A stretch of DNA of 64,000 nt from Candidatus Methylomirabilales bacterium (GTDB taxonomy: Bacteria > Methylomirabilota > Methylomirabilia > Methylomirabilales > CSP1-5). Below are positions 1 through 64,000 of the stretch, in pieces. A program made the position numbers and the translations under genes. The stretch is taken from contig JBHIAH010000006.1 of the NCBI GenBank assembly GCA_046758505.1, forward strand, positions 1,544-65,543, read 5' to 3'. The notes below the pieces were generated by a model. The model had not been told where the DNA came from and searched no databases. It saw only the letters and a list, made by a program, of their open reading frames with translations. Within the stretch, counting starts at the first letter, position 1; each line of letters starts with the position of its first letter.

Positions 1-607
1 TGACATCCGGAAACTTGGCTTTTAGAACCTCTCCAACCCCGGTGATGGTTCCACCGGTCCCCACACCCGCCACAAAGGCGTCGATCCGGCCTCCCGTCAC
101 CTCCAGGATCTCCCGGGCGGTCGTCTGCCGGTGGATCTCAGGATTGGCCGGATTAATAAACTGTTGGGGCATGAAGTAGTCAGGATTTTCTCGGCACAGC
201 TCGTCGGCCGCAAAGACGGCGCCGGTCATCCCCTCGATGGCCGGAGTCAAAATCACCTCGGCTCCGAACCGCTGGAGGAGCGTCCTCCGCTCCAGGCTCA
301 TATCGTCGGGCATCGTCAGGATCAGCCGGTATCCCTTGACCGCCGCCACCATGGCCAGCCCGATTCCCGTGTTTCCGGACGTGGGTTCGACGAGGGTCGA
401 CCCGGGGTTAAGCCTCCCCCGCCGCTCTGCCTCCTCGACCATGGCCCAAGCGATCCGGTCTTTGACGCTCCCGGCCGGATTCAACGACTCCATCTTTCCC
501 AAAACTGACGCGCCCTGGCGCGGAGACACCTTGGGCAGCTCCACCATGGGGGTGTCCCCGATAAGGTCCAGCACATTCTTTGCCAGTCGAGGCATCCGGG
601 CCCTCAT
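1..607 (-). CDS. cysK: cysteine synthase (O-acetylserine sulfhydrylase); 3' part runs off the window
   Basis: Absent from the ORF track (no stop inside window). Hand translation of the reverse strand from ATG at 605-607 gives [61 protein letters not shown]. The PLP-Lys SVKDR and the TSGNTG and GTGGT loops are typical of CysK/CysM. Confidence 0.9.
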
Positions 608-700
608 GTCCCAACCCGCTGTCGGCAGTCAGCGATCAGCTGCCAGATTTTTCAACTCCGATTCCATGCTGACTGCTGACGGCCGATGGCTGATTGGCTC

Positions 701-1150
701 CTAGATGTGGTAGCTCGCACTCCTCGGCTCGATCTTCAGCTGCGCGCGACGACAAATTTCCTCGAAGGTGATACTATCCAAGATCTGGGTCACGATGTCC
801 CTGACCTCCACCCAGATGCCCTGGAACCCGCAGCGTTTTTCCACGCCACACTTCTCGTGGCTCGACGGGTCTACGCAATAGATGGGGGCGGGCGGGCCTT
901 CCATCAACCGGATGATCTCTCCCAGCGTAATGAGGTGAGGCGCCTTTGCGAGAGTATACCCCCCCTTGATTCCTCGCTTACTCTCCAGATAGCCGGCCCG
1001 CTTCAGGATGAGGAGGAGTTGTTCGAGATACCGCACGGGAATCTCCTGCCGTTGGGCGATCTCTTCGATGCGGAGCGGCCCCCTGTTGTAATGCATCGAG
1101 AGCTCCTGCATCGCCCTCGTCGCGTAATCCCCTTTTGTCGAAATCTTCAT
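701..1150 (-). CDS. Rrf2-family transcriptional regulator (IscR/CymR-like), immediately upstream of cysK
   Basis: 149 aa. N-terminal MKISTKGDYATRAM..L winged helix typical of Rrf2, with three clustered Cys in the C-terminal half (CVDPSSHEKCGVEKRC). Same strand as cysK, 93 nt upstream of it. Confidence 0.88.
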   Translation of the reverse strand: MKISTKGDYATRAMQELSMHYNRGPLRIEEIAQRQEIPVRYLEQLLLILKRAGYLESKRGIKGGYTLAKAPHLITLGEIIRLMEGPPAPIYCVDPSSHEKCGVEKRCGFQGIWVEVRDIVTQILDSITFEEICRRAQLKIEPRSASYHI

Positions 1151-1157
1151 AGGCTCT

Positions 1158-1186
1158 ACACTATCCAGTCATCTCGACATTGTCAA
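1158..1186 (-). promoter_or_regulatory. sigma-70-type promoter of the rrf2-cysK unit, probably giving a leaderless or near-leaderless mRNA
   Basis: Minus strand reads TTGACA (1186-1181), a 17 nt spacer, then TAGTGT (1163-1158). The ATG is at 1150, only 7 nt after the -10 box. Confidence 0.45.
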
Positions 1187-1630
1187 TCGATTTACTCGCC
1201 TTTTACCAGACCCTCGATCCCCTGTCAAGACTTTTTATGCCCTACCCCCCGATTTACCCACTCCCCCCTCACTCCATAAACCCGGATGCACCGTCTCTCA
1301 TGCGTTGGCATTCGAGGACGGATTGGCCCTGAGCCCCCCACGTCTCCTCGGAATTTACCCCTCACACGGATATTATACACCTTTTATCAATGGGATAAGG
1401 AGCATGCATCATAACACACTTTAAGAAAAAACCGCCCCTTCATCACAATCTCTCCACGGAGAATAGGGCCAGCTGAGAGGCCAGGCCCTCTCTTGGCGAA
1501 TCACTCCAGGCGGCACCGTCCCCCAACCTTCAAGGGAGGTTTCACGACAGTCATCTTGGTGGTCAGCCCCCGGGAAAAACCCTTGCCTCACCCGCTCCGG
1601 CTCTGTTAGATTCACGCACGGGGAGACGGC

Positions 1631-2299
1631 ATGGCAGGGGCAGCGAAGGTGCGAGTCGGCGTCCTTGCATCGGGCCGCGGCTCGAACCTCCAGGCCATCA
1701 TCGATGCAAGCGACGCCGGAAAGCTCGACGCGACGCTCGTCGTCGTGGTCAGCGACAAAAGCGACGCGTACGCACTGGAACGAGCCCGCCGCCACGGCGT
1801 CCCGCCGGTTTTCGTCGATCCGAAAGCCTACGAGAGCCGCGAGGCATTTGATCAGGCAATCATCGGGGTCCTCACCGCACACCAGGTCGAGTTGGTTTGC
1901 CTGGCGGGTTTTATGCGGGTCCTGACGCCGGGTTTCATCCATCACTTTCGTCACCGGATCATGAACATTCACCCGGCGTTGCTCCCCTCCTTCCCAGGGC
2001 TGCACGGCCAAGCCCAGGCCCTCCGCCACGGTGTGAAGTTTTCCGGTTGCACGGTGCACTTCGCCGACGAGGGGGTCGATACCGGCCCCATCATCGTCCA
2101 GGCGGTCGTTCCGGTCTTCACTGACGACAGCGAGGAGACCCTCGCCGCCCGGATCCTGAAGTACGAACATCAGATTTATCCCCGGGCGATCCAGCTCTAT
2201 GCCGAGGGTCGATTGGAAGTCAAGGGGCGGCGGGTCGCCTGTCGCGGGAGCGAGGCCGATCGCACCCTCAGGGAAGAATGGGGATATATCCACCCGTAG
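1631..2299 (+). CDS. purN: phosphoribosylglycinamide formyltransferase
   Basis: 222 aa with VLASGRGSNLQAIID, NIHPALLPSFPG and HFADEGVDTGPII, the classic PurN motifs. Confidence 0.93.
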   Translation: MAGAAKVRVGVLASGRGSNLQAIIDASDAGKLDATLVVVVSDKSDAYALERARRHGVPPVFVDPKAYESREAFDQAIIGVLTAHQVELVCLAGFMRVLTPGFIHHFRHRIMNIHPALLPSFPGLHGQAQALRHGVKFSGCTVHFADEGVDTGPIIVQAVVPVFTDDSEETLAARILKYEHQIYPRAIQLYAEGRLEVKGRRVACRGSEADRTLREEWGYIHP

Positions 2300-2465
2300 T
2301 GCCGATCCAACTTGTGTGGCCGAGTCCGGGCCTCACAGTTCGGTCTGCTTCCTCGGTTCAGTGAGCGGCAGGTGTTTGGGGAAAATCGTTCGAACGCCAC
2401 TAAGAGCCTGAGGGGCGCCAACCGGCGGACCAAGGCTCAAAAGGCCCCCGGGTGACAGGCACGAA

Positions 2466-4055
2466 ATGGAGAAGGGACTGATTCGCATCCGGCGGGCCCT
2501 CTTGAGCGTCTCGGACAAGACGGGACTCGCCGAGCTCGCCAGGGGTTTGGTGGAATCCGGTGCAGAGCTGATCTCCACCGGGAACACGGCGCAGCATCTC
2601 CGCGGCGCGGGAATGACCGTCACGGACGTGGCAGCGGTGACCGGCTTTCCGGAGATGTTGGATGGCCGCGTCAAGACCCTCCATCCGGCGATTCACGGGG
2701 CCCTGCTCGGACGGCGGACCGACCCAGAGCACCAACGGCAGCTCGAGGAGCACCACATCTCCCCCATCGATCTCGTCGTTGTCAACCTCTATCCCTTTGA
2801 GGCCACGATCGCCGCAGAGACACTCGATCTTTCCCAGGCCATCGAGCAGATCGATATCGGCGGACCGACCCTGATCCGCTCAGCGGCCAAGAACTTTGAC
2901 GGCGTCGCAGTTCTCACCGACCCTATACAGTATGCCGAGGTCCTTCGGGAAATGCGCCAGCGCGGGGGCATCTCCCTGACAACCCGCCTCCGCCTGGCCC
3001 AAGAAGCGTTCCAACACACCGCCCGCTACGAGGGAGCCATTGCGAGCTTCCTGGGTGCGGTGAGTGCTCCCGAAGCCCCGCTCACAACCCAATGGCCCCA
3101 ACCCTTCCCCCCCTTTCTCGCCTTGGGGCTACAGCGAATCCAGACGCTCCGGTACGGGGAGAACCCGCATCAACGGGGCGCCCTCTACCGAAGAGCGAAG
3201 TCCCAGGGGCCCTGCCTGGCCACCGCCCAGCAACTGCAGGGAAAAACACTCTCATACACCAACCTGCTGGATCTCGATGCCGCCCTCCAGCTCCTCCTAG
3301 AGTTCAGTGGGCCCGCGGCCTGTATCATCAAACACAACAACCCGTGCGGGGTTGCCACGGGAGAACCGGTCGTGGATGCGTACCGGCACGCCCGCGGGAC
3401 GGATCCGGCCTCGGCATACGGAGGGGTCGTGGGACTGAACCGCATCGTCGATGAGGTCACGGCCAAAGAGATCGCCTCCGCGTTTGTGGAAGCAATCATT
3501 GCCCCGGGGTACACCGAGGCGGCCAGGAATCTCTTCCGGCCCCGAACCAATCTTCGATTGCTGGAGATCCCGGCGGAGGAGTGGCAGGTGCCACCCGACC
3601 CGTGGGACATGCGAGGAATCTCCGGCGGCGTCCTCCTCCAAGACAGAGATCACGCCGATCTGGACAAAACAACCCTCACGGTGGTGACCAGGCGAGAGCC
3701 GACCGCCGCAGAGTGGGAGGCACTCACCTTCGCCTGGAAGGTGGCAAAGCACGTCAAGTCGAACGCCATCGTCTTCACCACCGCCACGGCCACCGTGGGA
3801 ATCGGGGCCGGACAGATGAGCCGGGTGGACTCCTGCCGGCTGGCCATCATGAAGGCCCGGTCATCCCTGAAGGGGACCGTGGTGGCCTCGGACGCCTTTT
3901 TCCCCTTTCGGGACGGGATCGATACGGCCGCCGAGGCAGGCGCCACCGCTATCATCCAGCCGGGGGGCTCCGTGCGCGATACCGAGACCATCCAGGCGGC
4001 CAACGAACACGGTATGGCCATGGTCTTCACGGGAATTCGCCATTTCCGCCACTGA
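2466..4055 (+). CDS. purH: bifunctional AICAR transformylase / IMP cyclohydrolase
   Basis: 529 aa with [12 protein letters not shown] (MGS-like domain), [21 protein letters not shown] and a C-terminal [18 protein letters not shown]. Confidence 0.95.
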
Positions 4056-4057
4056 AT

Positions 4058-4277
4058 GAACGACGACCGGTGACCGAGGACCGATGAGCAACCACTCGTA
4101 AATCGCCCACAGTCAGGCGTGAATCGTCATTGGTGAACGATCAGGTGTAAACGATAACCATTGACTGTTGACCAGTTGCCCATTCGCCATGAACTGTGAA
4201 GAGTGAACCCTGAACTGAGAGCGACGTGCCGTCGGTCCTCAACGGTGAACGGTCGTCGGTCATCGGTCGTCGGTTCG
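4058..4277. repeat. family G short repeats (GACCGATGA / TCATCGGTC units) as an inverted pair bracketing the purH-purD spacer
   Basis: 4058-4089 reads gaacgacgaccggtgaccgaggaccgatgagc. 4231-4277 reads gtcggtcctcaacggtgaacggtcgtcggtcatcggtcgtcggttcg. The arms gaggaccga and tcggtcctc are complementary. The same units recur at 15470-15545, 28597-28688 and 34768-34830. Confidence 0.6.
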
Positions 4278-4291
4278 CGCGGAGGTCGCCC

Positions 4292-5572
4292 ATGAAGATC
4301 CTGATGGTCGGACACGGGGGACGGGAACACGCCCTCCTCTGGAAGCTCGCCCAGAGCCCCCAACAACCCCTCCTGTATGCCGCCCCGGGCAACGCCGGGA
4401 TGGCTCAGATTGCCACCTGCATCAATATCGGGGTCACTGATATCGCCAACCTCGTAGACTTCGCCCTCCACGAGCGGATCGACCTCACCCTTGTGGGGCC
4501 AGAGGTTCCTCTCACCCTCGGGATTGTGGATGAATTCGAGGCGCGGGGCCTGAAGATCTTCGGGGCACGCCGGGATGCAGCGAAGATCGAGGGGAGCAAG
4601 AGCTTTGCCAAGCACCTGATGCGGAAGTACCGCATTCCAACAGCCACGTACGAGGTCTTCGATAATCCTCGCGGGGCCCGGACCTATCTCGAGAAGGTGG
4701 AAACGCCCATCGTGGTCAAAGCCGACGGCCTGGCCGCCGGCAAGGGGGTCATCGTCTGTCCGACCCTCGACGCAGCGCATGACGCGATCACCAGGATCAT
4801 GGAGGAGCGGGCCTTTGGCGATGCGGGAGCGCGGGTGGTGCTCGAGGAGTGCCTCACGGGCGAGGAGGCATCCTTTCTGGCCTTCACCGATGGCAAGACG
4901 GTGCTGCCCATGGCCTCCTCCCAGGATCACAAACCGATCTTCGATAACGACCAGGGACCCAATACCGGGGGGATGGGAGCGTACTCTCCTGCCCCCGTGG
5001 TCACCGAGGCGGTCCACCACAAGATCATGGAGCGGATCATGCTCCCTGCCGTGCGGGGCATGGCGGCCGAAGGCCACCCGTACAAGGGCGTACTGTACGC
5101 CGGGCTCATGATCAAGGACGAAGAGCCCAAGGTGTTGGAGTTCAATGCCCGTTTTGGCGATCCGGAGGCCCAGCCCCTCCTGGTCCGCATGGCGGGAGAT
5201 CTGATTCCGGTCCTCGAGGCGGTGATTGCGGAGCGGCTCCACGAGACTACCATCCAGTGGCGATCCGAGCCGGCGGTCTGCGTGGTCATGGCCTCAGGGG
5301 GCTACCCCGGCCCCTACGAGAAGGGGAAGGTGATCTCGGGATTGGACGAAGCGGCCAGTCTCCCCGGGGTGGCGATTTTTCACGCAGGCACCGCCCTGAA
5401 AAACGGCAAGGTGGTCACCGACGGGGGTCGCGTGCTCAACGTCACCGGCCTCGGCCAGGATATCCGAGAGGCCATTGCCACAGCGTACCGGGGGGTCAAA
5501 AAAATTTACTGGGAGAACGCCCATTATCGCAACGACATCGGGAAGAAGGCCCTCGACCGCCTGGGAGGCTAG
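4292..5572 (+). CDS. purD: phosphoribosylamine-glycine ligase
   Basis: The track ORF starts at 4226. I prefer ATG 4292 (MKILMVGHGGREHAL, the canonical PurD N-terminus) preceded by GGAGG at 4281-4285. ATP-grasp body and GLMIKDEEPKVLEFNARFGDPE are present. Confidence 0.94.
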   Translation: MKILMVGHGGREHALLWKLAQSPQQPLLYAAPGNAGMAQIATCINIGVTDIANLVDFALHERIDLTLVGPEVPLTLGIVDEFEARGLKIFGARRDAAKIEGSKSFAKHLMRKYRIPTATYEVFDNPRGARTYLEKVETPIVVKADGLAAGKGVIVCPTLDAAHDAITRIMEERAFGDAGARVVLEECLTGEEASFLAFTDGKTVLPMASSQDHKPIFDNDQGPNTGGMGAYSPAPVVTEAVHHKIMERIMLPAVRGMAAEGHPYKGVLYAGLMIKDEEPKVLEFNARFGDPEAQPLLVRMAGDLIPVLEAVIAERLHETTIQWRSEPAVCVVMASGGYPGPYEKGKVISGLDEAASLPGVAIFHAGTALKNGKVVTDGGRVLNVTGLGQDIREAIATAYRGVKKIYWENAHYRNDIGKKALDRLGG

Positions 5573-5691
5573 TTCAGGGTTCACAGAATCCTGGTTCCAT
5601 TGTAAGATGGTATGTCGAAGACAAAAGGAAGCATGACGATGTTGACGCTGAGTTTTCCTTCCCTGGAACGCGTACCTGCGAGCCGTGAAGA

Positions 5692-6207
5692 ATGAAGCGC
5701 GGACTCAAGAAGCCGGTGGTAGGGATTGTGATGGGAAGCGACTCGGACTTTCCCATCATGGAGGAGACCGCCAAGGCGCTCAAGCATTTTGGCATTCCCC
5801 ATGAAGTGCGCGTGATCTCGTGCCATCGGGCCCCTGCCCAGGTGATCGAGTATGCACGAACCGCCCACGGGAGGGGGCTCAAGGTGATCATTGCCGGGGC
5901 GGGCGGCGCGGCGCACCTCGCCGGGATTATCGCCGCCGAGACCACCCTGCCGGTGATCGGAGTGCCTATTGAATCGAGCCCGCTGCGCGGCATCGACGCG
6001 CTCCTGTCTACGGCCCAAATGCCAGGCGGGGTCCCCGTAGCCACTATGGCCGTGGGCAAGGCAGGCGCAAAAAATGCTGCCATATTTTCTGCCGAGATAT
6101 TAAGTATTTACGACGGCAACCTTAACAAGAACCTTAGAAAATTTAAGGTCTCCCTGGAACAGGAAGTCACCGCGAAGGACCGTGCCATCGCCAAACGGTT
6201 CACCTAG
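5692..6207 (+). CDS. purE: 5-(carboxyamino)imidazole ribonucleotide mutase
   Basis: 171 aa with VGIVMGSDSDFPIM, IIAGAGGAAHLAG and PVIGVP, typical of PurE. Confidence 0.93.
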   Translation: MKRGLKKPVVGIVMGSDSDFPIMEETAKALKHFGIPHEVRVISCHRAPAQVIEYARTAHGRGLKVIIAGAGGAAHLAGIIAAETTLPVIGVPIESSPLRGIDALLSTAQMPGGVPVATMAVGKAGAKNAAIFSAEILSIYDGNLNKNLRKFKVSLEQEVTAKDRAIAKRFT

Positions 6208-6227
6208 GCTCACGCGGAGGGAAAAGG

Positions 6228-7280
6228 ATGACGGATCTCCGGGAAAAGATCCGCCTCACGACGCTCTCTCACGGCGCCGGTTGAGCGTGCAAGATCAGTC
6301 CCGCGGACCTGGCTCAGGTGCTGAGTCAGTTACCCACCTTTCACGATTCGCACATCCTCGTGGGGCCCGAGACGGCTGACGATGCCGCCGTCTATCAGCT
6401 CACCGACGACCTAGCCGTCGTGCAGTCGGTGGACTTCATCACCCCCGTGGTGGACGACCCGTACGCCTGTGGAGCGGTGGCCGCGGCCAACTCCCTGAGC
6501 GACATCTATGCCATGGGGGGGCGGCCGGTCTTCGCCCTGAACCTCGTCGGCTTTCCCACCGGCAAGCTCCCCCTGCACGTCCTCTCGTCCATCCTTCAGG
6601 GAGGCGCCGACAAGGTCAAGGAGGCTGAAGCATCCATTGTGGGGGGGCACAGCATTGACGATCCCGAACCCAAGTACGGGTTGGTCGTCACCGGCGTCGT
6701 GCATCCGAAAAAGGTCTTCACGAATGCCGGCGCCCGGGTTGGAGATGATCTGATTCTGACCAAGCCGCTCGGGATCGGGATCATCACCACCGGGATCAAG
6801 CGGGAGCACGTGTCCGAGCAGACCGTGGAGCAGGCCGTCCGCGTCATGACCACGCTGAATAAAGCGGCCGCCGACGTGATGGTGGCGGTGGGGGTCAATG
6901 CCTGCACCGACATCACCGGCTTTGGCCTCCTTGGTCACCTGCACGAAATGACAGCAGGCAGCGGGGTCGGCGCCCGCATCTCCCTCAAGGCGGTCCCGGT
7001 CCTCCCCGAAGCCTGGAGGCTGGTCACGGAAGGGATTTGTCCGGGCGGCACGAAACGCAACCGCCAGGCGCTGGAGGAGACGATCACGTGGGCCCCGGAA
7101 ATTAGCGACGAGAGCCAACTGGTCCTCTGCGACGCCCAGACCTCGGGCGGACTGTTGATGGCCGTGCCCAAGGAACACAGTGCCCAACTGGTGAAGGGGC
7201 TGCAAGCCGCCAAAACGCTCGCCGCCGCGCGGGTCGGCGAGATCGTCGCGGGGGCCGGCGAGATCGACGTGACGCCCTGA
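6228..7280 (+). CDS. selD: selenide,water dikinase (selenophosphate synthetase) with an in-frame TGA (Sec) at 6282-6284
   Basis: The track only lists 6318-7280. An ATG at 6228 (RBS GGAGGG at 6217-6222) is in the same frame and reads MTDLREKIRLTTLSHGAG-TGA-ACKISPADLAQVLSQL. This is the SelD N-terminal motif G-A-G-(C/U)-x-C-K with TGA at the catalytic Cys/Sec position. The rest is a PurM-like body (DAAV, SDIYAMGG, DITGFGLLGH). Confidence 0.85.
6309..6329 (+). promoter_or_regulatory. candidate bacterial SECIS hairpin downstream of the selD UGA
   Basis: CTGGCTCAG-GTG-CTGAGTCAG forms a 9 bp stem (one G-U pair) with a GUG apical loop. It starts 25 nt after the TGA. Confidence 0.45.
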
Positions 7281-7395
7281 CCCCCCTTCGGCGAACCCCA
7301 ACCCCACTGCGCCCCGAACCATCCCTTGTCTTGCTAGACCGATCAGCGTGAAGAGACATACGAGCGGTGAACCGTGTGGTGTGGGCCCCGGTCCC

Positions 7396-8514
7396 ATGAT
7401 CGTCGAGAAACAGATCTTTGCATTGGACCGAGTGGAACTCGTCGGCGGCGCGACCCTGAAACAGGTCCGGGTCGGGTACGAGACCTACGGGAGCCTGTCC
7501 CCGACCAAAGAGAACGCCGTGCTGATCTGTCATCATTTCTCCGGGACCTCCCACGCCGCGGGACGCTATAGCGCAGCCGACGCGGTCCCCGGTTACTGGG
7601 ACGCCGTCATCGGCCCCGGCAAGCCCTTCGACACCGACCGGTATTTCATTATCTGCTCCGAGACCCTGTGCAACCTGAACGTGAAAAACCCCAACGTGGT
7701 CACGACCGGGCCTGCGTCCGTCAATCCGGACACCGGCAGGCCCTATGGGATGTCCTTCCCGATCGTCACTATCCAAGATTTCATCAACGTCCAGCGCGCC
7801 TTGATCCGCTCGTTCGGCATCGAACGGCTTTACGCCGTCGCCGGCCCTTCGATGGGGGGTTTTCAGGCTCTCGAGTGGGCCATTGCCTACCCCGAGATGA
7901 TCAGCCGCACCATTGTGGTCATCAGTGCCGGCGCCCTTCACCCCTGGGTGATCCTGATGCCAGGACGCGTCGCTGAAATGGCCATCCGGCTCGATCCACG
8001 CTGGCAGGGCGGGGCGTACGCGGAAGAGGCGGAACCGCTGGATGGCCTCGCCTTGGCCTTTACGGTTCTCACCTCGATCGCCAGAAGTCAGCCGTGGGCC
8101 GACCGGACGGTTGGCCGCGCCTTTGCCGACCCGGGGCGCAGTCCCCTCGAGGCCCTGGAGAATCGCTTCCTCGTCGAGACCGAGATCGAGAAGGCGGCGC
8201 GGGAGCGGGCCGAACAGGCCGATGCCAACTCTTTCATCTACCTCACGAGGGCCAACGCCCTGTACCGGGCCGGCATCGGATTCGGGTCCGATGAAGAGGC
8301 GCTCGCGCGGATTCAGGCAAAGGTCCTGCTGATCCCCTGCTCCTCTGACCTGTTCCTCCCCCCGTATCAATCCCAAAAACTACTCAGGGCCCTGAGGCGG
8401 GCGGGCGTGCGGGCCAGCACCTTTGAACTGGAGAGTGATGGCGGCCACCTCGCCGGGGTGCTGGAGATCGACAAGGCCGGAGAGGTCCTCCGCCAGTTCC
8501 TGGAGAGCGCATGA
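7396..8514 (+). CDS. homoserine O-acetyltransferase-family alpha/beta hydrolase (MetX-like)
   Basis: The track ORF starts at 7348. ATG 7396 gives MIVEKQIFAL..VGYETYGSL..NAVLICHHFSG, a MetX-type N-terminus. Nucleophile elbow GPSMGG, with Asp (CSSDLF) and His (DGGHLAG) near the C-terminus. Confidence 0.8.
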   Translation: MIVEKQIFALDRVELVGGATLKQVRVGYETYGSLSPTKENAVLICHHFSGTSHAAGRYSAADAVPGYWDAVIGPGKPFDTDRYFIICSETLCNLNVKNPNVVTTGPASVNPDTGRPYGMSFPIVTIQDFINVQRALIRSFGIERLYAVAGPSMGGFQALEWAIAYPEMISRTIVVISAGALHPWVILMPGRVAEMAIRLDPRWQGGAYAEEAEPLDGLALAFTVLTSIARSQPWADRTVGRAFADPGRSPLEALENRFLVETEIEKAARERAEQADANSFIYLTRANALYRAGIGFGSDEEALARIQAKVLLIPCSSDLFLPPYQSQKLLRALRRAGVRASTFELESDGGHLAGVLEIDKAGEVLRQFLESA

Positions 8515-9782
8515 AGGGGTCCGAAGCGCGGGCCGGCTTTTTCTATGGCTGGGTCATCGTCGCCGCCTCCTGCCTCCTCATGAGTCTGAGCTATGGGAGC
8601 GGCCTGACCATGGCCGTTTTCCTGAAACCGCTCAGCGAGGAGTTTGGGTGGTCCCGGGGAATCACCGCGCTCGCCTATTCCTTCAACATGCTCCTGGCGG
8701 GTTTCTTCGCCCCGTTCATGGGTCACCTTTCCGACCGGATCGGCATCCGCAGGGTCGCGCTCTTTGGGGCAGCCATGGTCGGGCTCGGCTTGGGCCTCGC
8801 GAGCCAGGTGCACTCCCCGTGGCACATCTACCTCTTTCAGGGCCTCTTGATGGGAGGATTGGGATACGGGGCGCTGGCCGCCCCGTTAGCCGCAAACGTC
8901 AACCGGTGGTTCACCCGGACGCCCGGATTGGCCACGGGGATCATTTATGCGGGGTCGGGGATCGGGGTCATGTTTCTCCCACCCCTGTCCCGCTATTTCA
9001 TCAATCTCTTTGATTGGAGAACTGCATATCAACTTCTCGCCCTCTGTGCATGGATTCTCATGATCCCGGCCGCCCTCCTCCTGCGACCCCACGAGAGCAG
9101 AGAGGCACGCGGTGCCCCGAAGCCTCTCCGCGCCCCCCCCAGGCCGCCGCCCCACCGCGAGGAAGGACCAGCGGTCCCCTTCCCCGCGACCCCGCCGTCC
9201 ATCTGGTGGCTCCGGGCGGCCATGTTCTGCTGCTGCGTCTGCATGTCGGTTCCCTTGGTCCACATTGTCGCCCACGCCACCGACATCGGCATCCCCAAGA
9301 TGGCCGCGGCGGCCATCCTGGGGGTGACGGGCGCCACTGCGTTTCCGGGACGCATCGGCATGGGAATGCTGGCGGATCGGATTGGGGGACGGAGGGCCCT
9401 CCTGCTCTGTTCCGGGATCCAGACCTCCATGGTCCTCGGATTTCTCCTGTCCCACACCACGGCCAGCTTCTATATTGTGGCCGCCCTCTTCGGGATCGGC
9501 TATGGCGGCATCATTCCACAGTATCCGATCCTCTGCCGGGAGCTGTACGGAACCAAGGCCCTGGGCCGCATCTTTGGCACCGTCACCCTCTTCGGCACCT
9601 CGGGGATGGCGACCGGCGGGTACCTGGGAGGCCTCCTTTTCGATCTGAGCGGCGGCTACACGCTCCCCCTCCTGATCGCATTTCTTTTCGGCGGGATCAA
9701 CTTTGCCATTGCGCTTTCACTCGTCCTGCGGCAGGCTGCCGAGCTGCCACAGGCGGTCGGCCTGGGCAAGATCTCTCGGTAA
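8511..9782 (+). CDS. MFS transporter, translationally coupled to the MetX-like gene (ATGA overlap)
   Basis: 423 aa, about 12 hydrophobic segments, the MFS loop motif GHLSDRIGIRR, and a central hydrophilic Pro/Arg-rich loop. Confidence 0.85.
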   Translation: MKGSEARAGFFYGWVIVAASCLLMSLSYGSGLTMAVFLKPLSEEFGWSRGITALAYSFNMLLAGFFAPFMGHLSDRIGIRRVALFGAAMVGLGLGLASQVHSPWHIYLFQGLLMGGLGYGALAAPLAANVNRWFTRTPGLATGIIYAGSGIGVMFLPPLSRYFINLFDWRTAYQLLALCAWILMIPAALLLRPHESREARGAPKPLRAPPRPPPHREEGPAVPFPATPPSIWWLRAAMFCCCVCMSVPLVHIVAHATDIGIPKMAAAAILGVTGATAFPGRIGMGMLADRIGGRRALLLCSGIQTSMVLGFLLSHTTASFYIVAALFGIGYGGIIPQYPILCRELYGTKALGRIFGTVTLFGTSGMATGGYLGGLLFDLSGGYTLPLLIAFLFGGINFAIALSLVLRQAAELPQAVGLGKISR

Positions 9783-10065
9783 CCTTCGCTCGACCCGAAG
9801 ACCGTGGACCATGCAGCGCATCGAGCCAAGCCCCCTGCTGGCTCAGGGTTCAGGGTCTCATGAGAAGGCAAAGCCGTTTGCACGGCGTGAACTGTGAGAG
9901 GGGGAACTTTCTTTGATGCCTTCGTTGCCCCCGTATCGAACTCTTTGGGAATATTTTGCCCCCCTGGAGAGTCTACAGGAGGTAGAGGGTGAAACGACCA
10001 GGTGTCGGCCGACGTCTCGCGAGCCTCGCGGTGTCGGGGCACGCGTACGGAAAGGAGAAAAGATT

Positions 10066-10494
10066 ATGCGGTACTGTCGCACGTCACCCGTGCTGTGTGC
10101 CTGGATGCTGGGCATCGGACTCTTCGGTATCATGATCGCCGGGACCGCGTGGGCGGCCCAACAGGTAAAACTCAATGCTACCGAATTTGCCTTTCGTCCC
10201 TCCAGCGCCAGCGTGGAGCCGGGCGAGGTGACCTTTGTCGTCAAAAACAACGGCGAATATGTCCATGGGTTTGCCATCGAGGGCATCCGCAAGAACCTTC
10301 CCCGCATCGAGCCCGGGGAGACCGCGAGGCTCACGGTACCGCTCAGGAAGGGAACCTATACCTTCTACTGTCCGGTGAAAGGACACCGGGGAAAGGGGAT
10401 GGAGGGTGCCCTCGGCGCCGGCGTGACCCCCAAAGCGGTGGAAAAAGCTCCCGTCCCCGCAGCTCCGAAAAAGAAACGTCCGGCCTACTATTAA
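10066..10494 (+). CDS. secreted cupredoxin (type-1 blue copper protein)
   Basis: The track ORF starts at 9913. ATG 10066 follows AAAGGAG (10051-10057) and gives a signal peptide MRYCRTSPVLCAWMLGIGLFGIMIAGTAWA. Cu ligands are YVHGF and YCPVKGHRGKGM (Cys-x4-His-x4-Met). Confidence 0.8.
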   Translation: MRYCRTSPVLCAWMLGIGLFGIMIAGTAWAAQQVKLNATEFAFRPSSASVEPGEVTFVVKNNGEYVHGFAIEGIRKNLPRIEPGETARLTVPLRKGTYTFYCPVKGHRGKGMEGALGAGVTPKAVEKAPVPAAPKKKRPAYY

Positions 10495-10579
10495 GTGTAT
10501 AAGGAGACGGTATCCCGGCCGTCGACTGGAGAGCAGGGACGGCACGGACGCCGGCTTCAACGCCGAAAGGGATGTTGGC

Positions 10580-11839
10580 ATGGCAGGCTCGAAAACCGGC
10601 GGAGGAGCGGAACGCTCCCTCACACGACGGGCGTTCATGCGCCTGCTGGCCGGGGCGGCGCTGGTCCCTCTCGCTCCCGCACCTCGCGCCCGGGCCGCGC
10701 GTCGTCGCCCCCTGAAGGTCGGCGCGTCCCTCAATCTCACCGGCGACTTCAACGACGAGGGGATTCGCCAGGGCCTGGCCTACCGCCTGTGGGCGGAAGA
10801 GGTGAACGCCGGCGGGGGTCTCCTCGGCCGTCCGGTCGAGCTGATCCTCTACGATGATGGCTTCTCGCCCGACCGGGCGGCAGCCCACTATGCCCGCCTG
10901 ATCAGAGAGGACCGGGTCGACCTCCTCCTCGGGCCGTTCGGGAGCATCCCCTCGGCGGGCGCCGTCCCGGTGATCGAAGCCTCCAGGATTCCGTGTGTCA
11001 TGCCCATGGCCGCCAATCCACGCATCTGGACCCCCGGGCGGCATTGGTGCGTCCAGCTCATTCCCCCGGCACCGACCTTCATGAATGGCGTGGTCACACT
11101 TCTCCAGCAGGCGAGAGTCCGCCGGCTCGCCATCATCCATGTCGATGCCCTCATGGCTCTGGATGTCGCCACCGGATTTCGGGACAAGGCGCGCCAGGCC
11201 GGCATCGCGGTGATTTTCTTCGCCCAATACGCCCACGGAGCAGGGGAAATATCCTCGGTCAAGCGGTTATACCGGCAGATCCGGGACCTCCGTCCGGACG
11301 CCGTGGGCCATATCCGCTCCGCCCACGACATGGGGGAGATTCTCCATGCGGCCGGAGAGATGGCGCTTCGCCCCCGACTTTGGGCATGGATGCAGATGGA
11401 TGAGGCGGAGTGGCTGGAGGTAGAGCCGGAAGCATGCGAGGGAATGGTCGGCAGCGCCTTCTGGACGCCGGAAATGCCCTTCCCCGGCTCACAAGCTTTC
11501 GTGCGGAGCTTTCTCGAGCGCTGGCGCCACGGGTACCCCGCGTGGCAGGAGGGGGGACTGCTGGATCACCACGGCCCCGCTGGCTATGCGGCATGTCAGC
11601 TCACGCAGCAAGCGGTGGAGGCGGTCGGGAGGCTCGACGCCGCGGCGATGCGCGACTGGCTCTTTGCGGTGCGGACGGAAACTGTCTTTGGCGGGTATGG
11701 CATCGATCACAGCGGAGCCCAGGTCCGCAAGCGCAGCCCGGTTTTGCAATGGCAGGATGGGAAGCGGGTCGTCGTGTGGCCTTCGGAGTATCGCACGGCG
11801 ACCCTTCGCGTCCCCGCCCCTGTGGGAGGACCCAAGTGA
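10580..11839 (+). CDS. ABC-type substrate-binding protein, LivK/Peripla_BP_6-like, with Tat signal
   Basis: 419 aa. Twin-arginine signal TRRAFMRLLAGAALVPLAP. LNLTGDFNDEG..AYRLWAEEVNAGGGLLGRPVELILYDD is typical of branched-chain amino-acid-type binding proteins. Confidence 0.8.
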   Translation: MAGSKTGGGAERSLTRRAFMRLLAGAALVPLAPAPRARAARRRPLKVGASLNLTGDFNDEGIRQGLAYRLWAEEVNAGGGLLGRPVELILYDDGFSPDRAAAHYARLIREDRVDLLLGPFGSIPSAGAVPVIEASRIPCVMPMAANPRIWTPGRHWCVQLIPPAPTFMNGVVTLLQQARVRRLAIIHVDALMALDVATGFRDKARQAGIAVIFFAQYAHGAGEISSVKRLYRQIRDLRPDAVGHIRSAHDMGEILHAAGEMALRPRLWAWMQMDEAEWLEVEPEACEGMVGSAFWTPEMPFPGSQAFVRSFLERWRHGYPAWQEGGLLDHHGPAGYAACQLTQQAVEAVGRLDAAAMRDWLFAVRTETVFGGYGIDHSGAQVRKRSPVLQWQDGKRVVVWPSEYRTATLRVPAPVGGPK

Positions 11840-11861
11840 CCGCGGAGCTCGGAGGGGGAAA

Positions 11862-13184
11862 ATGACGCACGAGACGTCCCTACACCTCTACCAACGCTAC
11901 GACCGTATCGTCCCCGGGGGGGTCCATTCGAACGCCCGGATGAGAGACCCCCATCCCCTCTACTTTCGCGCTGGGAGCGGGGCTCGGGTCTGGGATGTGG
12001 ACGGCAACGAATACCTGGACTGCATCATCGGTTACGCGTCCTGCATCCTCGGCCACGCGGATCCCGATGTGACCGCCGCGGTCACGGCCGTCATCGAGGC
12101 GGGGCTCAGCAACGGCCTCGAAACCGAACTCAGCCTGCGGGTGGCCGAGCAACTCCACGAGATGATCCCCGGGGCCGAGCAGGTCCGTTTTGCAGGTACC
12201 GGGACCGAGGCAGTCATGAAGAGCCTGATGATCGCCCGCGCCGTGACCGGCAAGGGCAGGATCGCCAAGGCCGAGGGGGGGTATAATGGCTGGTATGACG
12301 ACGTCCTGGTCAGCGTCCGGCCTCCCGTGACCCGGGCGGGGCCGCGCCGGGCGCCGAGGCCGGTGACGGAGGCCGCCGGCTTACGGGACGGGCTCCAGAC
12401 GGTGGTGATCCCCTTCAATGATGCGCGCCGCGCGGTCGATATCATTCTCAAGCAACAGAAGGATCTGGCAGCGGTCATGATCGAGCCGGTGCTCTTCGAG
12501 TGCGGTTGCATCGAGCCCGTGCCCGGTTATCTGGAAACACTCCGCGAGGTGACCGCGCGGCACAACATCCTCCTCATCTTCGACGAGATCGCCACGGGCT
12601 TCCGCTTGGCCCCGGGCGGCGCCCAGGAGCGGTATGGCGTCATGCCCGACCTGGCGGTCTTTGAAAAGGGGATGGCCAACGGATACCCGATCAGCGCGGT
12701 GGTCGGGAGTGCGCGGTACATGCAGGCGACCCATCCGCGATCCGGATCGGTCGCCTATCTCGGGGCCAATAATGCGAACCAGGTTCCGCTGGCCGCAGCA
12801 GCGGCGTGCCTGGCCAAGCTCAAACCCGGCGGGATCCAGGAGCAGCTTCAGGCTGCCGTCGAAACGCTGCGCAGCCACTTTAACGCATCGGTGGCAGAGA
12901 CCGGTGTGGCCGCACGCTTCAACGGGATCGGGGGACTTTTCCAGGTGTACTTCACCCCACAGCCCGTTACCGACTACCGCTCGGCGCAGCGGTCCTCCCG
13001 GGATGCCTACCACATCTTCCACCAGCGGATGTTCGAGGCCGGTATCCTCATGGGGTGGGACTACCTGTCGTCTCACCACGGCGTGAGCGCGGCCCACTCC
13101 GCGCCTGACATCGAGGCGATCGGTCGCGCCATCCGCCAGGCGATGCGGGCCGTGGCCGGACACGCTGCGCCCGGGACCCCCTGA
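11862..13184 (+). CDS. class-III (GSA-aminomutase-like) PLP aminotransferase
   Basis: The track ORF (11586) overlaps the upstream gene. ATG 11862 follows GGAGGGGG and gives MTHETSLHLYQRYDRIVPGGVHSNAR. Also FAGTGTEAVM, LIFDEIATGFR and a Lys in the VFEKGMANGYP region. Confidence 0.85.
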   Translation: MTHETSLHLYQRYDRIVPGGVHSNARMRDPHPLYFRAGSGARVWDVDGNEYLDCIIGYASCILGHADPDVTAAVTAVIEAGLSNGLETELSLRVAEQLHEMIPGAEQVRFAGTGTEAVMKSLMIARAVTGKGRIAKAEGGYNGWYDDVLVSVRPPVTRAGPRRAPRPVTEAAGLRDGLQTVVIPFNDARRAVDIILKQQKDLAAVMIEPVLFECGCIEPVPGYLETLREVTARHNILLIFDEIATGFRLAPGGAQERYGVMPDLAVFEKGMANGYPISAVVGSARYMQATHPRSGSVAYLGANNANQVPLAAAAACLAKLKPGGIQEQLQAAVETLRSHFNASVAETGVAARFNGIGGLFQVYFTPQPVTDYRSAQRSSRDAYHIFHQRMFEAGILMGWDYLSSHHGVSAAHSAPDIEAIGRAIRQAMRAVAGHAAPGTP

Positions 13185-13225
13185 CGAGCGAGCCCGCCAG
13201 CGAAGCGTCTCCCGCCCGAGGAGAG

Positions 13226-14479
13226 ATGACGCACAGCCGGCGCACATTCCTCAGGCAGGCGGCCGGACTTCTGGGCGTCCTGGCGAGTAGCTGCTCCCCC
13301 GGAGCGCTGAGCGGTCGCGGCAGTACCGCCACGCGCGAAATCACGATCGGAGCCACCTTCTCCCGGACGGGCGACTACGCGGCAATCAGCCACGACCTCG
13401 AGCAGGGGTTTCGTCTCTGGGCCGAGGAGGTGAATGTGACCGGCGGCCTCCTGGGCCGACCGGTCAAGCTGGCCCTCGCCGATGACCAAAGCGACGGCGA
13501 TGCCGCTCGCGACGCGTACCGACAGATCCTGCCACAGGCAGATGTGGTCCTCACCCCATACGGGAGCTATCTCACCGGGGCGGTCCTTCCTTTGATCGAA
13601 GCGGCACGGGTCCCGGGTCTCGCGCCTGCCGCGGCCGACCGATCCCTCTGGACGGCGGGGCGGCAGTGGACCGTCCAGATGCTCAACCCCGCCGACAGCT
13701 TCCTCGAGGGTGCCGTGACGCTAGCCAGGGCGCGCGGCGCCCGTCGGGTCGCGACCCTTTACCGCCCCTCTCCTTTTGTCGACATGGTCATGGCCGGCGC
13801 TCGGGCGGCAGCGCGGCGCGCCGGCATGACCGTGACCGCCGTCCGGCGCTACCAGAAGCTTGCCGATATCGAGACCGAGATGCGCGCGATCTCGGCCTCC
13901 GACATCGATCTCCTCCTCGGCGGCGGGTTCGAGCCCGGAGCCGCCGGGGGCGGTTTCCTGCCCGATGCGGTCGCGCTCGCCCGTGCCTTGCGCCGGGCCC
14001 GCATGCAGGTCCCGATGGTGACATGGCTGGTTGGGTCAAGTTTCCCAGGGTTCGGCGAAGCCCTGGGAGCGGAGGTGGAAGGCATGACGGGGAACACGGC
14101 CTGGAAGCCGCTGCTTAAGACGCCCGGCAATCCGGCCTTCATTACCGCCTACCGCCGGCGATGGGGGGCCGCCCCCGACGCGCACGCGGCACAGGGCTAC
14201 GCGGCCGGACAGGTCATTGGCGAGGCGATTCGACGGGCGGGATCTTTATCTCCCACGGCGGTGCGGGATGCACTCTTCCGTCTTGAGATGCGCACCGTGT
14301 TCGGTCGGTTTCAGGTGAGCGCTTCTGGCTTGCAAATCGGCAAGGTGAATGCCATCCTCCAATGGCAGGAGGGAGACCGCCAGGTGGTCTGGCCCCCGTG
14401 GCTCAGGACTGCGCACCTGCGGTATCGGGTCACCGAGGCATCCTTCCGCGGGTCCATCCAATCCAATATCATTCGCTGA
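13226..14479 (+). CDS. second LivK-like substrate-binding protein with Tat/lipoprotein-type signal
   Basis: 417 aa. SRRTFLRQAAGLLGVLASSCS signal. GFRLWAEEVNVTGGLLGRPVKLALADD is paralogous to 10580-11839. Confidence 0.8.
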   Translation: MTHSRRTFLRQAAGLLGVLASSCSPGALSGRGSTATREITIGATFSRTGDYAAISHDLEQGFRLWAEEVNVTGGLLGRPVKLALADDQSDGDAARDAYRQILPQADVVLTPYGSYLTGAVLPLIEAARVPGLAPAAADRSLWTAGRQWTVQMLNPADSFLEGAVTLARARGARRVATLYRPSPFVDMVMAGARAAARRAGMTVTAVRRYQKLADIETEMRAISASDIDLLLGGGFEPGAAGGGFLPDAVALARALRRARMQVPMVTWLVGSSFPGFGEALGAEVEGMTGNTAWKPLLKTPGNPAFITAYRRRWGAAPDAHAAQGYAAGQVIGEAIRRAGSLSPTAVRDALFRLEMRTVFGRFQVSASGLQIGKVNAILQWQEGDRQVVWPPWLRTAHLRYRVTEASFRGSIQSNIIR

Positions 14480-14496
14480 ACCAGGAGGGACCAACT

Positions 14497-15471
14497 GTGA
14501 AGGCGATTCGCGTGCACGAGTATGGGGGGCCGGAGGCCCTCACGCTGGAAGAGCTGCCCATTCCGCACCCGGGGTCGGGCCAAGCGCTCGTAAAGATCGA
14601 GGCCGCCGGCCTCAACTTTATCGATGTGTACCACCGGACCGGCCTCTACCCCGCTCCCCTCCCCCGCCTCATGGGCGTCGAGGGGGCCGGCGTCGTGGAG
14701 GCCGTCGGCCCGGAGGTGACAGAGGTCCGGGTGGGCGACCGTGTGGCCTACGCCTCCACGGCCGCCCCCGGCGCCTATGCGGAATACGCCCTCATCCCCT
14801 CGGCGCGCCTGGTCATCATTCCTCCAGGTGTGGACGCGCGCGCGGCGGCCGCCGCGATGCTCCAGGGCATGACGGCGCACTACCTGACGCGGTCCACGTA
14901 TCCCCTCAAGAAAGGAGAGGCCTGTCTCATCCATGCGGCGGCAGGGGGGGTCGGATTGCTTCTCTGCCAGATGGCCCGGCAGGCAGGGGCACGGGTCTTT
15001 GGAACGGTCTCGACCGAAGAGAAGGCCCGCCTCGCGCGTGAGGCGGGGGCCGAGGTGGCAATCCGCTACACCACGCAGGACTTCGAGGCAGAGGTCACGC
15101 GGCTCACCGACGGCCAGGGCGTGCAGGTCGTCTACGACTCGGTCGCCAAGGATACTTTTGAGAAGAGCCTGAACTGTCTGGCACCCCGCGGCACCCTGGT
15201 CCTCTACGGACAGTCGAGCGGACCCGTCCCTCCCTTCGATGCAAATGCGTTGAGCCAGAAGGGCTCGCTCTTTCTCACGCGCCCCACCCTCGCCCACTAC
15301 ATCCGCACGCGGGAGGAACTGATCGAGCGCGCACACGACGTCCTACACGGAGTGTCCACCGGCACCCTGAAGCTCCGGATCGGTGCGACGTTCCCCCTTG
15401 CAGATGTCGCCGAGGCCCACTGCCAGCTCGAGGGGCGCAAGACGGCCGGCAAAGTCCTGTTGATCCCATGA
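14497..15471 (+). CDS. qor: NADPH:quinone oxidoreductase (zeta-crystallin / MDR family)
   Basis: GTG 14497 is preceded by AGGAGG (14483-14488). VKAIRVHEYGGPEAL..AAGLNFIDVY.R.G.YP and AAAGGVGLLLCQ Rossmann motif. Confidence 0.87.
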   Translation: MKAIRVHEYGGPEALTLEELPIPHPGSGQALVKIEAAGLNFIDVYHRTGLYPAPLPRLMGVEGAGVVEAVGPEVTEVRVGDRVAYASTAAPGAYAEYALIPSARLVIIPPGVDARAAAAAMLQGMTAHYLTRSTYPLKKGEACLIHAAAGGVGLLLCQMARQAGARVFGTVSTEEKARLAREAGAEVAIRYTTQDFEAEVTRLTDGQGVQVVYDSVAKDTFEKSLNCLAPRGTLVLYGQSSGPVPPFDANALSQKGSLFLTRPTLAHYIRTREELIERAHDVLHGVSTGTLKLRIGATFPLADVAEAHCQLEGRKTAGKVLLIP

Positions 15472-15545
15472 TCGATGACCAACGACGGATGACCGGTGAC
15501 CGTGAAGAGCAGCGGTGAGCGAATAAATAGCTGAGAGTTGTGAGC
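15470..15545. repeat. family G short repeat block after qor
   Basis: gatcgatgaccaacgacggatgaccggtgaccgtgaagagcagcggtgagcg..ctgagagttgtgagc. It shares the gaccg/gtgacc units and the gtgaagag..ctgagag tail with 4058-4277. Confidence 0.5.
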
Positions 15546-15610
15546 TTTCTTGGCCGTTCGAGTCTACACATCACAAGGATCCTGGAGGGGTGCGGCAAAG
15601 GAGGAACGCC

Positions 15611-16675
15611 ATGAGGCATCGCATTGCGGTGATCCCGGGCGATGGGATCGGTAAGGAGGTGGTACCTGAAGGCATGCGCGTGCTCGAGGCCGCCGGGCGC
15701 CGATTCGGCTTTGACTTCGAGTGGACGACCTTCGACTGGAGCTGCGAGGTGTATGCGAAGACCGGTCGCATGATGCCCGAGGATGGGCTCGATCAGCTCC
15801 TAAACTTCGAGGCAATCTATCTCGGTGCGGTCGGCTTTCCCGGGGTGCCCGACCATGTCTCGCTGTGGGGACTACTCATCCCGATCCGGCGCGCGTTCCG
15901 CCAGTATATTAACCTCCGTCCGGTGCGGCTGTTGAAGGGCGTGCAGTCCCCCCTCGTCGGGCGCACGCCCCGGGACATCGACCTCGTGATCGTGCGCGAG
16001 AACAACGAGGGCGAGTATTCGGCGATCGGGGGCCGGCTGTATCATGGCACCGCCGAAGAGCTGGTGGTGCAGCAGTCGGTGTTTACGCGCCAGGGCTGCG
16101 ACCGCGTGATGCGCTACGCCTTCGAGCTTGCCATGGGCCGGCCGGCGCGGCATCTCACCTCGGCCACCAAATCGAACGGGATCATCCACAGCATGCCATA
16201 CTGGGATGAGCGGTTCGCCGCCATGGCGAGGAACTATCCAGCGATCACGACCGACCAGTACCACATCGACATCTTGGCCGCCCATTTCGTCCAGCATCCC
16301 GACTGGTTCGACGTGATCGTGGCCAGTAACCTCTTTGGGGATATCCTCTCCGACCTCGGCCCGGCGATCGCCGGCTCGATCGGGACGGCCCCCGGGGCCA
16401 ACATCAACCCGGAGAAGGACTACCCCTCGATGTTCGAGCCGGTGCACGGCTCGGCGCCGGACATCGCCGGGAAAGACCTCGCCAACCCGATCGGACAGAT
16501 CTGGTCGGGCGCTCTGATGCTCGATCACCTCGGACATCCCGAGGCGGCCCGAGCCATCGTAGCCGCGATCGAGAACGTCGTGGCGGAGGGGACGGTGCTT
16601 ACGCGCGACCTGGGGGGGAAGGCCGCGACCGCCGAGGTGGCCGAGGCGATCGCCACCAGGACGGCGGCCGGCTAA
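15611..16675 (+). CDS. tartrate dehydrogenase / D-malate dehydrogenase-like (isocitrate/isopropylmalate dehydrogenase family)
   Basis: Start taken at MRHRIAVIPGDGIGKEV. Also RENNEGEYS, NLFGDILSDL and EPVHGSAPDIAGK; overall closest in pattern to TtuC-type enzymes. Confidence 0.83.
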   Translation: MRHRIAVIPGDGIGKEVVPEGMRVLEAAGRRFGFDFEWTTFDWSCEVYAKTGRMMPEDGLDQLLNFEAIYLGAVGFPGVPDHVSLWGLLIPIRRAFRQYINLRPVRLLKGVQSPLVGRTPRDIDLVIVRENNEGEYSAIGGRLYHGTAEELVVQQSVFTRQGCDRVMRYAFELAMGRPARHLTSATKSNGIIHSMPYWDERFAAMARNYPAITTDQYHIDILAAHFVQHPDWFDVIVASNLFGDILSDLGPAIAGSIGTAPGANINPEKDYPSMFEPVHGSAPDIAGKDLANPIGQIWSGALMLDHLGHPEAARAIVAAIENVVAEGTVLTRDLGGKAATAEVAEAIATRTAAG

Positions 16676-16692
16676 TCGCAACCCCGAAGGCT

Positions 16693-16710
16693 TCGCAACC
16701 TCTATGCCAC
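16693..16710 (-). promoter_or_regulatory. orphan sigma-54-type -24/-12 motif at the left edge of the island, pointing antisense into the preceding gene
   Basis: Minus strand reads gTGGCATagaggTTGCga, matching the TGGCAC-N5-TTGCA spacing exactly. No ORF lies downstream on that strand. A degenerate copy (cGGCACaatgaTTTAC) is at 16776-16793. Confidence 0.35.
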
Positions 16711-16741
16711 AGGGGTGCGGAGAGGGATGGCGGGGTGGCGC

Positions 16742-16772
16742 GGAATGTCAAGATTCAAGACCCGACCCTAAC
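16742..16772 (+). repeat. family C repeat, partial copy (C3)
   Basis: ggaatgtcaagattcaagacccgaccctaac. It shares the aatgtcaAGATnCnAG..GACCCTA core with 21257-21315, 23198-23261 and, inverted, 23623-23650. Confidence 0.6.
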
Positions 16773-16833
16773 CCCCGTAAATCATTGTGCCGGAGGTGGG
16801 GCTAGCCGCCATGCCTCCCCCGGATGCTTTCCG

Positions 16834-17610
16834 TCAGAGCAAGATCCCCAAGATACGAATGACTAACCGTTGGCCCCTGGACCGTTCGCCCCTGGAGTTT
16901 GTCGCGCGTATTTTTTCCTGCGTACAGATCTCACGCGCGTTTGTTGCTGCATCGCCGGTAATCGAGACGCCAAAGTCGATCCCCTTAAGGTCGTCGACGG
17001 TGAAGGGCCGCTCGGGGCGCACTTGCCTGCTGTTGTAATACACGACGTCTTTTTCGGTGTCCACGAACAGATACAGCCACTCGCCCGATGGGAGGTAGGC
17101 CTCTTGCCTCATCGCACCGAACCCCGTGCCGAGAAGTAAGAGGTAGCGCCCATCCGTGGACCACAGCAGGCATTCTGATTCCGGCGGTCCCTCGTCCGGC
17201 GAGCGAAAAACATCTTTGTAATGAGTCGTTTCCCCGCGGTCGTTCGTCGTGAGGCGGACGACGAAGTGACGCTCGGCAAACGCAGGCACCTCCTGGACCT
17301 CAGCCACCACCCGACCATCCGGGGAGGGAGCCGACAGACTCACGTATACCTGGGTCCACGACGCGAGAACAATCGGCAAAAACAGGCTCATCACACTCGC
17401 CAGTGCGGCCAACACGATCTTGAGATACATGCGCGATGTGAAGAAACACCCGAGCAAGACGGCGGCCAGGACAATGATGAATGAAATGAGGCCATTGCCT
17501 CCGAAGTAAGCATTGGCGAACAGGGCCACTATGAGTATTGTGAAAACCCCAAGTTTCAGCGCGACGCGCCCCGATCGCCGATCCCCCGGTGTCTGCTGTG
17601 CGAGTTCCAC
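16834..17610 (-). CDS. hypothetical membrane protein (3 N-terminal TM helices plus a soluble C-terminal domain)
   Basis: 258 aa, GTG start. Hydrophobic helices in residues ~20-95. The C-terminal part contains SPDGR.. and WSTDGRYLLL, reminiscent of single beta-propeller blades. No family recognised. Confidence 0.55.
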   Translation of the reverse strand: MELAQQTPGDRRSGRVALKLGVFTILIVALFANAYFGGNGLISFIIVLAAVLLGCFFTSRMYLKIVLAALASVMSLFLPIVLASWTQVYVSLSAPSPDGRVVAEVQEVPAFAERHFVVRLTTNDRGETTHYKDVFRSPDEGPPESECLLWSTDGRYLLLLGTGFGAMRQEAYLPSGEWLYLFVDTEKDVVYYNSRQVRPERPFTVDDLKGIDFGVSITGDAATNAREICTQEKIRATNSRGERSRGQRLVIRILGILL

Positions 17611-17630
17611 TCCGCAGGTCCCTTCTTTTT

Positions 17631-17677
17631 CTTAAAAAAGCAAAACGCCTTGACGGCTCTCCTTCACCGTAAAGGCG
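17631..17677 (-). terminator. intrinsic-terminator-like hairpin plus U-tract (part of junction module A1)
   Basis: Minus strand reads CGCCUUUACGG-UGAAGGAGAG-CCGUCAAGGCG (11 bp stem, one mismatch) followed by UUUUGCUUUUUU. Confidence 0.55.
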
Positions 17678-17695
17678 CTGCAATCATTGTGCCGG
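17678..17695 (-). promoter_or_regulatory. sigma-54-type -24/-12 promoter motif upstream of 16834-17610
   Basis: Minus strand reads cCGGCACaatgaTTGCAg, with GG-N10-GC spacing identical to the TGGCAC-N5-TTGCA consensus. It lies about 70 nt upstream of the GTG start. Confidence 0.55.
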
Positions 17696-17734
17696 GGGTG
17701 GGCGAAGAGATCGGCGGGCCTTAAATTCAACTCC

Positions 17735-18433
17735 CTACAAGTGCAAATCGCAGTTTTGACAATGATTGAACGGCCTGGGAATCCACTCGAATAATACGTT
17801 ATCCAACTTCCACGGGTCGAGCATGTTGAAGTACTCCCCGCAGCGAGGACATTTGACGGAGCCCGTGAGACCCCCCAAAATCCCCAAGAGGCCGACATAG
17901 CAGAAGGCAAATACCTTACTCGTGGACGTGGACACTTGAGAGACCAGGATGACGGCGGGAAGAAACAAGAAAAATAACACCAGTGTTCCGATGTTCCGCC
18001 GCCGGATCCGCTGCAATACCCGCATCTCCTCGGCATTGGGTGGCTTGGTTTCGTGGATAAAGAACGCATCGGTCTCCCGCCCTTTGTATACCATGGGAAT
18101 TCTTACGGTTAAGAGGTCCTCGAACACACTCTGAAATTGTTCGTAAGACCAGCTGAGGTTTCTCTCCCTGGCCAATTGAGCATAGAGTTTTTCTCTCGGC
18201 ACGGTCAGGTCTTTGATATCCAGCAGATCGTTCGAGGCGATGTATGACGCGATCTCGAGACACTGGGGATCCGGAAGCCTGGTATCCGTGGCTTGCCAGC
18301 GGATATCTTGCGGCTCGTCGTCGTCAGGCCAACTGACATGCACCTCAACGACATCAAAGGTTTCTTTTGTAATTCTTACGGTCGGGCTATCGAACATCGC
18401 CAGAAACCCGCGCAAGAATTCTACTCGACGCAT
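17735..18433 (-). CDS. hypothetical protein: soluble N-domain, 2 TM helices, C-terminal zinc-ribbon (CPRC..CQNC)
   Basis: The track ORF begins at a TTG (18469). ATG 18433 (MRRVEFLRGF) is preferred. TM segments IGTLVLFFLFLPAVILV and FAFCYVGLLGILGGL, followed by CPRCGEYF..HCQNC. Confidence 0.5.
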   Translation of the reverse strand: MRRVEFLRGFLAMFDSPTVRITKETFDVVEVHVSWPDDDEPQDIRWQATDTRLPDPQCLEIASYIASNDLLDIKDLTVPREKLYAQLARERNLSWSYEQFQSVFEDLLTVRIPMVYKGRETDAFFIHETKPPNAEEMRVLQRIRRRNIGTLVLFFLFLPAVILVSQVSTSTSKVFAFCYVGLLGILGGLTGSVKCPRCGEYFNMLDPWKLDNVLFEWIPRPFNHCQNCDLHL

Positions 18434-18477
18434 AGATATAACTTCCCCACGTATCACAGAGCGAATCAAGCGAGCCT

Positions 18478-18519
18478 GAAAAGTAAAACGCCCTCACGGC
18501 CTCCTTCGCCGCAAAGGCG
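18478..18519 (-). terminator. intrinsic-terminator-like hairpin plus U-rich tract (junction module A2)
   Basis: Minus strand reads CGCCUUUGCGG-CGAAGGAGG-CCGUGAGGGCG, where every position pairs if G-U is allowed, followed by UUUUACUUUUC. It is homologous to 17631-17677. Confidence 0.5.
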
Positions 18520-18537
18520 CTGCAACCCTTATGCCAC
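18520..18537 (-). promoter_or_regulatory. sigma-54-type -24/-12 promoter motif upstream of 17735-18433
   Basis: Minus strand reads gTGGCATaagggTTGCAg, with exact consensus spacing. Confidence 0.55.
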
Positions 18538-18598
18538 GACTAGAGCACATCACAGGCCTGGCCCCGCCCCTCTTTGCCCAAGACGCGACCCATCGAAC

Positions 18599-18656
18599 AT
18601 CGGCGTTCGCCGGCACGCCTGAAGTGCGGCGCGCTCAATTGCCCTGCCCCCGAGCC
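18599..18656 (+). repeat. family F repeat, copy F1
   Basis: atcggcgttcgccggcacgcctgaagtgcggcgcgctcaattgccctgcccccgagcc. 54 of 58 positions are identical to 22089-22146 by hand alignment. It contains the dyad GCAC-N7-GTGC (18613-18627). Confidence 0.75.
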
Positions 18657-18692
18657 CCACTCGCAATCTAGGCATTAACCATAGACGCCCAC

Positions 18693-19169
18693 TTATCGGT
18701 GGCAGTATTTACAGATGAGTTCTTCGTACTGTTTAATAATTTCTCCGTCGATCGCAATAACTCGGTCTTCTACCAAGGGGTAAAGTTCACCAGTCTGAGC
18801 AAACCGTTCAACTGTCGAGATAGAGAAGTGAGGCTCGTACGGCCTTACGATAATTAAGCGTGCTTCGGGCCAATACTTTGCTGCCCTGGTGCCCCACTCT
18901 TTGAGAGATTCGGCCAATCCGTTTCCTGATCGAAACTTGACCTCGACGAAAGAGACATCCCCATTTTTCATCACAATAAAATCAGGCATCGTGCGGATCT
19001 TCTCGGCCTCGATATCCCCCTTGTTCATCCGGGGGAGGCCTCGTTGCACGAGGCTCTGGAGAATCCCCTCGTAGCCGAAGCGGTAGACAAAGTAACCGCC
19101 ATCCTGGAGCATCTCGCTCACGATCGTCTCGGCCATTCGTCCCCGGAGGAGGCTTTCGGGAAACTTCAC
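18693..19169 (-). CDS. PD-(D/E)xK nuclease-fold protein (restriction-endonuclease-like), function unknown
   Basis: PDFIVMKNGDVSFVEVKFR is a D..(E)VK motif in the expected beta-strand context. The first ~17 codons of the track ORF (to 19256) are the sigma-54-like repeat itself. GTG 19169 follows GAGGA; ATG 19136 is an alternative start. Confidence 0.5.
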   Translation of the reverse strand: MKFPESLLRGRMAETIVSEMLQDGGYFVYRFGYEGILQSLVQRGLPRMNKGDIEAEKIRTMPDFIVMKNGDVSFVEVKFRSGNGLAESLKEWGTRAAKYWPEARLIIVRPYEPHFSISTVERFAQTGELYPLVEDRVIAIDGEIIKQYEELICKYCHR

Positions 19170-19231
19170 GGTCGAATCCTCATTTAAGTGCCCACAAAGG
19201 GCATACCATCCTTCCGTCAGGGGAGAAAGGA

Positions 19232-19249
19232 CTGCAACTCTTATGCCGT
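19232..19249 (-). promoter_or_regulatory. sigma-54-type -24/-12 promoter motif upstream of the PD-(D/E)xK gene
   Basis: Minus strand reads aCGGCATaagagTTGCAg, with exact spacing. It lies about 65 nt upstream of GTG 19169. Confidence 0.55.
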
Positions 19250-19566
19250 AGGGCACCTGGGAGCCATCTGGCGCGCACCGTCCTCAGGGCGGGCGGCTCG
19301 GGCTACCAGAATAAAGGCCGTAACCTATTGATATGAGGGTGATCAGCCGCAGGGCAGGCTTTTAGGAGGGTTGGCTGAAAGTCTGCGGGTGAAAGCAGTA
19401 TGCCCGTCCACCACAAAGCCGTATCCGCGCCGTCCTTTGCCAAAATGGCCCTTGAATCCTCGGCGTGCGGTCGATGGTGCGGGAAGGGGTAAAGGGGGAT
19501 CCTGGGGTGGCGCGCAATATCAGGATGCGCGGCCTGACCCTACAACCAGTCATGTTCGTGGCAATG

Positions 19567-20679
19567 TCAGCCAGAACTTGCTTCCACCATGCAAACTGCC
19601 TGGCGAAGCCTCTTGATTGCTTCCTCGCGGCCAACAGCAACGGACTGCACGGTGGGCGCGTCGAACAGGAGGCGTGCGTAATCTGCGTTTATAGCCCAGC
19701 TTACGTCCGGTGGCGCTCCCTTCGGGATGGACCGGAAACCCTGCAAAGCGGCAGCTGAATCTATGATGCCAACAACTTCTCCTAGTTCATTTACAATTGG
19801 ACCGCCAGAGTAATCTGCCTGAATTGGGACTGAAATTTGTAGGACGGACGCCTCACCTTTAGGTCCAGAAAGTGCGCTGATGACCCCCTCCAATGATCTT
19901 GCTTCTTCACCGAGGTGGTCCGTACCAGGATAACTCACCGTGAAAACACGCTCACCCAGGCGGGCAGATCCTGTCGACACTAAAGGGAGGAACTGTGGCG
20001 TGCGAGGACCAATTTGCAGAACCGCAAGATCGTTCCCGGCGTTATACGTTTGGACCTTGGCGTTTGTGACTGTTCCGTCAGCCAAGTGAACTTGTATGGA
20101 CTTCGCGCCCTGGACAACGTGGTAGGTCGTTAGCAGGATCCCATTCCCACGCACCGCAAAGCAAGTCCCACGAATGTTTTGATCTCTTTTATCTTTTGGC
20201 TCCACCTTTGGAATCTCAGGAGTAGCCTGTGCGCTTGCAACTGATTCCTCCTCTACATCTTCCTCTGCGTCTTTTGGTGGTGCGGGAACCGGCGCCTGAT
20301 TGATGGCAAGGATGCGATCGTCGGGACCATAGATGATGGTGATCCGGTGCTTATCGGCTTGGGAAGCCTCGATGGGTGTGCCAGCGACCTCCCAAATACC
20401 CAGGGTCAGAACATCCAACACAGCGTGCCCGGCAGCACGTCCCGCACTTGGCTCGTTGCCTAGCTCATACTCGTAGATGTCGGTTCGCCCACCATCCGGG
20501 GTCGTCACGGAGGAGACGGGACTGCCCAGTTGCAACTCCGCCTCCCCGCGGGTTGAGCCCACGCGTAACGCGCCCAAATTTGGTTCCCTTTTACCACTCA
20601 TCGCCATACCGACAGAACATGCTGTTAGCGATGAAAGGAGGAACACACCTGCCAACAAAGCAGTTAGCTGCTTTATCAT
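19567..20679 (-). CDS. lipoprotein with C-terminal trypsin-like (S1/HtrA-type, no PDZ) serine protease domain
   Basis: Start taken at MIKQLTALLAGVFLLSSLTAC (lipobox LTAC), not the upstream track start 20796. Catalytic triad context: TTYHVV, NDLAVLQI, DYSGGPIV. Confidence 0.75.
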   Translation of the reverse strand: MIKQLTALLAGVFLLSSLTACSVGMAMSGKREPNLGALRVGSTRGEAELQLGSPVSSVTTPDGGRTDIYEYELGNEPSAGRAAGHAVLDVLTLGIWEVAGTPIEASQADKHRITIIYGPDDRILAINQAPVPAPPKDAEEDVEEESVASAQATPEIPKVEPKDKRDQNIRGTCFAVRGNGILLTTYHVVQGAKSIQVHLADGTVTNAKVQTYNAGNDLAVLQIGPRTPQFLPLVSTGSARLGERVFTVSYPGTDHLGEEARSLEGVISALSGPKGEASVLQISVPIQADYSGGPIVNELGEVVGIIDSAAALQGFRSIPKGAPPDVSWAINADYARLLFDAPTVQSVAVGREEAIKRLRQAVCMVEASSG

Positions 20680-20805
20680 AATCAAACCCCCTCGTGGTTT
20701 CCCTTTCAACTTCAGAAATCTATGCGACCTCACTTTGCCATCAGATCCTGTAAAACAGGACACAAAAAATGCATTCTGCTGGACTGTGCCAAGCAATAAA
20801 GGCTA

Positions 20806-20823
20806 GTGCAATGATCGTGCCGA
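20806..20823 (-). promoter_or_regulatory. sigma-54-type -24/-12 promoter motif upstream of the protease gene
   Basis: Minus strand reads tCGGCACgatcaTTGCAc, the best match to TGGCAC-N5-TTGCA in the window. It lies about 130 nt upstream of ATG 20679. The flanking sequence is unrelated to the other copies. Confidence 0.6.
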
Positions 20824-21256
20824 AGATAGCTGGAAGCTATCACGGCCCTTACTTCAGCAACACTGCCATGGGACTCGGCTAAAACCGGAAAGCTGCCTCT
20901 TTCGGATAGGGATCATGTTCGAGGTAAAACTTCGGGAAGCTGGGTGTGAAACGGTGTGCATAAGATCATAAGATAAAAAAGGAGAGGGCTGCACCGAGAG
21001 CCGGGACGCCTGTCGAGCCGGAGCGTGCCGGAAAATAAGTTTGGCTGTGTGGTGGGCGGTCGAGTGGGCCCGAAGGGGGCGAGGGACTATGCCTGCCCCT
21101 TCTTCTTTCTGGGGGATTTCAGTTGGCCCCGGGGGACCGGTGTGCCGGGGGCTCGGGGCAACCGCACCCTCCAGATCTTCTTACGTGGCTTCTGGAGCTT
21201 TCCCACGAGAGCGATACGCCCCTCTCCGCCGGCCCGAGGAGGCTGCGCCAACCGCG

Positions 21257-21315
21257 CATCAGACCCGCGGCCGCTCGCCGCATTCCAAGTGCAATGTCAG
21301 GATTCAGGACCCTAC
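21257..21315 (+). repeat. family C repeat, copy C1 (just downstream of brnA)
   Basis: catcagacccgcggccgctcgccgcattccaagtgcaatgtcaggattcaggaccctac. About 42 of the first 50 positions match 23198-23261. Confidence 0.7.
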
Positions 21316-21332
21316 ACTAGAGCTACGGCCGG

Positions 21333-21560
21333 TCACGCCACAGTCTTCCAGTTCATCTCCAGGCGCTTCCCAGTGGCCGCGCAATCCCGAAGGTATAGGT
21401 TAATGAGCGTCTGATACGGGATCCCACACTCCTCCGAGATCGACTTGAAGTACTTGATCGTCTGCTCGTCGAGTCGGATGGTGACCTGCCGCTTGAGGCG
21501 GCTCGCGTAGGGGTTCCGCCGTGCCTTCGAAAAGTCGTATTCTTTCTTCATGTGTGCCAC
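21333..21560 (-). CDS. brnA: BrnA-type antitoxin (ribbon-helix-helix)
   Basis: 75 aa. KKEYDFSKARRNPYA..VTIRLDEQTIKYFK is characteristic of BrnA. It overlaps brnT by 13 nt. Confidence 0.8.
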   Translation of the reverse strand: MAHMKKEYDFSKARRNPYASRLKRQVTIRLDEQTIKYFKSISEECGIPYQTLINLYLRDCAATGKRLEMNWKTVA

Positions 21561-21844
21561 CTTTGATTGTAGATGTCCCGTTCCCTGCGGGTCGCCTTGC
21601 GTGCGGAGATGATCTGGATCACCCCCTGGTCCTCCCGGTAGGCATGAGCCACCACAAGGATGCGCAGCTTCGCACTGAGCCCAAGAAGGATGAACCGGTC
21701 TTCCGCGGTTGCGTGCTCGGGGTCGTCGATCAATAACGCGTGCTCGTCCGCGAAGACCGTCTCTGCCTCGGCAAACGGTACTCGGTGCTTCCGCCTGTTC
21801 TGCGAGTCCTTCTTGGGATCCCAGGCGAACCGCAGATCAGACAT
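21548..21844 (-). CDS. brnT: BrnT-type toxin (DUF497 ribonuclease)
   Basis: 98 aa. FAWDPKKDSQNRRKHRVPFAEAETVF..RFILLG..RILVVAH..IISARKATRRE is the canonical BrnT pattern. Confidence 0.85.
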   Translation of the reverse strand: MSDLRFAWDPKKDSQNRRKHRVPFAEAETVFADEHALLIDDPEHATAEDRFILLGLSAKLRILVVAHAYREDQGVIQIISARKATRRERDIYNQRWHT

Positions 21845-21850
21845 ACTTAC

Positions 21851-21879
21851 ATCATAACTACGAAGTAGGGTCTTGTCAA
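21851..21879 (-). promoter_or_regulatory. sigma-70 promoter of brnTA giving a leaderless mRNA
   Basis: Minus strand reads TTGACA (21879-21874), a 17 nt spacer, TATGAT (21856-21851), then 6 nt and ATG (21844). The -35 box is embedded in a short inverted family C core (gtagggtcttgtcaag, 21865-21880). Confidence 0.65.
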
Positions 21880-22088
21880 GATATCTCTCGTGTGCGCCTA
21901 ACGCTAACGCCGAGCCGCCGCTGTTGAGCGAGCGGTCTGAACCAACCCTGCCCCTTCCCGCACTACGGCCATCTGAAGCGTCCGCAGAATATCAAAATAT
22001 CAACGTCAGACCCTCATGCGAGCATACGCCCGATAGTTTCGGAATTCCGAAAACGTGGGGGAAATGGGAAATGGCCAGCCTCGACTCT

Positions 22089-22146
22089 ATCGGCGTTCGC
22101 CGGCACCCCTGAAGTGCGGCGTACTGAATTGCCCTGCCCCCGAGCC
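22089..22146 (+). repeat. family F repeat, copy F2
   Basis: atcggcgttcgccggcacccctgaagtgcggcgtactgaattgccctgcccccgagcc, 54/58 identical to F1. The adjoining cctgaccccgcccctc block (22184-22205) also occurs next to F1 (18556-18580), but on the other side. Confidence 0.75.
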
Positions 22147-22245
22147 TCGACCAATCCAATTACAAATAGCAAACCGCCGGCCTGACCCCGCCCCTCCACT
22201 GCAACACGATCCTCAGTATGCTCGACGGGAAGAGGGGTGGCCATC

Positions 22246-22296
22246 ACCCGGTCCGCAGCGGCTGATGAAGAGAGCCGATGCAATTGACAATTGTAG
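22246..22296 (+). repeat. family E repeat, copy E1, abutting the truncated HEPN gene
   Basis: cagcggctgatgaagagagccgatgcaattgacaattgtagactcgacccc, 45/51 identical to 23128-23178. It contains the CAATTG-A-CAATTG double palindrome and a CGGCT..AGCCG hairpin. Confidence 0.75.
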
Positions 22297-22306
22297 ACTC
22301 GACCCC

Positions 22307-22519
22307 TTATTCGCCCTCATGGGTTCTCGGGAACGGGACGGCTAGCAGGGTTAATAGCCCCTTGAGATATTTTTCGGCGCACTGCTGGGCGTGAAAACAC
22401 ACCGTGCCTAGGGGGCATCTCGCGCGGAGGGTTAATGTATGCTCGGCAGTGGTGAGATCTTCCTCAGCCTTCTCGACCCATTGGCGAACCACCCGAAGCG
22501 TCTCAGGCGACACGCTCAT
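22307..22519 (-). pseudogene. HEPN-domain toxin, 3'-truncated (about half length)
   Basis: 70 aa. WVEKAEEDLTTAEHTL..FHAQQCAEKYLKGLL..FPRTH then EGE-stop. HEPN partners of MNT are usually about 120-140 aa and continue after the (R)xxxxH motif. The reading frame ends 8-10 nt from repeat E1. Confidence 0.65.
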
Positions 22520-22835
22520 ACAACACCTCGCCCTCGCGCAGGGCAGGATAGATGATCGTCCCGACAGTATCGCGGTATCGCTCGACCTCCTCAGGGGTGA
22601 CCACGATCACGTCCTTCGGGAACCCGACGCCCGCGAGGGCGAGATCGATCTCGACGGCGGTCTGGCGCTTAGAGCCGGAAACGCGCATCACTACCAGCAG
22701 GTCGGCGTCGCTGTCCGGCCCACCCGTCCCGCGAGCCTGCGACCCGAACAGGATGATCTTTTCCGGATCGAAGCGGTCCACGATCCGTCGCACCATCTCC
22801 CCGATGATCTGCTGTCTCCAGTCTCCGTCGTCCAC
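22503..22835 (-). CDS. MNT-type nucleotidyltransferase antitoxin (pairs with HEPN)
   Basis: 110 aa, GTG start. ILFGSQARGTGGPDSDADLLVV is the GS-x10-DxD pol-beta NTase motif. It overlaps the HEPN ORF by 17 nt. Confidence 0.85.
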   Translation of the reverse strand: MDDGDWRQQIIGEMVRRIVDRFDPEKIILFGSQARGTGGPDSDADLLVVMRVSGSKRQTAVEIDLALAGVGFPKDVIVVTPEEVERYRDTVGTIIYPALREGEVLYERVA

Positions 22836-23127
22836 GGCCTTTTCCGATCACAGCCTTCGCTAACTGCTACGGCTGCCAGGGCCAGCCAGCCCTTTCTCTC
22901 GCTCACGGTAGCATGATACACAACACCGCTAGACTTGACGAGCCCTTCCTGCCAGAGACCGGGAGACGTGCCAGGCGAGGACTGCACGGGGTAGCGTGTC
23001 GGCAGGGCGCACGTGCGGGGCCCGCCCCAGGTACATGGAGTCGAGCTGGAGGGCGACGACGGGCATGGCGTCCCACCGGCCCGGCCGGCTGGCGGCAGCC
23101 AGTGCGAGGGACATTCAGCCAACACCC

Positions 23128-23178
23128 GAGCGGCTGATGAAGAAAGCCGAAGCAATTGACAATTGTAGACCTCACCCC
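23128..23178 (+). repeat. family E repeat, copy E2
   Basis: gagcggctgatgaagaaagccgaagcaattgacaattgtagacctcacccc. Confidence 0.75.
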
Positions 23179-23197
23179 ATCCCTCAAATTTCTACAG

Positions 23198-23261
23198 CAT
23201 CAGGCCCGCTGCCGCTCGCCGCATTCCGATGGCAATGTCAAGATCCTAGGCCCGACCCTAC
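23198..23261 (+). repeat. family C repeat, copy C2
   Basis: catcaggcccgctgccgctcgccgcattccgatggcaatgtcaagatcctaggcccgaccctac. Confidence 0.7.
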
Positions 23262-23285
23262 GACCTTATACTCCGATCCGTGACA

Positions 23286-23618
23286 CTATTCAGGTGCGAA
23301 AAAATCCTCATCGATGCCGAGAAGTGATAAACGACGCCTTGAAACACCTATGTTATTCTCAATCATTAGCTCGACAATACGCTGTCCGTCGATAAGCATA
23401 ATGGGGACTGCCCCACGTTTGAATCCCACCTGTTTTGCCTCCGCGGTAAAGGACGACGTCGTAATGAATATTCCTTGGTCGAAGTCCCCAGTAATTGCAC
23501 CCCGAAACTTATCGATTTCTGGGCGAGAAATCGTCGTTTGTTGCCACCGCTTGCTTTGGAAAGCCGCATTAATGTTCAAAATGCCTTGCCGGAGCTTACC
23601 ATGACCGTCGATCCGACT
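23286..23618 (-). pseudogene. Mrr-type restriction endonuclease, C-terminal catalytic-domain fragment only
   Basis: The open frame from 23618 reads SRIDGHGKLRQGILNINAAFQSKRWQQTTISRPEIDKFRGAI..GIFITTSSFTAEA..IMLIDGQRIVELMIENNIGV. This matches the Mrr_cat pattern (IDG.., QxKRW, FITTS.F, LIDG..L..LM). A TGA lies immediately upstream at 23619-23621, inside the family C4 repeat. The N-terminal winged-helix half is missing. Confidence 0.7.
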
Positions 23619-23622
23619 TCAT

Positions 23623-23650
23623 GTAGGGTCAGGTCTTGAATCTTGAATTT
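23623..23650 (-). repeat. family C repeat core, inverted copy C4
   Basis: Plus strand gtagggtcaggtcttgaatcttgaattt is the reverse complement of aaattcaagattcaagacctgaccctac. It forms an inverted pair with C2 around the Mrr fragment. Confidence 0.65.
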
Positions 23651-23853
23651 TCCCCATCCCCGCGTTCACCCGACCAGGACCCAAGTATCTTGACGCCCGA
23701 TTCTCGCCCCCCCAAAACACAAAGCACCGGGGAGCCTGTGGGGCCCGCCCGGCGCTTTGCCCTTGTCAAAATCTCCCCTGCCTACATCCTCATCCATCCG
23801 GCCCGTCCCTGGATAGTTGAGGGTCGAGAGCGGAGCGTTGAGTGTCAATTACC

Positions 23854-24084
23854 TCACAAGACTTCAAATTCCTCTGGACTCAACGCTGCCTGTCGCAGAA
23901 TGCTCCGCGGGGTGCCAACGGCTACCTCGCGATGCCGCGGCACGATGGCGGTGCGGATACCCACGGCCATCTGCTTGACAAACTTGACATGGCTGCCCTT
24001 CTGCCCTACTTCCGCAAAGCCCGCTGCTTCCAACCTACGCTTCACTTCACGGTAAGGCAGCGGGCTAAGCGGCACTGACTTCAA
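23854..24084 (-). CDS. hicA: HicA-family mRNA interferase toxin
   Basis: 76 aa. REVKRRLEAAGF..QKGSHVKF..IVPRH.EV..GT..SILRQA is the YcfA/HicA pattern. Confidence 0.85.
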   Translation of the reverse strand: MKSVPLSPLPYREVKRRLEAAGFAEVGQKGSHVKFVKQMAVGIRTAIVPRHREVAVGTPRSILRQAALSPEEFEVL

Positions 24085-24271
24085 TCTCGACCCGCCGCAT
24101 TTGCGGGGTCAGCGTCGCACGCGGTTCCTCGAAGTGCAATTCCAATGCCTCACGGAGGTTCGCCAACGCCTGGTCTTCGGTCTCCCCTTGGCTGGCGATA
24201 TCGATCTCCAGGCACTGCGCCACAAACCAGTCGCGTTCGCGTAATATGCTTGCGGTAAACGTCTGCTTCAT
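24065..24271 (-). CDS. hicB: HicB-like antitoxin (UPF0150 fold, no DNA-binding extension)
   Basis: 68 aa. FTASILRERDWFVAQCLEIDIASQGETEDQALANLREALELHFE. It overlaps hicA by 20 nt. Confidence 0.75.
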   Translation of the reverse strand: MKQTFTASILRERDWFVAQCLEIDIASQGETEDQALANLREALELHFEEPRATLTPQMRRVEIEVSAA

Positions 24272-24507
24272 TCTCGGCTTTCCTGCCTATCGGCTGCGGC
24301 GGTGAGAGGCCACGGAGTGAGTGTGGAGCGCGACACCATTCGTCGGCAATCCAGCCCGTCCCCGTATCCCCCTAAACCATGATGCGCGAATAGGCTATCA
24401 AGGCGAGGGGTCAAGTCTGCCCTTGACTCATCTCCGTTCCAATGCCTTCAAGTCAGACCTGCTCATCAAGCGGCTTTCGTCCGAGGAAGTAGCTCCTTGG
24501 GTATGTA

Positions 24508-24741
24508 TCATAGCTCCTCTAATATTCGGTGATAGTCTTCGATGCTTCGGCCCATGTCTCGGAGGATCTTACGAAGCAGCGGCCGCACAATAACCTGCGA
24601 GCCGTGATCGGGGATGACCACGATCCGTCCTTCGGCATTGCGGAACACGTTGTGGCTGCCCTCCCGCCGGACCCAATGAAAGCCTACTGCCTCAGCCATC
24701 TTACTCAATTGTCGATAGGCGACGAGGCGTAGCTTTGTCAC
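24508..24741 (-). CDS. hicA: HicA-family toxin (second copy)
   Basis: 77 aa. YRQLSKMAEAVGFHWVRREGSHNVFRN..GRIVVIPDHGSQ. Confidence 0.85.
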   Translation of the reverse strand: MTKLRLVAYRQLSKMAEAVGFHWVRREGSHNVFRNAEGRIVVIPDHGSQVIVRPLLRKILRDMGRSIEDYHRILEEL

Positions 24742-24956
24742 GCTGGGACCTCGACCCTCCAGGTCCCCACGAAGTCAGGTAGGGGCTCATCAGGTGAGGT
24801 TGTTTTCAGGTAGGCCTGAATTGCTTCGCGAATATTTTCTTCGAGCGCTGGCAGATCAGGGGCCTGGGTGTAACACCCTGGTAGCTCCACCACTTCCCCC
24901 ACCAGCCACTGGCTTTCGGGGTCCCGTTCCACCACTATCGTAAACGACCGTTTCAT
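24738..24956 (-). CDS. hicB: HicB-like antitoxin (second copy)
   Basis: 72 aa. FTIVVERDPESQWLVGEVVELPGCYTQAPDLPALEENIREAIQAYL. 4 nt overlap with hicA. Confidence 0.8.
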   Translation of the reverse strand: MKRSFTIVVERDPESQWLVGEVVELPGCYTQAPDLPALEENIREAIQAYLKTTSPDEPLPDFVGTWRVEVPA

Positions 24957-24987
24957 CCTAAGCTCCCTGCGCGAGCGATCCAGGCCA

Positions 24988-25015
24988 ATTATACGTGCTT
25001 AGTGTTGATCGGCAA
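24988..25015 (-). promoter_or_regulatory. sigma-70 promoter of the second hicBA pair
   Basis: Minus strand reads TTGCCG (25015-25010), a 16 nt spacer, then a perfect TATAAT (24993-24988). RBS AGGGAG lies 6 nt before ATG 24956. Confidence 0.6.
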
Positions 25016-25138
25016 AACCCAAAAGCGCCGGGGAATCGCCCTTCCTTACGCCACCTAAACCACGATGCCCGCTACTCTATTCCCTCGGATGCCCCCATGT
25101 CAATAGAGAGTGGCGGGGGAACGGCTGACCGCTGACAG

Positions 25139-25336
25139 CTATTCGGTGTCTTCCTCGATATGCTCGTAAATCACCGTCCCACAAGTGGGGCACCGGTCGG
25201 TGAAGCAGATCAGGACCTCGGGATCGTACTTCGCATGCGCAGAATAGTACCCCCGTGTCACCTCCGTGCGTTCCACCTCGGTTCCGCCGCATGTCGGACA
25301 CCGGGTTAAGTCACGCTCGGGCCTCTGCTCCATCAT
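25139..25336 (-). CDS. small zinc-ribbon protein (two CPTCG knuckles)
   Basis: 65 aa with CPTCGG..x35..CPTCG. The start overlaps the stop of the upstream ORF by 4 nt. Confidence 0.5.
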   Translation of the reverse strand: MMEQRPERDLTRCPTCGGTEVERTEVTRGYYSAHAKYDPEVLICFTDRCPTCGTVIYEHIEEDTE

Positions 25337-25818
25337 GCCTCCCCGTCCACCTCAGCGCTGCCCCCCCTGACCGTCTCCACCCACGCCCGCGGCAGCTGCG
25401 ATTTGAGCCCGGCCGCCCCGTAGAGCGCACAGCCCAGCATTTTCCCCTCGTAGCGGACCGCCACGTACCCTCCCTCCACCAGAAAGGGACCAGCGAGAAT
25501 CTCACCGCGGAGGAAAGGGTTAAGTTGCTCTGCGGTCAGGTCGACCACATTCTTGGCGATGGCGTCTCCGAGGAAAAGCAGGGCGGCCGTCGTGGGCTTC
25601 CAGAGGCTCCTCCGTTTCCGAAGAAACGGCAAGCCGGCCGCCTCGACCTTCAGCAAGGCAAGGGCTTCCTCGACCCCCATCAGGTCTGCCATCGCCCAGA
25701 CGTTCTTCCCCCGCACCAGAAACCGGAGCCCCTTCAGGGCGGAAAAGGGGACACCGAACCGCCCGTGCCAAAATTCGAGAATTGCCTGCTGGTCACTCGG
25801 GCTTACGGAGACAAGCAA
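25333..25818 (-). CDS. RsmF-type C-terminal (PUA-like) domain encoded as a separate ORF
   Basis: 161 aa, TTG start. GYVAVRYEGKMLGCALYGAAGLKSQLPRAW resembles the C-terminal tail of E. coli RsmF/YebU (V..F.....GLAK..GSRLKNSYPR). It overlaps the methyltransferase ORF by 26 nt in another frame. Confidence 0.55.
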   Translation of the reverse strand: MLVSVSPSDQQAILEFWHGRFGVPFSALKGLRFLVRGKNVWAMADLMGVEEALALLKVEAAGLPFLRKRRSLWKPTTAALLFLGDAIAKNVVDLTAEQLNPFLRGEILAGPFLVEGGYVAVRYEGKMLGCALYGAAGLKSQLPRAWVETVRGGSAEVDGEA

Positions 25819-26695
25819 TGAAGAACCCCCACGAATCGACGAGGTGCGGATAGCACCGGGCCGCCCGGCTCAGGGAGGGGTGAAACCGCTGCCCGTTCCA
25901 CTCTGCGAGGCCCGACGCACACGGGACCGGAAGATGCACGGGGACGAGCTCGGCCTGCCCCTCCTCAACGACCGGCTGAAGCACCGCCTCGTTCTCCTCC
26001 GGGGCGTAGGTACACGTAGAATAAACCAGGATCCCGCCGGGCCGGAGCACCCTCAGCGCGTGACGCAAAAGCATCTGCTGTAGCCGCTGCAGGCGGCGGC
26101 TGACCTGGGGGTCCTCGGTCAATGGCGGCCGGGCCCCGATCCGATAGGTTCCCTCGGCCGAGCAGGGCGGATCGAGGAGGATCCGATCGAAGAGGACCCG
26201 CGTTGGAAAGCTCTGCCCCCGATACCGCGTCACAACGATGCTGGTGATCCCGAGGCGATCCGTGTGAGACCGGAGGATGCCGATCCGCCGGTGGTTCACA
26301 TCGTTGGCAACGATCAGGGCGCGGCCGTGCGTGAGCTGGGCCAGATAGGTCGCCTTCCCCCCCGGTGCGGCACACAGGTCGAGCACTCGTTCCCCCACCT
26401 GCGGACCGAGGACCACGGGCGGAAGCATCGACGTCAGGCCTTGGATTTGGTACCATCCGCGAAAGTACTCGAGCGTGCCGCCGGGCGTTCCCGAGCTCTC
26501 CCACCGGAACGCCTCTGGAATCCCCGCCACCGGTGCAAGCAAGTAACCCCTGTCCGCCATCGTACGGCAAAAGGTGTCCCGCGCGATTCGCAGCGTGTTG
26601 ACCCGCAGGTGGGTCGGCGGCTCGACCTCTACGGCGTCCAGGAACACGGCAAAGTCGGGAACGATGTCGCGATACCGCGCAAAGGCCGGCACCAT
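25793..26695 (-). CDS. rsmF: NOL1/NOP2/Sun-family RNA cytosine-C5 methyltransferase domain (RsmB/RsmF-like)
   Basis: 300 aa with DLCAAPGGKATYLAQL (SAM motif I), DRILLDPPCSAEGTYR (motif IV PC) and LVYSTCTYAPEENE (motif VI TC). Confidence 0.85.
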   Translation of the reverse strand: MVPAFARYRDIVPDFAVFLDAVEVEPPTHLRVNTLRIARDTFCRTMADRGYLLAPVAGIPEAFRWESSGTPGGTLEYFRGWYQIQGLTSMLPPVVLGPQVGERVLDLCAAPGGKATYLAQLTHGRALIVANDVNHRRIGILRSHTDRLGITSIVVTRYRGQSFPTRVLFDRILLDPPCSAEGTYRIGARPPLTEDPQVSRRLQRLQQMLLRHALRVLRPGGILVYSTCTYAPEENEAVLQPVVEEGQAELVPVHLPVPCASGLAEWNGQRFHPSLSRAARCYPHLVDSWGFFIACLRKPE

Positions 26696-26696
26696 C

Positions 26697-27614
26697 TCAC
26701 ATCACGGCGGAGCGGAGCGTCTCAATCGCCGCCCGGTCGGGAAGCGACTCTTGGGCTCCTCGGCGAGTGGTGGCAAGCGCGCCGGCGGCGTTGGCAAAAG
26801 AAATGGCCTCCCCCAGTTCCTTCCCCTCGGCCCATGCGGCGGCCAACGCTCCGTTAAAAGCGTCACCGGCGGCCGTCGTGTCGACCGTGCGGACTGCCTG
26901 GCCCGGAAAGTGTCGTGCTCCGTGCTTCCCAACCCATAAGCACCCGTGTGCACCCAGGGTAACGATTACGCCCCCGCAGCCCATCTCCAGGAGTCGTGCA
27001 CCCGCCTCCTCGGCCCCACCTTTGTCCCTCACCGGGATGCGGGTCAGGGTGGAGACCTCCGTCGCATTGGGGGTGAGGAGATCCACCAGGGGGAAAACGT
27101 CGTGCGGAAGAGGAGCGGCGGGGGCGGGATTCAGGATGGTTCGCATCCCCTTCTGTTTGCCCCGCCGGAGGGCATAGAGGACCGTTTCGAGCGGGGTCTC
27201 GAGCTGCAGCAGGAGAACCGCTCCGGAAAGCAGGTGATCCAGGCCTTGGATTTCTTCCGGGCTGAGGCGGTAGTTGCACCCAGACGCCACCACAATCTGA
27301 TTCCCCCCCGCCGGTTCGACCAGGATGAAGGCCACGCCGGTGCTGCATGTCGCATCCGAGATGAGTCCGGCGCCATCAATCCCAACCGATTCCAGATGTG
27401 TGCGGATCTGCTCCCCATGCCGATCCTTTCCCACCTTCCCTACAAAGGTCACCCCCGCCCCCGCCCGGCGGGCGGCCACCGCCTGATTCGCGCCTTTGCC
27501 GCCAAAAGAGACCAGGAGGTCCCGCCCCAAAATCGTCTCCCCCGACCGGGGCGCCCGGTCCACCCGGACGGTAAAGTCCACGTTGGCCGACCCGACCACT
27601 ACGACCGCCGACAT
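26697..27614 (-). CDS. rbsK: ribokinase
   Basis: Start moved to MSAVVVVGSANVDF (ATG 27614). Also GGKGANQAVAARR and DTTAAGDAFNGALA. Confidence 0.88.
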   Translation of the reverse strand: MSAVVVVGSANVDFTVRVDRAPRSGETILGRDLLVSFGGKGANQAVAARRAGAGVTFVGKVGKDRHGEQIRTHLESVGIDGAGLISDATCSTGVAFILVEPAGGNQIVVASGCNYRLSPEEIQGLDHLLSGAVLLLQLETPLETVLYALRRGKQKGMRTILNPAPAAPLPHDVFPLVDLLTPNATEVSTLTRIPVRDKGGAEEAGARLLEMGCGGVIVTLGAHGCLWVGKHGARHFPGQAVRTVDTTAAGDAFNGALAAAWAEGKELGEAISFANAAGALATTRRGAQESLPDRAAIETLRSAVM

Positions 27615-28570
27615 ACCCGTTCCATAAACAGACTGAGGAACCGGTCCACATCCACTGCCATGGCCACCTCCACGTTGGGTCGCCCCTCGGCCCGGAAGGG
27701 GCGGCGGTCGGCCACCGTCATCCCCGCCGTGATCTCGCCTCGGGTCTCCACCTGAACGTACAGGGACCGGCATTGTACCAGATCCTGGTCCGTGACAACG
27801 CCCACGGTGAGGGGATCGTGCAGGATAACCCCGGCGAATCCTTCCCATTTCTCGGAAAAGGCAGTGAGGTGCGCGGTGCAGTCCAGCAGAAACTGGGCCG
27901 GAGGATCGGCCAGGGGTTCGACCCAGGTTCGCAGCGCATCCCTCGAGAGTCGGACACGCTCCGTCACGTCGAGAGGGATCAGGGTCAGCGGGAGCCCCGA
28001 GGTAAAAACGATCTGGGCCGCCTCGGGATCGGTGGCAATGTTGAACTCTGCCACCGCCGAGGTATTCCCCGGCACGCAGACGGCTCCCCCCATGCTGACC
28101 ACGCGGTGGACCTTCCCCATGGCGCTGCGATCCCGGAGGAGGGCCTGGGCAACGTTCGTAAGGGGTCCGAGCGTGATGAGGGTGATCTCACCCGGAGACC
28201 GACCTACGAGGTCGAGGATGAGGTCGGCCGCACCGACCGGTGCCAGCGCTTCCCGCGGTTGAGGATATCGGGGGAGACCGTCCGGATTCCGATAGCGGGA
28301 GAGTCCCCCGAGTCCGTCGGAACCGTGCACCTCGACGGCCGTCCGGAGCTCACGGGCGAGCGGATGGGCGGCCCCGCGCGCCACCACGGGGCGGGGTTCT
28401 GCATTCAGGACCTCCAGGAGCGTGAAGACGTTTCGGGTACAGTCCTCTACCGGGGCGTTGCCCGCCACGGTGGTGATCGCCTCGACTCTCAACTCTGGCG
28501 ATTTTAGGGCCAGGAAGAGGGCTAAGGCGTCGTCAATCCCCGGATCGGTATCGATGAGAACTCGCTTCAT
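27599..28570 (-). CDS. inosine/uridine-preferring nucleoside hydrolase
   Basis: Start moved to MKRVLIDTDPGIDDALAL (ATG 28570), the DxDxxxDD Ca-binding motif. Followed by rbsK, giving a nucleoside salvage pair. Confidence 0.88.
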   Translation of the reverse strand: MKRVLIDTDPGIDDALALFLALKSPELRVEAITTVAGNAPVEDCTRNVFTLLEVLNAEPRPVVARGAAHPLARELRTAVEVHGSDGLGGLSRYRNPDGLPRYPQPREALAPVGAADLILDLVGRSPGEITLITLGPLTNVAQALLRDRSAMGKVHRVVSMGGAVCVPGNTSAVAEFNIATDPEAAQIVFTSGLPLTLIPLDVTERVRLSRDALRTWVEPLADPPAQFLLDCTAHLTAFSEKWEGFAGVILHDPLTVGVVTDQDLVQCRSLYVQVETRGEITAGMTVADRRPFRAEGRPNVEVAMAVDVDRFLSLFMERVCRRS

Positions 28571-28596
28571 TTCAAAATTTCGACGTCCAATGTCCG

Positions 28597-28688
28597 CGAT
28601 TCGACGACCGATGACCCACGACCGATGACCGCAAAAAACCACGAACCTGCTTGTTCTTCAGTCGTTGGTCAACGGTCATCGGTCGGCC
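28597..28688. repeat. family G short repeats as an inverted pair between the nucleoside hydrolase and DUF488 genes
   Basis: cgaccgatgacccacgaccgatgaccg (28603-28631) and cggtcatcggtcg (28674-28686). gaccgatgaccg and cggtcatcggtc are exact complements. Confidence 0.6.
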
Positions 28689-29131
28689 ATCGAGCTCTGC
28701 CAGATCCGATCCTTTTCAATGATATGAACTGTGCGCCAGCCCCGACGCTCTAGGTCGGCGGCGATAAATCGCCGGTGGCATCGCCACGGCAGCCGCTCGC
28801 AGCACATGAAAGCAGCCCTCGCCTCCCGACCGATGGATTCGAGGATATCAAGGCCCCTTGCAAACTGCGGCGTCTGCATGTAGGCCGCGTATCCGCCGCG
28901 GCGATATCCCCCGAGTTCCTTACCGAGATATACATACCGAAGGCCTCGCGATGGGATATTTTCCTCAAGTACCTTCTTAGAAAAATGCGGGAACCGCTTG
29001 CTATGTGGGAACATTCGTACGTCAACCAACACAGCAATCTCATAACCTTGGAGCAGACCCAGGAACTCTGGTAGTGGCCGCGTGCTCGAACCGATCGTGT
29101 AGATCGTCCGAAGCCCTGCCCCGCGTTCCAC
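28676..29131 (-). CDS. DUF488-family protein
   Basis: 151 aa with IYTIGSSTRPLPEFL..LVDVRMFPHS..CCERLPWRCHR, the conserved DUF488 pattern. Confidence 0.75.
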   Translation of the reverse strand: MERGAGLRTIYTIGSSTRPLPEFLGLLQGYEIAVLVDVRMFPHSKRFPHFSKKVLEENIPSRGLRYVYLGKELGGYRRGGYAAYMQTPQFARGLDILESIGREARAAFMCCERLPWRCHRRFIAADLERRGWRTVHIIEKDRIWQSSMADR

Positions 29132-29539
29132 GGCTCCGCTCCCCCCGCCCGTATCCTGCTCGACCCCAGACTCCGCACCTCCGTACGGCCATCTTAGCGA
29201 AGCCCCGCTGACGCTGCCAACCCCTTTTTCGGTGCATGGCCGTTGTACATCCCCCGTTCACGAAGCCTCACCACAGTCCGACCATTCCATCAGCAGCACG
29301 ATCAGGACGAAGAGACGCGTGCGGGGGGTTGACGGTCACTCCCCGCCTGAACACCGGATTGCCTGTCGGAATGTGAGGGTTTCCGGAGAGGGAAGATCAG
29401 GACTGCTATGCCAGATGCCCAGTGGGGCGAGCGGCGAAGGCCTCGATCGCCTATCCGTCAAGAGATGACGGCCAGGAGCGCGAGGGCGAGTAGCGTGCCA
29501 TCAAGCTCCTCGTGCGGTAGGCTAGGCTTCTGATGCCCT

Positions 29540-30604
29540 TCATATTCCCGTTGCACGCGGTCTCCGGCCCTTCCGGCCTATTCCGATTCCACATCCGATG
29601 ATCGACGCTTGAATCGTAATGAATAACATCAAGGTGAGATAGGGATGCGCGTACCCGAACGGGAGAAAATCCGCAATCACCAACCACTCAAAAATATCTT
29701 CCAGGGAATTCACGTACGTCACCACCCTGTCCAATGCATCCCGTACCGAGACAGCGTAGTGCGACACATGCAGAACAGACTGAATTCCAGCATCCGAAAC
29801 ATCGAAGACCATCGTATGGTAGAAGCCCGCCTTCCCATACAGTCGCGATCCCCCGCCCCCGCTCACCACATATTTGACGCCGTCCACTTCCATCGAGAGA
29901 AAGCTGTGGTAATTGCCGAAAAAAGCGTAGCTGATGCCCCACTTTTTCGCTAACTGATGGATCGGATGGCTCCGCTCCACTAAAAACTGATCGTTTTTAA
30001 TGTCGAAAATAGGGATGTGCATCGCCAGAAAAATGTATCGTCTTCCGCCCGCCTCTCTCTGCAACACTTCATCGAGCCAACGGACGAGGTCCCCGATCGA
30101 CTGGGTCACGTCATCGGCGATGATGAAAAGGTCGTTTCGATATATGAAATGAATCTGGCGTGGCCCGAGGACCCGATCGAACCACTGGCCCTCCTTACTC
30201 CCCTTCATATCCAGGTCATGATTCCCGGGTACCACGAACACCGGAACGTGCCGGATCTCCTGAAATTCCGGCACCACGTATCGATACTCCCACTCCCCAG
30301 GGTCCTCCACAAAATCCCCCAAGTGCAAAACAAAGGCGGGCTTCGTATCCTGCCCTTTCTCGAAAAGCCATTCGGCAATTTCTTGATTGCCCTTCGTATC
30401 CCCGATTACCGCAAACGTATATGGATCATGGGCCTCCGGATCAGGCAGAATAGCGATGTTCTCCGGTCGGTTTCCCAGGAGGGGAAGGCGTTCAGCTGGC
30501 GCCGCGGTCAGTCCGATCCATGCGCCCCACAGAATCGTCACCTCTAATCCTACCACCGCAATGACGAAGAAGAATCCGGCAACACGTATCATCCCTCTCT
30601 CCAT
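29540..30604 (-). CDS. membrane-anchored calcineurin-like metallophosphoesterase
   Basis: 354 aa. N-terminal TM helix, then FAVIGDTKG, HLGDFV and VPGNHD motifs, with a C-terminal hydrophobic tail. Confidence 0.8.
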   Translation of the reverse strand: MERGMIRVAGFFFVIAVVGLEVTILWGAWIGLTAAPAERLPLLGNRPENIAILPDPEAHDPYTFAVIGDTKGNQEIAEWLFEKGQDTKPAFVLHLGDFVEDPGEWEYRYVVPEFQEIRHVPVFVVPGNHDLDMKGSKEGQWFDRVLGPRQIHFIYRNDLFIIADDVTQSIGDLVRWLDEVLQREAGGRRYIFLAMHIPIFDIKNDQFLVERSHPIHQLAKKWGISYAFFGNYHSFLSMEVDGVKYVVSGGGGSRLYGKAGFYHTMVFDVSDAGIQSVLHVSHYAVSVRDALDRVVTYVNSLEDIFEWLVIADFLPFGYAHPYLTLMLFITIQASIIGCGIGIGRKGRRPRATGI

Positions 30605-30668
30605 CTCGTGGAGCCTTCATCACCGTTGCGGGCAGACAGACGTACGGCTCGAGAACAAAACGAGAGAA

Positions 30669-31619
30669 CTATGGAGAACTCCGTGCGTCGTGGAAGGGTT
30701 GAGGTCGGTAGCGGAAGGCAATGTAGAGCAGGAAGAGCCCCATCGCGACCCAGGCGAAAAGGGCCGGACCAGTCCCCTCGCGCCCGAATAGCCACTGCCG
30801 TAGCCCTCCGTCGGTCAGGAACAGGTTATCGGTCTTGTCGATGAAAACCCACGCGGCATGAAGACCGATGGGAAAATAGAGGTTCCCGGTCCAGATAAAT
30901 GCATAGGTGAGGACGACGCTCATCAAGAAGAGGCCAAAGAAGGCTGGAAAGAAACCCGGGCGCGGGTGCATAAGCACCCAGATGTGCTCCTGGAGGCCTC
31001 GGATGCCAACCCCCCAATCGATCGCGCCCATCTTCACGGGGACCTTCGCATCAACCAGGAGGTGAAACGACCCGTACAAGAGACTTGTCAACAACAAGGA
31101 ACCCGTCACTGTAACCCACCGCGCGAGCACTTGAAAGAAGATGCCCCGGAAGATGATCTCCTCCACGACGCCGGCCGCCACCCCCGACATCATGAACTCC
31201 ACCGGCTCTTTGATCCACTTCCACCACGGGGTCCGGATATGGATGGACCGCACGCCGAGCACGAGTGCAATCCCCACAACCAGCAGATAGGCAACGAGCC
31301 CCCAGAGAAACCCCTGCGAGACGAGGGTCTTCCACCGGGTGCGACCGGGAAACCCCAGGGTGGAGGGAGACGTAAATCCCATGCGGCGCATGCTGATGAG
31401 AAGGAAAACCATGATGACAATTTGATTCACCGTACGCCACACCCGAGCGTAGTCGTACCCGCCCGGATATTTGTTGGCATCGAGAACTTCGAACATCCCC
31501 GGAACGATGGGAATTAGGAACTCGACAATCGGCATTGCCAGGGGGGCAAGCACGATTGTGCCGATCACGATACCGGCCACAACCAGCAGACAATTCATAA
31601 TCGATCGACCTGCTTTCAT
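30669..31619 (-). CDS. CPBP-family intramembrane glutamic endopeptidase (CAAX protease-like)
   Basis: Start at ATG 31619 after GGAGGA. Motifs VVEEIIFRG, LLYGSFH and GLHAAW in a polytopic membrane protein. Confidence 0.75.
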   Translation of the reverse strand: MKAGRSIMNCLLVVAGIVIGTIVLAPLAMPIVEFLIPIVPGMFEVLDANKYPGGYDYARVWRTVNQIVIMVFLLISMRRMGFTSPSTLGFPGRTRWKTLVSQGFLWGLVAYLLVVGIALVLGVRSIHIRTPWWKWIKEPVEFMMSGVAAGVVEEIIFRGIFFQVLARWVTVTGSLLLTSLLYGSFHLLVDAKVPVKMGAIDWGVGIRGLQEHIWVLMHPRPGFFPAFFGLFLMSVVLTYAFIWTGNLYFPIGLHAAWVFIDKTDNLFLTDGGLRQWLFGREGTGPALFAWVAMGLFLLYIAFRYRPQPFHDARSSP

Positions 31620-31777
31620 CCGATCCTCCACGAGGGTTCGACCGCCGCTCCAGCGCCTAAAGACATTACAAATTGAACCCTGCGAATTCAATTGTCAAGG
31701 AAAAACTCCCTCCCTCGCCCGGGGCGTTGAACCCAAAGCCCCGCGCAACCAAAGGAACAGCCAATGAGCGGCCGGGA

Positions 31778-32551
31778 TCATTCTCCTGTCCTGGGAGCGA
31801 GGCTGTCGAGGAAGCTCTTGAGCTTCGCAAAGTACGCCTCTCCGCCGGCAAGGTAGGTGTCGTTGTGCGTTGCTCCGTCGATGAGGTAGAACTCCTTTGG
31901 GGGACGCGCCGCTTCATACAGGCGTCTGCCCATCCACAGCGGGATAATCTCGTCGTGCTCTCCGTGAATGATCAGCGTGGGGGCAGTCACCTGTGCGATC
32001 AATGCGAGGGAATCGTATTTGATCATGTCCGGCGGGAGGGAGGGGAGAAAAGGAAAGTAGAGACGCATCACGTCGTCCGTCGAGGTAAAGGCCGATTCCA
32101 GAATGACCCCGAGACACGTGTGCTTTGCCGCCACGGCGACTGCCAGGGCGGTCCCCAGCGATCGGCCAAAGAGAACGATCCGGCTCCGGTCGAGCGCTGA
32201 CCCCGAGCAAAGATATTCAAAGGCCGCGAAGGCATCCACGAAGGTGCCGGCCTTCGAAATCTCTCCCTCGCTCCTGCCGTACTCCCGATAATCGAAGATG
32301 AAGATATTGACGCCGAGTCGTCTATGCAAGAGGACGAGGTTGTCAAGTCGGTGGCTGATGTTCCCGGCATTACCGTGAAACCAAAGGAGGGTGACGGGAC
32401 TTTTGTGATCGGGAACGTACCAGCCGTGAAGTCGCAGCCCATCCTCAGTCGGAAAGAACACCTCTTCATACGCCAGCCCGAAGTCTGCCGGCGTTCCGAT
32501 CATGTACGGATCGGGAAAAAAGACGGTACCCTTCTCGGGGAACATCGGCAT
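31778..32551 (-). CDS. alpha/beta hydrolase (S9/S33-like)
   Basis: 257 aa. WFHGNAGN, nucleophile elbow GRSLGT, and a late HGEHDEIIP..GATHND. Confidence 0.8.
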   Translation of the reverse strand: MPMFPEKGTVFFPDPYMIGTPADFGLAYEEVFFPTEDGLRLHGWYVPDHKSPVTLLWFHGNAGNISHRLDNLVLLHRRLGVNIFIFDYREYGRSEGEISKAGTFVDAFAAFEYLCSGSALDRSRIVLFGRSLGTALAVAVAAKHTCLGVILESAFTSTDDVMRLYFPFLPSLPPDMIKYDSLALIAQVTAPTLIIHGEHDEIIPLWMGRRLYEAARPPKEFYLIDGATHNDTYLAGGEAYFAKLKSFLDSLAPRTGE

Positions 32552-32554
32552 CGG

Positions 32555-33397
32555 CTATCTGGATTCCCGCCCGCTGACCCCGGGGAGGAGATGGGTGCTC
32601 TCTTTTGCCTGGGCCGGAGAGGGCCGGTAGTAGGTCAAGGCGTTCGGGACCAGGCGCTGGAGGTCCTGGATGCGACGGCCAGGGCTCGGGTGGGTCGAGA
32701 GGAACTCGGGCGGCTGACGTCGGTCCCCCCGCGCCATCCGCTCCCAGAGGTGAACGGCCTCCCTGGGATCGTAGCCGGCCTGCGCCATCAGGAGGAGCCC
32801 GATCCGATCCGCCTCGGACTCCTGAATACGGCTGTAGGGGAGGAGAACACCCACATTCGCCCCCAGGCCATAGGCGGTCATGACACTGCGCACAACGGCG
32901 GGGTCCTTTCCGGCCATCCCCGCCTCAATCGCCACCGCCCCCATCTTCGCCAAGAGCCCTTGGCTGAGTCGCTCCCCTCCGTGTCGCGCCAGCACATGGG
33001 CCACCTCGTGCGACATCACCGCCGCAAGCCCCCCTTCGGTCCTGGCGACGGGAAAGATGCCGGTATAGACCGCGACCTTCCCCCCGGGGAGGGCGAACGC
33101 ATTCACCATTTTCGGATTGTCAATCACCGCAAATTCCCATTGAAAGTCGGGCCGCTTGGCCACGCGTGCGATCCGCCACCCGATCCGATTCACCACCGCC
33201 CGAAGCGCGGGGTCGTGACTGATCTTCTCCTTTGCGAGGACCTCTTTAAACGACCGGACGCCGAGCCGGCTCTCCTGTCCCGGCGAGATGAGGATCAGCT
33301 GGGAGCGCTGGGTGTACGGCGCGGTCACGCAGGCCGCCAAGAGAAAGAGCGGCCCAAGTACGATTCCTGCGATTCTCCGTTGACAGAGCTGCCGCAT
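32555..33397 (-). CDS. M48-family zinc metalloprotease lipoprotein
   Basis: Start moved to MRQLCQRRIAGIVLGPLFLLAAC (ATG 33397, RBS AGGAGG). HEVAHVLARH (HExxH) and ESEADRIG. Confidence 0.85.
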   Translation of the reverse strand: MRQLCQRRIAGIVLGPLFLLAACVTAPYTQRSQLILISPGQESRLGVRSFKEVLAKEKISHDPALRAVVNRIGWRIARVAKRPDFQWEFAVIDNPKMVNAFALPGGKVAVYTGIFPVARTEGGLAAVMSHEVAHVLARHGGERLSQGLLAKMGAVAIEAGMAGKDPAVVRSVMTAYGLGANVGVLLPYSRIQESEADRIGLLLMAQAGYDPREAVHLWERMARGDRRQPPEFLSTHPSPGRRIQDLQRLVPNALTYYRPSPAQAKESTHLLPGVSGRESR

Positions 33398-33474
33398 CCT
33401 CGGTCCTCCTGCACAATGGATCGGAGCATCATACCATCGGCATGCCACGGAAGCAAGGATCGCCGGCCGAAGCG

Positions 33475-33786
33475 TCATGACCTTCGAAACCAGTTTCGGA
33501 CGAGTTGCTTGAGGTAGAGATAGCCGTCCCGTCCCACCAGGAGTGTCCCGACAAAGAAAAGTCCCCAGCTGACAAGCCATCCGACTCCCAACATGCTCAC
33601 CATCGTCTTTTCTGAAACCGGCAAAAACGGGATCACCAGATAGAACCCGAGGACGGCAAAACTCGATGCCATGAGTCCTACGCCGATCCAAAACCCCTTC
33701 CCCTTTGGACGTGCAGGGTCGGGCTTCGTGTGCTGCACCGGGTCCATGCGCGACAGCTCTCCCGCCTTTCCTCTCACTCCCCCCAT
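33475..33786 (-). CDS. small membrane protein, unknown function
   Basis: 103 aa with two clear hydrophobic helices. No family recognised; start uncertain. Confidence 0.4.
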   Translation of the reverse strand: MGGVRGKAGELSRMDPVQHTKPDPARPKGKGFWIGVGLMASSFAVLGFYLVIPFLPVSEKTMVSMLGVGWLVSWGLFFVGTLLVGRDGYLYLKQLVRNWFRRS

Positions 33787-34304
33787 TCCGTGGCCAACGC
33801 TCGCACCGCTGCCTCTGGCGTCCTCACCTCGTGCACGCCGGCCGTCTGGCCGCCGCGCTCTCGCTGCGCCACCGCCAGTGCCGGGCGCCAGTAGCGGCCG
33901 AGAAGCACCACCGGTGCAGGCTCCATGAGCCGCTTGTGCAGGTACTCCAGAACCAGCGCGAGCTCGAGCAGCGTGCCGGAACCTCCCGGCAGAACAACGT
34001 AGCCGTCACCGAGGTGCAACAACCGGCCGAGCCGCGCACAGAGGTCTTTCGCCTCCTCGTGGTGGGTGATATGAGGATTCGGCGGGCCACCATACACGGC
34101 ACAGGTGATGCCAATGCTCTCCCCGCCCGCCCGCCGCGCACCCTCGGCCGCGGCGGCCATCGTCCCCCCGTAGCCCCCATTGCAGACCACCCACCCCCGT
34201 CGTGCAATGGCCAGGCCGAGGCGCTCCGCCCGCCCATAGGCCGGGGTGCCGGGATCCGGACGGGAACTGCCAAAGACGGTGACGACGCGTCGCCCCTGCC
34301 ACAT
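33774..34304 (-). CDS. LOG / TIGR00730-family Rossmann protein (cytokinin riboside 5'-monophosphate phosphoribohydrolase-like)
   Basis: Start moved to MWQGRRVVTVFGSS (ATG 34304). Also GGYGGTMAA and LPGGSGTLLEL. Confidence 0.8.
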   Translation of the reverse strand: MWQGRRVVTVFGSSRPDPGTPAYGRAERLGLAIARRGWVVCNGGYGGTMAAAAEGARRAGGESIGITCAVYGGPPNPHITHHEEAKDLCARLGRLLHLGDGYVVLPGGSGTLLELALVLEYLHKRLMEPAPVVLLGRYWRPALAVAQRERGGQTAGVHEVRTPEAAVRALATEWGE

Positions 34305-34338
34305 GGTTGTTCTCCTGTTCCGATTCCTTGCCCGTCTG

Positions 34339-34782
34339 TCACTCGGCGGGCTGGACGAGCAGGGTGAGCCCCCGGACCGCCCGCACCCGCACCCGCCCCC
34401 CCGGGGGAATCGGCTCGTCTGTCCGCATCGCCTCGGCCCGCCACAGTTCTCCGCCCACCCGGATGTACCCTGACGGCGCCAGCGGCTCTTGCGCGACGCC
34501 TTCGGCCCCGATGAGCTGCTCCGCCCCCGCCCTCCCATTGGCCTCATAGGCGTGGCGGACAAAGGGGTAGAGAACGAGGTCCTTGACCACCCAGAGGAGC
34601 AAAAGCCCCACGGCCGCCCACAGCGGAAGGTCGATCCATCGCCGCAGGAGCGCGAGGCCCGCCGCCGCTAGAATCCAGCCGGGGATCTGGATCACAAGAT
34701 ATTTCGCCAGGGGCCGCCGCCACCATTCAGCTCTGTTCGCCATTCTCCCCTGCCCATCATCAGCTCTGCGGTCAGCGGTCAT
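34339..34782 (-). CDS. NfeD-family membrane protein
   Basis: 147 aa. Two TM helices followed by an OB-like tail GYIRVGGELWRAE..GGRVRV. Confidence 0.65.
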   Translation of the reverse strand: MTADRRADDGQGRMANRAEWWRRPLAKYLVIQIPGWILAAAGLALLRRWIDLPLWAAVGLLLLWVVKDLVLYPFVRHAYEANGRAGAEQLIGAEGVAQEPLAPSGYIRVGGELWRAEAMRTDEPIPPGGRVRVRAVRGLTLLVQPAE

Positions 34783-34830
34783 CGGTCACTGCCGGTCATC
34801 GTCCCAGTCACTGTTCGTCGGTCCCTGACG
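34768..34830. repeat. family G short repeat block spanning a gene junction
   Basis: gcggtcagcggtcatcggtcactgccggtcatcgtcccagtcactgttcgtcggtcc. It covers the last codons of 34786-35718 and the first codons of the NfeD gene. Confidence 0.5.
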
Positions 34831-35718
34831 CGACCTAGGAGATTCCCCGCATGGTATGCCCTTTGCAAAGCGCCAGGCCTCGTTCATCACAGCCTCTGCA
34901 TCGTTGCCACCCCATATCTCGAGAATACACGCGCCGCCGTAATCCAGGCTTCCGAGTTTATCAAAAAACCGCGACCAGTCGATCCGTCCCCTCCCAGGGA
35001 CCCAGTGCAGATCTTCAACACCGTCGTTCTCGTGCAGGTGGAAGGAACAGAGCTCCGAGGCGCACTGATCGATCTCTCGAAGGGGATCGAGGCCGCTGGC
35101 CAGGCAATGGCCGGTATCGAGGCATATGCCGACATTATCCTCCCCCAGGCGGCGAGTTAGCCTCACGAGCTCCCGAAGGTCGGCAAAGGCAGGCGCCGTC
35201 TTCCTGAGGAGGTTTTCCAGGGCGATCCTGATTCCTTTCCGTCCGGCCAATCGCGCGACCCTTCGCAAGGATTCCTGACGGCACCCCGTCACGCCCGGCT
35301 CATCCTGGGATGGACCAGACGAAAACCATAGAAGCACCGGGTGCACCACCACGAAACGCACCTGCAACCGCTCAGCAGCCTCGAGCACCGGCACCATCAG
35401 CCTTTCCCATGCCACCCAGGCAGTATCGTTCGATAATTCCCGTCCCCTGAACTCATATGGGGCATGCAGGGAGACAGCTCGAAGACCCTCCCGCGTGAGA
35501 GCCTCCTGGACCCGGGCCACCTCATCCCCGAGGCGCGGGTCGAGATGGGCATAGTTACACCACAGCTCCACATTCCGGAACCCATGTCGCGCAATTCGTT
35601 GCAGCGCATCAACGGTCCCATCCGTCTCGCACGTCCAACTGGCAATCCCCACTTCAAACACGCGGTCGCTCTCCCGCTCCACTCTGCGCGTGCCCTGCGA
35701 CGCGCGGGGATCGGACAC
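34786..35718 (-). CDS. sugar phosphate isomerase/epimerase (xylose-isomerase-like TIM barrel)
   Basis: 310 aa. Pattern of HAPY.., VVHP, LENL, DTGH and HLHENDG typical of AP-endonuclease-2/xylose-isomerase-like barrels. Confidence 0.72.
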   Translation of the reverse strand: MSDPRASQGTRRVERESDRVFEVGIASWTCETDGTVDALQRIARHGFRNVELWCNYAHLDPRLGDEVARVQEALTREGLRAVSLHAPYEFRGRELSNDTAWVAWERLMVPVLEAAERLQVRFVVVHPVLLWFSSGPSQDEPGVTGCRQESLRRVARLAGRKGIRIALENLLRKTAPAFADLRELVRLTRRLGEDNVGICLDTGHCLASGLDPLREIDQCASELCSFHLHENDGVEDLHWVPGRGRIDWSRFFDKLGSLDYGGACILEIWGGNDAEAVMNEAWRFAKGIPCGESPRSRQGPTNSDWDDDRQ

Positions 35719-35982
35719 GACGACAGGCGTCTCTCTCCGGGCCCGTCAGCGCATCTCCACCACTTCAACGTCCCGGCCTACCCTTCGTAGGCGTACGTGC
35801 CCCTCCGTAAGGGACCGGGATTTACCACTCTCGCTCGTCCGATGAAGTCCATGCCTCGTCCTTCGGGGATATGTCCCGTAAAACAGAGGAGCGGCTGCAT
35901 CCGTGTAATGAACGCCCGGGTGGACGACTCCTGCCTCCCCCTCGGCTGCCCCTGGGAGGAAAGATTCACACCTAGTTGCCTG

Positions 35983-36684
35983 CTATGCTGCGGCCTTGCG
36001 CTCGCGGTGGAAAGCCTCGAGCTCGCGATTGGCGGTGATGATGGTCTCGAGTTTCTCCAGGAGAGCAGCCACCTTCGCGCCTGGCAACGCAACGTACAGC
36101 TCCTCGTCGGCCAACCCCGTGTAGATCCGGTTGCCGATACACCCAAAGCTCAGACCGGCCCGGCCTGCCTCGGCCGCTTCGGGGACAATGGCACAGGTCG
36201 GCCGAAGCCTCAGCGTCATGTCCTGCCTGATCCCGGCCGCGTACACCGCCTCCGCCACCAGCATCATCTGTTTCGGGTTCCCCCATACGAGGACGACGTC
36301 CGGATCGACCGGGGTTGCCGTCAGCGGCGCATAGATGGCGACACCAAACGGCGTGCGGCGCCGCGGGATCGTCGGCACCTCCTCCATGTGCATGTATTCG
36401 ATCCGGGCCATCATCCCGATAAGACGCTCGAGCTCCCGGGCCGGCTCGGCCGCCAGTTCGATACCGTGCGTGTGGGCGCCAATGGGACAATCGTAATGGT
36501 CCGACCCTTCCGTGCAGAACACCTGTCCTTCCGCTGCAAGCCTCCAGTACCCGCATCCCGCCGGCGCATGATGGCTAATCCGTTGGACGTTCGGCGGGGG
36601 CGTCGCCCTGAACGCGAGCGCCACCGGCACACATTGCAGGCCAAGCAGGTTCTGTAACTGCGTCCCCTGCGTCTTGTAATCCAT
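35983..36684 (-). CDS. DUF169-family protein
   Basis: Start at MDYKTQGTQLQ (ATG 36684). PVALAF..C.YW..A..G..F......H..CPIG and SFGCIGNR are conserved DUF169 features as I recall them. Confidence 0.7.
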   Translation of the reverse strand: MDYKTQGTQLQNLLGLQCVPVALAFRATPPPNVQRISHHAPAGCGYWRLAAEGQVFCTEGSDHYDCPIGAHTHGIELAAEPARELERLIGMMARIEYMHMEEVPTIPRRRTPFGVAIYAPLTATPVDPDVVLVWGNPKQMMLVAEAVYAAGIRQDMTLRLRPTCAIVPEAAEAGRAGLSFGCIGNRIYTGLADEELYVALPGAKVAALLEKLETIITANRELEAFHRERKAAA

Positions 36685-36932
36685 GGGAACCTCCCCTCTC
36701 TCACATTCCACCACCAGGAAACCACCTGGGGTTCGGTATTCTCTCCCAAGAAATCGGAAACATCCTGTGACAGGGTCCCCGCGACGAGGTCCATCGAAGG
36801 AGACCGCGCCCCAGAGCTGGGGCCAGGCCTTGAAACGTGCGTCGTATCATGCAACCCAGACTCGCTCAGGCATACTGGTCCGCCAAAGGCCATCCGTACT
36901 GGCTCCGCACGCTCGGCACCCCAAACCACCTC

Positions 36933-37235
36933 TCAGGTGTCGCCTTCCTCACCGCCACAATCTCCCCTTCCCTCAGACCGTTCTCGTACGTGAAGCTCTC
37001 GCATCGCACCAACACTCGAAAGCGCGGAGACGATATATGGCACAAATACCGTCAGGACCATCTTGAGGAACCGGGCACCATTGAGATCACCCCTGACGAT
37101 TGCGTCCCCGTGGTTAATCGCGATGAGCACTGCTCCAACAACTACTGCGTACTTCAGCGCCCGTCGAACTACAGGCCAGGTGCATGCCAAGCGAACCCAA
37201 TCACGGATCACTGGTAAGCTCCCCTGCACTCTCAA
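36933..37235 (-). CDS. small membrane protein resembling NrtS-type nitrate/nitrite transporter
   Basis: 100 aa. RRALKYAVVVGAVLIAINHGD..LKMVLTVFVPYIVSALS matches my recollection of the NrtS family; assigned from memory only. Confidence 0.5.
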   Translation of the reverse strand: MRVQGSLPVIRDWVRLACTWPVVRRALKYAVVVGAVLIAINHGDAIVRGDLNGARFLKMVLTVFVPYIVSALSSVGAMRELHVRERSEGRGDCGGEEGDT

Positions 37236-37302
37236 GAGCGCTTAAAGTGGACGAGTTGGCGGTACACGACCTGCAGCTGAAAGCGGATTCCCACGCCTCC
37301 CC

Positions 37303-38187
37303 TCAGCGGAGAGCAAGAGCCCAGCAGCAGATCAGCACCGCGAAGGCGGCACTGCCGAGGGCCCACTGAACGCGAGGTCCCGGCCGACGGGGCACGGCCA
37401 AGGCGACGACGAGCCCCAGGCCGCCACCCACCAGGAGGCCAAAAAGGTGAGCCCACAGGTCGGCGCGCTTCCCCATCCCCAGCATCGCAAGGAGGGCCAA
37501 ACCGGCCGCGATAGGCACCCAGGCCCGGCGCCCATGCCTCGCTCTCCGCCGGCGCCGCACGACCCCCAAGCCCACGAGCACCCCAACCGCACCAAACACT
37601 GCGGTAGACGCTCCTACCGAGACGTGAAGGGACCCGTGCACAAAGGCGTTTACGAGATTCCCTCCCGCACCCGCGAAGAGGACGAGGGCAGAGCCAAGTC
37701 CCGAACCCAACAAGCGACAAACAGCGCCCAGCACGACGGCCCCGGCGATCGCGTTGGCTACCGCGTGTCCGAGATCGGCGTGCAGCGTAAGCGCGGTCAC
37801 GATCCGCCAGATCTCACCGAGAAGAATCCGCTCGGCGTCGGCGCTACCCCGCTCGAACCAGTATACCCCCGGATCCCACGGACCGGTCACAAAGAAGAAT
37901 GCCAGAAGCACCCCCGCGACCCCGAGTCCCGTCCACAGGTGTCCAGCTCCGGCCGGTTCCTCGCCCTCCTGAGGCTCTATCGGGTTCTCGTGCTCGTAGG
38001 CAGTGAGGGCGGCACCAGCCCTTTCCACCTCTTCGGCCGGCACGCCGAGGACATAACCCTCCTGCGCGGCCCGCACCCTCGGGGTGAGGCCCTCGGCGAT
38101 GAGCACCAGCGCCCACTCCTCGGCGAGCGCGCGCTCGGGAGCGACCCGTAGTGGAATCTCTGATTCCATATTCATGGTATGCGTCAT
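37303..38187 (-). CDS. rhomboid-family intramembrane serine protease
   Basis: 294 aa. HADLGHAVANA (HxxxN) and GASTAVFG (GxSxxxxG) in a 6-TM core, with an N-terminal soluble extension. Confidence 0.8.
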   Translation of the reverse strand: MTHTMNMESEIPLRVAPERALAEEWALVLIAEGLTPRVRAAQEGYVLGVPAEEVERAGAALTAYEHENPIEPQEGEEPAGAGHLWTGLGVAGVLLAFFFVTGPWDPGVYWFERGSADAERILLGEIWRIVTALTLHADLGHAVANAIAGAVVLGAVCRLLGSGLGSALVLFAGAGGNLVNAFVHGSLHVSVGASTAVFGAVGVLVGLGVVRRRRRARHGRRAWVPIAAGLALLAMLGMGKRADLWAHLFGLLVGGGLGLVVALAVPRRPGPRVQWALGSAAFAVLICCWALALR

Positions 38188-38243
38188 CTGAGGCGTTCGC
38201 TACGCCCAACGCGCTCGGACGCCTTTGTGGGATAATCGGAGCC

Positions 38244-39215
38244 TCAGGACCATTGCTCGATAGTGATTAAGGCGTGCGCGATTCTCTGTTTCAGCGCCTG
38301 CGCCGACTCTGGAGTCCAGTCGTAGAAGCCCTGCCCCGTCTTTACCCCGAGCTCGCCTCGTTCCACTTTCCCCTTCAGCACGGGCGATACGTCAGGCGAG
38401 GATGCCAGATGAGGAAAAAGTCCCGAACTCATGGCCAAGAGTAAATCCCATCCCGCGACCTCAAAGACCTCAAAGACGCCAGCCACCGCCCAGCGGCGTC
38501 CGATGCTGTTTTTTATCACGGTATCCACGTCTTGTGCCGTAGCGACGCCGTTTTCAACGAGCCAGAGCGACTCCCGAAGCAGCGCCCCCTGCAGGCGATT
38601 CACGATGAAACCGGGAACCTCTTTCTGCAGGATGACGGGACGTTTTCCAATTTTTGCCAGCAGGGCAAAAATGGTTGCGACGGTTTCCTCGGATGTCGCA
38701 GGGCCTCGCACGATCTCAACAAGCGGGATGAGATATGGAGGATTGGAAAAGTGCGCTACGAGCACCCTGTCGGCCCGCCGGATCCCCGAGGCAAACGCAC
38801 TCGGCATCAACGTAGACGTAGTGCTCGCCAGGATCGTGCGGTCTGGACACGTCCTATCAAGATCCCGAAAAATCCGGTGCTTGAGTGCCAGGTCCTCATA
38901 CACGGATTCGATGACCACATCGGTACCTTCGACCGCCTCGGTCAGCACCGTGCTGGTATGAATCTTCGCCGGGACGGACTCGGCCTGCTCGCGGGTTACC
39001 AATCCAAACCCCATGAGTCTTTCGAGGTTATCCCGAATATTTCGGGTGGCCCCTTGCACACTGTCTTTGGTGTGTGAGTGCAGGTGGACCTCATAGCCGG
39101 CAAGGGCAAATTCCTGGGCAATTCCATGTCCCATCAAGCCGGCACCAACAACCGCTATCCGCCTGATCTCATCGGCGTTCACAAGACCCTCCTTTTCTCG
39201 AGCTACAGCTATCAA
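38244..39215 (-). CDS. 3-hydroxyacyl-CoA dehydrogenase-family NAD-dependent oxidoreductase
   Basis: 323 aa. IAVVGAGLMGHGIAQ Rossmann motif, HFSNPPYLIPLVEIV and EVPGFIVNRL. Confidence 0.86.
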   Translation of the reverse strand: MIAVAREKEGLVNADEIRRIAVVGAGLMGHGIAQEFALAGYEVHLHSHTKDSVQGATRNIRDNLERLMGFGLVTREQAESVPAKIHTSTVLTEAVEGTDVVIESVYEDLALKHRIFRDLDRTCPDRTILASTTSTLMPSAFASGIRRADRVLVAHFSNPPYLIPLVEIVRGPATSEETVATIFALLAKIGKRPVILQKEVPGFIVNRLQGALLRESLWLVENGVATAQDVDTVIKNSIGRRWAVAGVFEVFEVAGWDLLLAMSSGLFPHLASSPDVSPVLKGKVERGELGVKTGQGFYDWTPESAQALKQRIAHALITIEQWS

Positions 39216-39263
39216 TACCCGATGTCTGTAGGAACCTCGTGTATTCGAATCCCGCCAACACGC

Positions 39264-39605
39264 TCAATGTGGACCCAGCCAGCCGACCTTGACTAAATTC
39301 ACACGTCCTTGTCGGTCAAAATAAATCCCCTCTGCTTCCAGCAACTGACGCTGCCGCAGCTCGCCGTCCCCGCCCCCGCGGCGACTGATCTTGCCCTGGC
39401 GGTTGATCACCCGATGCCAGGGAACATCGGCATCATCGGGAACCGCAGCCATGGCATATCCGACGATTCGGGCCGTACACCGACCTACGATTTTTGCAAC
39501 CTGACCGTAGGTCGCCACCCCACCGGGCGGAATGTGACGAACAACGGCATATATCCTTTCATACAGGGGAGCCCCTCTCACCGAACGTGTGAACATATTT
39601 GTCAA
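39264..39605 (-). CDS. alkyltransferase-like protein (ATL): MGMT DNA-binding domain with Trp in place of the acceptor Cys
   Basis: 113 aa. [27 protein letters not shown]. Active O6-alkylguanine transferases carry PCHRV at this position. Confidence 0.75.
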
Positions 39606-40063
39606 TACATCCGTCTCTGCTTTTCCACGTACCGTTGATGATAGTCTTCCGCCCGATAGAACGCCGATGCGGGCGTAATCTCTGTCACAATCGGTTTCCG
39701 ATACCGCCCGCTCTTCTCCAGCTTTTCTTTACCCGCGATGGCCGCAGCTTCCTGATCGCAGTTATGAAAAAATATGGCAGATCGATACTGCGTGCCAATG
39801 TCCGGTCCCTGCCGATTGAGCGCCATGGGGTCATGGACATTCCAGAACACTTCCAAAAGATCCTCGTAGGACACCTCGGAGGGGTCGTACTCGACCTCCA
39901 CCACCTCAGCATGTCCGGTCTTCCCCGAGCACACATCTGTATATGTCGGGTTTTCAAACGTTCCTCCGAGATACCCCACCGTCGTTGACACAACTCCCGG
40001 AACCTTTCGAAACGCAAATTCGACTCCCCAAAAACACCCTGCTCCAAACGTGGCCTTTTCCAT
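39602..40063 (-). CDS. msrA: peptide-methionine (S)-S-oxide reductase
   Basis: Start at [15 protein letters not shown] (ATG 40063). GCFWG active site, GHAEVV and YHQRY. Confidence 0.9.
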
Positions 40064-40131
40064 TGTTTGTATGCCCTCCAATGATTTTCCGACTGCCAGG
40101 TTGGCAACGACACCTCTTGCGCACACGTCGC

Positions 40132-40575
40132 TTAGAAGACTTCCCCCGTCCGAAACGCGACACCCATCATGGCGAGAAGAACTGCAATGATTGTCACCGC
40201 AATGATGTGAAAGGCAAGATTCCCCATATTGTGCGAAGACAGATGGGGGGCAATTCGCACGCGCGCATCAACTGCGAGAGTGACCGTAAGAACGAGAAGG
40301 GCTACCTTGGCAAAAATGAGCGTGGATACAGGGTCTTCGAATGAAAACCAGCTGGAGACATCCGGAACCAGTTGATATGCGAGCCAGAAACCTGTGGCGA
40401 CTTGAAGGAGCAGGGCCGGAAGTCCAATCCGTTCGAACCCCGAGTCGAACTCGAGGATCAACGCGGGATCGCGACGCCTCAGGGCCTTCGGTAGCACCGT
40501 CATCGCAAGTACAAGGTGTCCCCCTGTCCACACTGTGGCCCCCAACACGTGAAGCATCAGAAGATATTTATACAT
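40132..40575 (-). CDS. CopD-like 4-TM membrane protein
   Basis: 147 aa. [16 protein letters not shown] resembles the H-x6-W-x-GG motif of CopD/YcnJ-type proteins. Confidence 0.5.
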
Positions 40576-40643
40576 CGATCCCCTTCTACACCTACTTTGA
40601 TTCAGGCGCCTACCGAAGGCGTGCGATGTGTACGGGAAAGATA

Positions 40644-40982
40644 CTACAGGGGCTCATCACGGTACCGTTGCTCTTGGAAGATCGTGGACAGCGTCCAGAA
40701 CGTATCAAGAATCTCCCCTGCACAAATCCTCATCTCTCCCTTCGTGGCGGCGCCACTTACCTCGGACATCAGGGCCTTGATTGCGGCCATGATGTCCAGG
40801 ATTTCAGCCCGATCGGATTTCGCAGCGATGCAGTTTCGCACGTCGTCTATCAGCGGCTTCAACCCGTGGTGTAACCGCTTTGTGTACATCATCTGGGCTG
40901 TCAATCCCTGAAAGTCGGCGAGTCCCGCGGCGACCGACTCGAGGGCGTGAAGCAGTTTCTCTGCGTCCGCTTGAAGCCCCAT
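40644..40982 (-). CDS. hypothetical helical protein
   Basis: 112 aa, no recognisable motif. Coding potential is judged only from ORF length and its position in a co-oriented gene string. Confidence 0.4.
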   Translation of the reverse strand: MGLQADAEKLLHALESVAAGLADFQGLTAQMMYTKRLHHGLKPLIDDVRNCIAAKSDRAEILDIMAAIKALMSEVSGAATKGEMRICAGEILDTFWTLSTIFQEQRYRDEPL

Positions 40983-41093
40983 CTCTCTCTCGAAATATCG
41001 TGGCCCATGCAGCCTGCGTCACAAATCAACATTACGCTGTAGAAGGCCGCGCAGCGCACTCCTGTCGGCTTTCTTGCCCTCTGTGACGGCAAG

Positions 41094-41621
41094 CTAGATA
41101 CCCAGCTCGACCACCTCCGCATCGAGGTTGCCATCGCGTATGCAGAGACGGGCCACCGAGACCGGCAGGGCGAATCGCCGGGGACCGGCACTTCCCGGAT
41201 TCAGGAACAGTACGCCGTCTCTCTCCTGAGCTCCAGGCCGATGCGAGTGGCCGGAAATCACGACGGTGAACCCGCCTGCCGCCGGATCGAGATCGAGTTC
41301 GCTCGGGTCGTGGAGGACATAGAGCGAGTGTTCGCCCACATCCACGACCTCGGTTTCCGGCAATGCCTCTGCCCAGGTGCCCTTGTCGGCATTACCCCGC
41401 ACCGCGGCCACCGGCGCGATCTTTCTGAGCTCCTCCAGAACCTCGGGCTTTCCGATGTCGCCAGCGTGGACGATCAGCGTAGAACCCTCGAGCGCGGCGA
41501 CCGCTTCAGGTCGCAGCAGCCCGTGGGTGTCAGCGATGACCCCAACAACGTGATCAGCCTGTCGACCGGACCCCATCCTTGGCCAACTCCTCCTTGTCCA
41601 GCACGCTGACGCTTCGTTCAC
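41094..41621 (-). CDS. YfcE/MJ0936-type metallophosphoesterase
   Basis: GVIADTHG, HAGDIG, GNAD and SGHSHRP motifs in order. Confidence 0.8.
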   Translation of the reverse strand: MNEASACWTRRSWPRMGSGRQADHVVGVIADTHGLLRPEAVAALEGSTLIVHAGDIGKPEVLEELRKIAPVAAVRGNADKGTWAEALPETEVVDVGEHSLYVLHDPSELDLDPAAGGFTVVISGHSHRPGAQERDGVLFLNPGSAGPRRFALPVSVARLCIRDGNLDAEVVELGI

Positions 41622-41787
41622 CCGGCAATACTGAACCTACCATGCCCGCATACTTGTGTCGAGGCGCCGACGTCTTCACCGGCCAGACCGCAACCGAATG
41701 CGCATCCAGCTATTTTCGACCGGTGCGAGAACACGACCACGCATCCCGGCGGAAATCGCGAGGGGCGCAGAAAACAGCAGATGAATC

Positions 41788-42360
41788 TCATTGCATTGCC
41801 CGGATCTCGGCGTGGCGAAAGCAGGCGACCAGATGATCGTTCACCATTCCGGCAGCCTGCATGAACGCGTAACAGATGGTCGAGCCCACGAAAGTGAAAC
41901 CCCGGTCTTTCAAGGCCTTGCTCATCCCGTCTGATTGCTTCGTCCGGGCGGGAATCTGCCGGATCGTTGCCCACGAGTTGTGCCGAGGCATCCCGCCCAC
42001 AAACTGCCAGATAAAGGCCTCGAACGATCCGATCTCTTCCTGGATCCGAAGAACTGCCTGGGCGTTGCCCACGGTGGCCGCAATCTTTTGTCTGTTCCGG
42101 ACGATTCGGGGGTCTAACAGCAGCCGATCCATTCGGCGCGTCGTGTACCGGGCAATCTTGTTGGGCTCGAAGTTGTCGAACGCCCTGCGGAAGCCCTCGC
42201 GCTTGTTGAGGATAATCGCCCAGCTCAACCCCGCCTGGAAGGTATCCAGCACCATGTACTCGAAGAGCTTCCGGTCGTCGTGTACGGGTACGCCCCACTC
42301 TCGATCGTGGTAGGCGATCATCAGCGCACTCCCCTCGGCCCACCCGCACCGCTTGGTCAT
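41788..42360 (-). CDS. tag: DNA-3-methyladenine glycosylase I
   Basis: 190 aa. RCGWA....MIAYHDREWGVP.HDDRKLFE...L..FQAGLSW is the classic Tag N-terminus. Confidence 0.9.
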   Translation of the reverse strand: MTKRCGWAEGSALMIAYHDREWGVPVHDDRKLFEYMVLDTFQAGLSWAIILNKREGFRRAFDNFEPNKIARYTTRRMDRLLLDPRIVRNRQKIAATVGNAQAVLRIQEEIGSFEAFIWQFVGGMPRHNSWATIRQIPARTKQSDGMSKALKDRGFTFVGSTICYAFMQAAGMVNDHLVACFRHAEIRAMQ

Positions 42361-42616
42361 GGCCGCCGTCGCCCCCTCCGGCTCAATGGCTCAACCCGGC
42401 CATTATCCATTGTATTTTGTTCAAAGCCTCATGCGTTTGAGGTAAACAGCCGGGATTCGGCCATATCAATTCCATGAACAGCCTCGTTATCAATCAGATA
42501 CGAAACATAGATTATGTAATGGTTTAAGTTACTGTGTCATGGTCTTTCATTCAAATCGATACCGATTCCTCGCCAGACGCCGGATGGCCCCGCTGCACGC
42601 CATCACAGTTCCCCCT

Positions 42617-43480
42617 TCATGCCTCGGGATTCACCACCGTGAACAGCGCCGAATAATCCGCATCCCCCCAGCCCGCCGACACGGTCCGTTCCAACATGGC
42701 GCGGAGGCCGTGCAGGGCTCCCGTCTCAAGCCCCACGTACCTCGCCTCCTGCAGAAACAAATCGACATCTTTCAACAGATGGCGCGTAGGAAAGTTAGGG
42801 TTCGCATAATCGCGTTCCAACAGGCGTGACAGTTTCTTATCGAAGGTCGGGGCATAGAGGGCGCTGTCGCGTACGAGAGACATAAAGGTCTCCACCGGGA
42901 CCTGATCGCGGAGAACCAGGCCCAGGCTGAGCGCAAAGGCAGCCGTCAGGGAGGCGATCAGTTGGTTCAGGGCAAGCTTCGTGGCCGCCGCCTGCCCCAC
43001 CGGACCGATAAGACGAGGGCTCGGGCCGAAGCATTGGAGGAGCCCCGACCATCGTTCAAGCTGCTCGGACGAGGCCCCAACCATCACGATCAGGTTTCCA
43101 GCCCGCGCCTCGGGGGTACTCCCCAGGACCGGGGCCTCGAGATACTCCCCCCCGGCCGCCATCACGTCCTGGTGGATGGCCCGACTTTCGCGAGGAGCGA
43201 TGGTCCCCATCTGAATGACGGTGCGCCCCGCCAGTGTTTTCCGAGCGGCTTCCGAGAACAGGACCTGCCGTATCGCCTGGGCATCTGCCAGCATGAGGAT
43301 CACACATGTCGCCGAGCGTATGGCCTCCCCAGGCTGCTCCGCGATTACCGCCCCTTTCGACCGTAACGGCTCGGCCTTCTGCCGAGTACGATTATAGACC
43401 GCCACCTCGTGCCCTGCGGCCAACAGCCGCTCCGCCATCGGCTGTCCCATCAATCCGGTACCCAAGAGCGCAATCTTCAT
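42617..43480 (-). CDS. NAD(P)-dependent beta-hydroxyacid dehydrogenase-family oxidoreductase
   Basis: Start at MKIALLGTGLMGQPMAERL (ATG 43480). Architecture is a 6-phosphogluconate-dehydrogenase-like NAD-binding domain followed by a helical domain. Confidence 0.83.
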   Translation of the reverse strand: MKIALLGTGLMGQPMAERLLAAGHEVAVYNRTRQKAEPLRSKGAVIAEQPGEAIRSATCVILMLADAQAIRQVLFSEAARKTLAGRTVIQMGTIAPRESRAIHQDVMAAGGEYLEAPVLGSTPEARAGNLIVMVGASSEQLERWSGLLQCFGPSPRLIGPVGQAAATKLALNQLIASLTAAFALSLGLVLRDQVPVETFMSLVRDSALYAPTFDKKLSRLLERDYANPNFPTRHLLKDVDLFLQEARYVGLETGALHGLRAMLERTVSAGWGDADYSALFTVVNPEA

Positions 43481-43520
43481 GTCCTGCTCCCCACCCGTCC
43501 TGCGTTGCTCTGTATATGCT

Positions 43521-43850
43521 TCACCGACGACTGCGCGAGGCTTCCTCCTTGATCGCATCGAGGCTCACAACGGACTCATCCCCGAGCACCTCGGCGCTGT
43601 GCACCGCCCCCCGCGGCACAGCAAGACAGTCACCGACCTCAAGGACGGCTGCCTCCCCTTCCATCGTCATGCGAAATCGGCCGGAGACGACTGCATCGAT
43701 CTTGTCGATGGCATGCGTGTGCTCGGGAAAAGATGTCCCCGGTGCGTACACGTAGCGTGTCACGCGATAGCCTCGCTCCTCCAACTTCTGCCACAGTGCT
43801 TTTTCAGACAAGGGCCCATCCCGCTCTGCATCCCACCGCTCGACCCTCAT
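43521..43850 (-). CDS. cupin-domain protein
   Basis: 109 aa. FPEHTHAIDKI..G....EVGDCLAVPRGAVHSA are the two cupin motifs. Confidence 0.75.
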   Translation of the reverse strand: MRVERWDAERDGPLSEKALWQKLEERGYRVTRYVYAPGTSFPEHTHAIDKIDAVVSGRFRMTMEGEAAVLEVGDCLAVPRGAVHSAEVLGDESVVSLDAIKEEASRSRR

Positions 43851-43947
43851 CGCTCCCCCCCCTTCATTCCGGCACCTAGCTCATGACATTCCCGACCTAC
43901 TATACCTAAATAACAAGGCACTTACACATATCTCTTAAAGTAGTCGT

Positions 43948-45195
43948 TCATGTTCCAACGTGACGAAGCATCGTCCGTTTCACCACGGCCTCAAGCGTCA
44001 GTCCCTGCACCACGATCGAAAAAATGACAACAGCATACGTGATCGTCAGAATCACGTCGCGCTCGGGGCCGAGCGGCAGCGACAACGCCAGGGCGACCGA
44101 GATACCCCCCCGAAGGCCGCCCCAGGTCATGATCCGGACCGCTCCCGGACTGAACGTTCGAAAGACGCGAAGCAGTGTGACCGGGATCCCGACGGCAACG
44201 AACCGGGCCACGAGCACAAGCGGAATGATGAGCAGGCTCGCCAGGAGGACCTGCTGCGTGAACGCAAGCACCAGGACCTCCAAGCCAATCAGCACGAACA
44301 ACACTGCGTTGAGGATTTCGTCGACAAGTTCCCAGAAGACATCCAGGTGAGCGCGCGTTTCCGCTGACATGCCGAGTAGCCGACCGTGGTTTCCGACCAA
44401 AAGGCCCGCCACCACGATGGCAATGGGTCCCGAGAGGTGCAGCGCGTCGGCCAGTCCAAAGCCTCCGGCGACCGTGGCGAGCGTGATGAGGACTTCGACC
44501 TGATAGTTATCCACGCTCTTGAGCATCTGGTAAGCCACATAGCCCACTCCCAAGCCAAACAGCGCGCCCCCGATCGCTTCCTGAACAAACAGCCGCCCGA
44601 CGTGCCCGGCACTGACCTCATGGCTTCCGGTGGCAAGCTCCAGGATGACCAGGAAGAGAACGATGCCCACCCCGTCATTAAACAGGGACTCCCCCGCGAT
44701 TCGCATCTCCAGGCTTTTGGGGACCCGGGCGGTTTTCAAGATACCCAGCACCGCAATCGGATCGGTTGGCGAGATGAGCGCACCGAACAGCAGGCAGTAA
44801 GCATACGACAACACAATCCCGAACCATCCCAGTACCACCCACATCAGCGTCCCGACGAGGAACGCCGATATGAGGGTTCCGACCGTCGCCAGGGAGCCGA
44901 TGCTCCACTTCCACTCCATCAAATCATTGATGTTGATGTGAAGCGCGCCGGCGAACAAAAGGAAGCTCAGCATTCCCTGGAGCACCGTCTTGTCAAAGTC
45001 GATACTGCGGAGCAACGTCTCTGCCTGCTCCTGGAGGCCGAACCCGAACCATCCCAAGAGATTGAGCGTCAGCGACATCGCAAGGGCAATCACCATGACC
45101 CCGATGGTGATGGGCAGGCCAATGTAGCGGAAATTGATGTAGCTGAATGCGGCAGCCAGCGTGATTAGAATCGCAAGAATGCTAAACAGGTCCAT
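43948..45195 (-). CDS. CPA1-family Na+/H+ antiporter (NhaP-type)
   Basis: 415 aa, about 12 TM. LLFGALISPTDPIAV and ESLFNDGVGIVLF motifs. Confidence 0.88.
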   Translation of the reverse strand: MDLFSILAILITLAAAFSYINFRYIGLPITIGVMVIALAMSLTLNLLGWFGFGLQEQAETLLRSIDFDKTVLQGMLSFLLFAGALHININDLMEWKWSIGSLATVGTLISAFLVGTLMWVVLGWFGIVLSYAYCLLFGALISPTDPIAVLGILKTARVPKSLEMRIAGESLFNDGVGIVLFLVILELATGSHEVSAGHVGRLFVQEAIGGALFGLGVGYVAYQMLKSVDNYQVEVLITLATVAGGFGLADALHLSGPIAIVVAGLLVGNHGRLLGMSAETRAHLDVFWELVDEILNAVLFVLIGLEVLVLAFTQQVLLASLLIIPLVLVARFVAVGIPVTLLRVFRTFSPGAVRIMTWGGLRGGISVALALSLPLGPERDVILTITYAVVIFSIVVQGLTLEAVVKRTMLRHVGT

Positions 45196-45472
45196 GCCAG
45201 GCCCTTGCAGGACTTATCGGCGTGTATGAGCTGCAGGGATGACCTATCGTTCCTGGCGGTCTCACGCTGAGCGGTGCAGAGTTGTAACGATGCTTACGGG
45301 TGTGAGGAAGAAAAAGGACCTTTTGGCCTGTCCTTCTCAGGATTGAATCTCGGGCAAGCCTAACTCTGCCGCTGGAGGACTTACGATCAAGGACCGCCTG
45401 ACGGCTCTTGCTTGGACAGCCCGAGTCGCCGGCGCGAACCGCTCCGTGCTCCCTCGTGCGGTTGGGCAACTC

Positions 45473-45811
45473 TCACCCCACCACCGTGTAACGGCGGATG
45501 TCCGGCTCCACCGCCACGAGCGGCGGGAGCCTACCGGCAGTCTCTTTGAAGTGGTTGGTAGCGATGTGGGCTTTGAACGCCGCGTCGCTCTCCCACTCCT
45601 CCACAAAGGTAAAGTCGGTCGGATCCGCTTGATTTTGGAGCAATTCGTAGCGAACGCAGCCCGGCTCCCCACGGGTGGGCTCGATCAGGCGCGTGAGAAC
45701 GGCGCGCAACTCGTCCACCTTCCCCGGCAGTGCCACGATCCGGGCGACGACTCTTACGGAATTCTCCGACACTTCCCCCTCCTTTCCGCATTCGCGTGCA
45801 GAACCACACAA
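45473..45811 (-). CDS. antibiotic-biosynthesis-monooxygenase (ABM/YgiN-like) domain protein
   Basis: VRVVARIVALPGK..L..L...TR.EPGCVRYEL.Q...DP..F.FVEEW.S..A...H. The true start is probably a few codons inside the track ORF. Confidence 0.72.
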   Translation of the reverse strand: MCGSARECGKEGEVSENSVRVVARIVALPGKVDELRAVLTRLIEPTRGEPGCVRYELLQNQADPTDFTFVEEWESDAAFKAHIATNHFKETAGRLPPLVAVEPDIRRYTVVG

Positions 45812-46027
45812 AGACCCCTTTCCCCTTGAACATCATGCGTCTGCTGCTGAGGGTGGCTGTGAGTGCCGCCCGGTTGACCGAATGTCGCGCAGCACATGTC
45901 CGAGCCCCCAGATGCTCTGAACCCTCGGCAAGTTCTTCACGCTGCCAACGATCGCATCCCGATCGTCCCCGGGATCGAGGTCCAAGCGCTCACCCGGGCC
46001 ACACTCCAAGGGGGGTCGCACTGGCTC

Positions 46028-46375
46028 TCAGCGCCATGCTGCCGGCGTGAATCGCTGTCGCACCATCCCGCCGAGATACTGGCCTGCAAAGTATGCGCCC
46101 ACCAGTATCGGAAAGGTCGCGAGCTGCCATCCCAATCCCGAAAGGATTCTTAGGCCCGCCACCACGGGAACTGGCGCGTGCACAGCGACAAACCACGCAA
46201 GTGAAAACTTCCTCACGCCTGACCGCCAATAGCCAAATGGGACGTTGACCACTACCACTGCAATCGCTACTACCCACACACTACCCACAACGCTTCCACA
46301 ATCTGACGTTGCGATAACCAACGGACAGCCGCACAACCCGTGCTTCCGGTCAACGGGGCACATCCGAAGCTGCAC
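46028..46375 (-). CDS. hypothetical membrane protein
   Basis: 115 aa with 3 hydrophobic segments and a Cys-rich N-terminus. No family recognised. Confidence 0.4.
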   Translation of the reverse strand: MQLRMCPVDRKHGLCGCPLVIATSDCGSVVGSVWVVAIAVVVVNVPFGYWRSGVRKFSLAWFVAVHAPVPVVAGLRILSGLGWQLATFPILVGAYFAGQYLGGMVRQRFTPAAWR

Positions 46376-46419
46376 GCTCTTTCACGCCTGCTACCAAACG
46401 CCCCGACTCAGCCTTGTGA

Positions 46420-46830
46420 TTACTTTTTTCTCTCTAGCGGCGCAAGAAAGAAGGTTTTGGCCGAACCAGAATGCACCCAAATCACGGCAATGAGGCCCCT
46501 GAGTCCGTAGATCTGCACCTCCCATACCCGGTCCCCTTTGCGCGCGAATCCTTTGATCTGAACGTCCAGCGTGTGAATGGAAACGACCTTGGCCGTCTGC
46601 AATGCGCGGAGCCCCCCCATCTCCTTGACGTAGGCTTTCACGGCTATCTTCCTCGCCTCCTCCTCTGTTGATACCTTCGCTCCCTCTATCCGGAGAGGTG
46701 ATTCCGCCAATGCGCTGAACCGTCGCAAAACACTCGTACCCTCGGAAACACCAGGCCGAACCACACTCATGACAGTGGCGAGAATGATCACGAATCGCAG
46801 CATTTTCCTACCCCAAACGCCTCCATACAC
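46420..46830 (-). CDS. hypothetical secreted protein
   Basis: 136 aa with a signal-like MLRFVIILATVMSVV after the first 9 residues. Lower GC than neighbours by eye. Confidence 0.45.
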   Translation of the reverse strand: MYGGVWGRKMLRFVIILATVMSVVRPGVSEGTSVLRRFSALAESPLRIEGAKVSTEEEARKIAVKAYVKEMGGLRALQTAKVVSIHTLDVQIKGFARKGDRVWEVQIYGLRGLIAVIWVHSGSAKTFFLAPLERKK

Positions 46831-46848
46831 TGGTCCGCGTTCTCGATC

Positions 46849-47205
46849 TCAGTCCTTCCGCCCAGCATTACCATTCGTGTGTGTCTTGCGGGACCCCCTC
46901 ATCAATCGATTCAGCTGCAGGGTAAATATTGATCCCACGAACAGGATTATAGAGGTCCCCAGGAGCCTCCACACCAGCTCAGAATCCTTCGGTCCCCAAA
47001 GAAGGAGAATGCCGGTAGCCACACCCGTTAACACCGATACAAGACTGACAAGATAGCAGGTCTTATCAATCTTCGAGAATTCGATCATCATACTCCCAAC
47101 CCCAAGCGAGTCCGGATACCCATATACACCGCGTGGTTCAAGCCGATTCGCAAACACAAATATGAGGATCACGACAAAGACAGTTACTACGAGCAAGGAT
47201 ACCAT
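46849..47205 (-). CDS. hypothetical 3-TM membrane protein
   Basis: 118 aa. MVSLLVVTVFVVILIFVF and two further helices. Confidence 0.45.
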   Translation of the reverse strand: MVSLLVVTVFVVILIFVFANRLEPRGVYGYPDSLGVGSMMIEFSKIDKTCYLVSLVSVLTGVATGILLLWGPKDSELVWRLLGTSIILFVGSIFTLQLNRLMRGSRKTHTNGNAGRKD

Positions 47206-47223
47206 TTCCTCCTCTATTGTCCT

Positions 47224-47631
47224 TCATAGCGCTCTACGACGTGCGGTTAGCGGGGAGCGCCACTCCTGCCATGCCCATTGAAGTCCTTCTCTAACAGCTT
47301 CACGGGAAGCTTTGCATCCGCAATGGCCTGGATGCGCCATCGCTTGCGCGGGCGGTTCGTCCTGCGGGTTCTCTCGAAAATACCAGATTATGCCGTTCGC
47401 CTGTTTCAGCCGGACAACTTCTTGTTTCAGCTCTTCAAGAGTCGAAGTCTTTCCGCTGAGATAAATCGTGCCCGCGCGGTCAATTTTCACTTTGGCAATT
47501 TCTTTGAACTCTTTCACTGCGGATCCATTTTGTGCCTGCTCAGCTCGCTGGTCAGCTCTTCGATCGCACCCGACCCCAAAGAAAACTAGGCCAACAAGGA
47601 TTACCCAAATGACCTGCGAGGCAGCCTCCAT
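47224..47631 (-). CDS. hypothetical membrane-anchored protein (possible lipoprotein)
   Basis: 135 aa. N-terminal helix ending GVGC. KIDRAGTIYLSGKTSTLEELK is faintly ExbD/TolR-like. Confidence 0.4.
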   Translation of the reverse strand: MEAASQVIWVILVGLVFFGVGCDRRADQRAEQAQNGSAVKEFKEIAKVKIDRAGTIYLSGKTSTLEELKQEVVRLKQANGIIWYFRENPQDEPPAQAMAHPGHCGCKASREAVREGLQWAWQEWRSPLTARRRAL

Positions 47632-47922
47632 CCTGATTCATGAACGATACGTACCATTCTCCGTAGCCAGCGACCGACAGCGTCCTGAAATACCCTGCCG
47701 GCTCCGGCCAGCTGCCGTTGGCCTCGCCTCCTTTGGAACGAGATTCGAATCCTCCATCTTCCCTGTCTCGGGAGGCGTTGTAGGCAATATACCGGAGCTA
47801 GCCGAAGGGTTCAAGCGCTACCGGGCAAGCACGCGATCCGCTCAGCCTGATAGCCTTTCGGAATCTCTCAAAGAGATACGCGGATCCACAGAGAGATAGG
47901 GAGGATGGTGGGGGCTTTGCCG

Positions 47923-49407
47923 TCAGGGCAGGTCAGTCGAACCCATGAGGTACCGGTCGCACTCGCGCGCGGCGCCGCGTCCCTCATTGATGGCCCAGAC
48001 GACGAGGCTCTGGCCACGCCGCATATCGCCGGCAGCGAAAACACCTTTCACGCTCGTGGCGAACTTCCCATATGTTGCCTTGGCGTTGGACCGCTCGTCC
48101 CGTTCGACGCCGAGCGACCCGAGCACCGTGTCCTCCGGCCCCAAAAAGCCCATGGCAAGCAGCACAAGCTGCGCCGGCCATACCTTCGCAGTACCGGGGA
48201 TTTCTCTGGGGACGGGCCAGCCGTTGTCACCCCGTTCCCATTCGATCTCGACGGTGTGCAACTCTTTGACGTGCCCGCTCTCATCCCCCGCAAACTTCTG
48301 GGTCATGATGCAGAAGTGGCGGGGGTCTCGCCCAAAGATGGCCGTTGCCTCCTCCTGGCCGTAGCCAGCACGGAAGATGTTCGACCACTGTGGCCACGGA
48401 TTGTCGGGGGCGCGTTCCGGGGGGGGCTTTGGCAGGATCTCGAACTGCGTCAGGCTCTTACATCCGTGGCGCATGACAGTAGCGACGCAGTCGGTACCGG
48501 TGTCCCCGCCGCCAATGACGATCACGTCCTTATCCTTGGCGGAAATATACTTGCCGTCCCGATGGTTGCTATCGAGCAGGCTCTTGGTATTGGCCCGCAG
48601 CAACTCCATCGCGAAATGAATACCCCTGAGGTTTCGCCCGTCGATCGGCAGGTCGCGTGGTTTGGTCGCTCCACCGCAGAGGACGGCCGCATCAAATTCC
48701 TTGAGGAGTTTCTCGACAGGATAATCCTTGCCGACCTCGGTACTCGTGACAAACTTCACTCCCTCCTCGGCCAAGAGATCGATACGACGCTGGACAACTC
48801 TCTTGTCCAGGTGGGGATTCGGAATGCCGTACATCAGCAGTCCACCGATGCGGTCGTCCCGTTCGAAGACGGTCACCCAATGACCCGCTTTGTTGAGCTG
48901 GGCTGCACACGCAAGCCCGGCGGGACCGGAGCCGACCACGGCCACTGTCTTGCCCGTGCGAGTGGGAGGAGGCTCGGGAACCACCCATCCTTCTTCAAAG
49001 CCCTTGTCGATAATGGCGCACTCGATGCTCTTGATCGTGACCGGGGGATCGATAATCCCCAGGACACACGCTGCTTCGCAGGGTGCCGGGCAGACCCTGC
49101 CTGTAAACTCGGGGAAATTGTTGGTCTTGTGGAGGCGATCGAGCGCCTCTCTCCAGAGCCCGTGGTAGACCAGGTCGTTCCACTCCGGGATCAGGTTGTT
49201 GGTGGGACAGCCCGAGGTCATGCCCTTGAGGATAATGCCGGTGTGACAGAAAGGCACGCCACAGTCCATACAGCGTGCCCCCTGCGTCTTCAGCGATTTC
49301 TCAGAAGCGTGGAGGTGAAACTCCTGCCAATCACGAACCCGTTCTGCAGGCGGACGGTCCGCCGGGAGCTCGCGCGGGTATTCCATGAATCCCGTCGGCT
49401 TGCCCAT
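47923..49407 (-). CDS. gltD: glutamate synthase (NADPH) small subunit
   Basis: 494 aa. [23 protein letters not shown] and [15 protein letters not shown]. Confidence 0.93.
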
Positions 49408-49423
49408 TCACTTTCCTCTTAAC

Positions 49424-52400
49424 TCAATTCCCACTCACGCGTGCCAGATCGCGCTTGTTCGCTTCGAACGCCGCCATGGTGGCTTCCTCACCGCTCAGGC
49501 CAGCCTCCTCGACGCGCCTCATCGCTTCGAGCACCCGCTTGAAGTCCTTCGGAAGAACCTTGACGAACTTCGGCACCATTTTTTCCCACCGAGCCAGGAT
49601 GAATCCCGCACGCTCGCTGTTGGTATACTCGGCATGCCGGCCGACCATGCTTTCCACTTTCTTGATCTCCTGATCGTCCTCCAGCCGTTCCAGATAGACC
49701 ATCTCCTGGTTACACCGCCTGTGGAAGTCGCCGGACTCGTCCAACACGTACGCGATGCCGCCCGACATGCCGGCGGCAAAGTTGCGCCCCGTAGGACCGA
49801 GTACGACAACACATCCACCGGTCATGTACTCGCAGCCGTGATCCCCCACAGCTTCGATGACGGCATGCACGCCGCTATTCCGGACGCAGAACCGCTCGCC
49901 GGCCATTCCTCGAATGTAGGCTTCCCCACCCGTGGCACCATAGAATGCCACGTTTCCGATGATGATGTTTTCCTCGGGCACGAAGGTCGAGCCTTCGGGC
50001 GGGTAGACAATGATCTTTCCGCCGGAAAGCCCCTTGCCGATGTAATCGTTGGAGTCCCCTTCGAGGATCAGTGTGATGCCTCGCGGGACGAAGGCGCCGA
50101 AACTCTGGCCAGCCGATCCCTTAAAATGGAGTCGGACCGTGTCTTCCGGCAGGCCGTCGCCGCCATACCGCCGGGACACTTCGCTGCCCAAGATCGTTCC
50201 CACCACGCGGTTCGTGTTGTGGATGGGGAGGGTCGCCCGTATCGCCTCCCCCCACTCAAGCGCCGGCTTACAGAGGTCCAGAAGCACCCGTCTGTCGAGC
50301 GATCTGTCCAGCCCATGATCCTGAGGAATCTGGCAGTGGCGCCCCACGTCCGGTGGGACGTTCGGCTGATACAGGATGGCCGAAAAGTCGAGACCCTTCG
50401 CCTTCCAGTGATCGACGGCACTGCGTACATCGAGCTTATCGACCCGGCCGATCATCTCGTCGACGGTGCGGAATCCCAACTGCGCCATCCACTCACGCAT
50501 TTCCTGGGCGATGAAGTGCATGAAATTTACGACATGCTGCGGGTCTCCGGTGAACTTCTTGCGCAGCTCTGGATTCTGCGTCGCGATGCCGACCGGACAC
50601 GTATCGAGATGGCAAACCCGCATCATCAGACACCCCAGTACGATGAGAGGGGCCGTCGAAAATCCAAACTCTTCCGCCCCGAGGAGCGCCGCAATGACGA
50701 CATCGCGGCCGGTCTTGATCTGCCCGTCGGTTTCTACCACGATCCGGCTGCGCAGGTTGTTGAGGACAAGGGTCTGGTGTGTTTCGGCCACTCCCAGCTC
50801 CCACGGAAGACCGGCATGCTTGATGCTGCTCTGCGGGGAGGCACCCGTACCGCCGTCATACCCGCTGATCAGCACCACATCGGCATGCCCCTTTGACACA
50901 CCGGCAGCGATCGTGCCTACGCCCACCTCCGACACCAGCTTGACGTTGATCCGAGCATTGTGATTGGCGTTCTTGAGGTCATGGATCAGCTCGGCCAAGT
51001 CCTCGATCGAGTAGATGTCGTGGTGGGGGGGCGGCGAGATCAGGCCCACACCAGGCGTCGAGTATCGGACCTTGGCGATCCAGGGATAGACCTTGCGACC
51101 CGGCAACTGTCCCCCTTCTCCGGGCTTCGCCCCCTGGGCCATCTTGATCTGGAGCTCCCGTGCGTTAACGAGATATTCGCTGGTGACACCGAACCTCCCC
51201 GAGGCAACTTGCTTGATGGCGCTCGAGCGCGAGTCCCCGTTGGAGTCTGGGATATAGCGCGCCGGATCCTCCCCGCCTTCACCCGAGTTGCTCTTGCCAC
51301 CGATCCGATTCATGGCGATGGCCAAGCTTTCATGCGTCTCCTGGCTGATGGAGCCGTACGACATCGCTCCGGACTTAAAACGCCGGCAGATGGATTCCAC
51401 CGGCTCGACGTCCTCCAGGGGGATCGGTTCGGAGCCCAGCCTCAACTCCAGAAGTCCGCGCAGCGTGGCGAGCTTCTTGGACTGGTTGTTGACCAGTTCC
51501 GCGTATTCCTTGTAGGCGCGATAGTCGTTCGTGCGGCAGGCCATCTGCAGCTTGTGCACCGTGGCCGGGTTGTACATGTGATACTCCCCGTCACGGCGCC
51601 ACTGATACTGGCCGCCGACGTCGAGGGTCCGGCCCTCAACCGGGCGGTCCGGGAACGCATGGGCGTGTCGCATCTCGACTTCATGCGCCAGCACCTCAAT
51701 CCCAACACCCCCCACCCGAGAGGGGGTCCAGGTGAAGTACCGGTCGACGACGGCGTGGTTGAGGCCGACCGCCTCAAAGATCTGAGCGCCTCGGTAACTT
51801 TGGATCGTCGAGATGCCCATCTTCGACATGACCTTGACGACCCCCTTCACGGCGGCCTTGATGTAGTTTTTGACTGCTCGGTCAACGGTGATGTCGGTCA
51901 GCATCCCCTCCCGAATCATGTCGTCCAACGTTTCATACACCAGATACGGATTAATGGCGCCCGCACCGTAGCCGACCAGCAGGGAGAAGTGGTGGACCTC
52001 ACGGGGTTCCCCGGATTCGAGGACCAGTCCCACCTTCGTCCGCGTGCCTTCACGAATGAGATGGTGGTGGAGGCCTGACACCGCCAGGAGCGCAGGTATC
52101 GGCGCCTTCTCACCGTCGACCCCCCGGTCCGACAGAATAAGGATGTTGGCCCCTTCGGCGATGGCGCCGCTTGCCTGGCGGCACAGCCCATCCATGGCCC
52201 GCTCCAATCCCGGGCCTCCCTCGGGGGCCGCAAAGAGAATCGGCAACGTCACCGCCTTGAAGCTGGGGAGATCGATGTGCCGAAGCTTTTCCAGTTCCTC
52301 GTTCGTCAGAATCGGCGTCTTCAGCCTGATCTGGCGGCAGGTTTCCGGATCCGGGGCAAGGAGATTCCGCTCCGACCCGAGCATCGTTTCCGTGGCCGTG

Positions 52401-54076
52401 ATGATCTCCTCACGGATGGAATCGATCGGGGGATTGGTGACTTGCGCAAAGAGCTGCTTGAAATAGTTGTAGAGCAGCTGAGGACGGTCGGACAGCACCG
52501 CCAGCGGCGTGTCGTTCCCCATCGAGCCGACGGGTTCGACGCCATCCCTGGCCATCGGTCCGATAATGATGCGCAGCTCTTCGAAGGTGTAGCCGAACGC
52601 CTGCTGGCGCTCGAGCACTGTCTCACGATCTCGTCCGGCAACAGGGGGAGATTCGGGGAGGCCTTCGAGCGGCACCAGGCGCTCATCCAGCCACAGGCGG
52701 TAAGGATGCTCGGTCGCCATGCGGTGCTTGAGCTCTTCGTCCCCCACGATCCGTCCCTCTTCGGTATCCACCAGGAGCATCCGGCCCGGCTGGAGACGCC
52801 CCTTGTGGAGCACGCGGTCCGGCGGGACGTCGAGCACACCCACCTCCGAGGCCATGATGACCAGGTCGTCCTTTGTCACGTAGTACCGCGACGGGCGCAG
52901 GCCGTTCCGGTCGAGCACCGCACCGACTCGTGCGCCATCGGTAAAGGCGATGGAAGCGGGACCGTCCCACGGCTCCATCAGGCTACTGTGGTACTCGTAG
53001 AACGCCTTCTTTGCGTCGCTCATGCTCTCGTGGTTCGACCACGGTTCCGGAATCATCATCATGACGGCATGCGGCAGAGACCGGCCGGCCAGGACGAGAA
53101 ACTCCAGGCAGTTATCGAACATGGCCGAGTCGCTTCCATCGGGTTGGATGACAGGCAGGAGCTTGGGCACATCATCTTTGAAGAGATCGGATGTGAACAT
53201 CGACTGCCGCGCGTGCATCCAGTTCACGTTCCCGCGCAGCGTATTGATCTCACCGTTGTGGATCAAATACCGGTACGGATGGGCGCGTTCCCAACTCGGG
53301 AAGGTGTTCGTGCTGAATCGCGAATGGACCAGGACCAGGGCGGCTTCCATGGCGGGATCCGACAGATCCGGGTAGTATTCCTCGAGCTGCTCCGCCGTGA
53401 GCATCCCCTTGTACACGACTGTCTTATAGGAGAGGCTGGTGAGATAGAAGTATTTTCCGCCCGGCATCCCGGAGTACCGAACGGCGTTTTCGGCCCGCTT
53501 CCGAATGACGTAGAGTTTTCGCTCAAAGGCCAGCTCGTCCTGGATCGTGGGATCACACCCGATGAACACCTGGCGCACACACGGTTCACACGACAGGGCC
53601 GTGCGTCCCAGGGAGGCATTGCATGTTGGGACCGTCCGCCATCCCAGCAGGCGCTGCCCCTCCTCCGCAATGATCTCCTCGAAGCGCTTCTCGCACTGCC
53701 GGCGCTCGGAGGGATCGGGGGGGAGAAAGACCATCCCGACGCCATACTCGCCAAAGGAGGGGAGATGAATGCCGGCCGCGGCACATGCCTGCCGGAAAAA
53801 GGCATGCGGTGTCTGTAGCAGCAAGCCTGCACCGTCGCCGGTGTCGGGCTCGGCGCCGCGGGCACCCCGATGGGTCAGGTTCTGGAGTACCGTGAGCGCC
53901 TGGCGCACGATCTCGTTCGACTTTACCCCCTTGACGTTCACAACAAAGCCGATGCCGCACGCGTCGTGCTCGAACCGGGGATCGTATAAACCTTGTCTCG
54001 GGGGAAATCCGACGGATTTCACGTTACGTCCCTTCTCCGGACGAAACACTGAGTTCGGGACTGCCTCATTGCTCAA
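49424..54076 (-). CDS. gltB: glutamate synthase large subunit
   Basis: 1550 aa. The N-terminal amidotransferase domain begins with CGIGFV, followed by the FMN/3Fe-4S central domain and a C-terminal GXGXG beta-helix domain. Confidence 0.95.
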
Positions 54077-54426
54077 CAGGTCTTTTCGGGAGGCCTCGGG
54101 ACCCAGGACACACCCCCACGCCCCGCCCCTTCAAGGCATGGAACACCCCTCCTCCCACTCGCCCATCGGAGCCGGCGTCCCATAGAATGTTTTTATCCCA
54201 ACCGGGATTCCTTGTCAATCAAAGACTTCCGAACTTCGTGACCCTTTTTTAGGCACGAGTTTGACGCCCAGGGCAAGCTCGTCTTGGCTGACCGGGATCA
54301 GTGTTAAACCCTGATTTAGGCCACCGGGACGCGCCCCTCTTCCCTCAATACTCGACCCTTTGTGAATTCTGGATAGGCGGGGAACCCCGACAGCATACCC
54401 GGCGGGGGGGGTTGAACCCCAACCAC

Positions 54427-54981
54427 TCATGTTGGCAGGCGCTTGCGCAGCCACCGGATCTGGCCCCGGTGATTGATCTCGTCCTCGAAAACGTGAAACC
54501 ACTTGAAGTAATTGTTGGCGGGCTGGCCGCCCCAAAAGGGAGCCTGTTCCGAGAGCCACTCGTCAGTCCGGTCGCCAAACTCGTTCAGGGTCTTTCGTCG
54601 GACGCTTCCGAGCAGCTCCACGTAATACTCCAGTGGATGGCCCCGGACCTCCTTCCTCGCCTTTTCGCCGAGATCCAGCAGCGTGTCCCACCGGCGTCTC
54701 TCATCAGGGGTCAGGCCGCGCCCCTCGAACGTGTCCACCTGATACGCCACCTCCACGGCGGCGATATGCCCCAGCAGAGCCCCGATCGTGTTACTCTGAG
54801 GGTCGTGCAGGTAGTCGAGCTGGCTGGTCGTTAGCCCTTGCACCGCCATCAACGTCGTGTACCGCGCGTAGTTCATCATCACCACCAGTCGGCCAATCTG
54901 AGGCGTGTAGCCTGGGAGATCCCGGACCAGAAACGGGCTTCCACCACTCTCATGCATCGCCAAACCCCCCGCGTACCACAT
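54427..54981 (-). CDS. DinB-superfamily protein
   Basis: 184 aa. Four-helix pattern with LLGHIAA and HVFEDEINHRGQI (His triad). Confidence 0.72.
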   Translation of the reverse strand: MWYAGGLAMHESGGSPFLVRDLPGYTPQIGRLVVMMNYARYTTLMAVQGLTTSQLDYLHDPQSNTIGALLGHIAAVEVAYQVDTFEGRGLTPDERRRWDTLLDLGEKARKEVRGHPLEYYVELLGSVRRKTLNEFGDRTDEWLSEQAPFWGGQPANNYFKWFHVFEDEINHRGQIRWLRKRLPT

Positions 54982-55127
54982 TCCGGTGTACTACCTGATT
55001 GAATTTGTCCATCCTTACGCCTTAACGCCGGCCCCTAGGGGCCGTCCGCATCGTTCGGTGGGGATTCGCGACGGAATTTCTAAAGGCGGTATACCCAATT
55101 TATTTGCTAGCGAATTTCAGAATATGA

Positions 55128-55856
55128 TCAGTGGGTGTTTTGCTCGATCCAATCGAAGAGTCGTCTTGGATCGATCCGCAAGACATGCCGTTGGCCAGGA
55201 AGAACGGTAAGGGAGGCCCGGGCTTTGGCCTGCTGAAGCGCTCTGAGGGTGTTTTCGGCGAGGCGCTTCCACGACACGTCTCGCCCCCCGACAAGAAGCC
55301 ATACATGTTTCCCCATCAGGCTCTCGAGATCCTTCGCGGGCCCCCGATACCCCCCGGGTAAGACGACAACCGCCCCAAACCACCCTGGCTCGGCGACGGC
55401 CGCGTAGAAGGCGCCCAACCCCCCGTTTGATGCCCCGGTCAGGGTAACCCGGCCCTTGTCATACAGCACGTTCGTATCCATCCAGTCAAAGACCGCCGTG
55501 AGAAGTGCAACCGCATCGGTCCGCAGGACCAGTCCGAAAACCTCAGGAGCAACAACGATATAGCCCCGTTCGTAGGCCTCTTGCTCCCAATATGCTTCGA
55601 GGTTGACCTGTACCATTCGGGCATTCCCCGGACCTGGAGGAAGCGTGAAAATCACGGGATATCTTTTCGCCGCGTCATAACTTCTTGGGAGGACAACCGT
55701 GACAGGGAGACGGGTCTGATGGTTACCGTAGGTGAGTACGATCTTTTGTTCTGCAATTCTCGCCGCGGAGGCGGGGGCCACCAACAAAGCACACTGCGCA
55801 ATGAGCATAAACAATAGGCACCATGATTTCCTCACAGCGGACTCCGTGTACGACAA
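55128..55856 (-). CDS. secreted alpha/beta-hydrolase esterase
   Basis: 242 aa, signal peptide, nucleophile elbow GASNGG, and a late GGRD.. ..GQRH. Confidence 0.68.
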   Translation of the reverse strand: MSYTESAVRKSWCLLFMLIAQCALLVAPASAARIAEQKIVLTYGNHQTRLPVTVVLPRSYDAAKRYPVIFTLPPGPGNARMVQVNLEAYWEQEAYERGYIVVAPEVFGLVLRTDAVALLTAVFDWMDTNVLYDKGRVTLTGASNGGLGAFYAAVAEPGWFGAVVVLPGGYRGPAKDLESLMGKHVWLLVGGRDVSWKRLAENTLRALQQAKARASLTVLPGQRHVLRIDPRRLFDWIEQNTH

Positions 55857-55883
55857 ATGTGCCTGTCCCCTTGCTCGATCAGA

Positions 55884-56306
55884 TCAGCGCCATCCGATGG
55901 GCTTATAGCCTCGCTCACGCAGACATTCCTCGACGTACCGTTTCTGAACAGGATCCAGATTTCGGGAGCGGGAGAGCCCTCGTATCAGGCCCCCCGTGCC
56001 CCCACCGGCGGCCCCCGCCGCCGCGCCACGCCCAGCGTGGCCAGTCACCGCACTGACTGCCGCACCAACTGCGGCGCCTGCAGCAGCGCCTCCCGCGGTG
56101 TGGCCGACGACTTTTCTTCCCGGCCGCGATTCCAGTCCGGCCTCGGCTGCGAGGTTGATACACTCATCGATGTCGCGCTCCGCGGCAACCCGTCCCACTT
56201 CCCGAAGCCGCTCATTCGGATAGAGGACCGGACGTTTCGATGCGCATGCCGCGCTGAAAACAAGGATCCCTAGCACCATTATCAGACGCAGGCGATTGTT
56301 CCTCAT
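55884..56306 (-). CDS. glycine-zipper lipoprotein
   Basis: Start at MRNNRLRLIMVLGILVFSAAC (ATG 56306). Central GGAAAGAAVGAAVSAVTGHAGRGAAAGAAGGG zipper. Confidence 0.6.
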   Translation of the reverse strand: MRNNRLRLIMVLGILVFSAACASKRPVLYPNERLREVGRVAAERDIDECINLAAEAGLESRPGRKVVGHTAGGAAAGAAVGAAVSAVTGHAGRGAAAGAAGGGTGGLIRGLSRSRNLDPVQKRYVEECLRERGYKPIGWR

Positions 56307-56477
56307 GTGACACTCGACCCTGGTTGTCATCGAGTAGCCCGACGATGCCTGGTGGGGGGTGTTGCCTGCACGCCATGACCTGGCAGCGGGCTTATGGCTT
56401 GTCCGTGAACTCCAATAGAACAAGCTAAGGAAGGTTGATCGCTCGTGTTTTCAGACAAGTGTTCGCCTGTAATTCCG

Positions 56478-56840
56478 CTATCCCTTCTTGACATTAAAGA
56501 ACAGTTGCTTGTCTTTGCGCCGCCGGTCAATCCGTGCGTGGCCAGTCGCAACCAGAACATAGAGGATGTTGAGGGCCTCGAGCGCCGAGCCGACAAGGCG
56601 GGGATTCCGTGAACGTCTATGCACATCCTGTGAGGTGACTCCCTGTTTCCCCCCGGCAAGCCGCTGGACATAGCGTACCGCCTCGATATCTACGACGTTG
56701 AAATTCCCCGCTTTGCGCTTCGTGCGGGAAAATGAGCATATGAAATAGAACTTCTCCCCCTCGAACACATGGTACGTCTGAATTTGACCCTTGACCTTCC
56801 CCCGAAAGGTCAGACCCGCGCCGAGACTCTTAAGATTCAT
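56478..56840 (-). CDS. hypothetical basic protein
   Basis: ATG 56840 is preceded by a strong AGGAGGG RBS. 120 aa, Lys/Arg-rich, no family recognised. Confidence 0.45.
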   Translation of the reverse strand: MNLKSLGAGLTFRGKVKGQIQTYHVFEGEKFYFICSFSRTKRKAGNFNVVDIEAVRYVQRLAGGKQGVTSQDVHRRSRNPRLVGSALEALNILYVLVATGHARIDRRRKDKQLFFNVKKG

Positions 56841-57254
56841 GATTCCCTCCTGTAGAGGCTTCTTCCCGCATGCTCGCATGCGGTTTACCACGAAACGGAC
56901 CGGCGGTATTATCCCTTAAACGTTGCTGCCGTGCAGTCTATTTCGCCCTCCTCGGATCGAGACTCAAATCCCATGCTTCCTGCCTCAAGGGGACTTGGTG
57001 TGCCGAGTGCTGTCGTGAGAGACGACCCAGAGAGACTGATATTTTGTTTGTGTATTCAGTCCTGACCCCCTCCGCAGACACGTTGAGAACATGGGACAGG
57101 ATACGGCCCGTAGCCAATCAAAGGCGCGGTGGCATGAAACGTTTCTATCTCTACCCCGTCTCGGAGTCAAGAAAAGACTCCCGGCCCTTTTTTGACGAAC
57201 GCGACTGTGGTACAATTGCGCTGCCCAGGAGACTTGAACAGGGAGTTCCCATTC

Positions 57255-57731
57255 ATGGATAGCGAGATCAAGGAGCACATCCCGGCCCCGCCCCCCGTAG
57301 TCGGTAATCACAGCAAGGTGATCCGGCACCGGGGAAACTTTACCTGGCAGGATATTCCCCTCGAGCCATACAAAGAGACGACCGAGACCTGGAAGCGCAT
57401 CACGCGCCGCGAGCTATCGGGGAAACGCGGGGAGTCCCAGCGGTTTCACGTGCGGTATTTCGAGATCGCCCCCGGCGGCTATAGCACACTGGAAAAGCAT
57501 GAACACGAACACGTCGTCATTCCGCTGCGGGGGCGAGGCGAGGCTCAGTTCGGCTGCTATATCTACAAGGTAGGGTTGGGGGATGTGGTGTACGTCGCGC
57601 CGAACGACCCCCATCAGTTTCGCAACCCCGAGAACGCACAAGAACCGTTCGGCTTTCTCTGTATTGTCAACGCCGAACGCGATACACCGCAGACCGTGGA
57701 CGGCGTTGGCTTCTGCCATATTTGTGAGTGA
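57255..57731 (+). CDS. cupin-domain protein
   Basis: Start at MDSEIKEH. FEIAPGGYSTLEKHEHEHVVIPLRG and GDVVYVAPNDPHQFRN are the two cupin motifs. Confidence 0.75.
   Translation: MDSEIKEHIPAPPPVVGNHSKVIRHRGNFTWQDIPLEPYKETTETWKRITRRELSGKRGESQRFHVRYFEIAPGGYSTLEKHEHEHVVIPLRGRGEAQFGCYIYKVGLGDVVYVAPNDPHQFRNPENAQEPFGFLCIVNAERDTPQTVDGVGFCHICE

Positions 57732-64000: not shown

Follow-up and report, generated by a model that had tools for sequence, protein, structure and literature searches.

The window analysed here is a 64-kb stretch of DNA from a Methylomirabilales (NC10) bacterium, and the island within it (16676-25138) lies between a ttuC-like gene and an rsmF-PUA-zinc-ribbon (Znr) operon. As the first-pass annotation had it, every plausible gene in the island is on the minus strand and the spacers are long (124-647 bp), the non-coding share being 36%. 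The toxin-antitoxin and restriction genes that it had named (brnTA, MNT with a truncated HEPN, an Mrr fragment and two hicBA pairs) are backed by Pfam, PADLOC and NCBIfam. Nearest the operon is the hicB2 (24738-24956)/hicA2 (24508-24741) pair, with HicA_toxin at E 1.6e-12 and HicB2 scoring 22 bits against HicB_lk, under the cut-off; a promoter scan placed its sigma-70-like promoters at 25103-25074 and 25015-24988 in spacer S1. The hicB1-like (24065-24271)/hicA1 (23854-24084) pair follows (HicA_toxin E 7e-15; HicB1 matches DUF7387 at 36.6 bits), and each HicA toxin has a small antitoxin upstream. The Mrr-type restriction endonuclease (23286-23579) is a C-terminal fragment of 97 aa which covers positions 50-115 of 115 in Pfam Mrr_cat and 225-317 of 317 in mREase_IV. 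MNT (22503-22835; NTP_transf_2 E 1e-11) is joined to a HEPN (22307-22519) cut to 70 aa, with profile positions 1-54 of 117, and the same scan gave a sigma-70-like promoter at 22941-22913. The last pair is brnT (21548-21844)/brnA (21333-21560), with BrnT_toxin at E 1e-26, BrnA_antitoxin at E 1e-8 and a strong scanned sigma-70-like promoter at 21879-21851 (11/12 positions matched). The earlier suggestion of decay is supported by the truncated HEPN and by the reduction of Mrr to a fragment.

The reading as a defence/toxin-antitoxin island applies to one half only. The other half is neither toxin-antitoxin nor defence and consists of four monocistronic units with sigma-54-like boxes, encoding a lipoprotein protease, an Hjc-like nuclease-fold protein and two membrane proteins. 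To call these four orphan genes was an overstatement. The lipoprotein-type trypsin-like serine protease (19567-20685) matches Trypsin_2 at E 2e-24 and, weakly, HtrA/MarP-type proteins; with its start set at ATG 20685, the translation reads as a signal peptide ending in cysteine. The product of orf3 (18693-19169; 158 aa, start revised to GTG 19169) has 383 cluster-level homologues, whose alignments begin at residues 1-8, and a PDF...EVK motif that is almost invariant in the family. It is predicted to have a PD-(D/E)xK nuclease fold of Hjc-like type, as the top Foldseek matches of its AlphaFold2 model (pLDDT 91) are Hjc resolvases (E 7e-4, probability 1.0). The orf2 product (17735-18433; 232 aa from ATG 18433) is a membrane protein with a C-terminal zinc ribbon and has nine homologues in NC10 genomes at 53-85% identity; orf2 is an NC10 lineage gene. 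Only orf1 (16834-17610), a predicted membrane protein of 258 aa, has no family match in Pfam, NCBIfam or PADLOC.

A Methylomirabilales MAG has a protein 100% identical to the window RsmF, and eight NC10 contigs with RsmF 75-78% identical were compared. Their gene order is nuh, rbsK, rsmF, PUA, Znr, nothing or a PrmA-like gene, convergent qor, purM, purE, purD, purH and purN, and all these genes are kept in the window. The island region is missing at the Znr-qor junction in all eight, where Znr is followed by qor directly or past one PrmA-like methyltransferase gene (167-217 aa), so that the junction itself is variable; in the window, about 9.7 kb separates Znr (25148) from qor (14497-15468). 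The region is thus shown to be an insertion relative to these NC10 relatives, and its accessory nature is supported. Homology to the relatives extends no further than the stop codon of the zinc-ribbon gene on one side and some 45 nt beyond the qor stop on the other, and therefore the ttuC-like gene (15590-16675, plus strand; Iso_dh family, E 3e-88) lies inside a non-syntenic block of about 15.5-25.1 kb. This gene is not between Znr and qor in the relatives, and its best homologues are from Rokubacteria MAGs (84%). The left border drawn at first therefore stands as a gene border but not as a synteny border.

The GC content of the island is 57.0%, against 61.1% in the rest of the window and 63.6% in the syntenic core, 6.6 points higher. 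Only 2.6% of equal-length windows have a lower GC, but the tetranucleotide distance is not extreme, as 9% of windows are equally distant, and the composition deviates only moderately. The lower GC first seen by eye is borne out by these values, but other parts of the 64-kb window are equally GC-poor.

The absence of mobility genes was described correctly. No tRNA or tmRNA was found in the island, no Rfam family was matched there, and no integrase or transposase domain was detected, six-frame translations of the large spacers included. The repeat search found no flanking direct repeats, and no RAYT gene or detectable remnant is present within the 64-kb window. The claim that a mobility signature is lacking holds for genes but not for sequence, because the main repeat of the spacers is a transposon end. 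The repeated modules reported earlier are real and, by self-BLAST of the window, confined to the island, but they are not anonymous: one (module A) corresponds to a RAYT end and another (module T) contains a sigma-54-type box.

By sequence matching, module A is identified as the 27-nt end repeat of a RAYT-type (IS200-like) Y1-transposase element family. An exact-pattern scan found it at 12 metagenomic loci. At L081, L084, L088 and L101-L105, inverted A copies spaced by about 910-940 bp flank a gene for a protein of 282-291 aa. This protein scores above the NCBIfam REP_Tyr_transpos cut-off of 80 (96 and 91 bits) and also passes Pfam Y1_Tnp, its family has more than 8000 members, Methylomirabilales among them, and the host contigs of the A-flanked genes range from 38 to 59% GC. 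The window holds five significant nhmmer matches to module A (E 4e-10 to 4e-3) and three variant or degenerate A-type ends, all within the island; the core GGGTCRGGYC occurs seven times against 1.8 expected, with 5/7 in the island. Forward copies begin 0-63 nt past the preceding stop codon (Fisher p 6e-5). The position of A-type ends at unit boundaries could be a passive outcome of insertion into the only tolerated sites, the 3′ intergenic DNA.

The best copy, with one mismatch to the metagenomic consensus, is at 16741-16772 (minus strand, E 4e-10). On the same strand, the copy at 19514-19545 (E 7.6e-7) begins 23 nt beyond the protease stop, and that at 21256-21319 (E 0.004), which has a 4-nt internal deletion, begins 17 nt beyond the brnA stop. 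The latter is 81% identical to the copy at 23197-23262 (minus, E 1.3e-7), where module A with a 64-nt extension (D1) begins 23 nt beyond the Mrr stop. The sole inverted copy, also recovered by the repeat search (23622-23652, plus, E 4e-9), lies 44 nt upstream of the Mrr ORF with its terminus facing the fragment. Together with a degenerate forward A-like end read by eye at about 23850, it may tentatively bound a MITE-like element of about 230 bp filling spacer S3. D3 (GGGGTGAGGTCTACAATTGTCAATTG..., minus, 23129-23178), whose likeness to the A core was read from the sequences, is a variant A-type end; D3-like variants are also present in L106 (3092-3112) and in L109. It is 90% identical to a second copy at 22257-22306 (minus), which begins at the base following the premature HEPN stop, that is, at the truncation point. 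The Mrr fragment is bracketed by two A-type ends, and such ends coincide with the truncation points of both HEPN and Mrr. From the Mrr fragment onward, a solo end (module A or D3) follows nearly every unit; no clear A copy accompanies the two hicAB units closest to the operon.

Module T lies upstream of orf1, orf2 and orf3 and carries a putative sigma-54-type promoter box, an assignment based on position and on the nine-base motif GGCAY-N5-TTGC, whose spacing is that of a sigma-54 -24/-12 promoter. The motif is seen seven times against 1.07 expected, and its five minus-strand copies all lie either ahead of a gene start or at the edge of the island. All modules of this kind are on the minus strand. 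T3 (19200-19247) combines the box (19234-19247) with a hairpin upstream of orf3, T2 (18479-18537) has the box (18522-18535), a 14-bp hairpin and a T-run upstream of orf2, and T1 (17636-17693) has the box (17680-17693), a hairpin and a T-run upstream of orf1. The protease gene has the bare box without the module (GGCACGATCATTGC, 20808-20821, minus), about 120 nt upstream of its ATG. T4 (16682-16710; box 16695-16708) has no downstream gene; it is directed, in antisense orientation, into the 3′ end of the ttuC-like gene and probably represents a unit cut short where the island ends.

In nucleotide alignments, the orf2 unit is found at other loci in relatives, with breakpoints within module T. At 89% identity, it matches units of L106 and L107, there between Rce1-like and abhydrolase genes, and equally 89% identical to those of L109 and L110, there in a Grx-CpXC-orf2-g158 array; the homology begins or ends inside module T, T2 being conserved upstream of the homologues in L106 and L107 and the L109 homology ending just past the T1 box. 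A degenerate A-type end (A′, 17716-17738, minus), recognised from the alignment, overlaps the orf2 stop codon, and in L106 and L107 a clearer copy lies 12 nt past that stop (L106 4776-4802, nhmmer E 0.004). Non-coding module E (21099-21243, minus) likewise has counterparts, at 75-80% identity, in the intergenic DNA of NC10 relatives (L106 2244-2370, L107 877-1021), and its predicted hairpins have one compensatory pair only. The presence of at least this one unit elsewhere in relatives means that some of the island is reshuffled NC10 DNA rather than foreign cargo.

The reading that we favour, with rather better than even confidence, is that of an accessory islet built up at a permissive junction and littered with solo RAYT-type transposon ends. 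The islet would have accumulated where the rsmF-PUA-zinc-ribbon operon and qor, both conserved, converge, as a series of small self-contained units. One half would comprise type II toxin-antitoxin modules (two hicAB-like pairs, brnTA and a broken MNT-HEPN), each with its own predicted sigma-70-like promoter, together with the Mrr fragment, and the other half four monocistronic genes, all with a putative sigma-54-type -24/-12 box ahead of them. The units may have been gathered by repeated insertion or recombination at the Znr-qor spot, the A and T repeats (27-60 nt, 75-95% identical) possibly serving as targets or portable homology for cassette reshuffling, and element insertions with later deletions would account for the gene decay. 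On the whole, the original observation is partly confirmed and its interpretation partly supported. For the proposed hotspot accreting cassettes by an unknown route, the variability of the junction in relatives is in favour and the route is narrowed, but accumulation itself is something we infer.

This kind of region, a toxin-antitoxin/accessory islet at a permissive hotspot, is already known. Islets of toxin-antitoxin genes that occupy permissive spots, lack mobile-element genes and show erosion of their toxins have been documented (PMC13617665). The island resembles them in its clustering of several type II modules between conserved genes, in its lack of an integrase or transposase gene, in its absence from relatives with one toxin truncated, and in the variability of the same junction in relatives. 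It differs in that half of its content is made up of single genes, four in all, that have sigma-54-like boxes, and in its unusually long spacers, which hold identifiable transposon-end repeats and a shared promoter module. REP/REPIN/BIME repeats go with RAYT tyrosine transposases (PMC3116915, PMC5581495). Module A shares with these its inverted flanking of RAYT-type genes and its short extragenic copies, and with BIMEs its mosaic clusters with other modules. However, it has no significant hairpin (z about 0), unlike classical REPs, its core is conserved across hosts of widely differing GC, unlike species-specific REPs, its associated protein has 281-291 aa and a C-terminal helix-turn-helix domain, and its window copies are limited to one 8.5-kb islet.

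Among the alternatives, it is conceivable but unlikely that the A-bounded units are themselves mobile, as non-autonomous RAYT derivatives of about 0.9-1.0 kb in which cargo replaces the transposase, mobilised in trans by a RAYT encoded elsewhere in the genome and piled head-to-tail. Successive module starts are 955, 987, 891, 919 and 967 bp apart, plus one interval of 1772 bp, close to a RAYT element of about 935 bp; gene and spacer lengths are anticorrelated (r = -0.96), and lengths this uniform arise in just 4/120 permutations, but n is 5 and the permutation p is 0.03. In L092/L082, two direct A copies at a distance of 925 bp enclose a DUF4258/zinc-ribbon toxin-antitoxin cassette within a HEPN/MNT array, and the orf2 unit retains an A copy at a different locus; nevertheless, its breakpoints are in T and not at A. 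The co-orientation of 7/8 A-type ends is a bias of p = 0.07. Moreover, each unit has one end, with the single inverted copy in S3, whereas complete elements have two inverted ends, and no excision or insertion polymorphism was observed. No such cargo is known for IS200/IS605-type Y1 transposases in RAYT systems.

That the block is ancestral NC10 DNA, a sigma-54 regulon with toxin-antitoxin genes lost in the sampled relatives and with repeats acting as promoter, terminator and activator sites, is quite unlikely. It is consistent with orf2, T, module E and D3-like sequences being common to NC10 relatives and with T combining sigma-54 promoter spacing with a terminator-like hairpin. Against it, the block is absent at the junction in 8/8 relatives, where the shared modules are at other loci, and the GC is well under that of the syntenic core. 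Furthermore, module A flanks Y1-transposase genes in hosts of very different GC, unlike a host-specific regulatory site, and the truncation points of two genes fall precisely at A-type ends. A degraded prophage, integrative element or plasmid-integration remnant with its mobility genes deleted would also fit the lower GC, the toxin-antitoxin and restriction fragments and the gene decay. We consider it very unlikely, as no phage, conjugation, integrase or replication domain was found in the genes or six-frame spacers of the island, tRNA genes and flanking direct repeats are missing there, module A has no match in viral contigs, and the region is a mosaic of units of differing affinities, native NC10 genes included.

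Integron cassette arrays without an integrase (CALINs), in which same-strand genes are separated by attC sites, are common in bacterial genomes, and the small co-oriented toxin-antitoxin and unknown-function genes, the repeat after each unit and the lack of a nearby integrase recall them, but such an array is highly improbable and largely ruled out, because a pattern scan cruder than the IntegronFinder covariance model found 0 RYYYAAC...GTTRRRY pairs with complementary ends 50-150 nt apart on either strand of the island, the spacers have no attC-sized imperfect palindrome, the units have their own promoters, and the repeat that follows the stop codons instead matches the end of a Y1-transposase element.

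In Neisseria minimal mobile elements, conserved genes flank variable cassettes and a dedicated mobility gene is lacking; NIME/Correia-type repeats are intergenic mosaics that can carry promoters and act as recombination substrates. The island is like the former in its cassettes between conserved genes without a mobility gene and like the latter in its mosaic intergenic repeats, but it belongs to a different phylum and its repeat sequences are unrelated. The mosaic also includes module B, a 58-nt sequence on the minus strand at 22089-22146 which is 93% identical to a copy at 18599-18656, 37 nt past the orf3 stop.

The island (window positions 16676-25138) lies between a gene resembling ttuC (15590-16675, plus strand) and a unit made of rsmF, a PUA-domain gene and a zinc-ribbon gene. 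The ttuC-like gene was tried as an anchor for synteny, and its 80 best relatives (at most 84% identity, from Rokubacteria and others) had no neighbours in common with the window, so homologues of RsmF were used instead. Exact protein records of the ttuC-like protein, with either possible start, were not found. A Candidatus Methylomirabilales MAG encodes, on a 74.5-kb contig, a protein with 100% identity to the RsmF-like protein, whose counterparts in other NC10 bacteria have 75-79% identity to it. A conserved order is present in eight NC10 contigs and consists of nucleoside hydrolase, ribokinase, rsmF, the PUA-domain gene and the zinc-ribbon gene (62-64 aa), followed by a convergent qor and then purM, purE, purD, purH and purN. 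The window holds all these genes, with 72-90% protein identity. In the relatives, the gap between the zinc-ribbon gene and qor is 98 bp in one contig (L094) and is otherwise occupied by a PrmA-like methyltransferase of 167-217 aa. In the window, by contrast, about 9.7 kb separates the zinc-ribbon gene (25148-25327) from qor (14497-15468), and nucleotide homology to the relatives is limited by the stop codon of the zinc-ribbon gene on one side and by a point about 45 nt past the qor stop on the other. This comparison of gene order indicates that the island is missing from the relatives, among which the junction is variable too. None of the island repeat modules A, B, T and D3 is found in the syntenic loci of the eight relatives. 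The first-pass annotation had drawn the island between the ttuC-like gene and the rsmF unit. Its zinc-ribbon side coincides with the end of homology and the island is absent from all eight contigs, but the ttuC-like gene falls within the non-syntenic block and is not part of the conserved flank.

Every credible gene of the island is on the minus strand, as had been proposed. Domain assignments by Pfam, PADLOC and NCBIfam give, from right to left, hicB2/hicA2 (24956-24508), hicB1-like/hicA1 (24271-23854), a 97-aa C-terminal fragment of Mrr (23579-23286), MNT with a HEPN gene cut to 70 aa (22835-22307), brnT/brnA (21844-21333) and a lipoprotein-type trypsin-like protease (20685-19567); orf3 (19169-18693, revised start), orf2 (18433-17735) and orf1 (17610-16834) follow. 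The Mrr fragment corresponds to the last 66 positions of Mrr_cat and to residues 225-317 of a 317-residue type IV enzyme model, and the HEPN match covers profile positions 1-54 of 117. Integrase, transposase, phage and conjugation domains are absent from the island genes and from six-frame translations of the five largest spacers. No tRNA or tmRNA is present in the island, and Rfam gave no match at the gathering threshold in the whole window and none even at E≤5 in the island. The earlier statement that integrase, transposase and tRNA are lacking is thereby confirmed, and the marks of a classical integrative island (integrase gene, tRNA/tmRNA target, flanking direct repeats) were not found here. 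Toxin-antitoxin (TA) modules stand between conserved core genes and are absent from related genomes, which is the arrangement that characterizes a TA islet or genomic spot. Islets of this type without mobile-element genes, eroding over time, are a documented pattern (PMC13617665), and the present islet fits it. As first described, the region is a normal feature of bacterial chromosomes, namely, a TA/accessory islet, with any mobility gene lost, at a permissive junction.

Composition supports the accessory status without deciding it, since GC is low and the tetranucleotide distance is ordinary. The island has 57.0% GC, as compared to 61.1% in the rest of the window and 63.6% in the genes that are in synteny with the relatives; GC this low is found in only 2.6% of windows of equal length elsewhere, all of them at 54.5-64 kb. 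The lower GC seen by eye at first reading is thus borne out. In tetranucleotide profile, 9% of windows are equally distant. Spacers of 124-647 bp make up 36% of the island.

Self-comparison of the 64-kb window revealed repeat families confined to the island. The most frequent repeat is module A, TAGGGTCGGGTCTTGAATCTTGACATT, whose exact degenerate pattern occurs at 12 loci in metagenome contigs and at none in viral contigs. In three of these loci (L081, L084, and L088), a single 291-aa gene is enclosed by two inverted A copies about 910-935 bp apart. The encoded protein passes the NCBIfam "REP-associated tyrosine transposase" (RAYT) model (96 and 91 bits, cut-off 80) and has a Pfam Y1_Tnp match and a C-terminal helix-turn-helix domain. 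Inverted A flanks likewise surround a RAYT-type gene in L101 (NC10-type, 59% GC) and in L102-L105 (38%-54% GC). The right-hand A repeat codes for the last codons of the protein (..SRFKT*), and in the left-hand one TTGACA precedes the start codon by about 30-40 nt. With more than 8000 proteins at E≤1e-20, including a Methylomirabilales "transposase," this is a very large family, and many members are on contigs of about 0.9-1.3 kb, as expected for multicopy elements that break assemblies. The end-repeat core GGGTCARGTCTTG of this family of 281-291 aa proteins is kept in contigs of 38-59% GC (the eight loci named here). The end sequence of this RAYT-type family is conserved across very different hosts, and it adjoins TA cassettes in at least two unrelated lineages. 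Module A resembles the REP/REPIN-RAYT system in that it flanks, in inverted orientation, the gene of a RAYT (Y1 HUH transposase). Unlike classical REPs, of which a hairpin is a defining feature, it has no significant one: the DNA folds of seven copies were no better than shuffles (z -1.05 to +0.31), and the reading of module A as a REP hairpin was rejected.

REP/REPIN-RAYT systems have many extragenic copies dispersed over the genome; the 64-kb window, the part of this genome covered by the repeat analysis, contains 5-8 copies of A, all within the island. A profile of A ends finds five significant copies (E 4e-10 to 4e-3), and the 10-nt core occurs seven times in the window versus 1.8 expected, with five of the seven in the island. 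D3 (50 nt, two copies) is a sequence variant of the A end, and a degenerate A copy overlaps the orf2 stop codon. The family HMM, run against the six-frame translation, detected neither a RAYT gene nor a remnant of one in the window, and Pfam on the six-frame translations of the long spacers S3-S7 gave no decayed RAYT. Short ORFs after A and D3 bear a weak likeness, seen by eye, to the RAYT N-terminus (MATPLPVEH..., DRTPRIQ...), which is not claimed as homology.

Forward A copies start 0-63 nt past the stop of the gene before them (combined Fisher p 6e-5), D3 starts at the base directly after the premature HEPN stop codon, and the Mrr fragment is bracketed by two termini turned towards it (23622-23652, plus strand, and 23232-23262, minus strand). 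These positions fit insertions of the element, or recombination at its ends, as the cause of the HEPN and Mrr truncations.

Another repeat is module T. When its four window copies are aligned with two from relatives, a box, GGCAY-N5-TTGC, is invariant and the hairpin after it varies. Promoters of the sigma-54 -24/-12 type (consensus TGGCAC-N5-TTGCW, with GG at -24 and GC at -12) have this spacing. The box occurs seven times in the window versus 1.07 expected, and five of the seven fall on the island's minus strand. Four of these are 45-130 nt upstream of the starts of orf1, orf2, orf3, and the protease gene, the last with a bare box and no T module, and the fifth is at the island edge. Motif and position together point to T as a putative sigma-54-type promoter. 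T does carry a genuine hairpin and T-run, and a simple terminator or attenuator was also considered. A promoter is the preferred reading, since it is the box that does not vary and transcription would be expected to start within the hairpin. A dif/pdif-like Xer site was rejected, since the left half resembles a XerC arm but no XerD arm can be read. The repeats, anonymous in the first-pass annotation, can be named as a RAYT-type element end (A) and a sigma-54-like box (T). The edge box (16695-16708, minus strand, in module 16682-16710), which probably remains from a lost unit, has no gene downstream; transcription from it would enter the ttuC-like gene at its 3′ end, in antisense direction.

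TA units have sigma-70-like promoters (11 of 12 positions in brnTA) and the other units sigma-54-like boxes, from which two halves with different regulatory logic are predicted in the island. The long spacers of the sigma-54 half may be partly due to the need for upstream activator sites. Spacer S5 contains, at 22037-22052, a perfect 16-nt palindrome, TTTCGGAATTCCGAAA, about 160 nt upstream of the brnTA promoter.

Some units have homologues elsewhere in NC10. For orf2, nine homologues were found (53-85% identity), all apparently from NC10. In L106, L107, and L108, the unit formed by T box and hairpin, orf2, and an A copy 12 nt past the stop is 89% identical in nucleotides to that of the window and lies between Rce1-like and abhydrolase genes; the T box marks the precise start of homology, which stops after A. 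In L109 and L110, the orf2 homologue belongs to a co-oriented array (glutaredoxin, CpXC, orf2, a 158-aa gene, and an 81-aa gene) that also has more sigma-54-like boxes and a single A copy. Its homology with the window spans orf2 and the next spacer and ends just past the TTGC of the following T box, beyond which the downstream genes differ. As the homology of the orf2 unit starts or stops at or in T, the rearrangement junctions are placed inside this module. NC10 genomes appear to contain a group of small genes that have sigma-54-like boxes; the order of these genes varies between genomes, and their junctions fall inside the promoter module. The array (L109 264-3768, and L110) is an NC10-type group of small genes, the last two of which encode a 158-aa and an 81-aa membrane protein; sigma-54-like boxes stand before three of them, and some of these boxes have T-like flanks cut at different points.

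The D3-like A variant and module E are also common to the orf2-homologue loci of relatives. Module E (127-145 nt) is found in spacer S6 of the window (21099-21243, minus strand), at 2244-2370 of L106 and at 877-1021 of L107, with 75-80% identity; in the NC10 relatives, it is intergenic and adjoins a PF0610-like gene. Several hairpins are predicted in it, but with a single compensatory pair and a positive covariation term. It may be a small RNA or a regulatory region. As to orf3, it has 383 cluster-level homologues with a nearly invariant PDF...EVK motif. Its single-sequence model is poor (pLDDT 46), and the multiple-alignment model (pLDDT 91) was used, whose best structural matches are Hjc-type PD-(D/E)xK nucleases. 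In the family libraries (Pfam, NCBIfam, and PADLOC), orf1 alone lacks a match. Four orphan genes had been counted at first; this description may still suit orf1, but not orf2 with its NC10 homologues, orf3 with its nuclease-fold match or the protease with its Trypsin_2 domain.

According to the best-supported reading, a permissive junction of two convergent genes carries an accessory islet that was assembled from small autonomous units. Part of them would be native NC10 genes located elsewhere in relatives, and the islet, now decaying, is strewn with solo RAYT-type element ends. The route by which the units arrive is inferred: A and T could have served as insertion targets or as short portable homology. 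The proposal of a decaying TA region, or of a hotspot filled by an unspecified route, is in part retained, since it is a TA islet without a mobility gene in which HEPN and Mrr are truncated; with the repeats named, the unspecified route becomes two testable ones, RAYT mobilization in trans or recombination at shared A and T modules.

A more ambitious possibility is that A-bounded units are themselves mobilized as RAYT-sized cassettes. Modules start at 23261, 22306, 21319, 19547, 18656, 17737, and 16770, at successive distances of 955, 987, 1772, 891, 919, and 967 bp; five of six units thus measure 891-987 bp, a regularity equalled in 4 of 120 permutations, and shorter genes have longer spacers (r = -0.96). 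The RAYT element, of about 935 bp, is near these lengths, an agreement that may be a coincidence. Further support is given by the orf2 unit, which keeps its A copy at another locus, and by an unrelated AT-rich metagenomic contig, in which two direct A copies with a spacing of 925 bp flank a DUF4258/zinc-ribbon TA cassette (L092 4770-5721, with the same sequence present in L082). This cassette is within a HEPN/MNT array among sugar-biosynthesis genes, where the spacers are mosaics of further shared segments. However, the mobilization of A-bounded units is considered improbable, because only one end is present per unit, the statistical support is slight, and polymorphism was not observed. A wider idea is that NC10 cassettes of about 0.9-1.0 kb would be set by portable junctions, A (RAYT-element end) at the 3′ side and T (sigma-54 promoter/terminator) at the 5′ side, and would be reshuffled between loci and stacked into arrays by RAYT acting in trans on single-stranded DNA or by recombination at the modules. 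This too is considered improbable. If true, it would be an integron-like gene accretion that relies on a Y1 transposase and not on a tyrosine recombinase; a causal link from element ends to cassette boundaries would be a new mode of cassette accretion, which is unlikely on present evidence.

An integron, or a cassette array without integrase (CALIN), was rejected. Integron cassettes are co-oriented and mostly promoterless; co-orientation is present in the island, but the TA units have sigma-70-like promoters and others sigma-54-like boxes. A hand-written pattern scan, cruder than the model of IntegronFinder, found no attC R''/R' pair (RYYYAAC / GTTRRRY, 50-150 nt) on either strand of the island, whose spacers also lack inverted repeats of attC size. 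The sole attC-like end boxes of the window (45358-45467, GCCTAAC...GTTGGGC, 110 nt apart) lie outside the island, fold no better than shuffles (z -0.76) and are taken as chance. A prophage or integrative-element remnant has no positive evidence in its favor.

Other features of the window were recorded beside the accessory islet. Two further blocks are missing in the syntenic relatives, and neither carries any island repeat: 7.2 kb between purM and qor (7278-14496, 65.6% GC), which includes an ABC-type substrate-binding protein, and 3.1 kb between nucleoside hydrolase and an abhydrolase gene (28643-31786, 56.9% GC), with DUF488, a metallophosphoesterase-like membrane protein and a CPBP-type protease. 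The GC-poor end of the window has a direct repeat of 43 nt (62614-62656 and 63861-63903), whose copies are 88% identical and unrelated to the island modules. Finally, the RsmF-like methyltransferase (300 aa) and the PUA-domain C-terminal part (161 aa) are encoded by separate overlapping ORFs (25333-26695). The same division occurs in most NC10 relatives (in L094, the calls are 100 nt apart, 300 and 119 aa), and it looks like a conserved split and not a frameshift error.

Follow-up and report, generated by a model that had tools for sequence, protein, structure and literature searches.

Candidate sigma-54-type promoters, two of them overlapping terminators, before four consecutive genes of a Methylomirabilales island

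The island and its genes

The 64-kb stretch of DNA analyzed here, referred to as the window, comes from a metagenome-assembled genome annotated as Candidatus Methylomirabilales. It includes a low-GC island (16690..25340) in which all genes are on the minus strand. The island carries two hicBA pairs, an Mrr fragment, MNT together with a HEPN fragment, brnTA, and then four genes that are each preceded by a sigma-54-type motif. The lower GC content, the toxin-antitoxin pairs and the gene fragments bear out the foreign character ascribed to the island in a preliminary description of this DNA.

Gene 1 (16834..17610, minus strand) has a GTG start and encodes a 258-aa predicted membrane protein; P0174 is 100% identical to it and P0175 78% identical. 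Gene 2 (17735..18433, minus strand) encodes a protein of 232 aa that has transmembrane segments and, at the C terminus, a CxxC...CxxC zinc ribbon; its start agrees with the Logan gene call and its orthologues are 81% identical. The product of gene 3 (18693..19169, minus strand) is a probable PD-(D/E)xK-fold protein of 158 aa in which D63, E76 and K78 are invariant, and its profile matches (UPF0102, VRR_NUC, TnsA-like and NERD) were all sub-threshold. Gene 4 (19567..20679, minus strand) encodes a 370-aa lipoprotein-type, trypsin-like (S1) serine protease. These genes had been called orphans, wrongly: seven homologues were found for gene 1, 68 for gene 3 and more than 100 for gene 4.

The toxin-antitoxin genes had been described as using sigma-70 boxes, in contrast to the four genes discussed here, and this contrast holds. 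A box before brnT (TTGACA-17-TATGAT) agrees with the consensus at 11/12 positions and one before the first hicB at 10/12, whereas no consensus-like sigma-70 promoter was found in the four intergenic regions.

Sigma-54-type motifs in the window

Four consecutive intergenic regions of the island each hold a minus-strand GG-N10-GC motif that is co-oriented with the next gene. Promoter 1 (17679..17694), CGGCAC-AATGA-TTGCA (CGGCACAATGATTGCA), precedes gene 1, with GG at 17693-17692, GC at 17681-17680 and a predicted +1 near 17668. Promoter 2 (18521..18536), TGGCAT-AAGGG-TTGCA (TGGCATAAGGGTTGCA), precedes gene 2 and has a predicted +1 near 18510. Promoter 3 (19233..19248), CGGCAT-AAGAG-TTGCA (CGGCATAAGAGTTGCA), and promoter 4 (20807..20822), CGGCAC-GATCA-TTGCA (CGGCACGATCATTGCA), precede genes 3 and 4, with predicted +1 positions near 19222 and 20796, respectively. 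All four motifs had been reported at these positions, with each end placed 1 nt too wide; they are 16-mers, not 18-mers. The gaps from TTGCA to the start codon are 68, 87, 63 and 127 nt for promoters 1-4, counted to start codons (17610, 18433, 19169 and 20679) that are corroborated by independent gene calls and by the protein lengths at NCBI.

The sequence GGCAY-N5-TTGCA has 5 exact matches in the 64-kb window against 0.30 expected, a number reached in none of 100 shuffles. The four best sites of the 64 kb, all intergenic, fall within a single 3.2-kb stretch, and the remaining ~55 kb of the window contains no other site with one mismatch or fewer to TGGCAC-N5-TTGCA. The fifth exact match (24135..24149, minus strand; GGCATTGGAATTGCA) lies inside a hicB coding sequence, 51 nt before hicA, and is possibly due to chance. 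No activator signature (GAFTGA or RpoN box) is encoded in the window, as had been stated previously.

Both relic copies reported at the island edge exist, at 16709-16694 and 16791-16777. The former (16694..16709, minus strand; TGGCATAGAGGTTGCG) has no downstream gene and points toward the 3' end of a dehydrogenase gene that converges on it. The latter (16777..16791, minus strand; GGCACAATGATTTAC) has lost the -12 GC and agrees with promoter 1 in both spacer and upstream flank (repeat family D4). That the -12 box is degraded in the island-edge relics, which have no gene downstream, counts in favor of a sigma-54 promoter reading. Copies 1 and 2 are not independent, because they have ~50 nt of downstream hairpin in common and the upstream flank and spacer of copy 1 recur in a relic. 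The preliminary description held that the motif is not just the passenger of one repeat; this is so for copy 4, which stands alone, but copies 1, 2 and the relics are members of a single repeated promoter-terminator family. Another repeat family, TAGGGTC..TTGACATT, is likewise a mark of intergenic regions in the island.

A terminator fused to the promoter

At promoters 1 and 2 and in most related copies, the 5' arm of a terminator hairpin starts 1 nt past TTGC. This hairpin, like the match in hicB, had been overlooked. Terminator 1 (17634..17679, minus strand) consists of the stem AGCGCCTTTACGG/CCGTCAAGGCGT followed by TTTTGCTTTTTT, with a T-run at 17634-17645; it has a folding energy of -21.4 kcal/mol (z -3.5), and its 5' arm extends from about -11 to about +3. 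Terminator 2 (18477..18521, minus strand) has a 14-bp stem followed by TTTTACTTTT, with a T-run at 18477-18486 (-24 kcal/mol, z -3.2). In an alignment that was fitted to the terminator model, 94% of cells are paired over 14 pairs, 7 of which show changes on both sides, and none of 500 shuffles was as good. The many G-U pairs make the terminator strand-specific. RNA beginning at the predicted +1 shows no significant fold (z +0.8 and +1.2), and read-through RNA forms the hairpin. Promoter 3 is followed by a hairpin (19204..19236, minus strand; -20 kcal/mol, z -2.15) that weakly matches model R1 and, lacking a T-run, is not a canonical terminator. No fused hairpin was found at promoter 4 (z +0.98).

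Conservation in related genomes

Both boxes occur at the same place before orthologues of genes 1, 2 and 3 (76-82% identity) from other metagenomes. The exact 10-nt spacing is kept there while the 5-nt spacer and the upstream flank differ, which argues for the sigma-54 promoter nature proposed earlier. For genes 1 and 3, protein identity was the sole criterion by which orthologues were collected, with no motif required. For gene 1, the orthologue in L036 (78% identity) has GGCATAAGGGTTGCA at the equivalent position. For gene 2, the orthologous loci L010 and L012 carry GGCACAATGATTGCA and GGCATAGCGGTTGCA, respectively, with unrelated upstream flanks, and homology among the upstream regions of the window, L010 and L012 starts at the -24 box. 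In the gene 3 loci L017-L021 (76-82% identity), ccccctccGGCACGACTGTTGCA stands 81 nt before the GTG start; GGCACGACTGTTGCA is found there at the same distance, with a spacer and upstream flank that differ from those of the window. The motif is absent before the more distant homologues of genes 1 and 3. The only available orthologues of gene 4 (55-61% identity) instead have a sigma-70-like promoter and a ~215-nt leader of the type B described below, and promoter 4 therefore draws no support from conservation.

When metagenomes were scanned with TTGCA and the hairpin as the sole requirements, seven of the eight hits had GGCAC or GGCAT at the exact spacing. Among 15 copies compared, about a third of which had been chosen by the motif itself, GGCA and TTGC are invariant, position -21 is C or T, and spacer positions carry 0.3-0.8 bit. 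Canonical copies also occur outside the module, namely copy 4 of the window and two sites in L013 (5290 and 4481), which stand before a response-regulator gene and a Ser/Thr-kinase gene. Sigma-54 itself is listed for Ca. Methylomirabilis oxygeniifera, where DAMO_1190 is full-length, with all three domains (PMC12316311, Supplementary file 8). This species is a cultured relative, and the evidence for rpoN in the lineage rests on that published table.

The promoter-terminator cassette is a lineage-wide reusable regulatory module. Homologous copies precede unrelated genes, and between orthologues the box-plus-spacer unit switches from one of its two versions to the other (ctccGGCACAATGATTGCA and tGGCATAAGGGTTGCA). 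A sister form, type B, is present in L013, L004, L010, L018, L022, L023 and L028. This form retains GGCAY together with a conserved block of ~45 nt on its upstream side (GGAACCGGGGTAGGCATAGC..TAGCCC.CCTCC), has ACGGC or GTGGC where type A has TTGCA, and has an extra ~16 nt before the hairpin. In L022, L023 and L028 the GGCAC is transcribed, since a sigma-70-like promoter precedes the ~215-nt leader in which it lies. The existence of type B thus means that conservation of GGCAY may partly reflect repeat descent or another function rather than sigma-54 binding.

Interpretation of the motifs

As judged from sequence, the four motifs are probably sigma-54 (RpoN)-dependent promoters, each of which would form its own unit of promoter, short leader and gene within a mosaic island. 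At promoters 1 and 2, as in most related copies, read-through RNA from an upstream gene would contain both arms of the hairpin and end at the T-run. Sigma-54 polymerase would start ~12 nt past the GC, inside the 5' arm, so that no terminator would form and the transcript would run into the gene. The outcome would be an insulated switch, off until an enhancer-binding ATPase encoded outside the window fires the promoter. The sigma-54-type promoters and the two overlapping terminators suggest that the genes are probably kept off until such an activator fires them. One region of L013 has a type A cassette, then a type B terminator, then a gene, an arrangement that the simple "escape" model does not explain.

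The motif might instead be a mere conserved stretch of a lineage-specific intergenic repeat, such as a 3'-UTR or terminator module, or what is left of a small mobile element or leader RNA; it would then resemble a sigma-54 site without promoter function, and the genes would be read from elsewhere or by read-through. The repeat-family membership of copies 1, 2 and the relics speaks for this, as do the retention in type B of GGCAY and the upstream block without a -12 box, the transcribed GGCAC of the three leaders, and the presence of the TAGGGTC..TTGACATT family between island genes. We nevertheless consider it unlikely, since it leaves unexplained the TTGC(A) at exact 10-nt spacing in every type A copy despite a variable spacer, the same motif before genes at the non-module sites, the orthologous upstream regions that can be aligned exactly from the -24 box, and the absence of another detectable promoter. 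Furthermore, the window contains neither a type B copy nor its left block, the module has no Rfam match, and no consistent pairing was seen by eye in the left block. A still more distant prospect is that sigma-54 holoenzyme binds these sites unproductively, as a stable closed complex that acts as a roadblock or placeholder. Holoenzyme binding needs no activator, an established point that is reviewed in PMC7057263; widespread non-promoter binding is reported in PMC4591121, and such a role has been suggested for many of the sigma-54 sites that lie within genes of E. coli. The site inside hicB and the failure to find an activator site among the four promoters would fit such a role, but productive promoters account better for the consistent placement of the sites 50-120 nt ahead of start codons, for the lack of other promoters and for the way the sites travel with the downstream gene.

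If the motifs are sigma-54 promoters, all four might answer to one activator and form the co-regulated stress or defense regulon suggested in the preliminary description. Their adjacency in an island that holds many toxin-antitoxin genes as well as a restriction-enzyme fragment is in keeping with this, as are the resemblance of gene 3 to PD-(D/E)xK nucleases and the weak match of the gene 4 protease domain to protease domains within PADLOC models. Such a regulon appears improbable, however. No shared upstream sequence or dyad was found among the four promoters, and no activator is encoded nearby in the window. Against the PADLOC and NCBIfam models, genes 1-3 gave no match, and the matches of gene 4 were confined to the level of the trypsin domain. 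Co-occurrence of the four genes was not found elsewhere, each lying in a different context in other genomes.

Comparison with known systems

Sigma-54 promoters of the -24/-12 type, such as glnAp2, nifH and Pu, have the consensus TGGCAC-N5-TTGCW. The motifs described here likewise have GG and GC doublets exactly 10 nt apart, match 9-10 of 11 extended consensus positions, show the C or T variation that is known at -21, and stand before genes in a lineage with a listed sigma-54. They differ in that GG is mostly preceded by C, not T, neither an activator gene (in the window) nor an upstream activator site was found, the genes are island genes of unassigned role rather than nitrogen, flagellar or stress genes, and most copies are fused to a terminator hairpin from -11. 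Pu was reportedly shown by Velazquez, Fernandez and de Lorenzo in 2006 to be shielded from upstream read-through, the filtering being done by the upstream activating region. There too a tightly silent sigma-54 promoter would need protection from upstream transcription; here, in contrast, the DNA just past the -12 box contains a canonical terminator. The GC-rich stem of 13-14 bp, short loop, T-run, position downstream of a gene, covarying pairs and strand-specific G-U pairs are those of intrinsic (Rho-independent) terminators. Here, unlike in these, the 5' arm and a promoter's melting region overlap, so that one transcript would end on the same DNA from which the next one starts.

The Correia elements of Neisseria are small intergenic repeats carrying promoters and terminators, and similarly a short lineage-specific intergenic repeat here brings regulatory signals to adjoining genes. 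However, the promoter is of the sigma-54 type, and no terminal inverted repeats or target (TA) duplications were seen around the cassette. The co-oriented small unrelated genes, toxin-antitoxin pairs, gene fragments and repeated sequences between genes also recall integron cassette arrays or attC clusters without an integrase; in the window no integrase is found, the hairpin with its T-run is an ordinary terminator, and no RYYYAAC/GTTRRRY core pair was seen by eye framing the island repeats. Promoter reuse in prokaryotes has been described for "mobile" promoters (Nijveen, Matus-Garcia and van Passel, PMC3575422). As in those cases, closely similar promoters precede non-homologous genes within a genome and across related genomes, although the reused unit here is a sigma-54-type promoter fused to a terminator.

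Probable sigma-54-type promoters in the island

The island in the window spans about 8.6 kb (roughly 16.7-25.3 kb), has all of its genes on the minus strand and shows a GC content of 0.53-0.61 compared with 0.63-0.71 in the flanks. Four sigma-54-type motifs lie within it on the minus strand, as the preliminary description had reported, although the coordinates proposed there were 1 nt too wide on either side. The corrected 16-mers are CGGCACAATGATTGCA (copy 1, 17694-17679), TGGCATAAGGGTTGCA (copy 2, 18536-18521), CGGCATAAGAGTTGCA (copy 3, 19248-19233) and CGGCACGATCATTGCA (copy 4, 20822-20807). The exact sigma-54 spacing claimed for them is present in all four copies, with the GG at -24 and the GC at -12 lying 10 nt apart, and each motif is indeed found ahead of, and co-oriented with, the next gene, with gaps between TTGCA and the start codon of 68, 87, 63 and 127 nt for copies 1 to 4. 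These genes encode a 258-aa membrane protein (gene 1, 16834-17610), a 232-aa transmembrane/zinc-ribbon protein (gene 2, 17735-18433), a 158-aa protein (gene 3, 18693-19169) and an S1 protease lipoprotein (gene 4, 19567-20679). For genes 1, 3 and 4 the protein is identical to an NCBI entry from a Candidatus Methylomirabilales bacterium MAG. The start codons of all four match independent gene calls and NCBI protein lengths, and the predicted 5' UTRs of 58, 77, 53 and 117 nt are plausible for promoters.

The pattern GGCAY-N5-TTGCA has 5 exact matches in the 64-kb window where 0.30 would be expected, a count that 100 dinucleotide shuffles of the window never reached. In a consensus scan that required GG and GC and tolerated up to 2 mismatches to TGGCAC-N5-TTGCA, the four copies were the best sites of the window, with copies 1, 2 and 4 departing from TGGCAC-N5-TTGCW at one position and copy 3 at two; only three sites in the window had one mismatch or fewer, all of them among the four copies. 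The fifth exact match, GGCATTGGAATTGCA (24149-24135, minus), falls within the coding sequence of the second hicB, 51 nt upstream of hicA, and could be either an internal sigma-54 site or a chance occurrence. Two relic copies described at the island edge were also recovered, one with TTGCG (16709-16694) and one with TTTAC (16791-16777), the latter having lost its GC and with it the 10-nt spacing. No gene follows the relics, and their degradation fits relaxed selection. The contrast drawn earlier with sigma-70 promoters holds as well: good boxes precede brnT (TTGACA-17-TATGAT) and the first hicB, and a consensus scan found none in the four intergenic regions that carry the motifs.

We consider it likely that the motifs are sigma-54 promoters, a reading that has good support at copies 1-3 and is plausible at copy 4. 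Neither a GAFTGA signature nor an RpoN box was found in six-frame translations of the window, in agreement with the earlier statement that it encodes no activator, and these signatures are likewise absent from six-frame translations of the related loci from other genomes and metagenomes; an activator gene could lie anywhere else in the genome. In Ca. Methylomirabilis oxygeniifera, DAMO_1190 is listed as a sigma-54 factor with activator-interacting, core-binding and DNA-binding domains (PMC12316311, supplementary file 8); the lineage thus has the factor, and the source MAG presumably has it too. Our literature search on sigma-54 in Methylomirabilis returned nothing beyond this supplementary table.

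Fusion of the probable promoter with a terminator

The preliminary description had overlooked a hairpin followed by a T-run that starts 1 nt after TTGC at copies 1 and 2 (AGCGCCTTTrCGG...CCGTsArGGCGT, then TTTTrCTTTT). The predicted folds at these two copies have energies of -21 to -24 kcal/mol (z about -3.3). A hairpin occurs at the same place in copy 3 (z -2.15) without the T-run, and copy 4 has neither. Sixteen distinct cassette copies were aligned by fitting them to a covariance model. In this alignment base pairing holds in 94% of the cells, both partners have changed in 7 of the 14 pairs, and none of 500 shuffles matched this result; an independent MAFFT alignment gave 4 pairs in which both partners have changed. 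Many of the pairs are G-U, so that the structure is specific to the minus-strand transcript. The hairpin and T-run at copies 1 and 2 are a genuine intrinsic terminator. Rfam searches of the window, of the island (E up to 5) and of 8 related loci (E up to 1) produced no match, and a literature search on natural promoter-embedded terminators found nothing.

Conservation in related genomes

A scan of genome representatives, among which the source genome was not included, with the motif and the start of the hairpin yielded 2 true relatives, both from a single MAG, and 2 chance matches in coding DNA. A metagenome scan that required only TTGCA and both hairpin arms yielded 8 loci, and in 7 of these GGCAC or GGCAT occurs at the exact sigma-54 spacing, which the query did not demand. 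Further copies were detected with the covariance model.

Orthologous loci offer a comparison gene by gene. The orthologues of gene 2 (81% identity) carry GGCACAATGATTGCA in locus L010 and GGCATAGCGGTTGCA in L012, where the window has GGCATAAGGGTTGCA; the upstream flanks of the three are unrelated, and similarity begins at the -24 box. Orthologues of genes 3 and 1 were fetched by protein sequence alone. Those of gene 3 (L017-L021, 76-82% identity) have ccccctccGGCACGACTGTTGCA 81 nt ahead of a GTG start, the counterpart in the window being ctacGGCATAAGAGTTGCA at 78 nt before the start, and the orthologue of gene 1 (L036, 78% identity) has GGCATAAGGGTTGCA with the same terminator and leader and a different upstream gene. 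Spacer and flanks therefore drift while the boxes stay at the orthologous loci of genes 1, 2 and 3. The motif is absent from the orthologues of gene 4, all of which are distant (55-61% identity), and from the remoter homologues of genes 1 and 3. Among 15 copies, GGCA and TTGC never vary and position -21 is restricted to C and T. Each spacer position retains 0.3-0.8 bit; about a third of these copies were selected by the motif itself, and only the copies retrieved by protein or hairpin count as tests.

The cassette is a reused module, found ahead of members of the gene 1 family and the gene 2 family, and of at least 5 unrelated ORFs in L008, L010 and L013. It exists in two versions, ctccGGCAC-AATGA and tGGCAT-AAGGG, which have been exchanged between orthologues: gene 1 has the former in the window and the latter in L036, and gene 2 has the latter in the window and the former in L010. 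This resembles the promoter reuse described in PMC3575422, in which homologous promoter sequence stands before non-homologous genes. Outside the repeated module, L013 carries two canonical GGCAT-N5-TTGCA sites in opposite directions (L013:5290, plus, and L013:4481, minus). One precedes a response-regulator ORF and the other lies 62 nt before a Ser/Thr-kinase ORF, so that use of this promoter type in the lineage does not appear to be confined to the module.

A sister form lacking the -12 box

Besides the cassette just described, which we term type A (GGCAY-N5-TTGC(A) promoter plus hairpin), the related loci contain a sister form, type B. Its order is a conserved left block (GGAACCGGGGTAGGCATAGC..TAGCCC.CCTCC), GGCAY and then AATCG, ACGGC or GTGGC in the place of TTGCA, about 16 extra nt, and the hairpin. 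The GC of type B lies 11 nt from the GG, not 10, and type B is therefore not a canonical sigma-54 site. Because it keeps GGCAY and the upstream block while lacking a -12 box, part of the conservation seen in type A may be inheritance. Inheritance does not explain the invariant TTGC at the exact type A spacing, the copies outside the module, or the similarity between orthologues that starts at the -24 box. Were the module instead a repeat or an RNA element, types A and B would still make up an uncatalogued conserved non-coding family.

Type B is found within a conserved non-coding leader of about 215 nt before S1-protease orthologues (L022:1105-1322, L023:646-860 and L028:1609-1826). The leader begins just downstream of a sigma-70-like promoter (TTGACA-N18/19-TATAAAT) and closes with a strong terminator that stands some 10-20 nt ahead of the RBS, a layout like that of a riboswitch or attenuator. 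It has no Rfam match, and its consensus fold shows no covariation among the three sequences, which are too similar to one another.

The left block occurs in about 20 copies, immediately before GGCAY in type A and type B alike, with copies in L004, L008, L010, L012 (e.g. L012:2189-2208), L013, L018, L020, L022, L023 and L028. Neither the left block, at up to 3 mismatches, nor a type B copy is present in the window. An RNA helix CCGGGG/CCTCCGG within the block was unsupported across copies, which show no consistent pairing, and a tRNA-like reading of ...GGCGCACCA was rejected since the arms fail to pair. The string GGGGTAG bears only a partial resemblance to the RfaH ops element. At L010:1800-1863 (minus) the left block and GGCACAATCGACAGCGCACC run straight into an ATG 26 nt after the GG, with no hairpin; were GGCAC to serve as a -24 box here, the transcript would lack a leader.

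Proposed model of action and the regulon idea

With the GC placed at -13/-12, transcription would start at 17668, 18510, 19222 and 20796 for copies 1 to 4, and at copies 1 and 2 the predicted start would lie within the terminator's 5' arm. RNA from that start has no significant fold at these two copies (z +0.8 and +1.2); for RNA entering from upstream, fold prediction has the full hairpin formed before the T-run. The cassette would then end the transcript of the upstream gene, and only sigma-54 initiation, dependent on an activator ATPase, would yield a transcript that reaches the gene. We infer such an insulated switch with moderate confidence. In one region of L013 a type B terminator stands between a type A cassette and the gene, an arrangement that falls outside this simple escape model.

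Sigma-54 promoters are silent without an activator, and they are thus suited to genes whose leaky expression does harm, for instance those of membrane proteins, of a protease or of a nuclease. We offer a joint reading tentatively, judging it possible and rather improbable as a whole: that Methylomirabilales and relatives carry an undescribed portable "plug" of about 75 nt, in which one piece of DNA serves as both sigma-54 promoter and intrinsic terminator (with the 5' arm at -11 to +3), stopping read-through and passing only activator-driven initiation; that it is swapped between genes and wires acquired genes singly; that type B, with its extra segment of about 16 nt and conserved upstream block and without the -12 box, is a related leader or attenuator; and that both forms belong to one new family of cis-regulatory elements that are mobile. 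Each component is known, be it the sigma-54 promoter, the intrinsic terminator or promoter reuse; the interest lies in the fusion of the three and in the sister module. If true, the compact terminate-and-start cassette would act as an insulated switch of natural origin and would explain how incoming genes can be tamed singly. It would also open a first view of how sigma-54 is used in NC10/Methylomirabilota, a poorly studied lineage, and would offer synthetic biology a ready design for a promoter with zero read-through.

The suggestion that the four genes form a co-regulated stress or defence regulon is unsupported. A k-mer and dyad search found no upstream sequence or dyad shared by the four promoters, and genes 1-3 match no PADLOC or NCBIfam model, with gene 4 matching at the level of the protease domain only. 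Nor do the four genes make up a conserved cluster, as they are found separately and never together in the related loci. Gene 3 had been called an orphan, but it has 68 homologues, some of them in candidate-phyla-radiation bacteria. Its residues D63, E76 and K78 are invariant, and up to 10 of 28 members give sub-threshold matches to UPF0102, VRR_NUC, TnsA-like and NERD, so that gene 3 is plausibly a PD-(D/E)xK protein.

Other features of the island

The remaining island genes, all on the minus strand, include two hicBA pairs, brnTA, an MNT gene followed by a truncated HEPN gene (a 70-aa N-terminal fragment after its MNT partner, 22307-22519), and a 97-aa C-terminal fragment of an Mrr/type IV restriction protein (23286-23579) that matches type IV restriction models in PADLOC. 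The truncated HEPN and Mrr genes are signs of decay. The tRNA/tmRNA scan for an integration site found none. An integron cassette array or attC cluster was provisionally rejected, as inspection by eye found no paired RYYYAAC...GTTRRRY cores in the intergenic repeats and the island has no integrase.

A repeat family, TAGGGTCRGGYCTTGAATCTTGACATT, occurs on the minus strand at 16721-16770, 19493-19542, 21256-21319 and 23197-23260 and on the plus strand at 23624-23650, 14-64 nt past the stop codons of island genes. Owing to the one inverted copy, the Mrr fragment is flanked by inverted repeats. The family is also represented in L004, L017 and L013, and may mark where a mobile element ends. Its TTGACA was considered as a sigma-70 -35 box and dismissed, since by eye no -10 box stands at a usable spacing. 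Scans of a viral collection with this TAGGGTC element and with the type B core gave chance matches within genes only, and thus no link to phages.

Several other repeats were noted. The regions upstream of promoter 2 and of brnT share a 58-nt direct repeat (18599-18656 and 22089-22146, respectively; 93% identical), and an adjoining 29-nt repeat (18544-18572 and 22168-22196) occurs in reversed order. An imperfect 27-nt direct repeat (78% identical) is found at both island edges (16776-16802 and 25165-25191), the second copy falling within a small zinc-ribbon ORF (25139-25333, minus), at its 3' end. The repeat may be the scar of an old integration, or a chance likeness. The sigma-70-like boxes of brnT (21851-21879, minus) stop 7 nt before the ATG at 21844, implying an mRNA with little or no leader. 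A small, very basic ORF (...KLQKPRKKIWRVRLPRAPG..., 21087-21251, minus) lies between brnA and promoter 4 and is probably a real small gene; a homologue is found at L036:1-111, directly upstream of the gene 1 orthologue.

Follow-up and report, generated by a model that had tools for sequence, protein, structure and literature searches.

The short repeats that lie around a brnTA toxin–antitoxin pair and an Mrr gene fragment in the DNA analysed here (64 kb from a Methylomirabilales MAG, hereafter the window) are probably orphan, single-arm copies of the terminal inverted repeats (TIRs) of TIRtrons that have come to rest at junctions, so that brnTA and the Mrr fragment would have the outer ends of separate, decayed insertions on either side and would not be their cargo. 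Read in this way, inverted repeats around small genes need no new cassette or mini-transposon system; they would be solo ends from a known, poorly studied and (semi-)domesticated Y1 transposase family. The range of the TIRtron family would be extended to Methylomirabilota, and in this toxin–antitoxin-rich island its ends would mark genes that are broken and an attC that was lost. The observations behind this reading are the identity of the family, the polarity of its ends in other genomes, the positions of the copies at junctions and the conservation of the brnTA promoter.

Copies of the repeat in the window

The element CAAGAT..GACCCTAC is a genuine repeat family, called family C, and not a chance resemblance. 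Five matches to its degenerate core TCARGATNNNRGNCCYGACCCTA with at most three mismatches were found in the 64-kb window against 0.12 expected (~40-fold), a count that was reached in 0 of 100 shuffles. All five are confined to 16.7–23.7 kb, within a variable island that extends over 16.7–25.1 kb and in which small genes, either toxin–antitoxin or orphan, are arrayed in the same orientation. The copies are the following.

16721..16772, plus strand: C copy of subfamily a, solo TIR-type, at the left island edge (profile E = 2.1e-8)
19493..19544, plus strand: C copy of subfamily a, 1 mismatch to the core pattern (profile E = 0.017)
21232..21315 (21256–21319 in the C1/C2 alignment), plus strand: C1, subfamily b, 81% identical to C2 over 64 nt
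23197..23261, plus strand: C2, subfamily b, 0 mismatches to the core pattern (profile E = 2.4e-5)
23623..23651, minus strand: C4, the sole inverted copy (profile E = 1.8e-9)

The first of these had been listed in an earlier note on this DNA as a partial copy at the island edge (16742–16772) and is real (profile E = 2e-8); the second had been overlooked. A profile built from 66 family copies recovers C4, 16744, C2 and 19516 with E = 2e-9 to 0.02, a check that is partly circular because the window's own copies are among the 66. In the window, one strand has four solo arms, and C2 and C4 form one tail-to-tail pair. No hairpin dimer was found among these copies, and a degenerate candidate for the partner arm of C4, at 23664–23682, is not significant (fold z-score +0.2). 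Four of the five copies have the tetranucleotide GTAG, but the base preceding TAGGG is variable in other genomes.

The four same-strand copies share a position: each follows a gene on the minus strand, 18–62 nt beyond its stop codon. The outer end GACCCTA of the edge copy is 62 nt from the stop codon of the gene at 16834–17610, and the distances of the outer ends of the other three are 23 nt (19493..19544, from the trypsin-like protease gene at 19567–20796, minus strand), 18 nt (C1, from brnA) and 25 nt (C2, from the Mrr fragment). Random decay fails to explain the common orientation and post-stop placement of all four.

Towards the inner side, C1 consists of a lineage-specific left extension, GCCAACC..GCATCAG..CGCATTCC..GCAATG, followed by the core with a deletion of 3–4 nt. 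Such left extensions, 50–85 nt long, are conserved between the window and a locus in another genome, L052 (loci outside the window are denoted by L numbers), with which C2 shares 96% identity across 50 nt and C1 84% across 75 nt, and this conservation suggests a longer lineage-specific unit. Repeat D7, which has a twin at 22257–22306, may be the inner part of that unit.

23129..23178, plus strand: repeat D7, 18 nt left of C2 and 90% identical to its twin

Directly next to the twin is a HEPN gene that has lost its 3' end and matches profile positions 1–54 of 117. An origin of D7 or of the left extensions as remnants of the 3' end of a TIRYT gene was also considered and rejected; tblastn and a TIRYT profile gave nothing better than E = 1.

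Identity of the family

By sequence match, the core is assigned to the TIR of the widespread, transposon-like RAYT/TIRYT "TIRtron" family. Its 23-mer, TCAAGATTCAAGACCTGACCCTA, is present in exact or near-exact form in ~30 loci from MAGs of many phyla, and in nine of these the adjacent gene encodes a protein of ~285 aa that starts MARPLRIEY.GALYH. Two of the nine products were checked against NCBIfam and Pfam; they match NF047646 REP_Tyr_transpos with 84 bits (cut-off 80) as well as Pfam Y1_Tnp, and both carry a helix-turn-helix at the C-terminus. The 23-mer flanks TIRYT genes in L016, L006, L012, L019, L025 and L048, and elsewhere the core is also found in small non-autonomous hairpin elements. 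When the window copies were compared with these TIRYT-flanking TIRs, C4 agreed with the cross-phylum consensus at 23 of 23 positions and the copy at 16748–16770 at 22 of 23, the latter being 96% complementary to C4 (23624–23646, minus strand).

TIRYT genes and TIRtrons are described as having TIRs that share GGGGWSAS and that occur as single, dimeric or grouped copies (Di Nocera 2013, PMC3733652). At the outer end, GGGGTCAG is found in L011, L017, L022 and L031, and the outer ends in the window, TAGGGTCAG, TAGGGTCGG or TAGGGTCCT, agree with GGGGWSAS at 6–7 of its 8 positions. C-termini of the Bac_DnaA_C or helix-turn-helix type characterize TnpA_REP subclass 2.1 (Quentin 2018, PMC6006769), which has been equated with RAYT group 1 (bioRxiv 10.1101/2020.03.09.984088), a group that is distributed over 21 bacterial classes (Bertels 2017, PMC5581495). 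Within the 64-kb window, tblastn and a protein profile run against the six-frame translation found no TIRYT gene or remnant, and neither a dimer or hairpin nor a pair of gene-flanking arms with outward-pointing outer ends was seen there.

Polarity of the ends

The heptamer GACCCTA is the outer terminus in all 16 pairs that were classified in other genomes. In some of these the arms are separated by 2–125 nt and form hairpins or MITE-like elements; in the others they stand ~0.9 kb apart on the two sides of a transposase gene. The hairpin pairs have fold z-scores of about -8. The order of an intact element is 5'-TAGGGTCAGGTCTTGAATCTTGA – gene or short loop – TCAAGATTCAAGACCTGACCCTA-3'. The geometry in the window is the opposite, with the outer termini facing the brnTA and Mrr genes. 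Because GACCCTA is the outer end elsewhere and faces the genes here, brnTA and the Mrr fragment would be flanking DNA, outside the element ends. Neither outward termini nor target-site duplications, the marks of a MITE that carries cargo, were found. The earlier note had proposed to look for such duplications just outside the pairs; no direct repeats of this kind are visible around the pairs in the window, and neither duplications nor empty-site alleles were obtained as proof of insertion.

The brnTA unit and its junctions

The gene unit and the sites upstream of it are as follows.

21333..21844, minus strand: toxin–antitoxin pair, brnT (21548–21844) and brnA (21333–21560)
21851..21882, minus strand: brnTA promoter and operator (11/12 promoter match; conserved in L058–L067)
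21896..21902, minus strand: GTTAGGC heptamer, of the sequence type of an integron R' core

A short inverted copy at 21865–21880 had been thought to close the right side of brnTA and to supply the TTGACA −35 box of its promoter. The promoter is real: TTGACA-17-TATGAT (21879–21851) is the top sigma-70 match of the island with 11 of 12 positions, with the −35 box TTGACA at 21874–21879, a palindrome CTACTTCGTAG at 21858–21868 and the −10 box TATGAT at 21851–21856. However, the sequence is no C copy. The stretch 21865–21882 is not matched by the 66-copy profile even at E < 50, and ten homologous loci of other metagenomes have TCTTGACAgGnCCCTACnTTGTAGTTATGrTG conserved at the corresponding place before brnT, a pattern by which 21865–21882 is recognized as the pair's own promoter and operator. 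Since 21865–21880 does not belong to the family, the window has a single inward-facing pair, C2/C4, and not two.

At the DNA level, other metagenome contigs carry brnTA units with 90–93% identity to this one. Homology with L059–L062 begins at 21893, and the GTTAGGC heptamer at this point is likely to be a former 5' cassette boundary. An attC site is taken here as an imperfect palindrome, 50–150 nt long, that is bounded by an R'' box RYYYAAC and an R' box GTTRRRY. Sites of this kind, ending in GTTATGC or GTTAGGC, accompany brnTA in L063 and L064, where the pair is an integron-type cassette. On the other side, the homology of the unit ends at 21313–21322, at the attC R'' box ACATAAC of L063 and L064. 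The attC of brnTA is missing in the window, and C1 starts 6 nt past the expected attC start; by its position, C1 appears to mark the lost attC of the brnTA cassette. L059 and L060 have a weak C-like copy within the brnTA attC, 7–12 nt inside it. Joint travel of brnTA and C was considered and rejected, a C-type copy being present after brnA only in the window and, weakly, in L059/L060, and absent in five other contexts. An exact-match look-up of BrnT and of the tartrate dehydrogenase ORF of the window gave no match.

The Mrr fragment between C2 and C4

C2 and C4 are mutually inverted and 363 nt apart, and enclose the following feature.

23286..23612, minus strand: C-terminal part of a gene for a small Mrr_cat restriction endonuclease (match to profile positions 48–115 of 115)

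The fragment lacks the N-terminal 43–67 codons of the gene, which are found nowhere else in the window. Its homology begins at 23612, 10 nt from the outer end of C4, and C4 would thus mark the point at which the gene was truncated. The repeat had been said to supply the stop codon that terminates the homology; an in-frame TGA does exist at 23619–23621, directly outside GACCCTAC.

A possible route to solo ends

A TIRtron is a transposon-like unit, and the product of its gene is a REP-associated tyrosine transposase of the HUH/Y1 type that ends in a C-terminal helix-turn-helix (TIRYT, RAYT group 1 or TnpA_REP subclass 2.1). Its two TIR arms could pair in single-stranded DNA, and the paired form is presumably what the enzyme recognizes. 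Solo arms would then be immobile remnants of an insertion that was followed by deletion or rearrangement, and the source enzyme may have been a TIRYT encoded elsewhere or in the past. In the window the arms are found at broken junctions: C4 abuts the N-truncated Mrr gene, and C1 replaces the brnTA attC. An attempt to date the island by synteny was unsuccessful: in the closest relatives, whose tartrate dehydrogenase is 87–89% identical at the amino-acid level, that gene is followed by unrelated genes or by the contig end, and no C copies were found in them. With downstream genes that differ, these relatives are uninformative on the origin of the island.

Other explanations

It is unlikely that the C units are functional elements recruited by the host, such as protein-binding sites, 3'-UTR elements or insulators between toxin–antitoxin operons. 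Their position and orientation at gene 3' ends, which are constant across the window, L052 and possibly L059, would fit such a role, as would the strong conservation of the extended unit between the window and L052, and roles of this kind are known for the REPs of other bacteria (Di Nocera 2013, PMC3733652). However, the units have no stable secondary structure and look like neither terminators nor promoters in the scan; there are only five copies in 64 kb, all in one variable island, and they coincide with broken genes. Rfam gave no match in the island, and in nine related loci it gave a tRNA plus two sub-threshold chance matches, mir-3119 and whalefall-1.

Mobile elements that target integron attC sites include IS1111-attC elements and group IIC-attC introns. 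By analogy, TIRYT-type ends might specifically invade the single-strand hairpins of attC and turn toxin–antitoxin cassette arrays into fixed islands with half-TIR junctions, which we consider distinctly improbable; in a stronger form of this idea, a Y1/HUH enzyme may reshuffle small gene modules at half-sites as a second, integrase-independent cassette system. The position of C1 at the expected attC start of a former cassette and the weak copy inside the same attC in L059/L060 favour invasion, as does the placement of the four same-strand copies just past stop codons, the normal start position of attC. Subclass 2.1 TnpA_REP has also been proposed to drive the expansion of small gene arrays (procA) in picocyanobacteria (bioRxiv 10.1101/2020.03.09.984088). 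Unlike in the IS1111-attC and group IIC-attC cases, a C element inserted into an otherwise intact attC was not seen. One clear and one weak case suggest that C targets attC, against seven other brnTA contexts that have no C copy. Near TIR-family loci in other genomes, the search for attC returned only false positives in coding regions.

The earlier note had taken the inward-facing inverted copies as the ends of small non-autonomous elements carrying brnTA or the Mrr fragment. The sequence type was right, a TIRtron TIR, and the inverted C2/C4 pair around the Mrr fragment and the mobility of brnTA as a unit, with near-identical units in many unrelated contexts, would be expected of such elements. 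The bracket-and-cargo geometry is nevertheless very improbable: the polarity is contrary to that of every pair classified elsewhere, the right-hand "copy" at brnTA is a conserved promoter, no C pairs flank brnTA homologs in seven other contexts, target-site duplications are not visible, and an Mrr gene truncated at the repeat has the look of a flanking gene and not of cargo.

An integron-like cassette array in which C is the equivalent of attC, the boundary recognized by a recombinase that had also been suggested, can be given very little weight. The island does resemble integron cassettes and CALINs in that its small genes, toxin–antitoxin or orphan, are arrayed in one direction, with a C unit just past the stop codon of four of them; the brnTA homologs in L063 and L064 bear a true attC, and the GTTAGGC core survives at 21896–21902. 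A complete integron requires an integron integrase gene and a CALIN does not. Against this model, the C units lack R''/R' complementarity and a significant fold, and the recurring repeat is a transposon end and not attC, its core being identical to the TIRs on either side of Y1 transposase genes. A simple attC finder, which recovers the L063/L064 sites, found none in the intergenic regions of the island even with relaxed rules, a negative that is weak because the finder is crude. No integrase, IntI included, was detected among the scanned island genes and their neighbours, nor among the 25 of 51 families listed for 52 further ORFs, taken from outside 14.4–27.8 kb; the window yielded no transposase gene that could act at such a boundary.

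That the motif is no more than a promoter sequence which recurs in the context of TTGACA is hardly credible, for all that 21865–21882 truly is a promoter and that every C unit has TCTTGACA or TCCTGACA on the minus strand, since a −10 box at the right spacing is present in none of the five true C units, the units are 360–500 nt from the next start codon, and the 23-mer is kept as a transposon end across phyla.

Comparison with known repeat systems

Interpreted as orphan TIRtron ends, the window copies agree with described TIRtrons in that their core matches TIRs flanking genes for Y1/HUH transposases with a C-terminal helix-turn-helix, in that single TIRs have been reported alongside dimeric and grouped ones, and in the spread of the family over many phyla. 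They differ in occurring as solo arms only, with neither transposase gene nor dimer, in having lineage-specific inner extensions of 30–60 nt and in lying at the junctions of toxin–antitoxin cassettes. With the REP/REPIN–RAYT systems of Pseudomonas and enterobacteria, which are built on GTAG palindromes, they share the character of short intergenic repeats that are linked to a domesticated Y1 transposase of the IS200-like type; in both, the mobile form is likely to be the hairpin dimer, and copies are mostly situated downstream of genes. However, the single C arm is not a palindrome, and few copies are present here. The C family has signs of horizontal spread across phyla, whereas REPINs are specific to a species and inherited vertically. 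Identification as a classical REP/REPIN was rejected, as single C units fold no better than shuffles (z-scores of -2.0 to +0.8, mostly near 0).

Short tandem duplications were observed immediately beyond the outer terminus. The literature searched yielded no description of these duplications outside the termini, nor of the near-exact conservation of the 23-mer across phyla, and the two features together could help to clarify how the TIRYT enzyme acts.

The C repeat in the variable island

The variable island (~16.7–25.1 kb of the window) has a GC content of 53–61%, versus 62–70% in the upstream flank, and is bordered on one side by a tartrate dehydrogenase gene (15590–16675, +), on the other by a gene for an RsmF-type methyltransferase. 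The minus strand is the coding strand of every island gene: three without a Pfam match, a trypsin-like protease, brnT and brnA, a HEPN/MNT pair, a C-terminal Mrr fragment, two hicAB pairs and a zinc-ribbon ORF. In two relatives (L055, L056), contigs stop ~300 nt past the tartrate dehydrogenase gene, which would fit a repeat-rich or variable region at the equivalent position in those genomes. A degenerate pattern of the C core, the CAAGAT… repeat with GACCCTA at one end, matched five times in the window (0.12 expected), always inside the island:

16721–16772, +, C copy, subfamily a
19493–19544, +, C copy, subfamily a
21232–21315, +, C1, subfamily b
23197–23261, +, C2, subfamily b
23623–23651, −, C4, inverted copy

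The two subfamilies are split by their inner (left) extensions. C1 and C2 share 81% identity over 64 nt, and the copy at 16748–16770 is 96% complementary to the inverted copy at 23624–23646; the good copy at 19493–19544 was absent from the earlier note's list. GACCCTAC by itself occurs five times in the window, versus 1.24 expected. No C unit scored as a promoter or terminator in the window scan, no hairpin dimer was found among the copies, solo arms fold no better than shuffles, and an Rfam scan of the island gave no match.

Relationship to TIRtrons

Searching 185,579 species genomes for TCARGATNNNNGNCCYGACCCTA yielded 51 loci, 10 of which are obvious chance matches (conserved Pseudomonas coding sequence; a tRNA-adjacent terminator in Clostridia). 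TCAAGATTCAAGACCTGACCCTA, exact or with one or two changes, is found in ~30 further loci, in MAGs of deltaproteobacteria, Sedimenticolaceae, NC10, Nitrospirota, Nitrospinae, Scalindua, Patescibacteria, Planctomycetia, Elusimicrobia, Actinomycetota and others. In nine of these the core adjoins a gene for a ~285-aa protein starting MARPLRIEY.GALYH.TSRGN, with an inverted arm 20–60 nt 5' of the ATG and a direct arm at or overlapping the stop codon. Both proteins tested match NCBIfam REP_Tyr_transpos (above cut-off) and Pfam Y1_Tnp, and both have a C-terminal helix-turn-helix. Elsewhere 2–125 nt separate the two arms, which fold into very stable hairpins (z-score ~ −8).

On sequence grounds, these findings assign the C core to the terminal inverted repeats (TIRs) of TIRYTs, a group of Y1 REP-associated tyrosine transposases, and the C repeat to the already known TIRtron/TIRYT class. 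PMC3733652 describes TIRs in place of REPs, occurring singly, as dimers or grouped, with a common GGGGWSAS motif. The class corresponds to TnpA_REP subclass 2.1, whose C-terminus is DnaA_C-like or HTH (PMC6006769), and to RAYT group 1, which has the broadest taxonomic spread among the RAYT groups (PMC5581495). Among the papers searched, none was found to give the particular sequence of the C core. No TIRYT gene or remnant was found within the 64-kb window. The suggestion that inward-facing C copies resemble the TIRs of a mini-element is partly supported: the sequence type is right, as such TIRs flank Y1 genes, but the geometry is wrong, GACCCTA pointing outward in 16 of 16 classified arm pairs from other genomes.

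The TIRYT ORF runs into the right-hand TIR in four of the nine genes (L006, L012, L019, L025), so that TCA AGA TTC AAG ACC TGA is read as the C-terminal residues, (S/A)R(F/L)KT, followed by the stop; this coding overlap may be a further reason why the 23-mer is so strongly conserved. Locus-specific tandem duplications (period 8–17 nt, 2–13 copies, restart often GACCCTA or CCCTA; for example GACCCTAAGACGTTT GACCCTAAGACGTTC) lie just beyond the GACCCTA terminus at 20 of 65 family copies, versus 0 of 63 control windows. Such duplications may record end joining by the enzyme.

L006, 5996–6170, tandem duplication
L051, 6237–6300, tandem duplication
L025, L013, L012, L016, L024, L039 and L048, tandem duplications
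Window, none

Genes and cassettes at the outer ends

Since GACCCTA is the outer end, any DNA that adjoins it is flanking sequence. Two outer ends, C2 at 23261 and C4 at 23623, lie on either side of the Mrr fragment (23286–23612, −). Compared with its closest full-length relatives (133–176 aa), the fragment begins at base 23612, which corresponds to residues 26–71 of those proteins; the window contains no trace of the N-terminal part that should precede it, with the first half of the DGGIDG motif. The break in the Mrr gene therefore lies 10 nt away from the C4 terminus, and the truncation looks like that of a gene broken by an element end, the far side having been lost afterwards.

The right-hand bracket proposed for brnTA (21333–21844, −), a sixth C copy at 21865–21882, was undetected by a profile of 66 C-family copies. 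Ten homologous loci, drawn from unrelated metagenomes (BrnT identity 74–95%), keep the segment 5' of brnT; it reads TCTTGACAAGACCCTACTTCGTAGTTATGATG in the window and TCTTGACAGGCCCTACGTTGTAGTTATGATG, GTTGACAGTGCCCTACTTTGTAGTTATGGTG or ACTTGACAATGACTTACATTGTAGTTACGATG elsewhere. It matches the sigma-70 consensus at 11/12, with an operator-like palindrome, CTACnTTGTAG, between the −35 and −10 boxes; GACCCTAC is one variant here, replaced by GGCCCTAC, GTCCCTAC or TGCCCTAC in other loci. The segment is the promoter of brnTA itself. The earlier note's observation is accordingly confirmed in part: the family and an inverted copy (C4) are real, but the right bracket of brnTA is spurious.

Five other loci share DNA homology with brnTA (90–93% identity), which extends from 21893 (22013 for L058) down to 21313–21322, 11–20 nt beyond the brnA stop codon. 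In two metagenome loci, L063 and L064, the unit is a textbook integron cassette that begins with a GTTATGC core and ends with a 93-nt attC (ACATAAC…GTTATGC); the cassette after it has a 50-nt attC (GCATAAC…GTTAGGC). The attC sites and cassette arrays with close brnTA homologs are:

L063, 694–786 and 1336–1385
L064, 2229–2321
L061, 145–197

GTTAGGC is retained in the window at 21896–21902, where brnTA homology starts. At the other end, the window stops matching the homologs exactly where the attC R'' box begins (slash: …CCGTAGC/TCTAGT then GTAGGGTC, versus …GTAGC/ACATA… in L058, L059 and L063), so C1 occupies the place of the cassette's attC. None of the island's intergenic regions gave an attC-like site with a crude finder, and no integrase was found among the island genes and neighbours scanned or among the 25 of 51 families listed for 52 further ORFs outside 14.4–27.8 kb. 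The contigs that carry most of the close brnTA homologs are very short (0.5–1.6 kb), which would be expected for cassettes between assembly-breaking repeats. A palindrome, TTTCGGAATTCCGAAA (variants TTTCGAGAATTCTCGAAA, TTTTCGCAATTGCGAAAA), recurs 100–250 nt 5' of brnTA promoters and between the C units of L052, a related contig:

Window, 22037–22052
L059, 396–413 and 1145–1176
L060, 299–316
L062, 925–942
L052, ~6296–6315

A metagenome scan with the subfamily-b pattern matched two contigs. L052 has two C units in the same orientation, one of which matches C2 at 96% identity across 50 nt, along with RelE/ParE-type cassettes and a hicB-like gene that shares 74% identity with its counterpart in the window. 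It repeats the window layout, the C outer end lying toward the 3' end of a small gene and the inner end toward the promoter side of the toxin–antitoxin operon that follows.

Possible origin of the solo arms

Where C outer ends lie, one gene is truncated and one attC has been lost. TIRYT-type elements or hairpin derivatives may have inserted into this island rich in cassettes, perhaps where single-stranded DNA forms hairpins, as at attC sites; subsequent deletion or recombination would have taken away one arm and neighbouring DNA, and the remainder would be immobile solo arms at module junctions. Insertion by IS200/IS605 relatives is strand-specific and replication-linked, which the shared C orientation would fit, although five copies are too few for a test. 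A functional or cassette-shuffling role for the C units keeps a small probability, because the proposed mechanism does not account for their constant placement 18–62 nt past stop codons, their conserved lineage-specific inner extensions or how solo arms arise.

Other repeats

Within the HEPN/MNT pair, the HEPN gene (22307–22519) is truncated at its 3' end (70 aa, Pfam profile positions 1–54 of 117 only). The break coincides with the start of repeat D7' (22257–22306), whose twin (23129–23178) lies 18 nt left of C2, and is a further case of a broken gene at a repeat boundary. Intergenic families D4 and D5 show 83–93% identity (18544–18656 versus 22089–22196), and D16 (17659–17693 versus 18501–18535) is a terminator-like hairpin module 3' of each of two adjacent genes. 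The island is a mosaic built from reused intergenic modules.

Outside the island, a separate short intergenic repeat, (A)CGGTCATCGGTCGTCGG, often in inverted pairs, may be the lineage's own REP-like family:

Window, 4243–4279, 15465–15492, 28595–28685 and 34763–34789
L052, 2096–2154 and 3751–3782

Three copies of a 75-nt repeat at 61470–63903 (64–75% identity), ~1.1–1.25 kb apart, probably reflect three paralogous adjacent genes.
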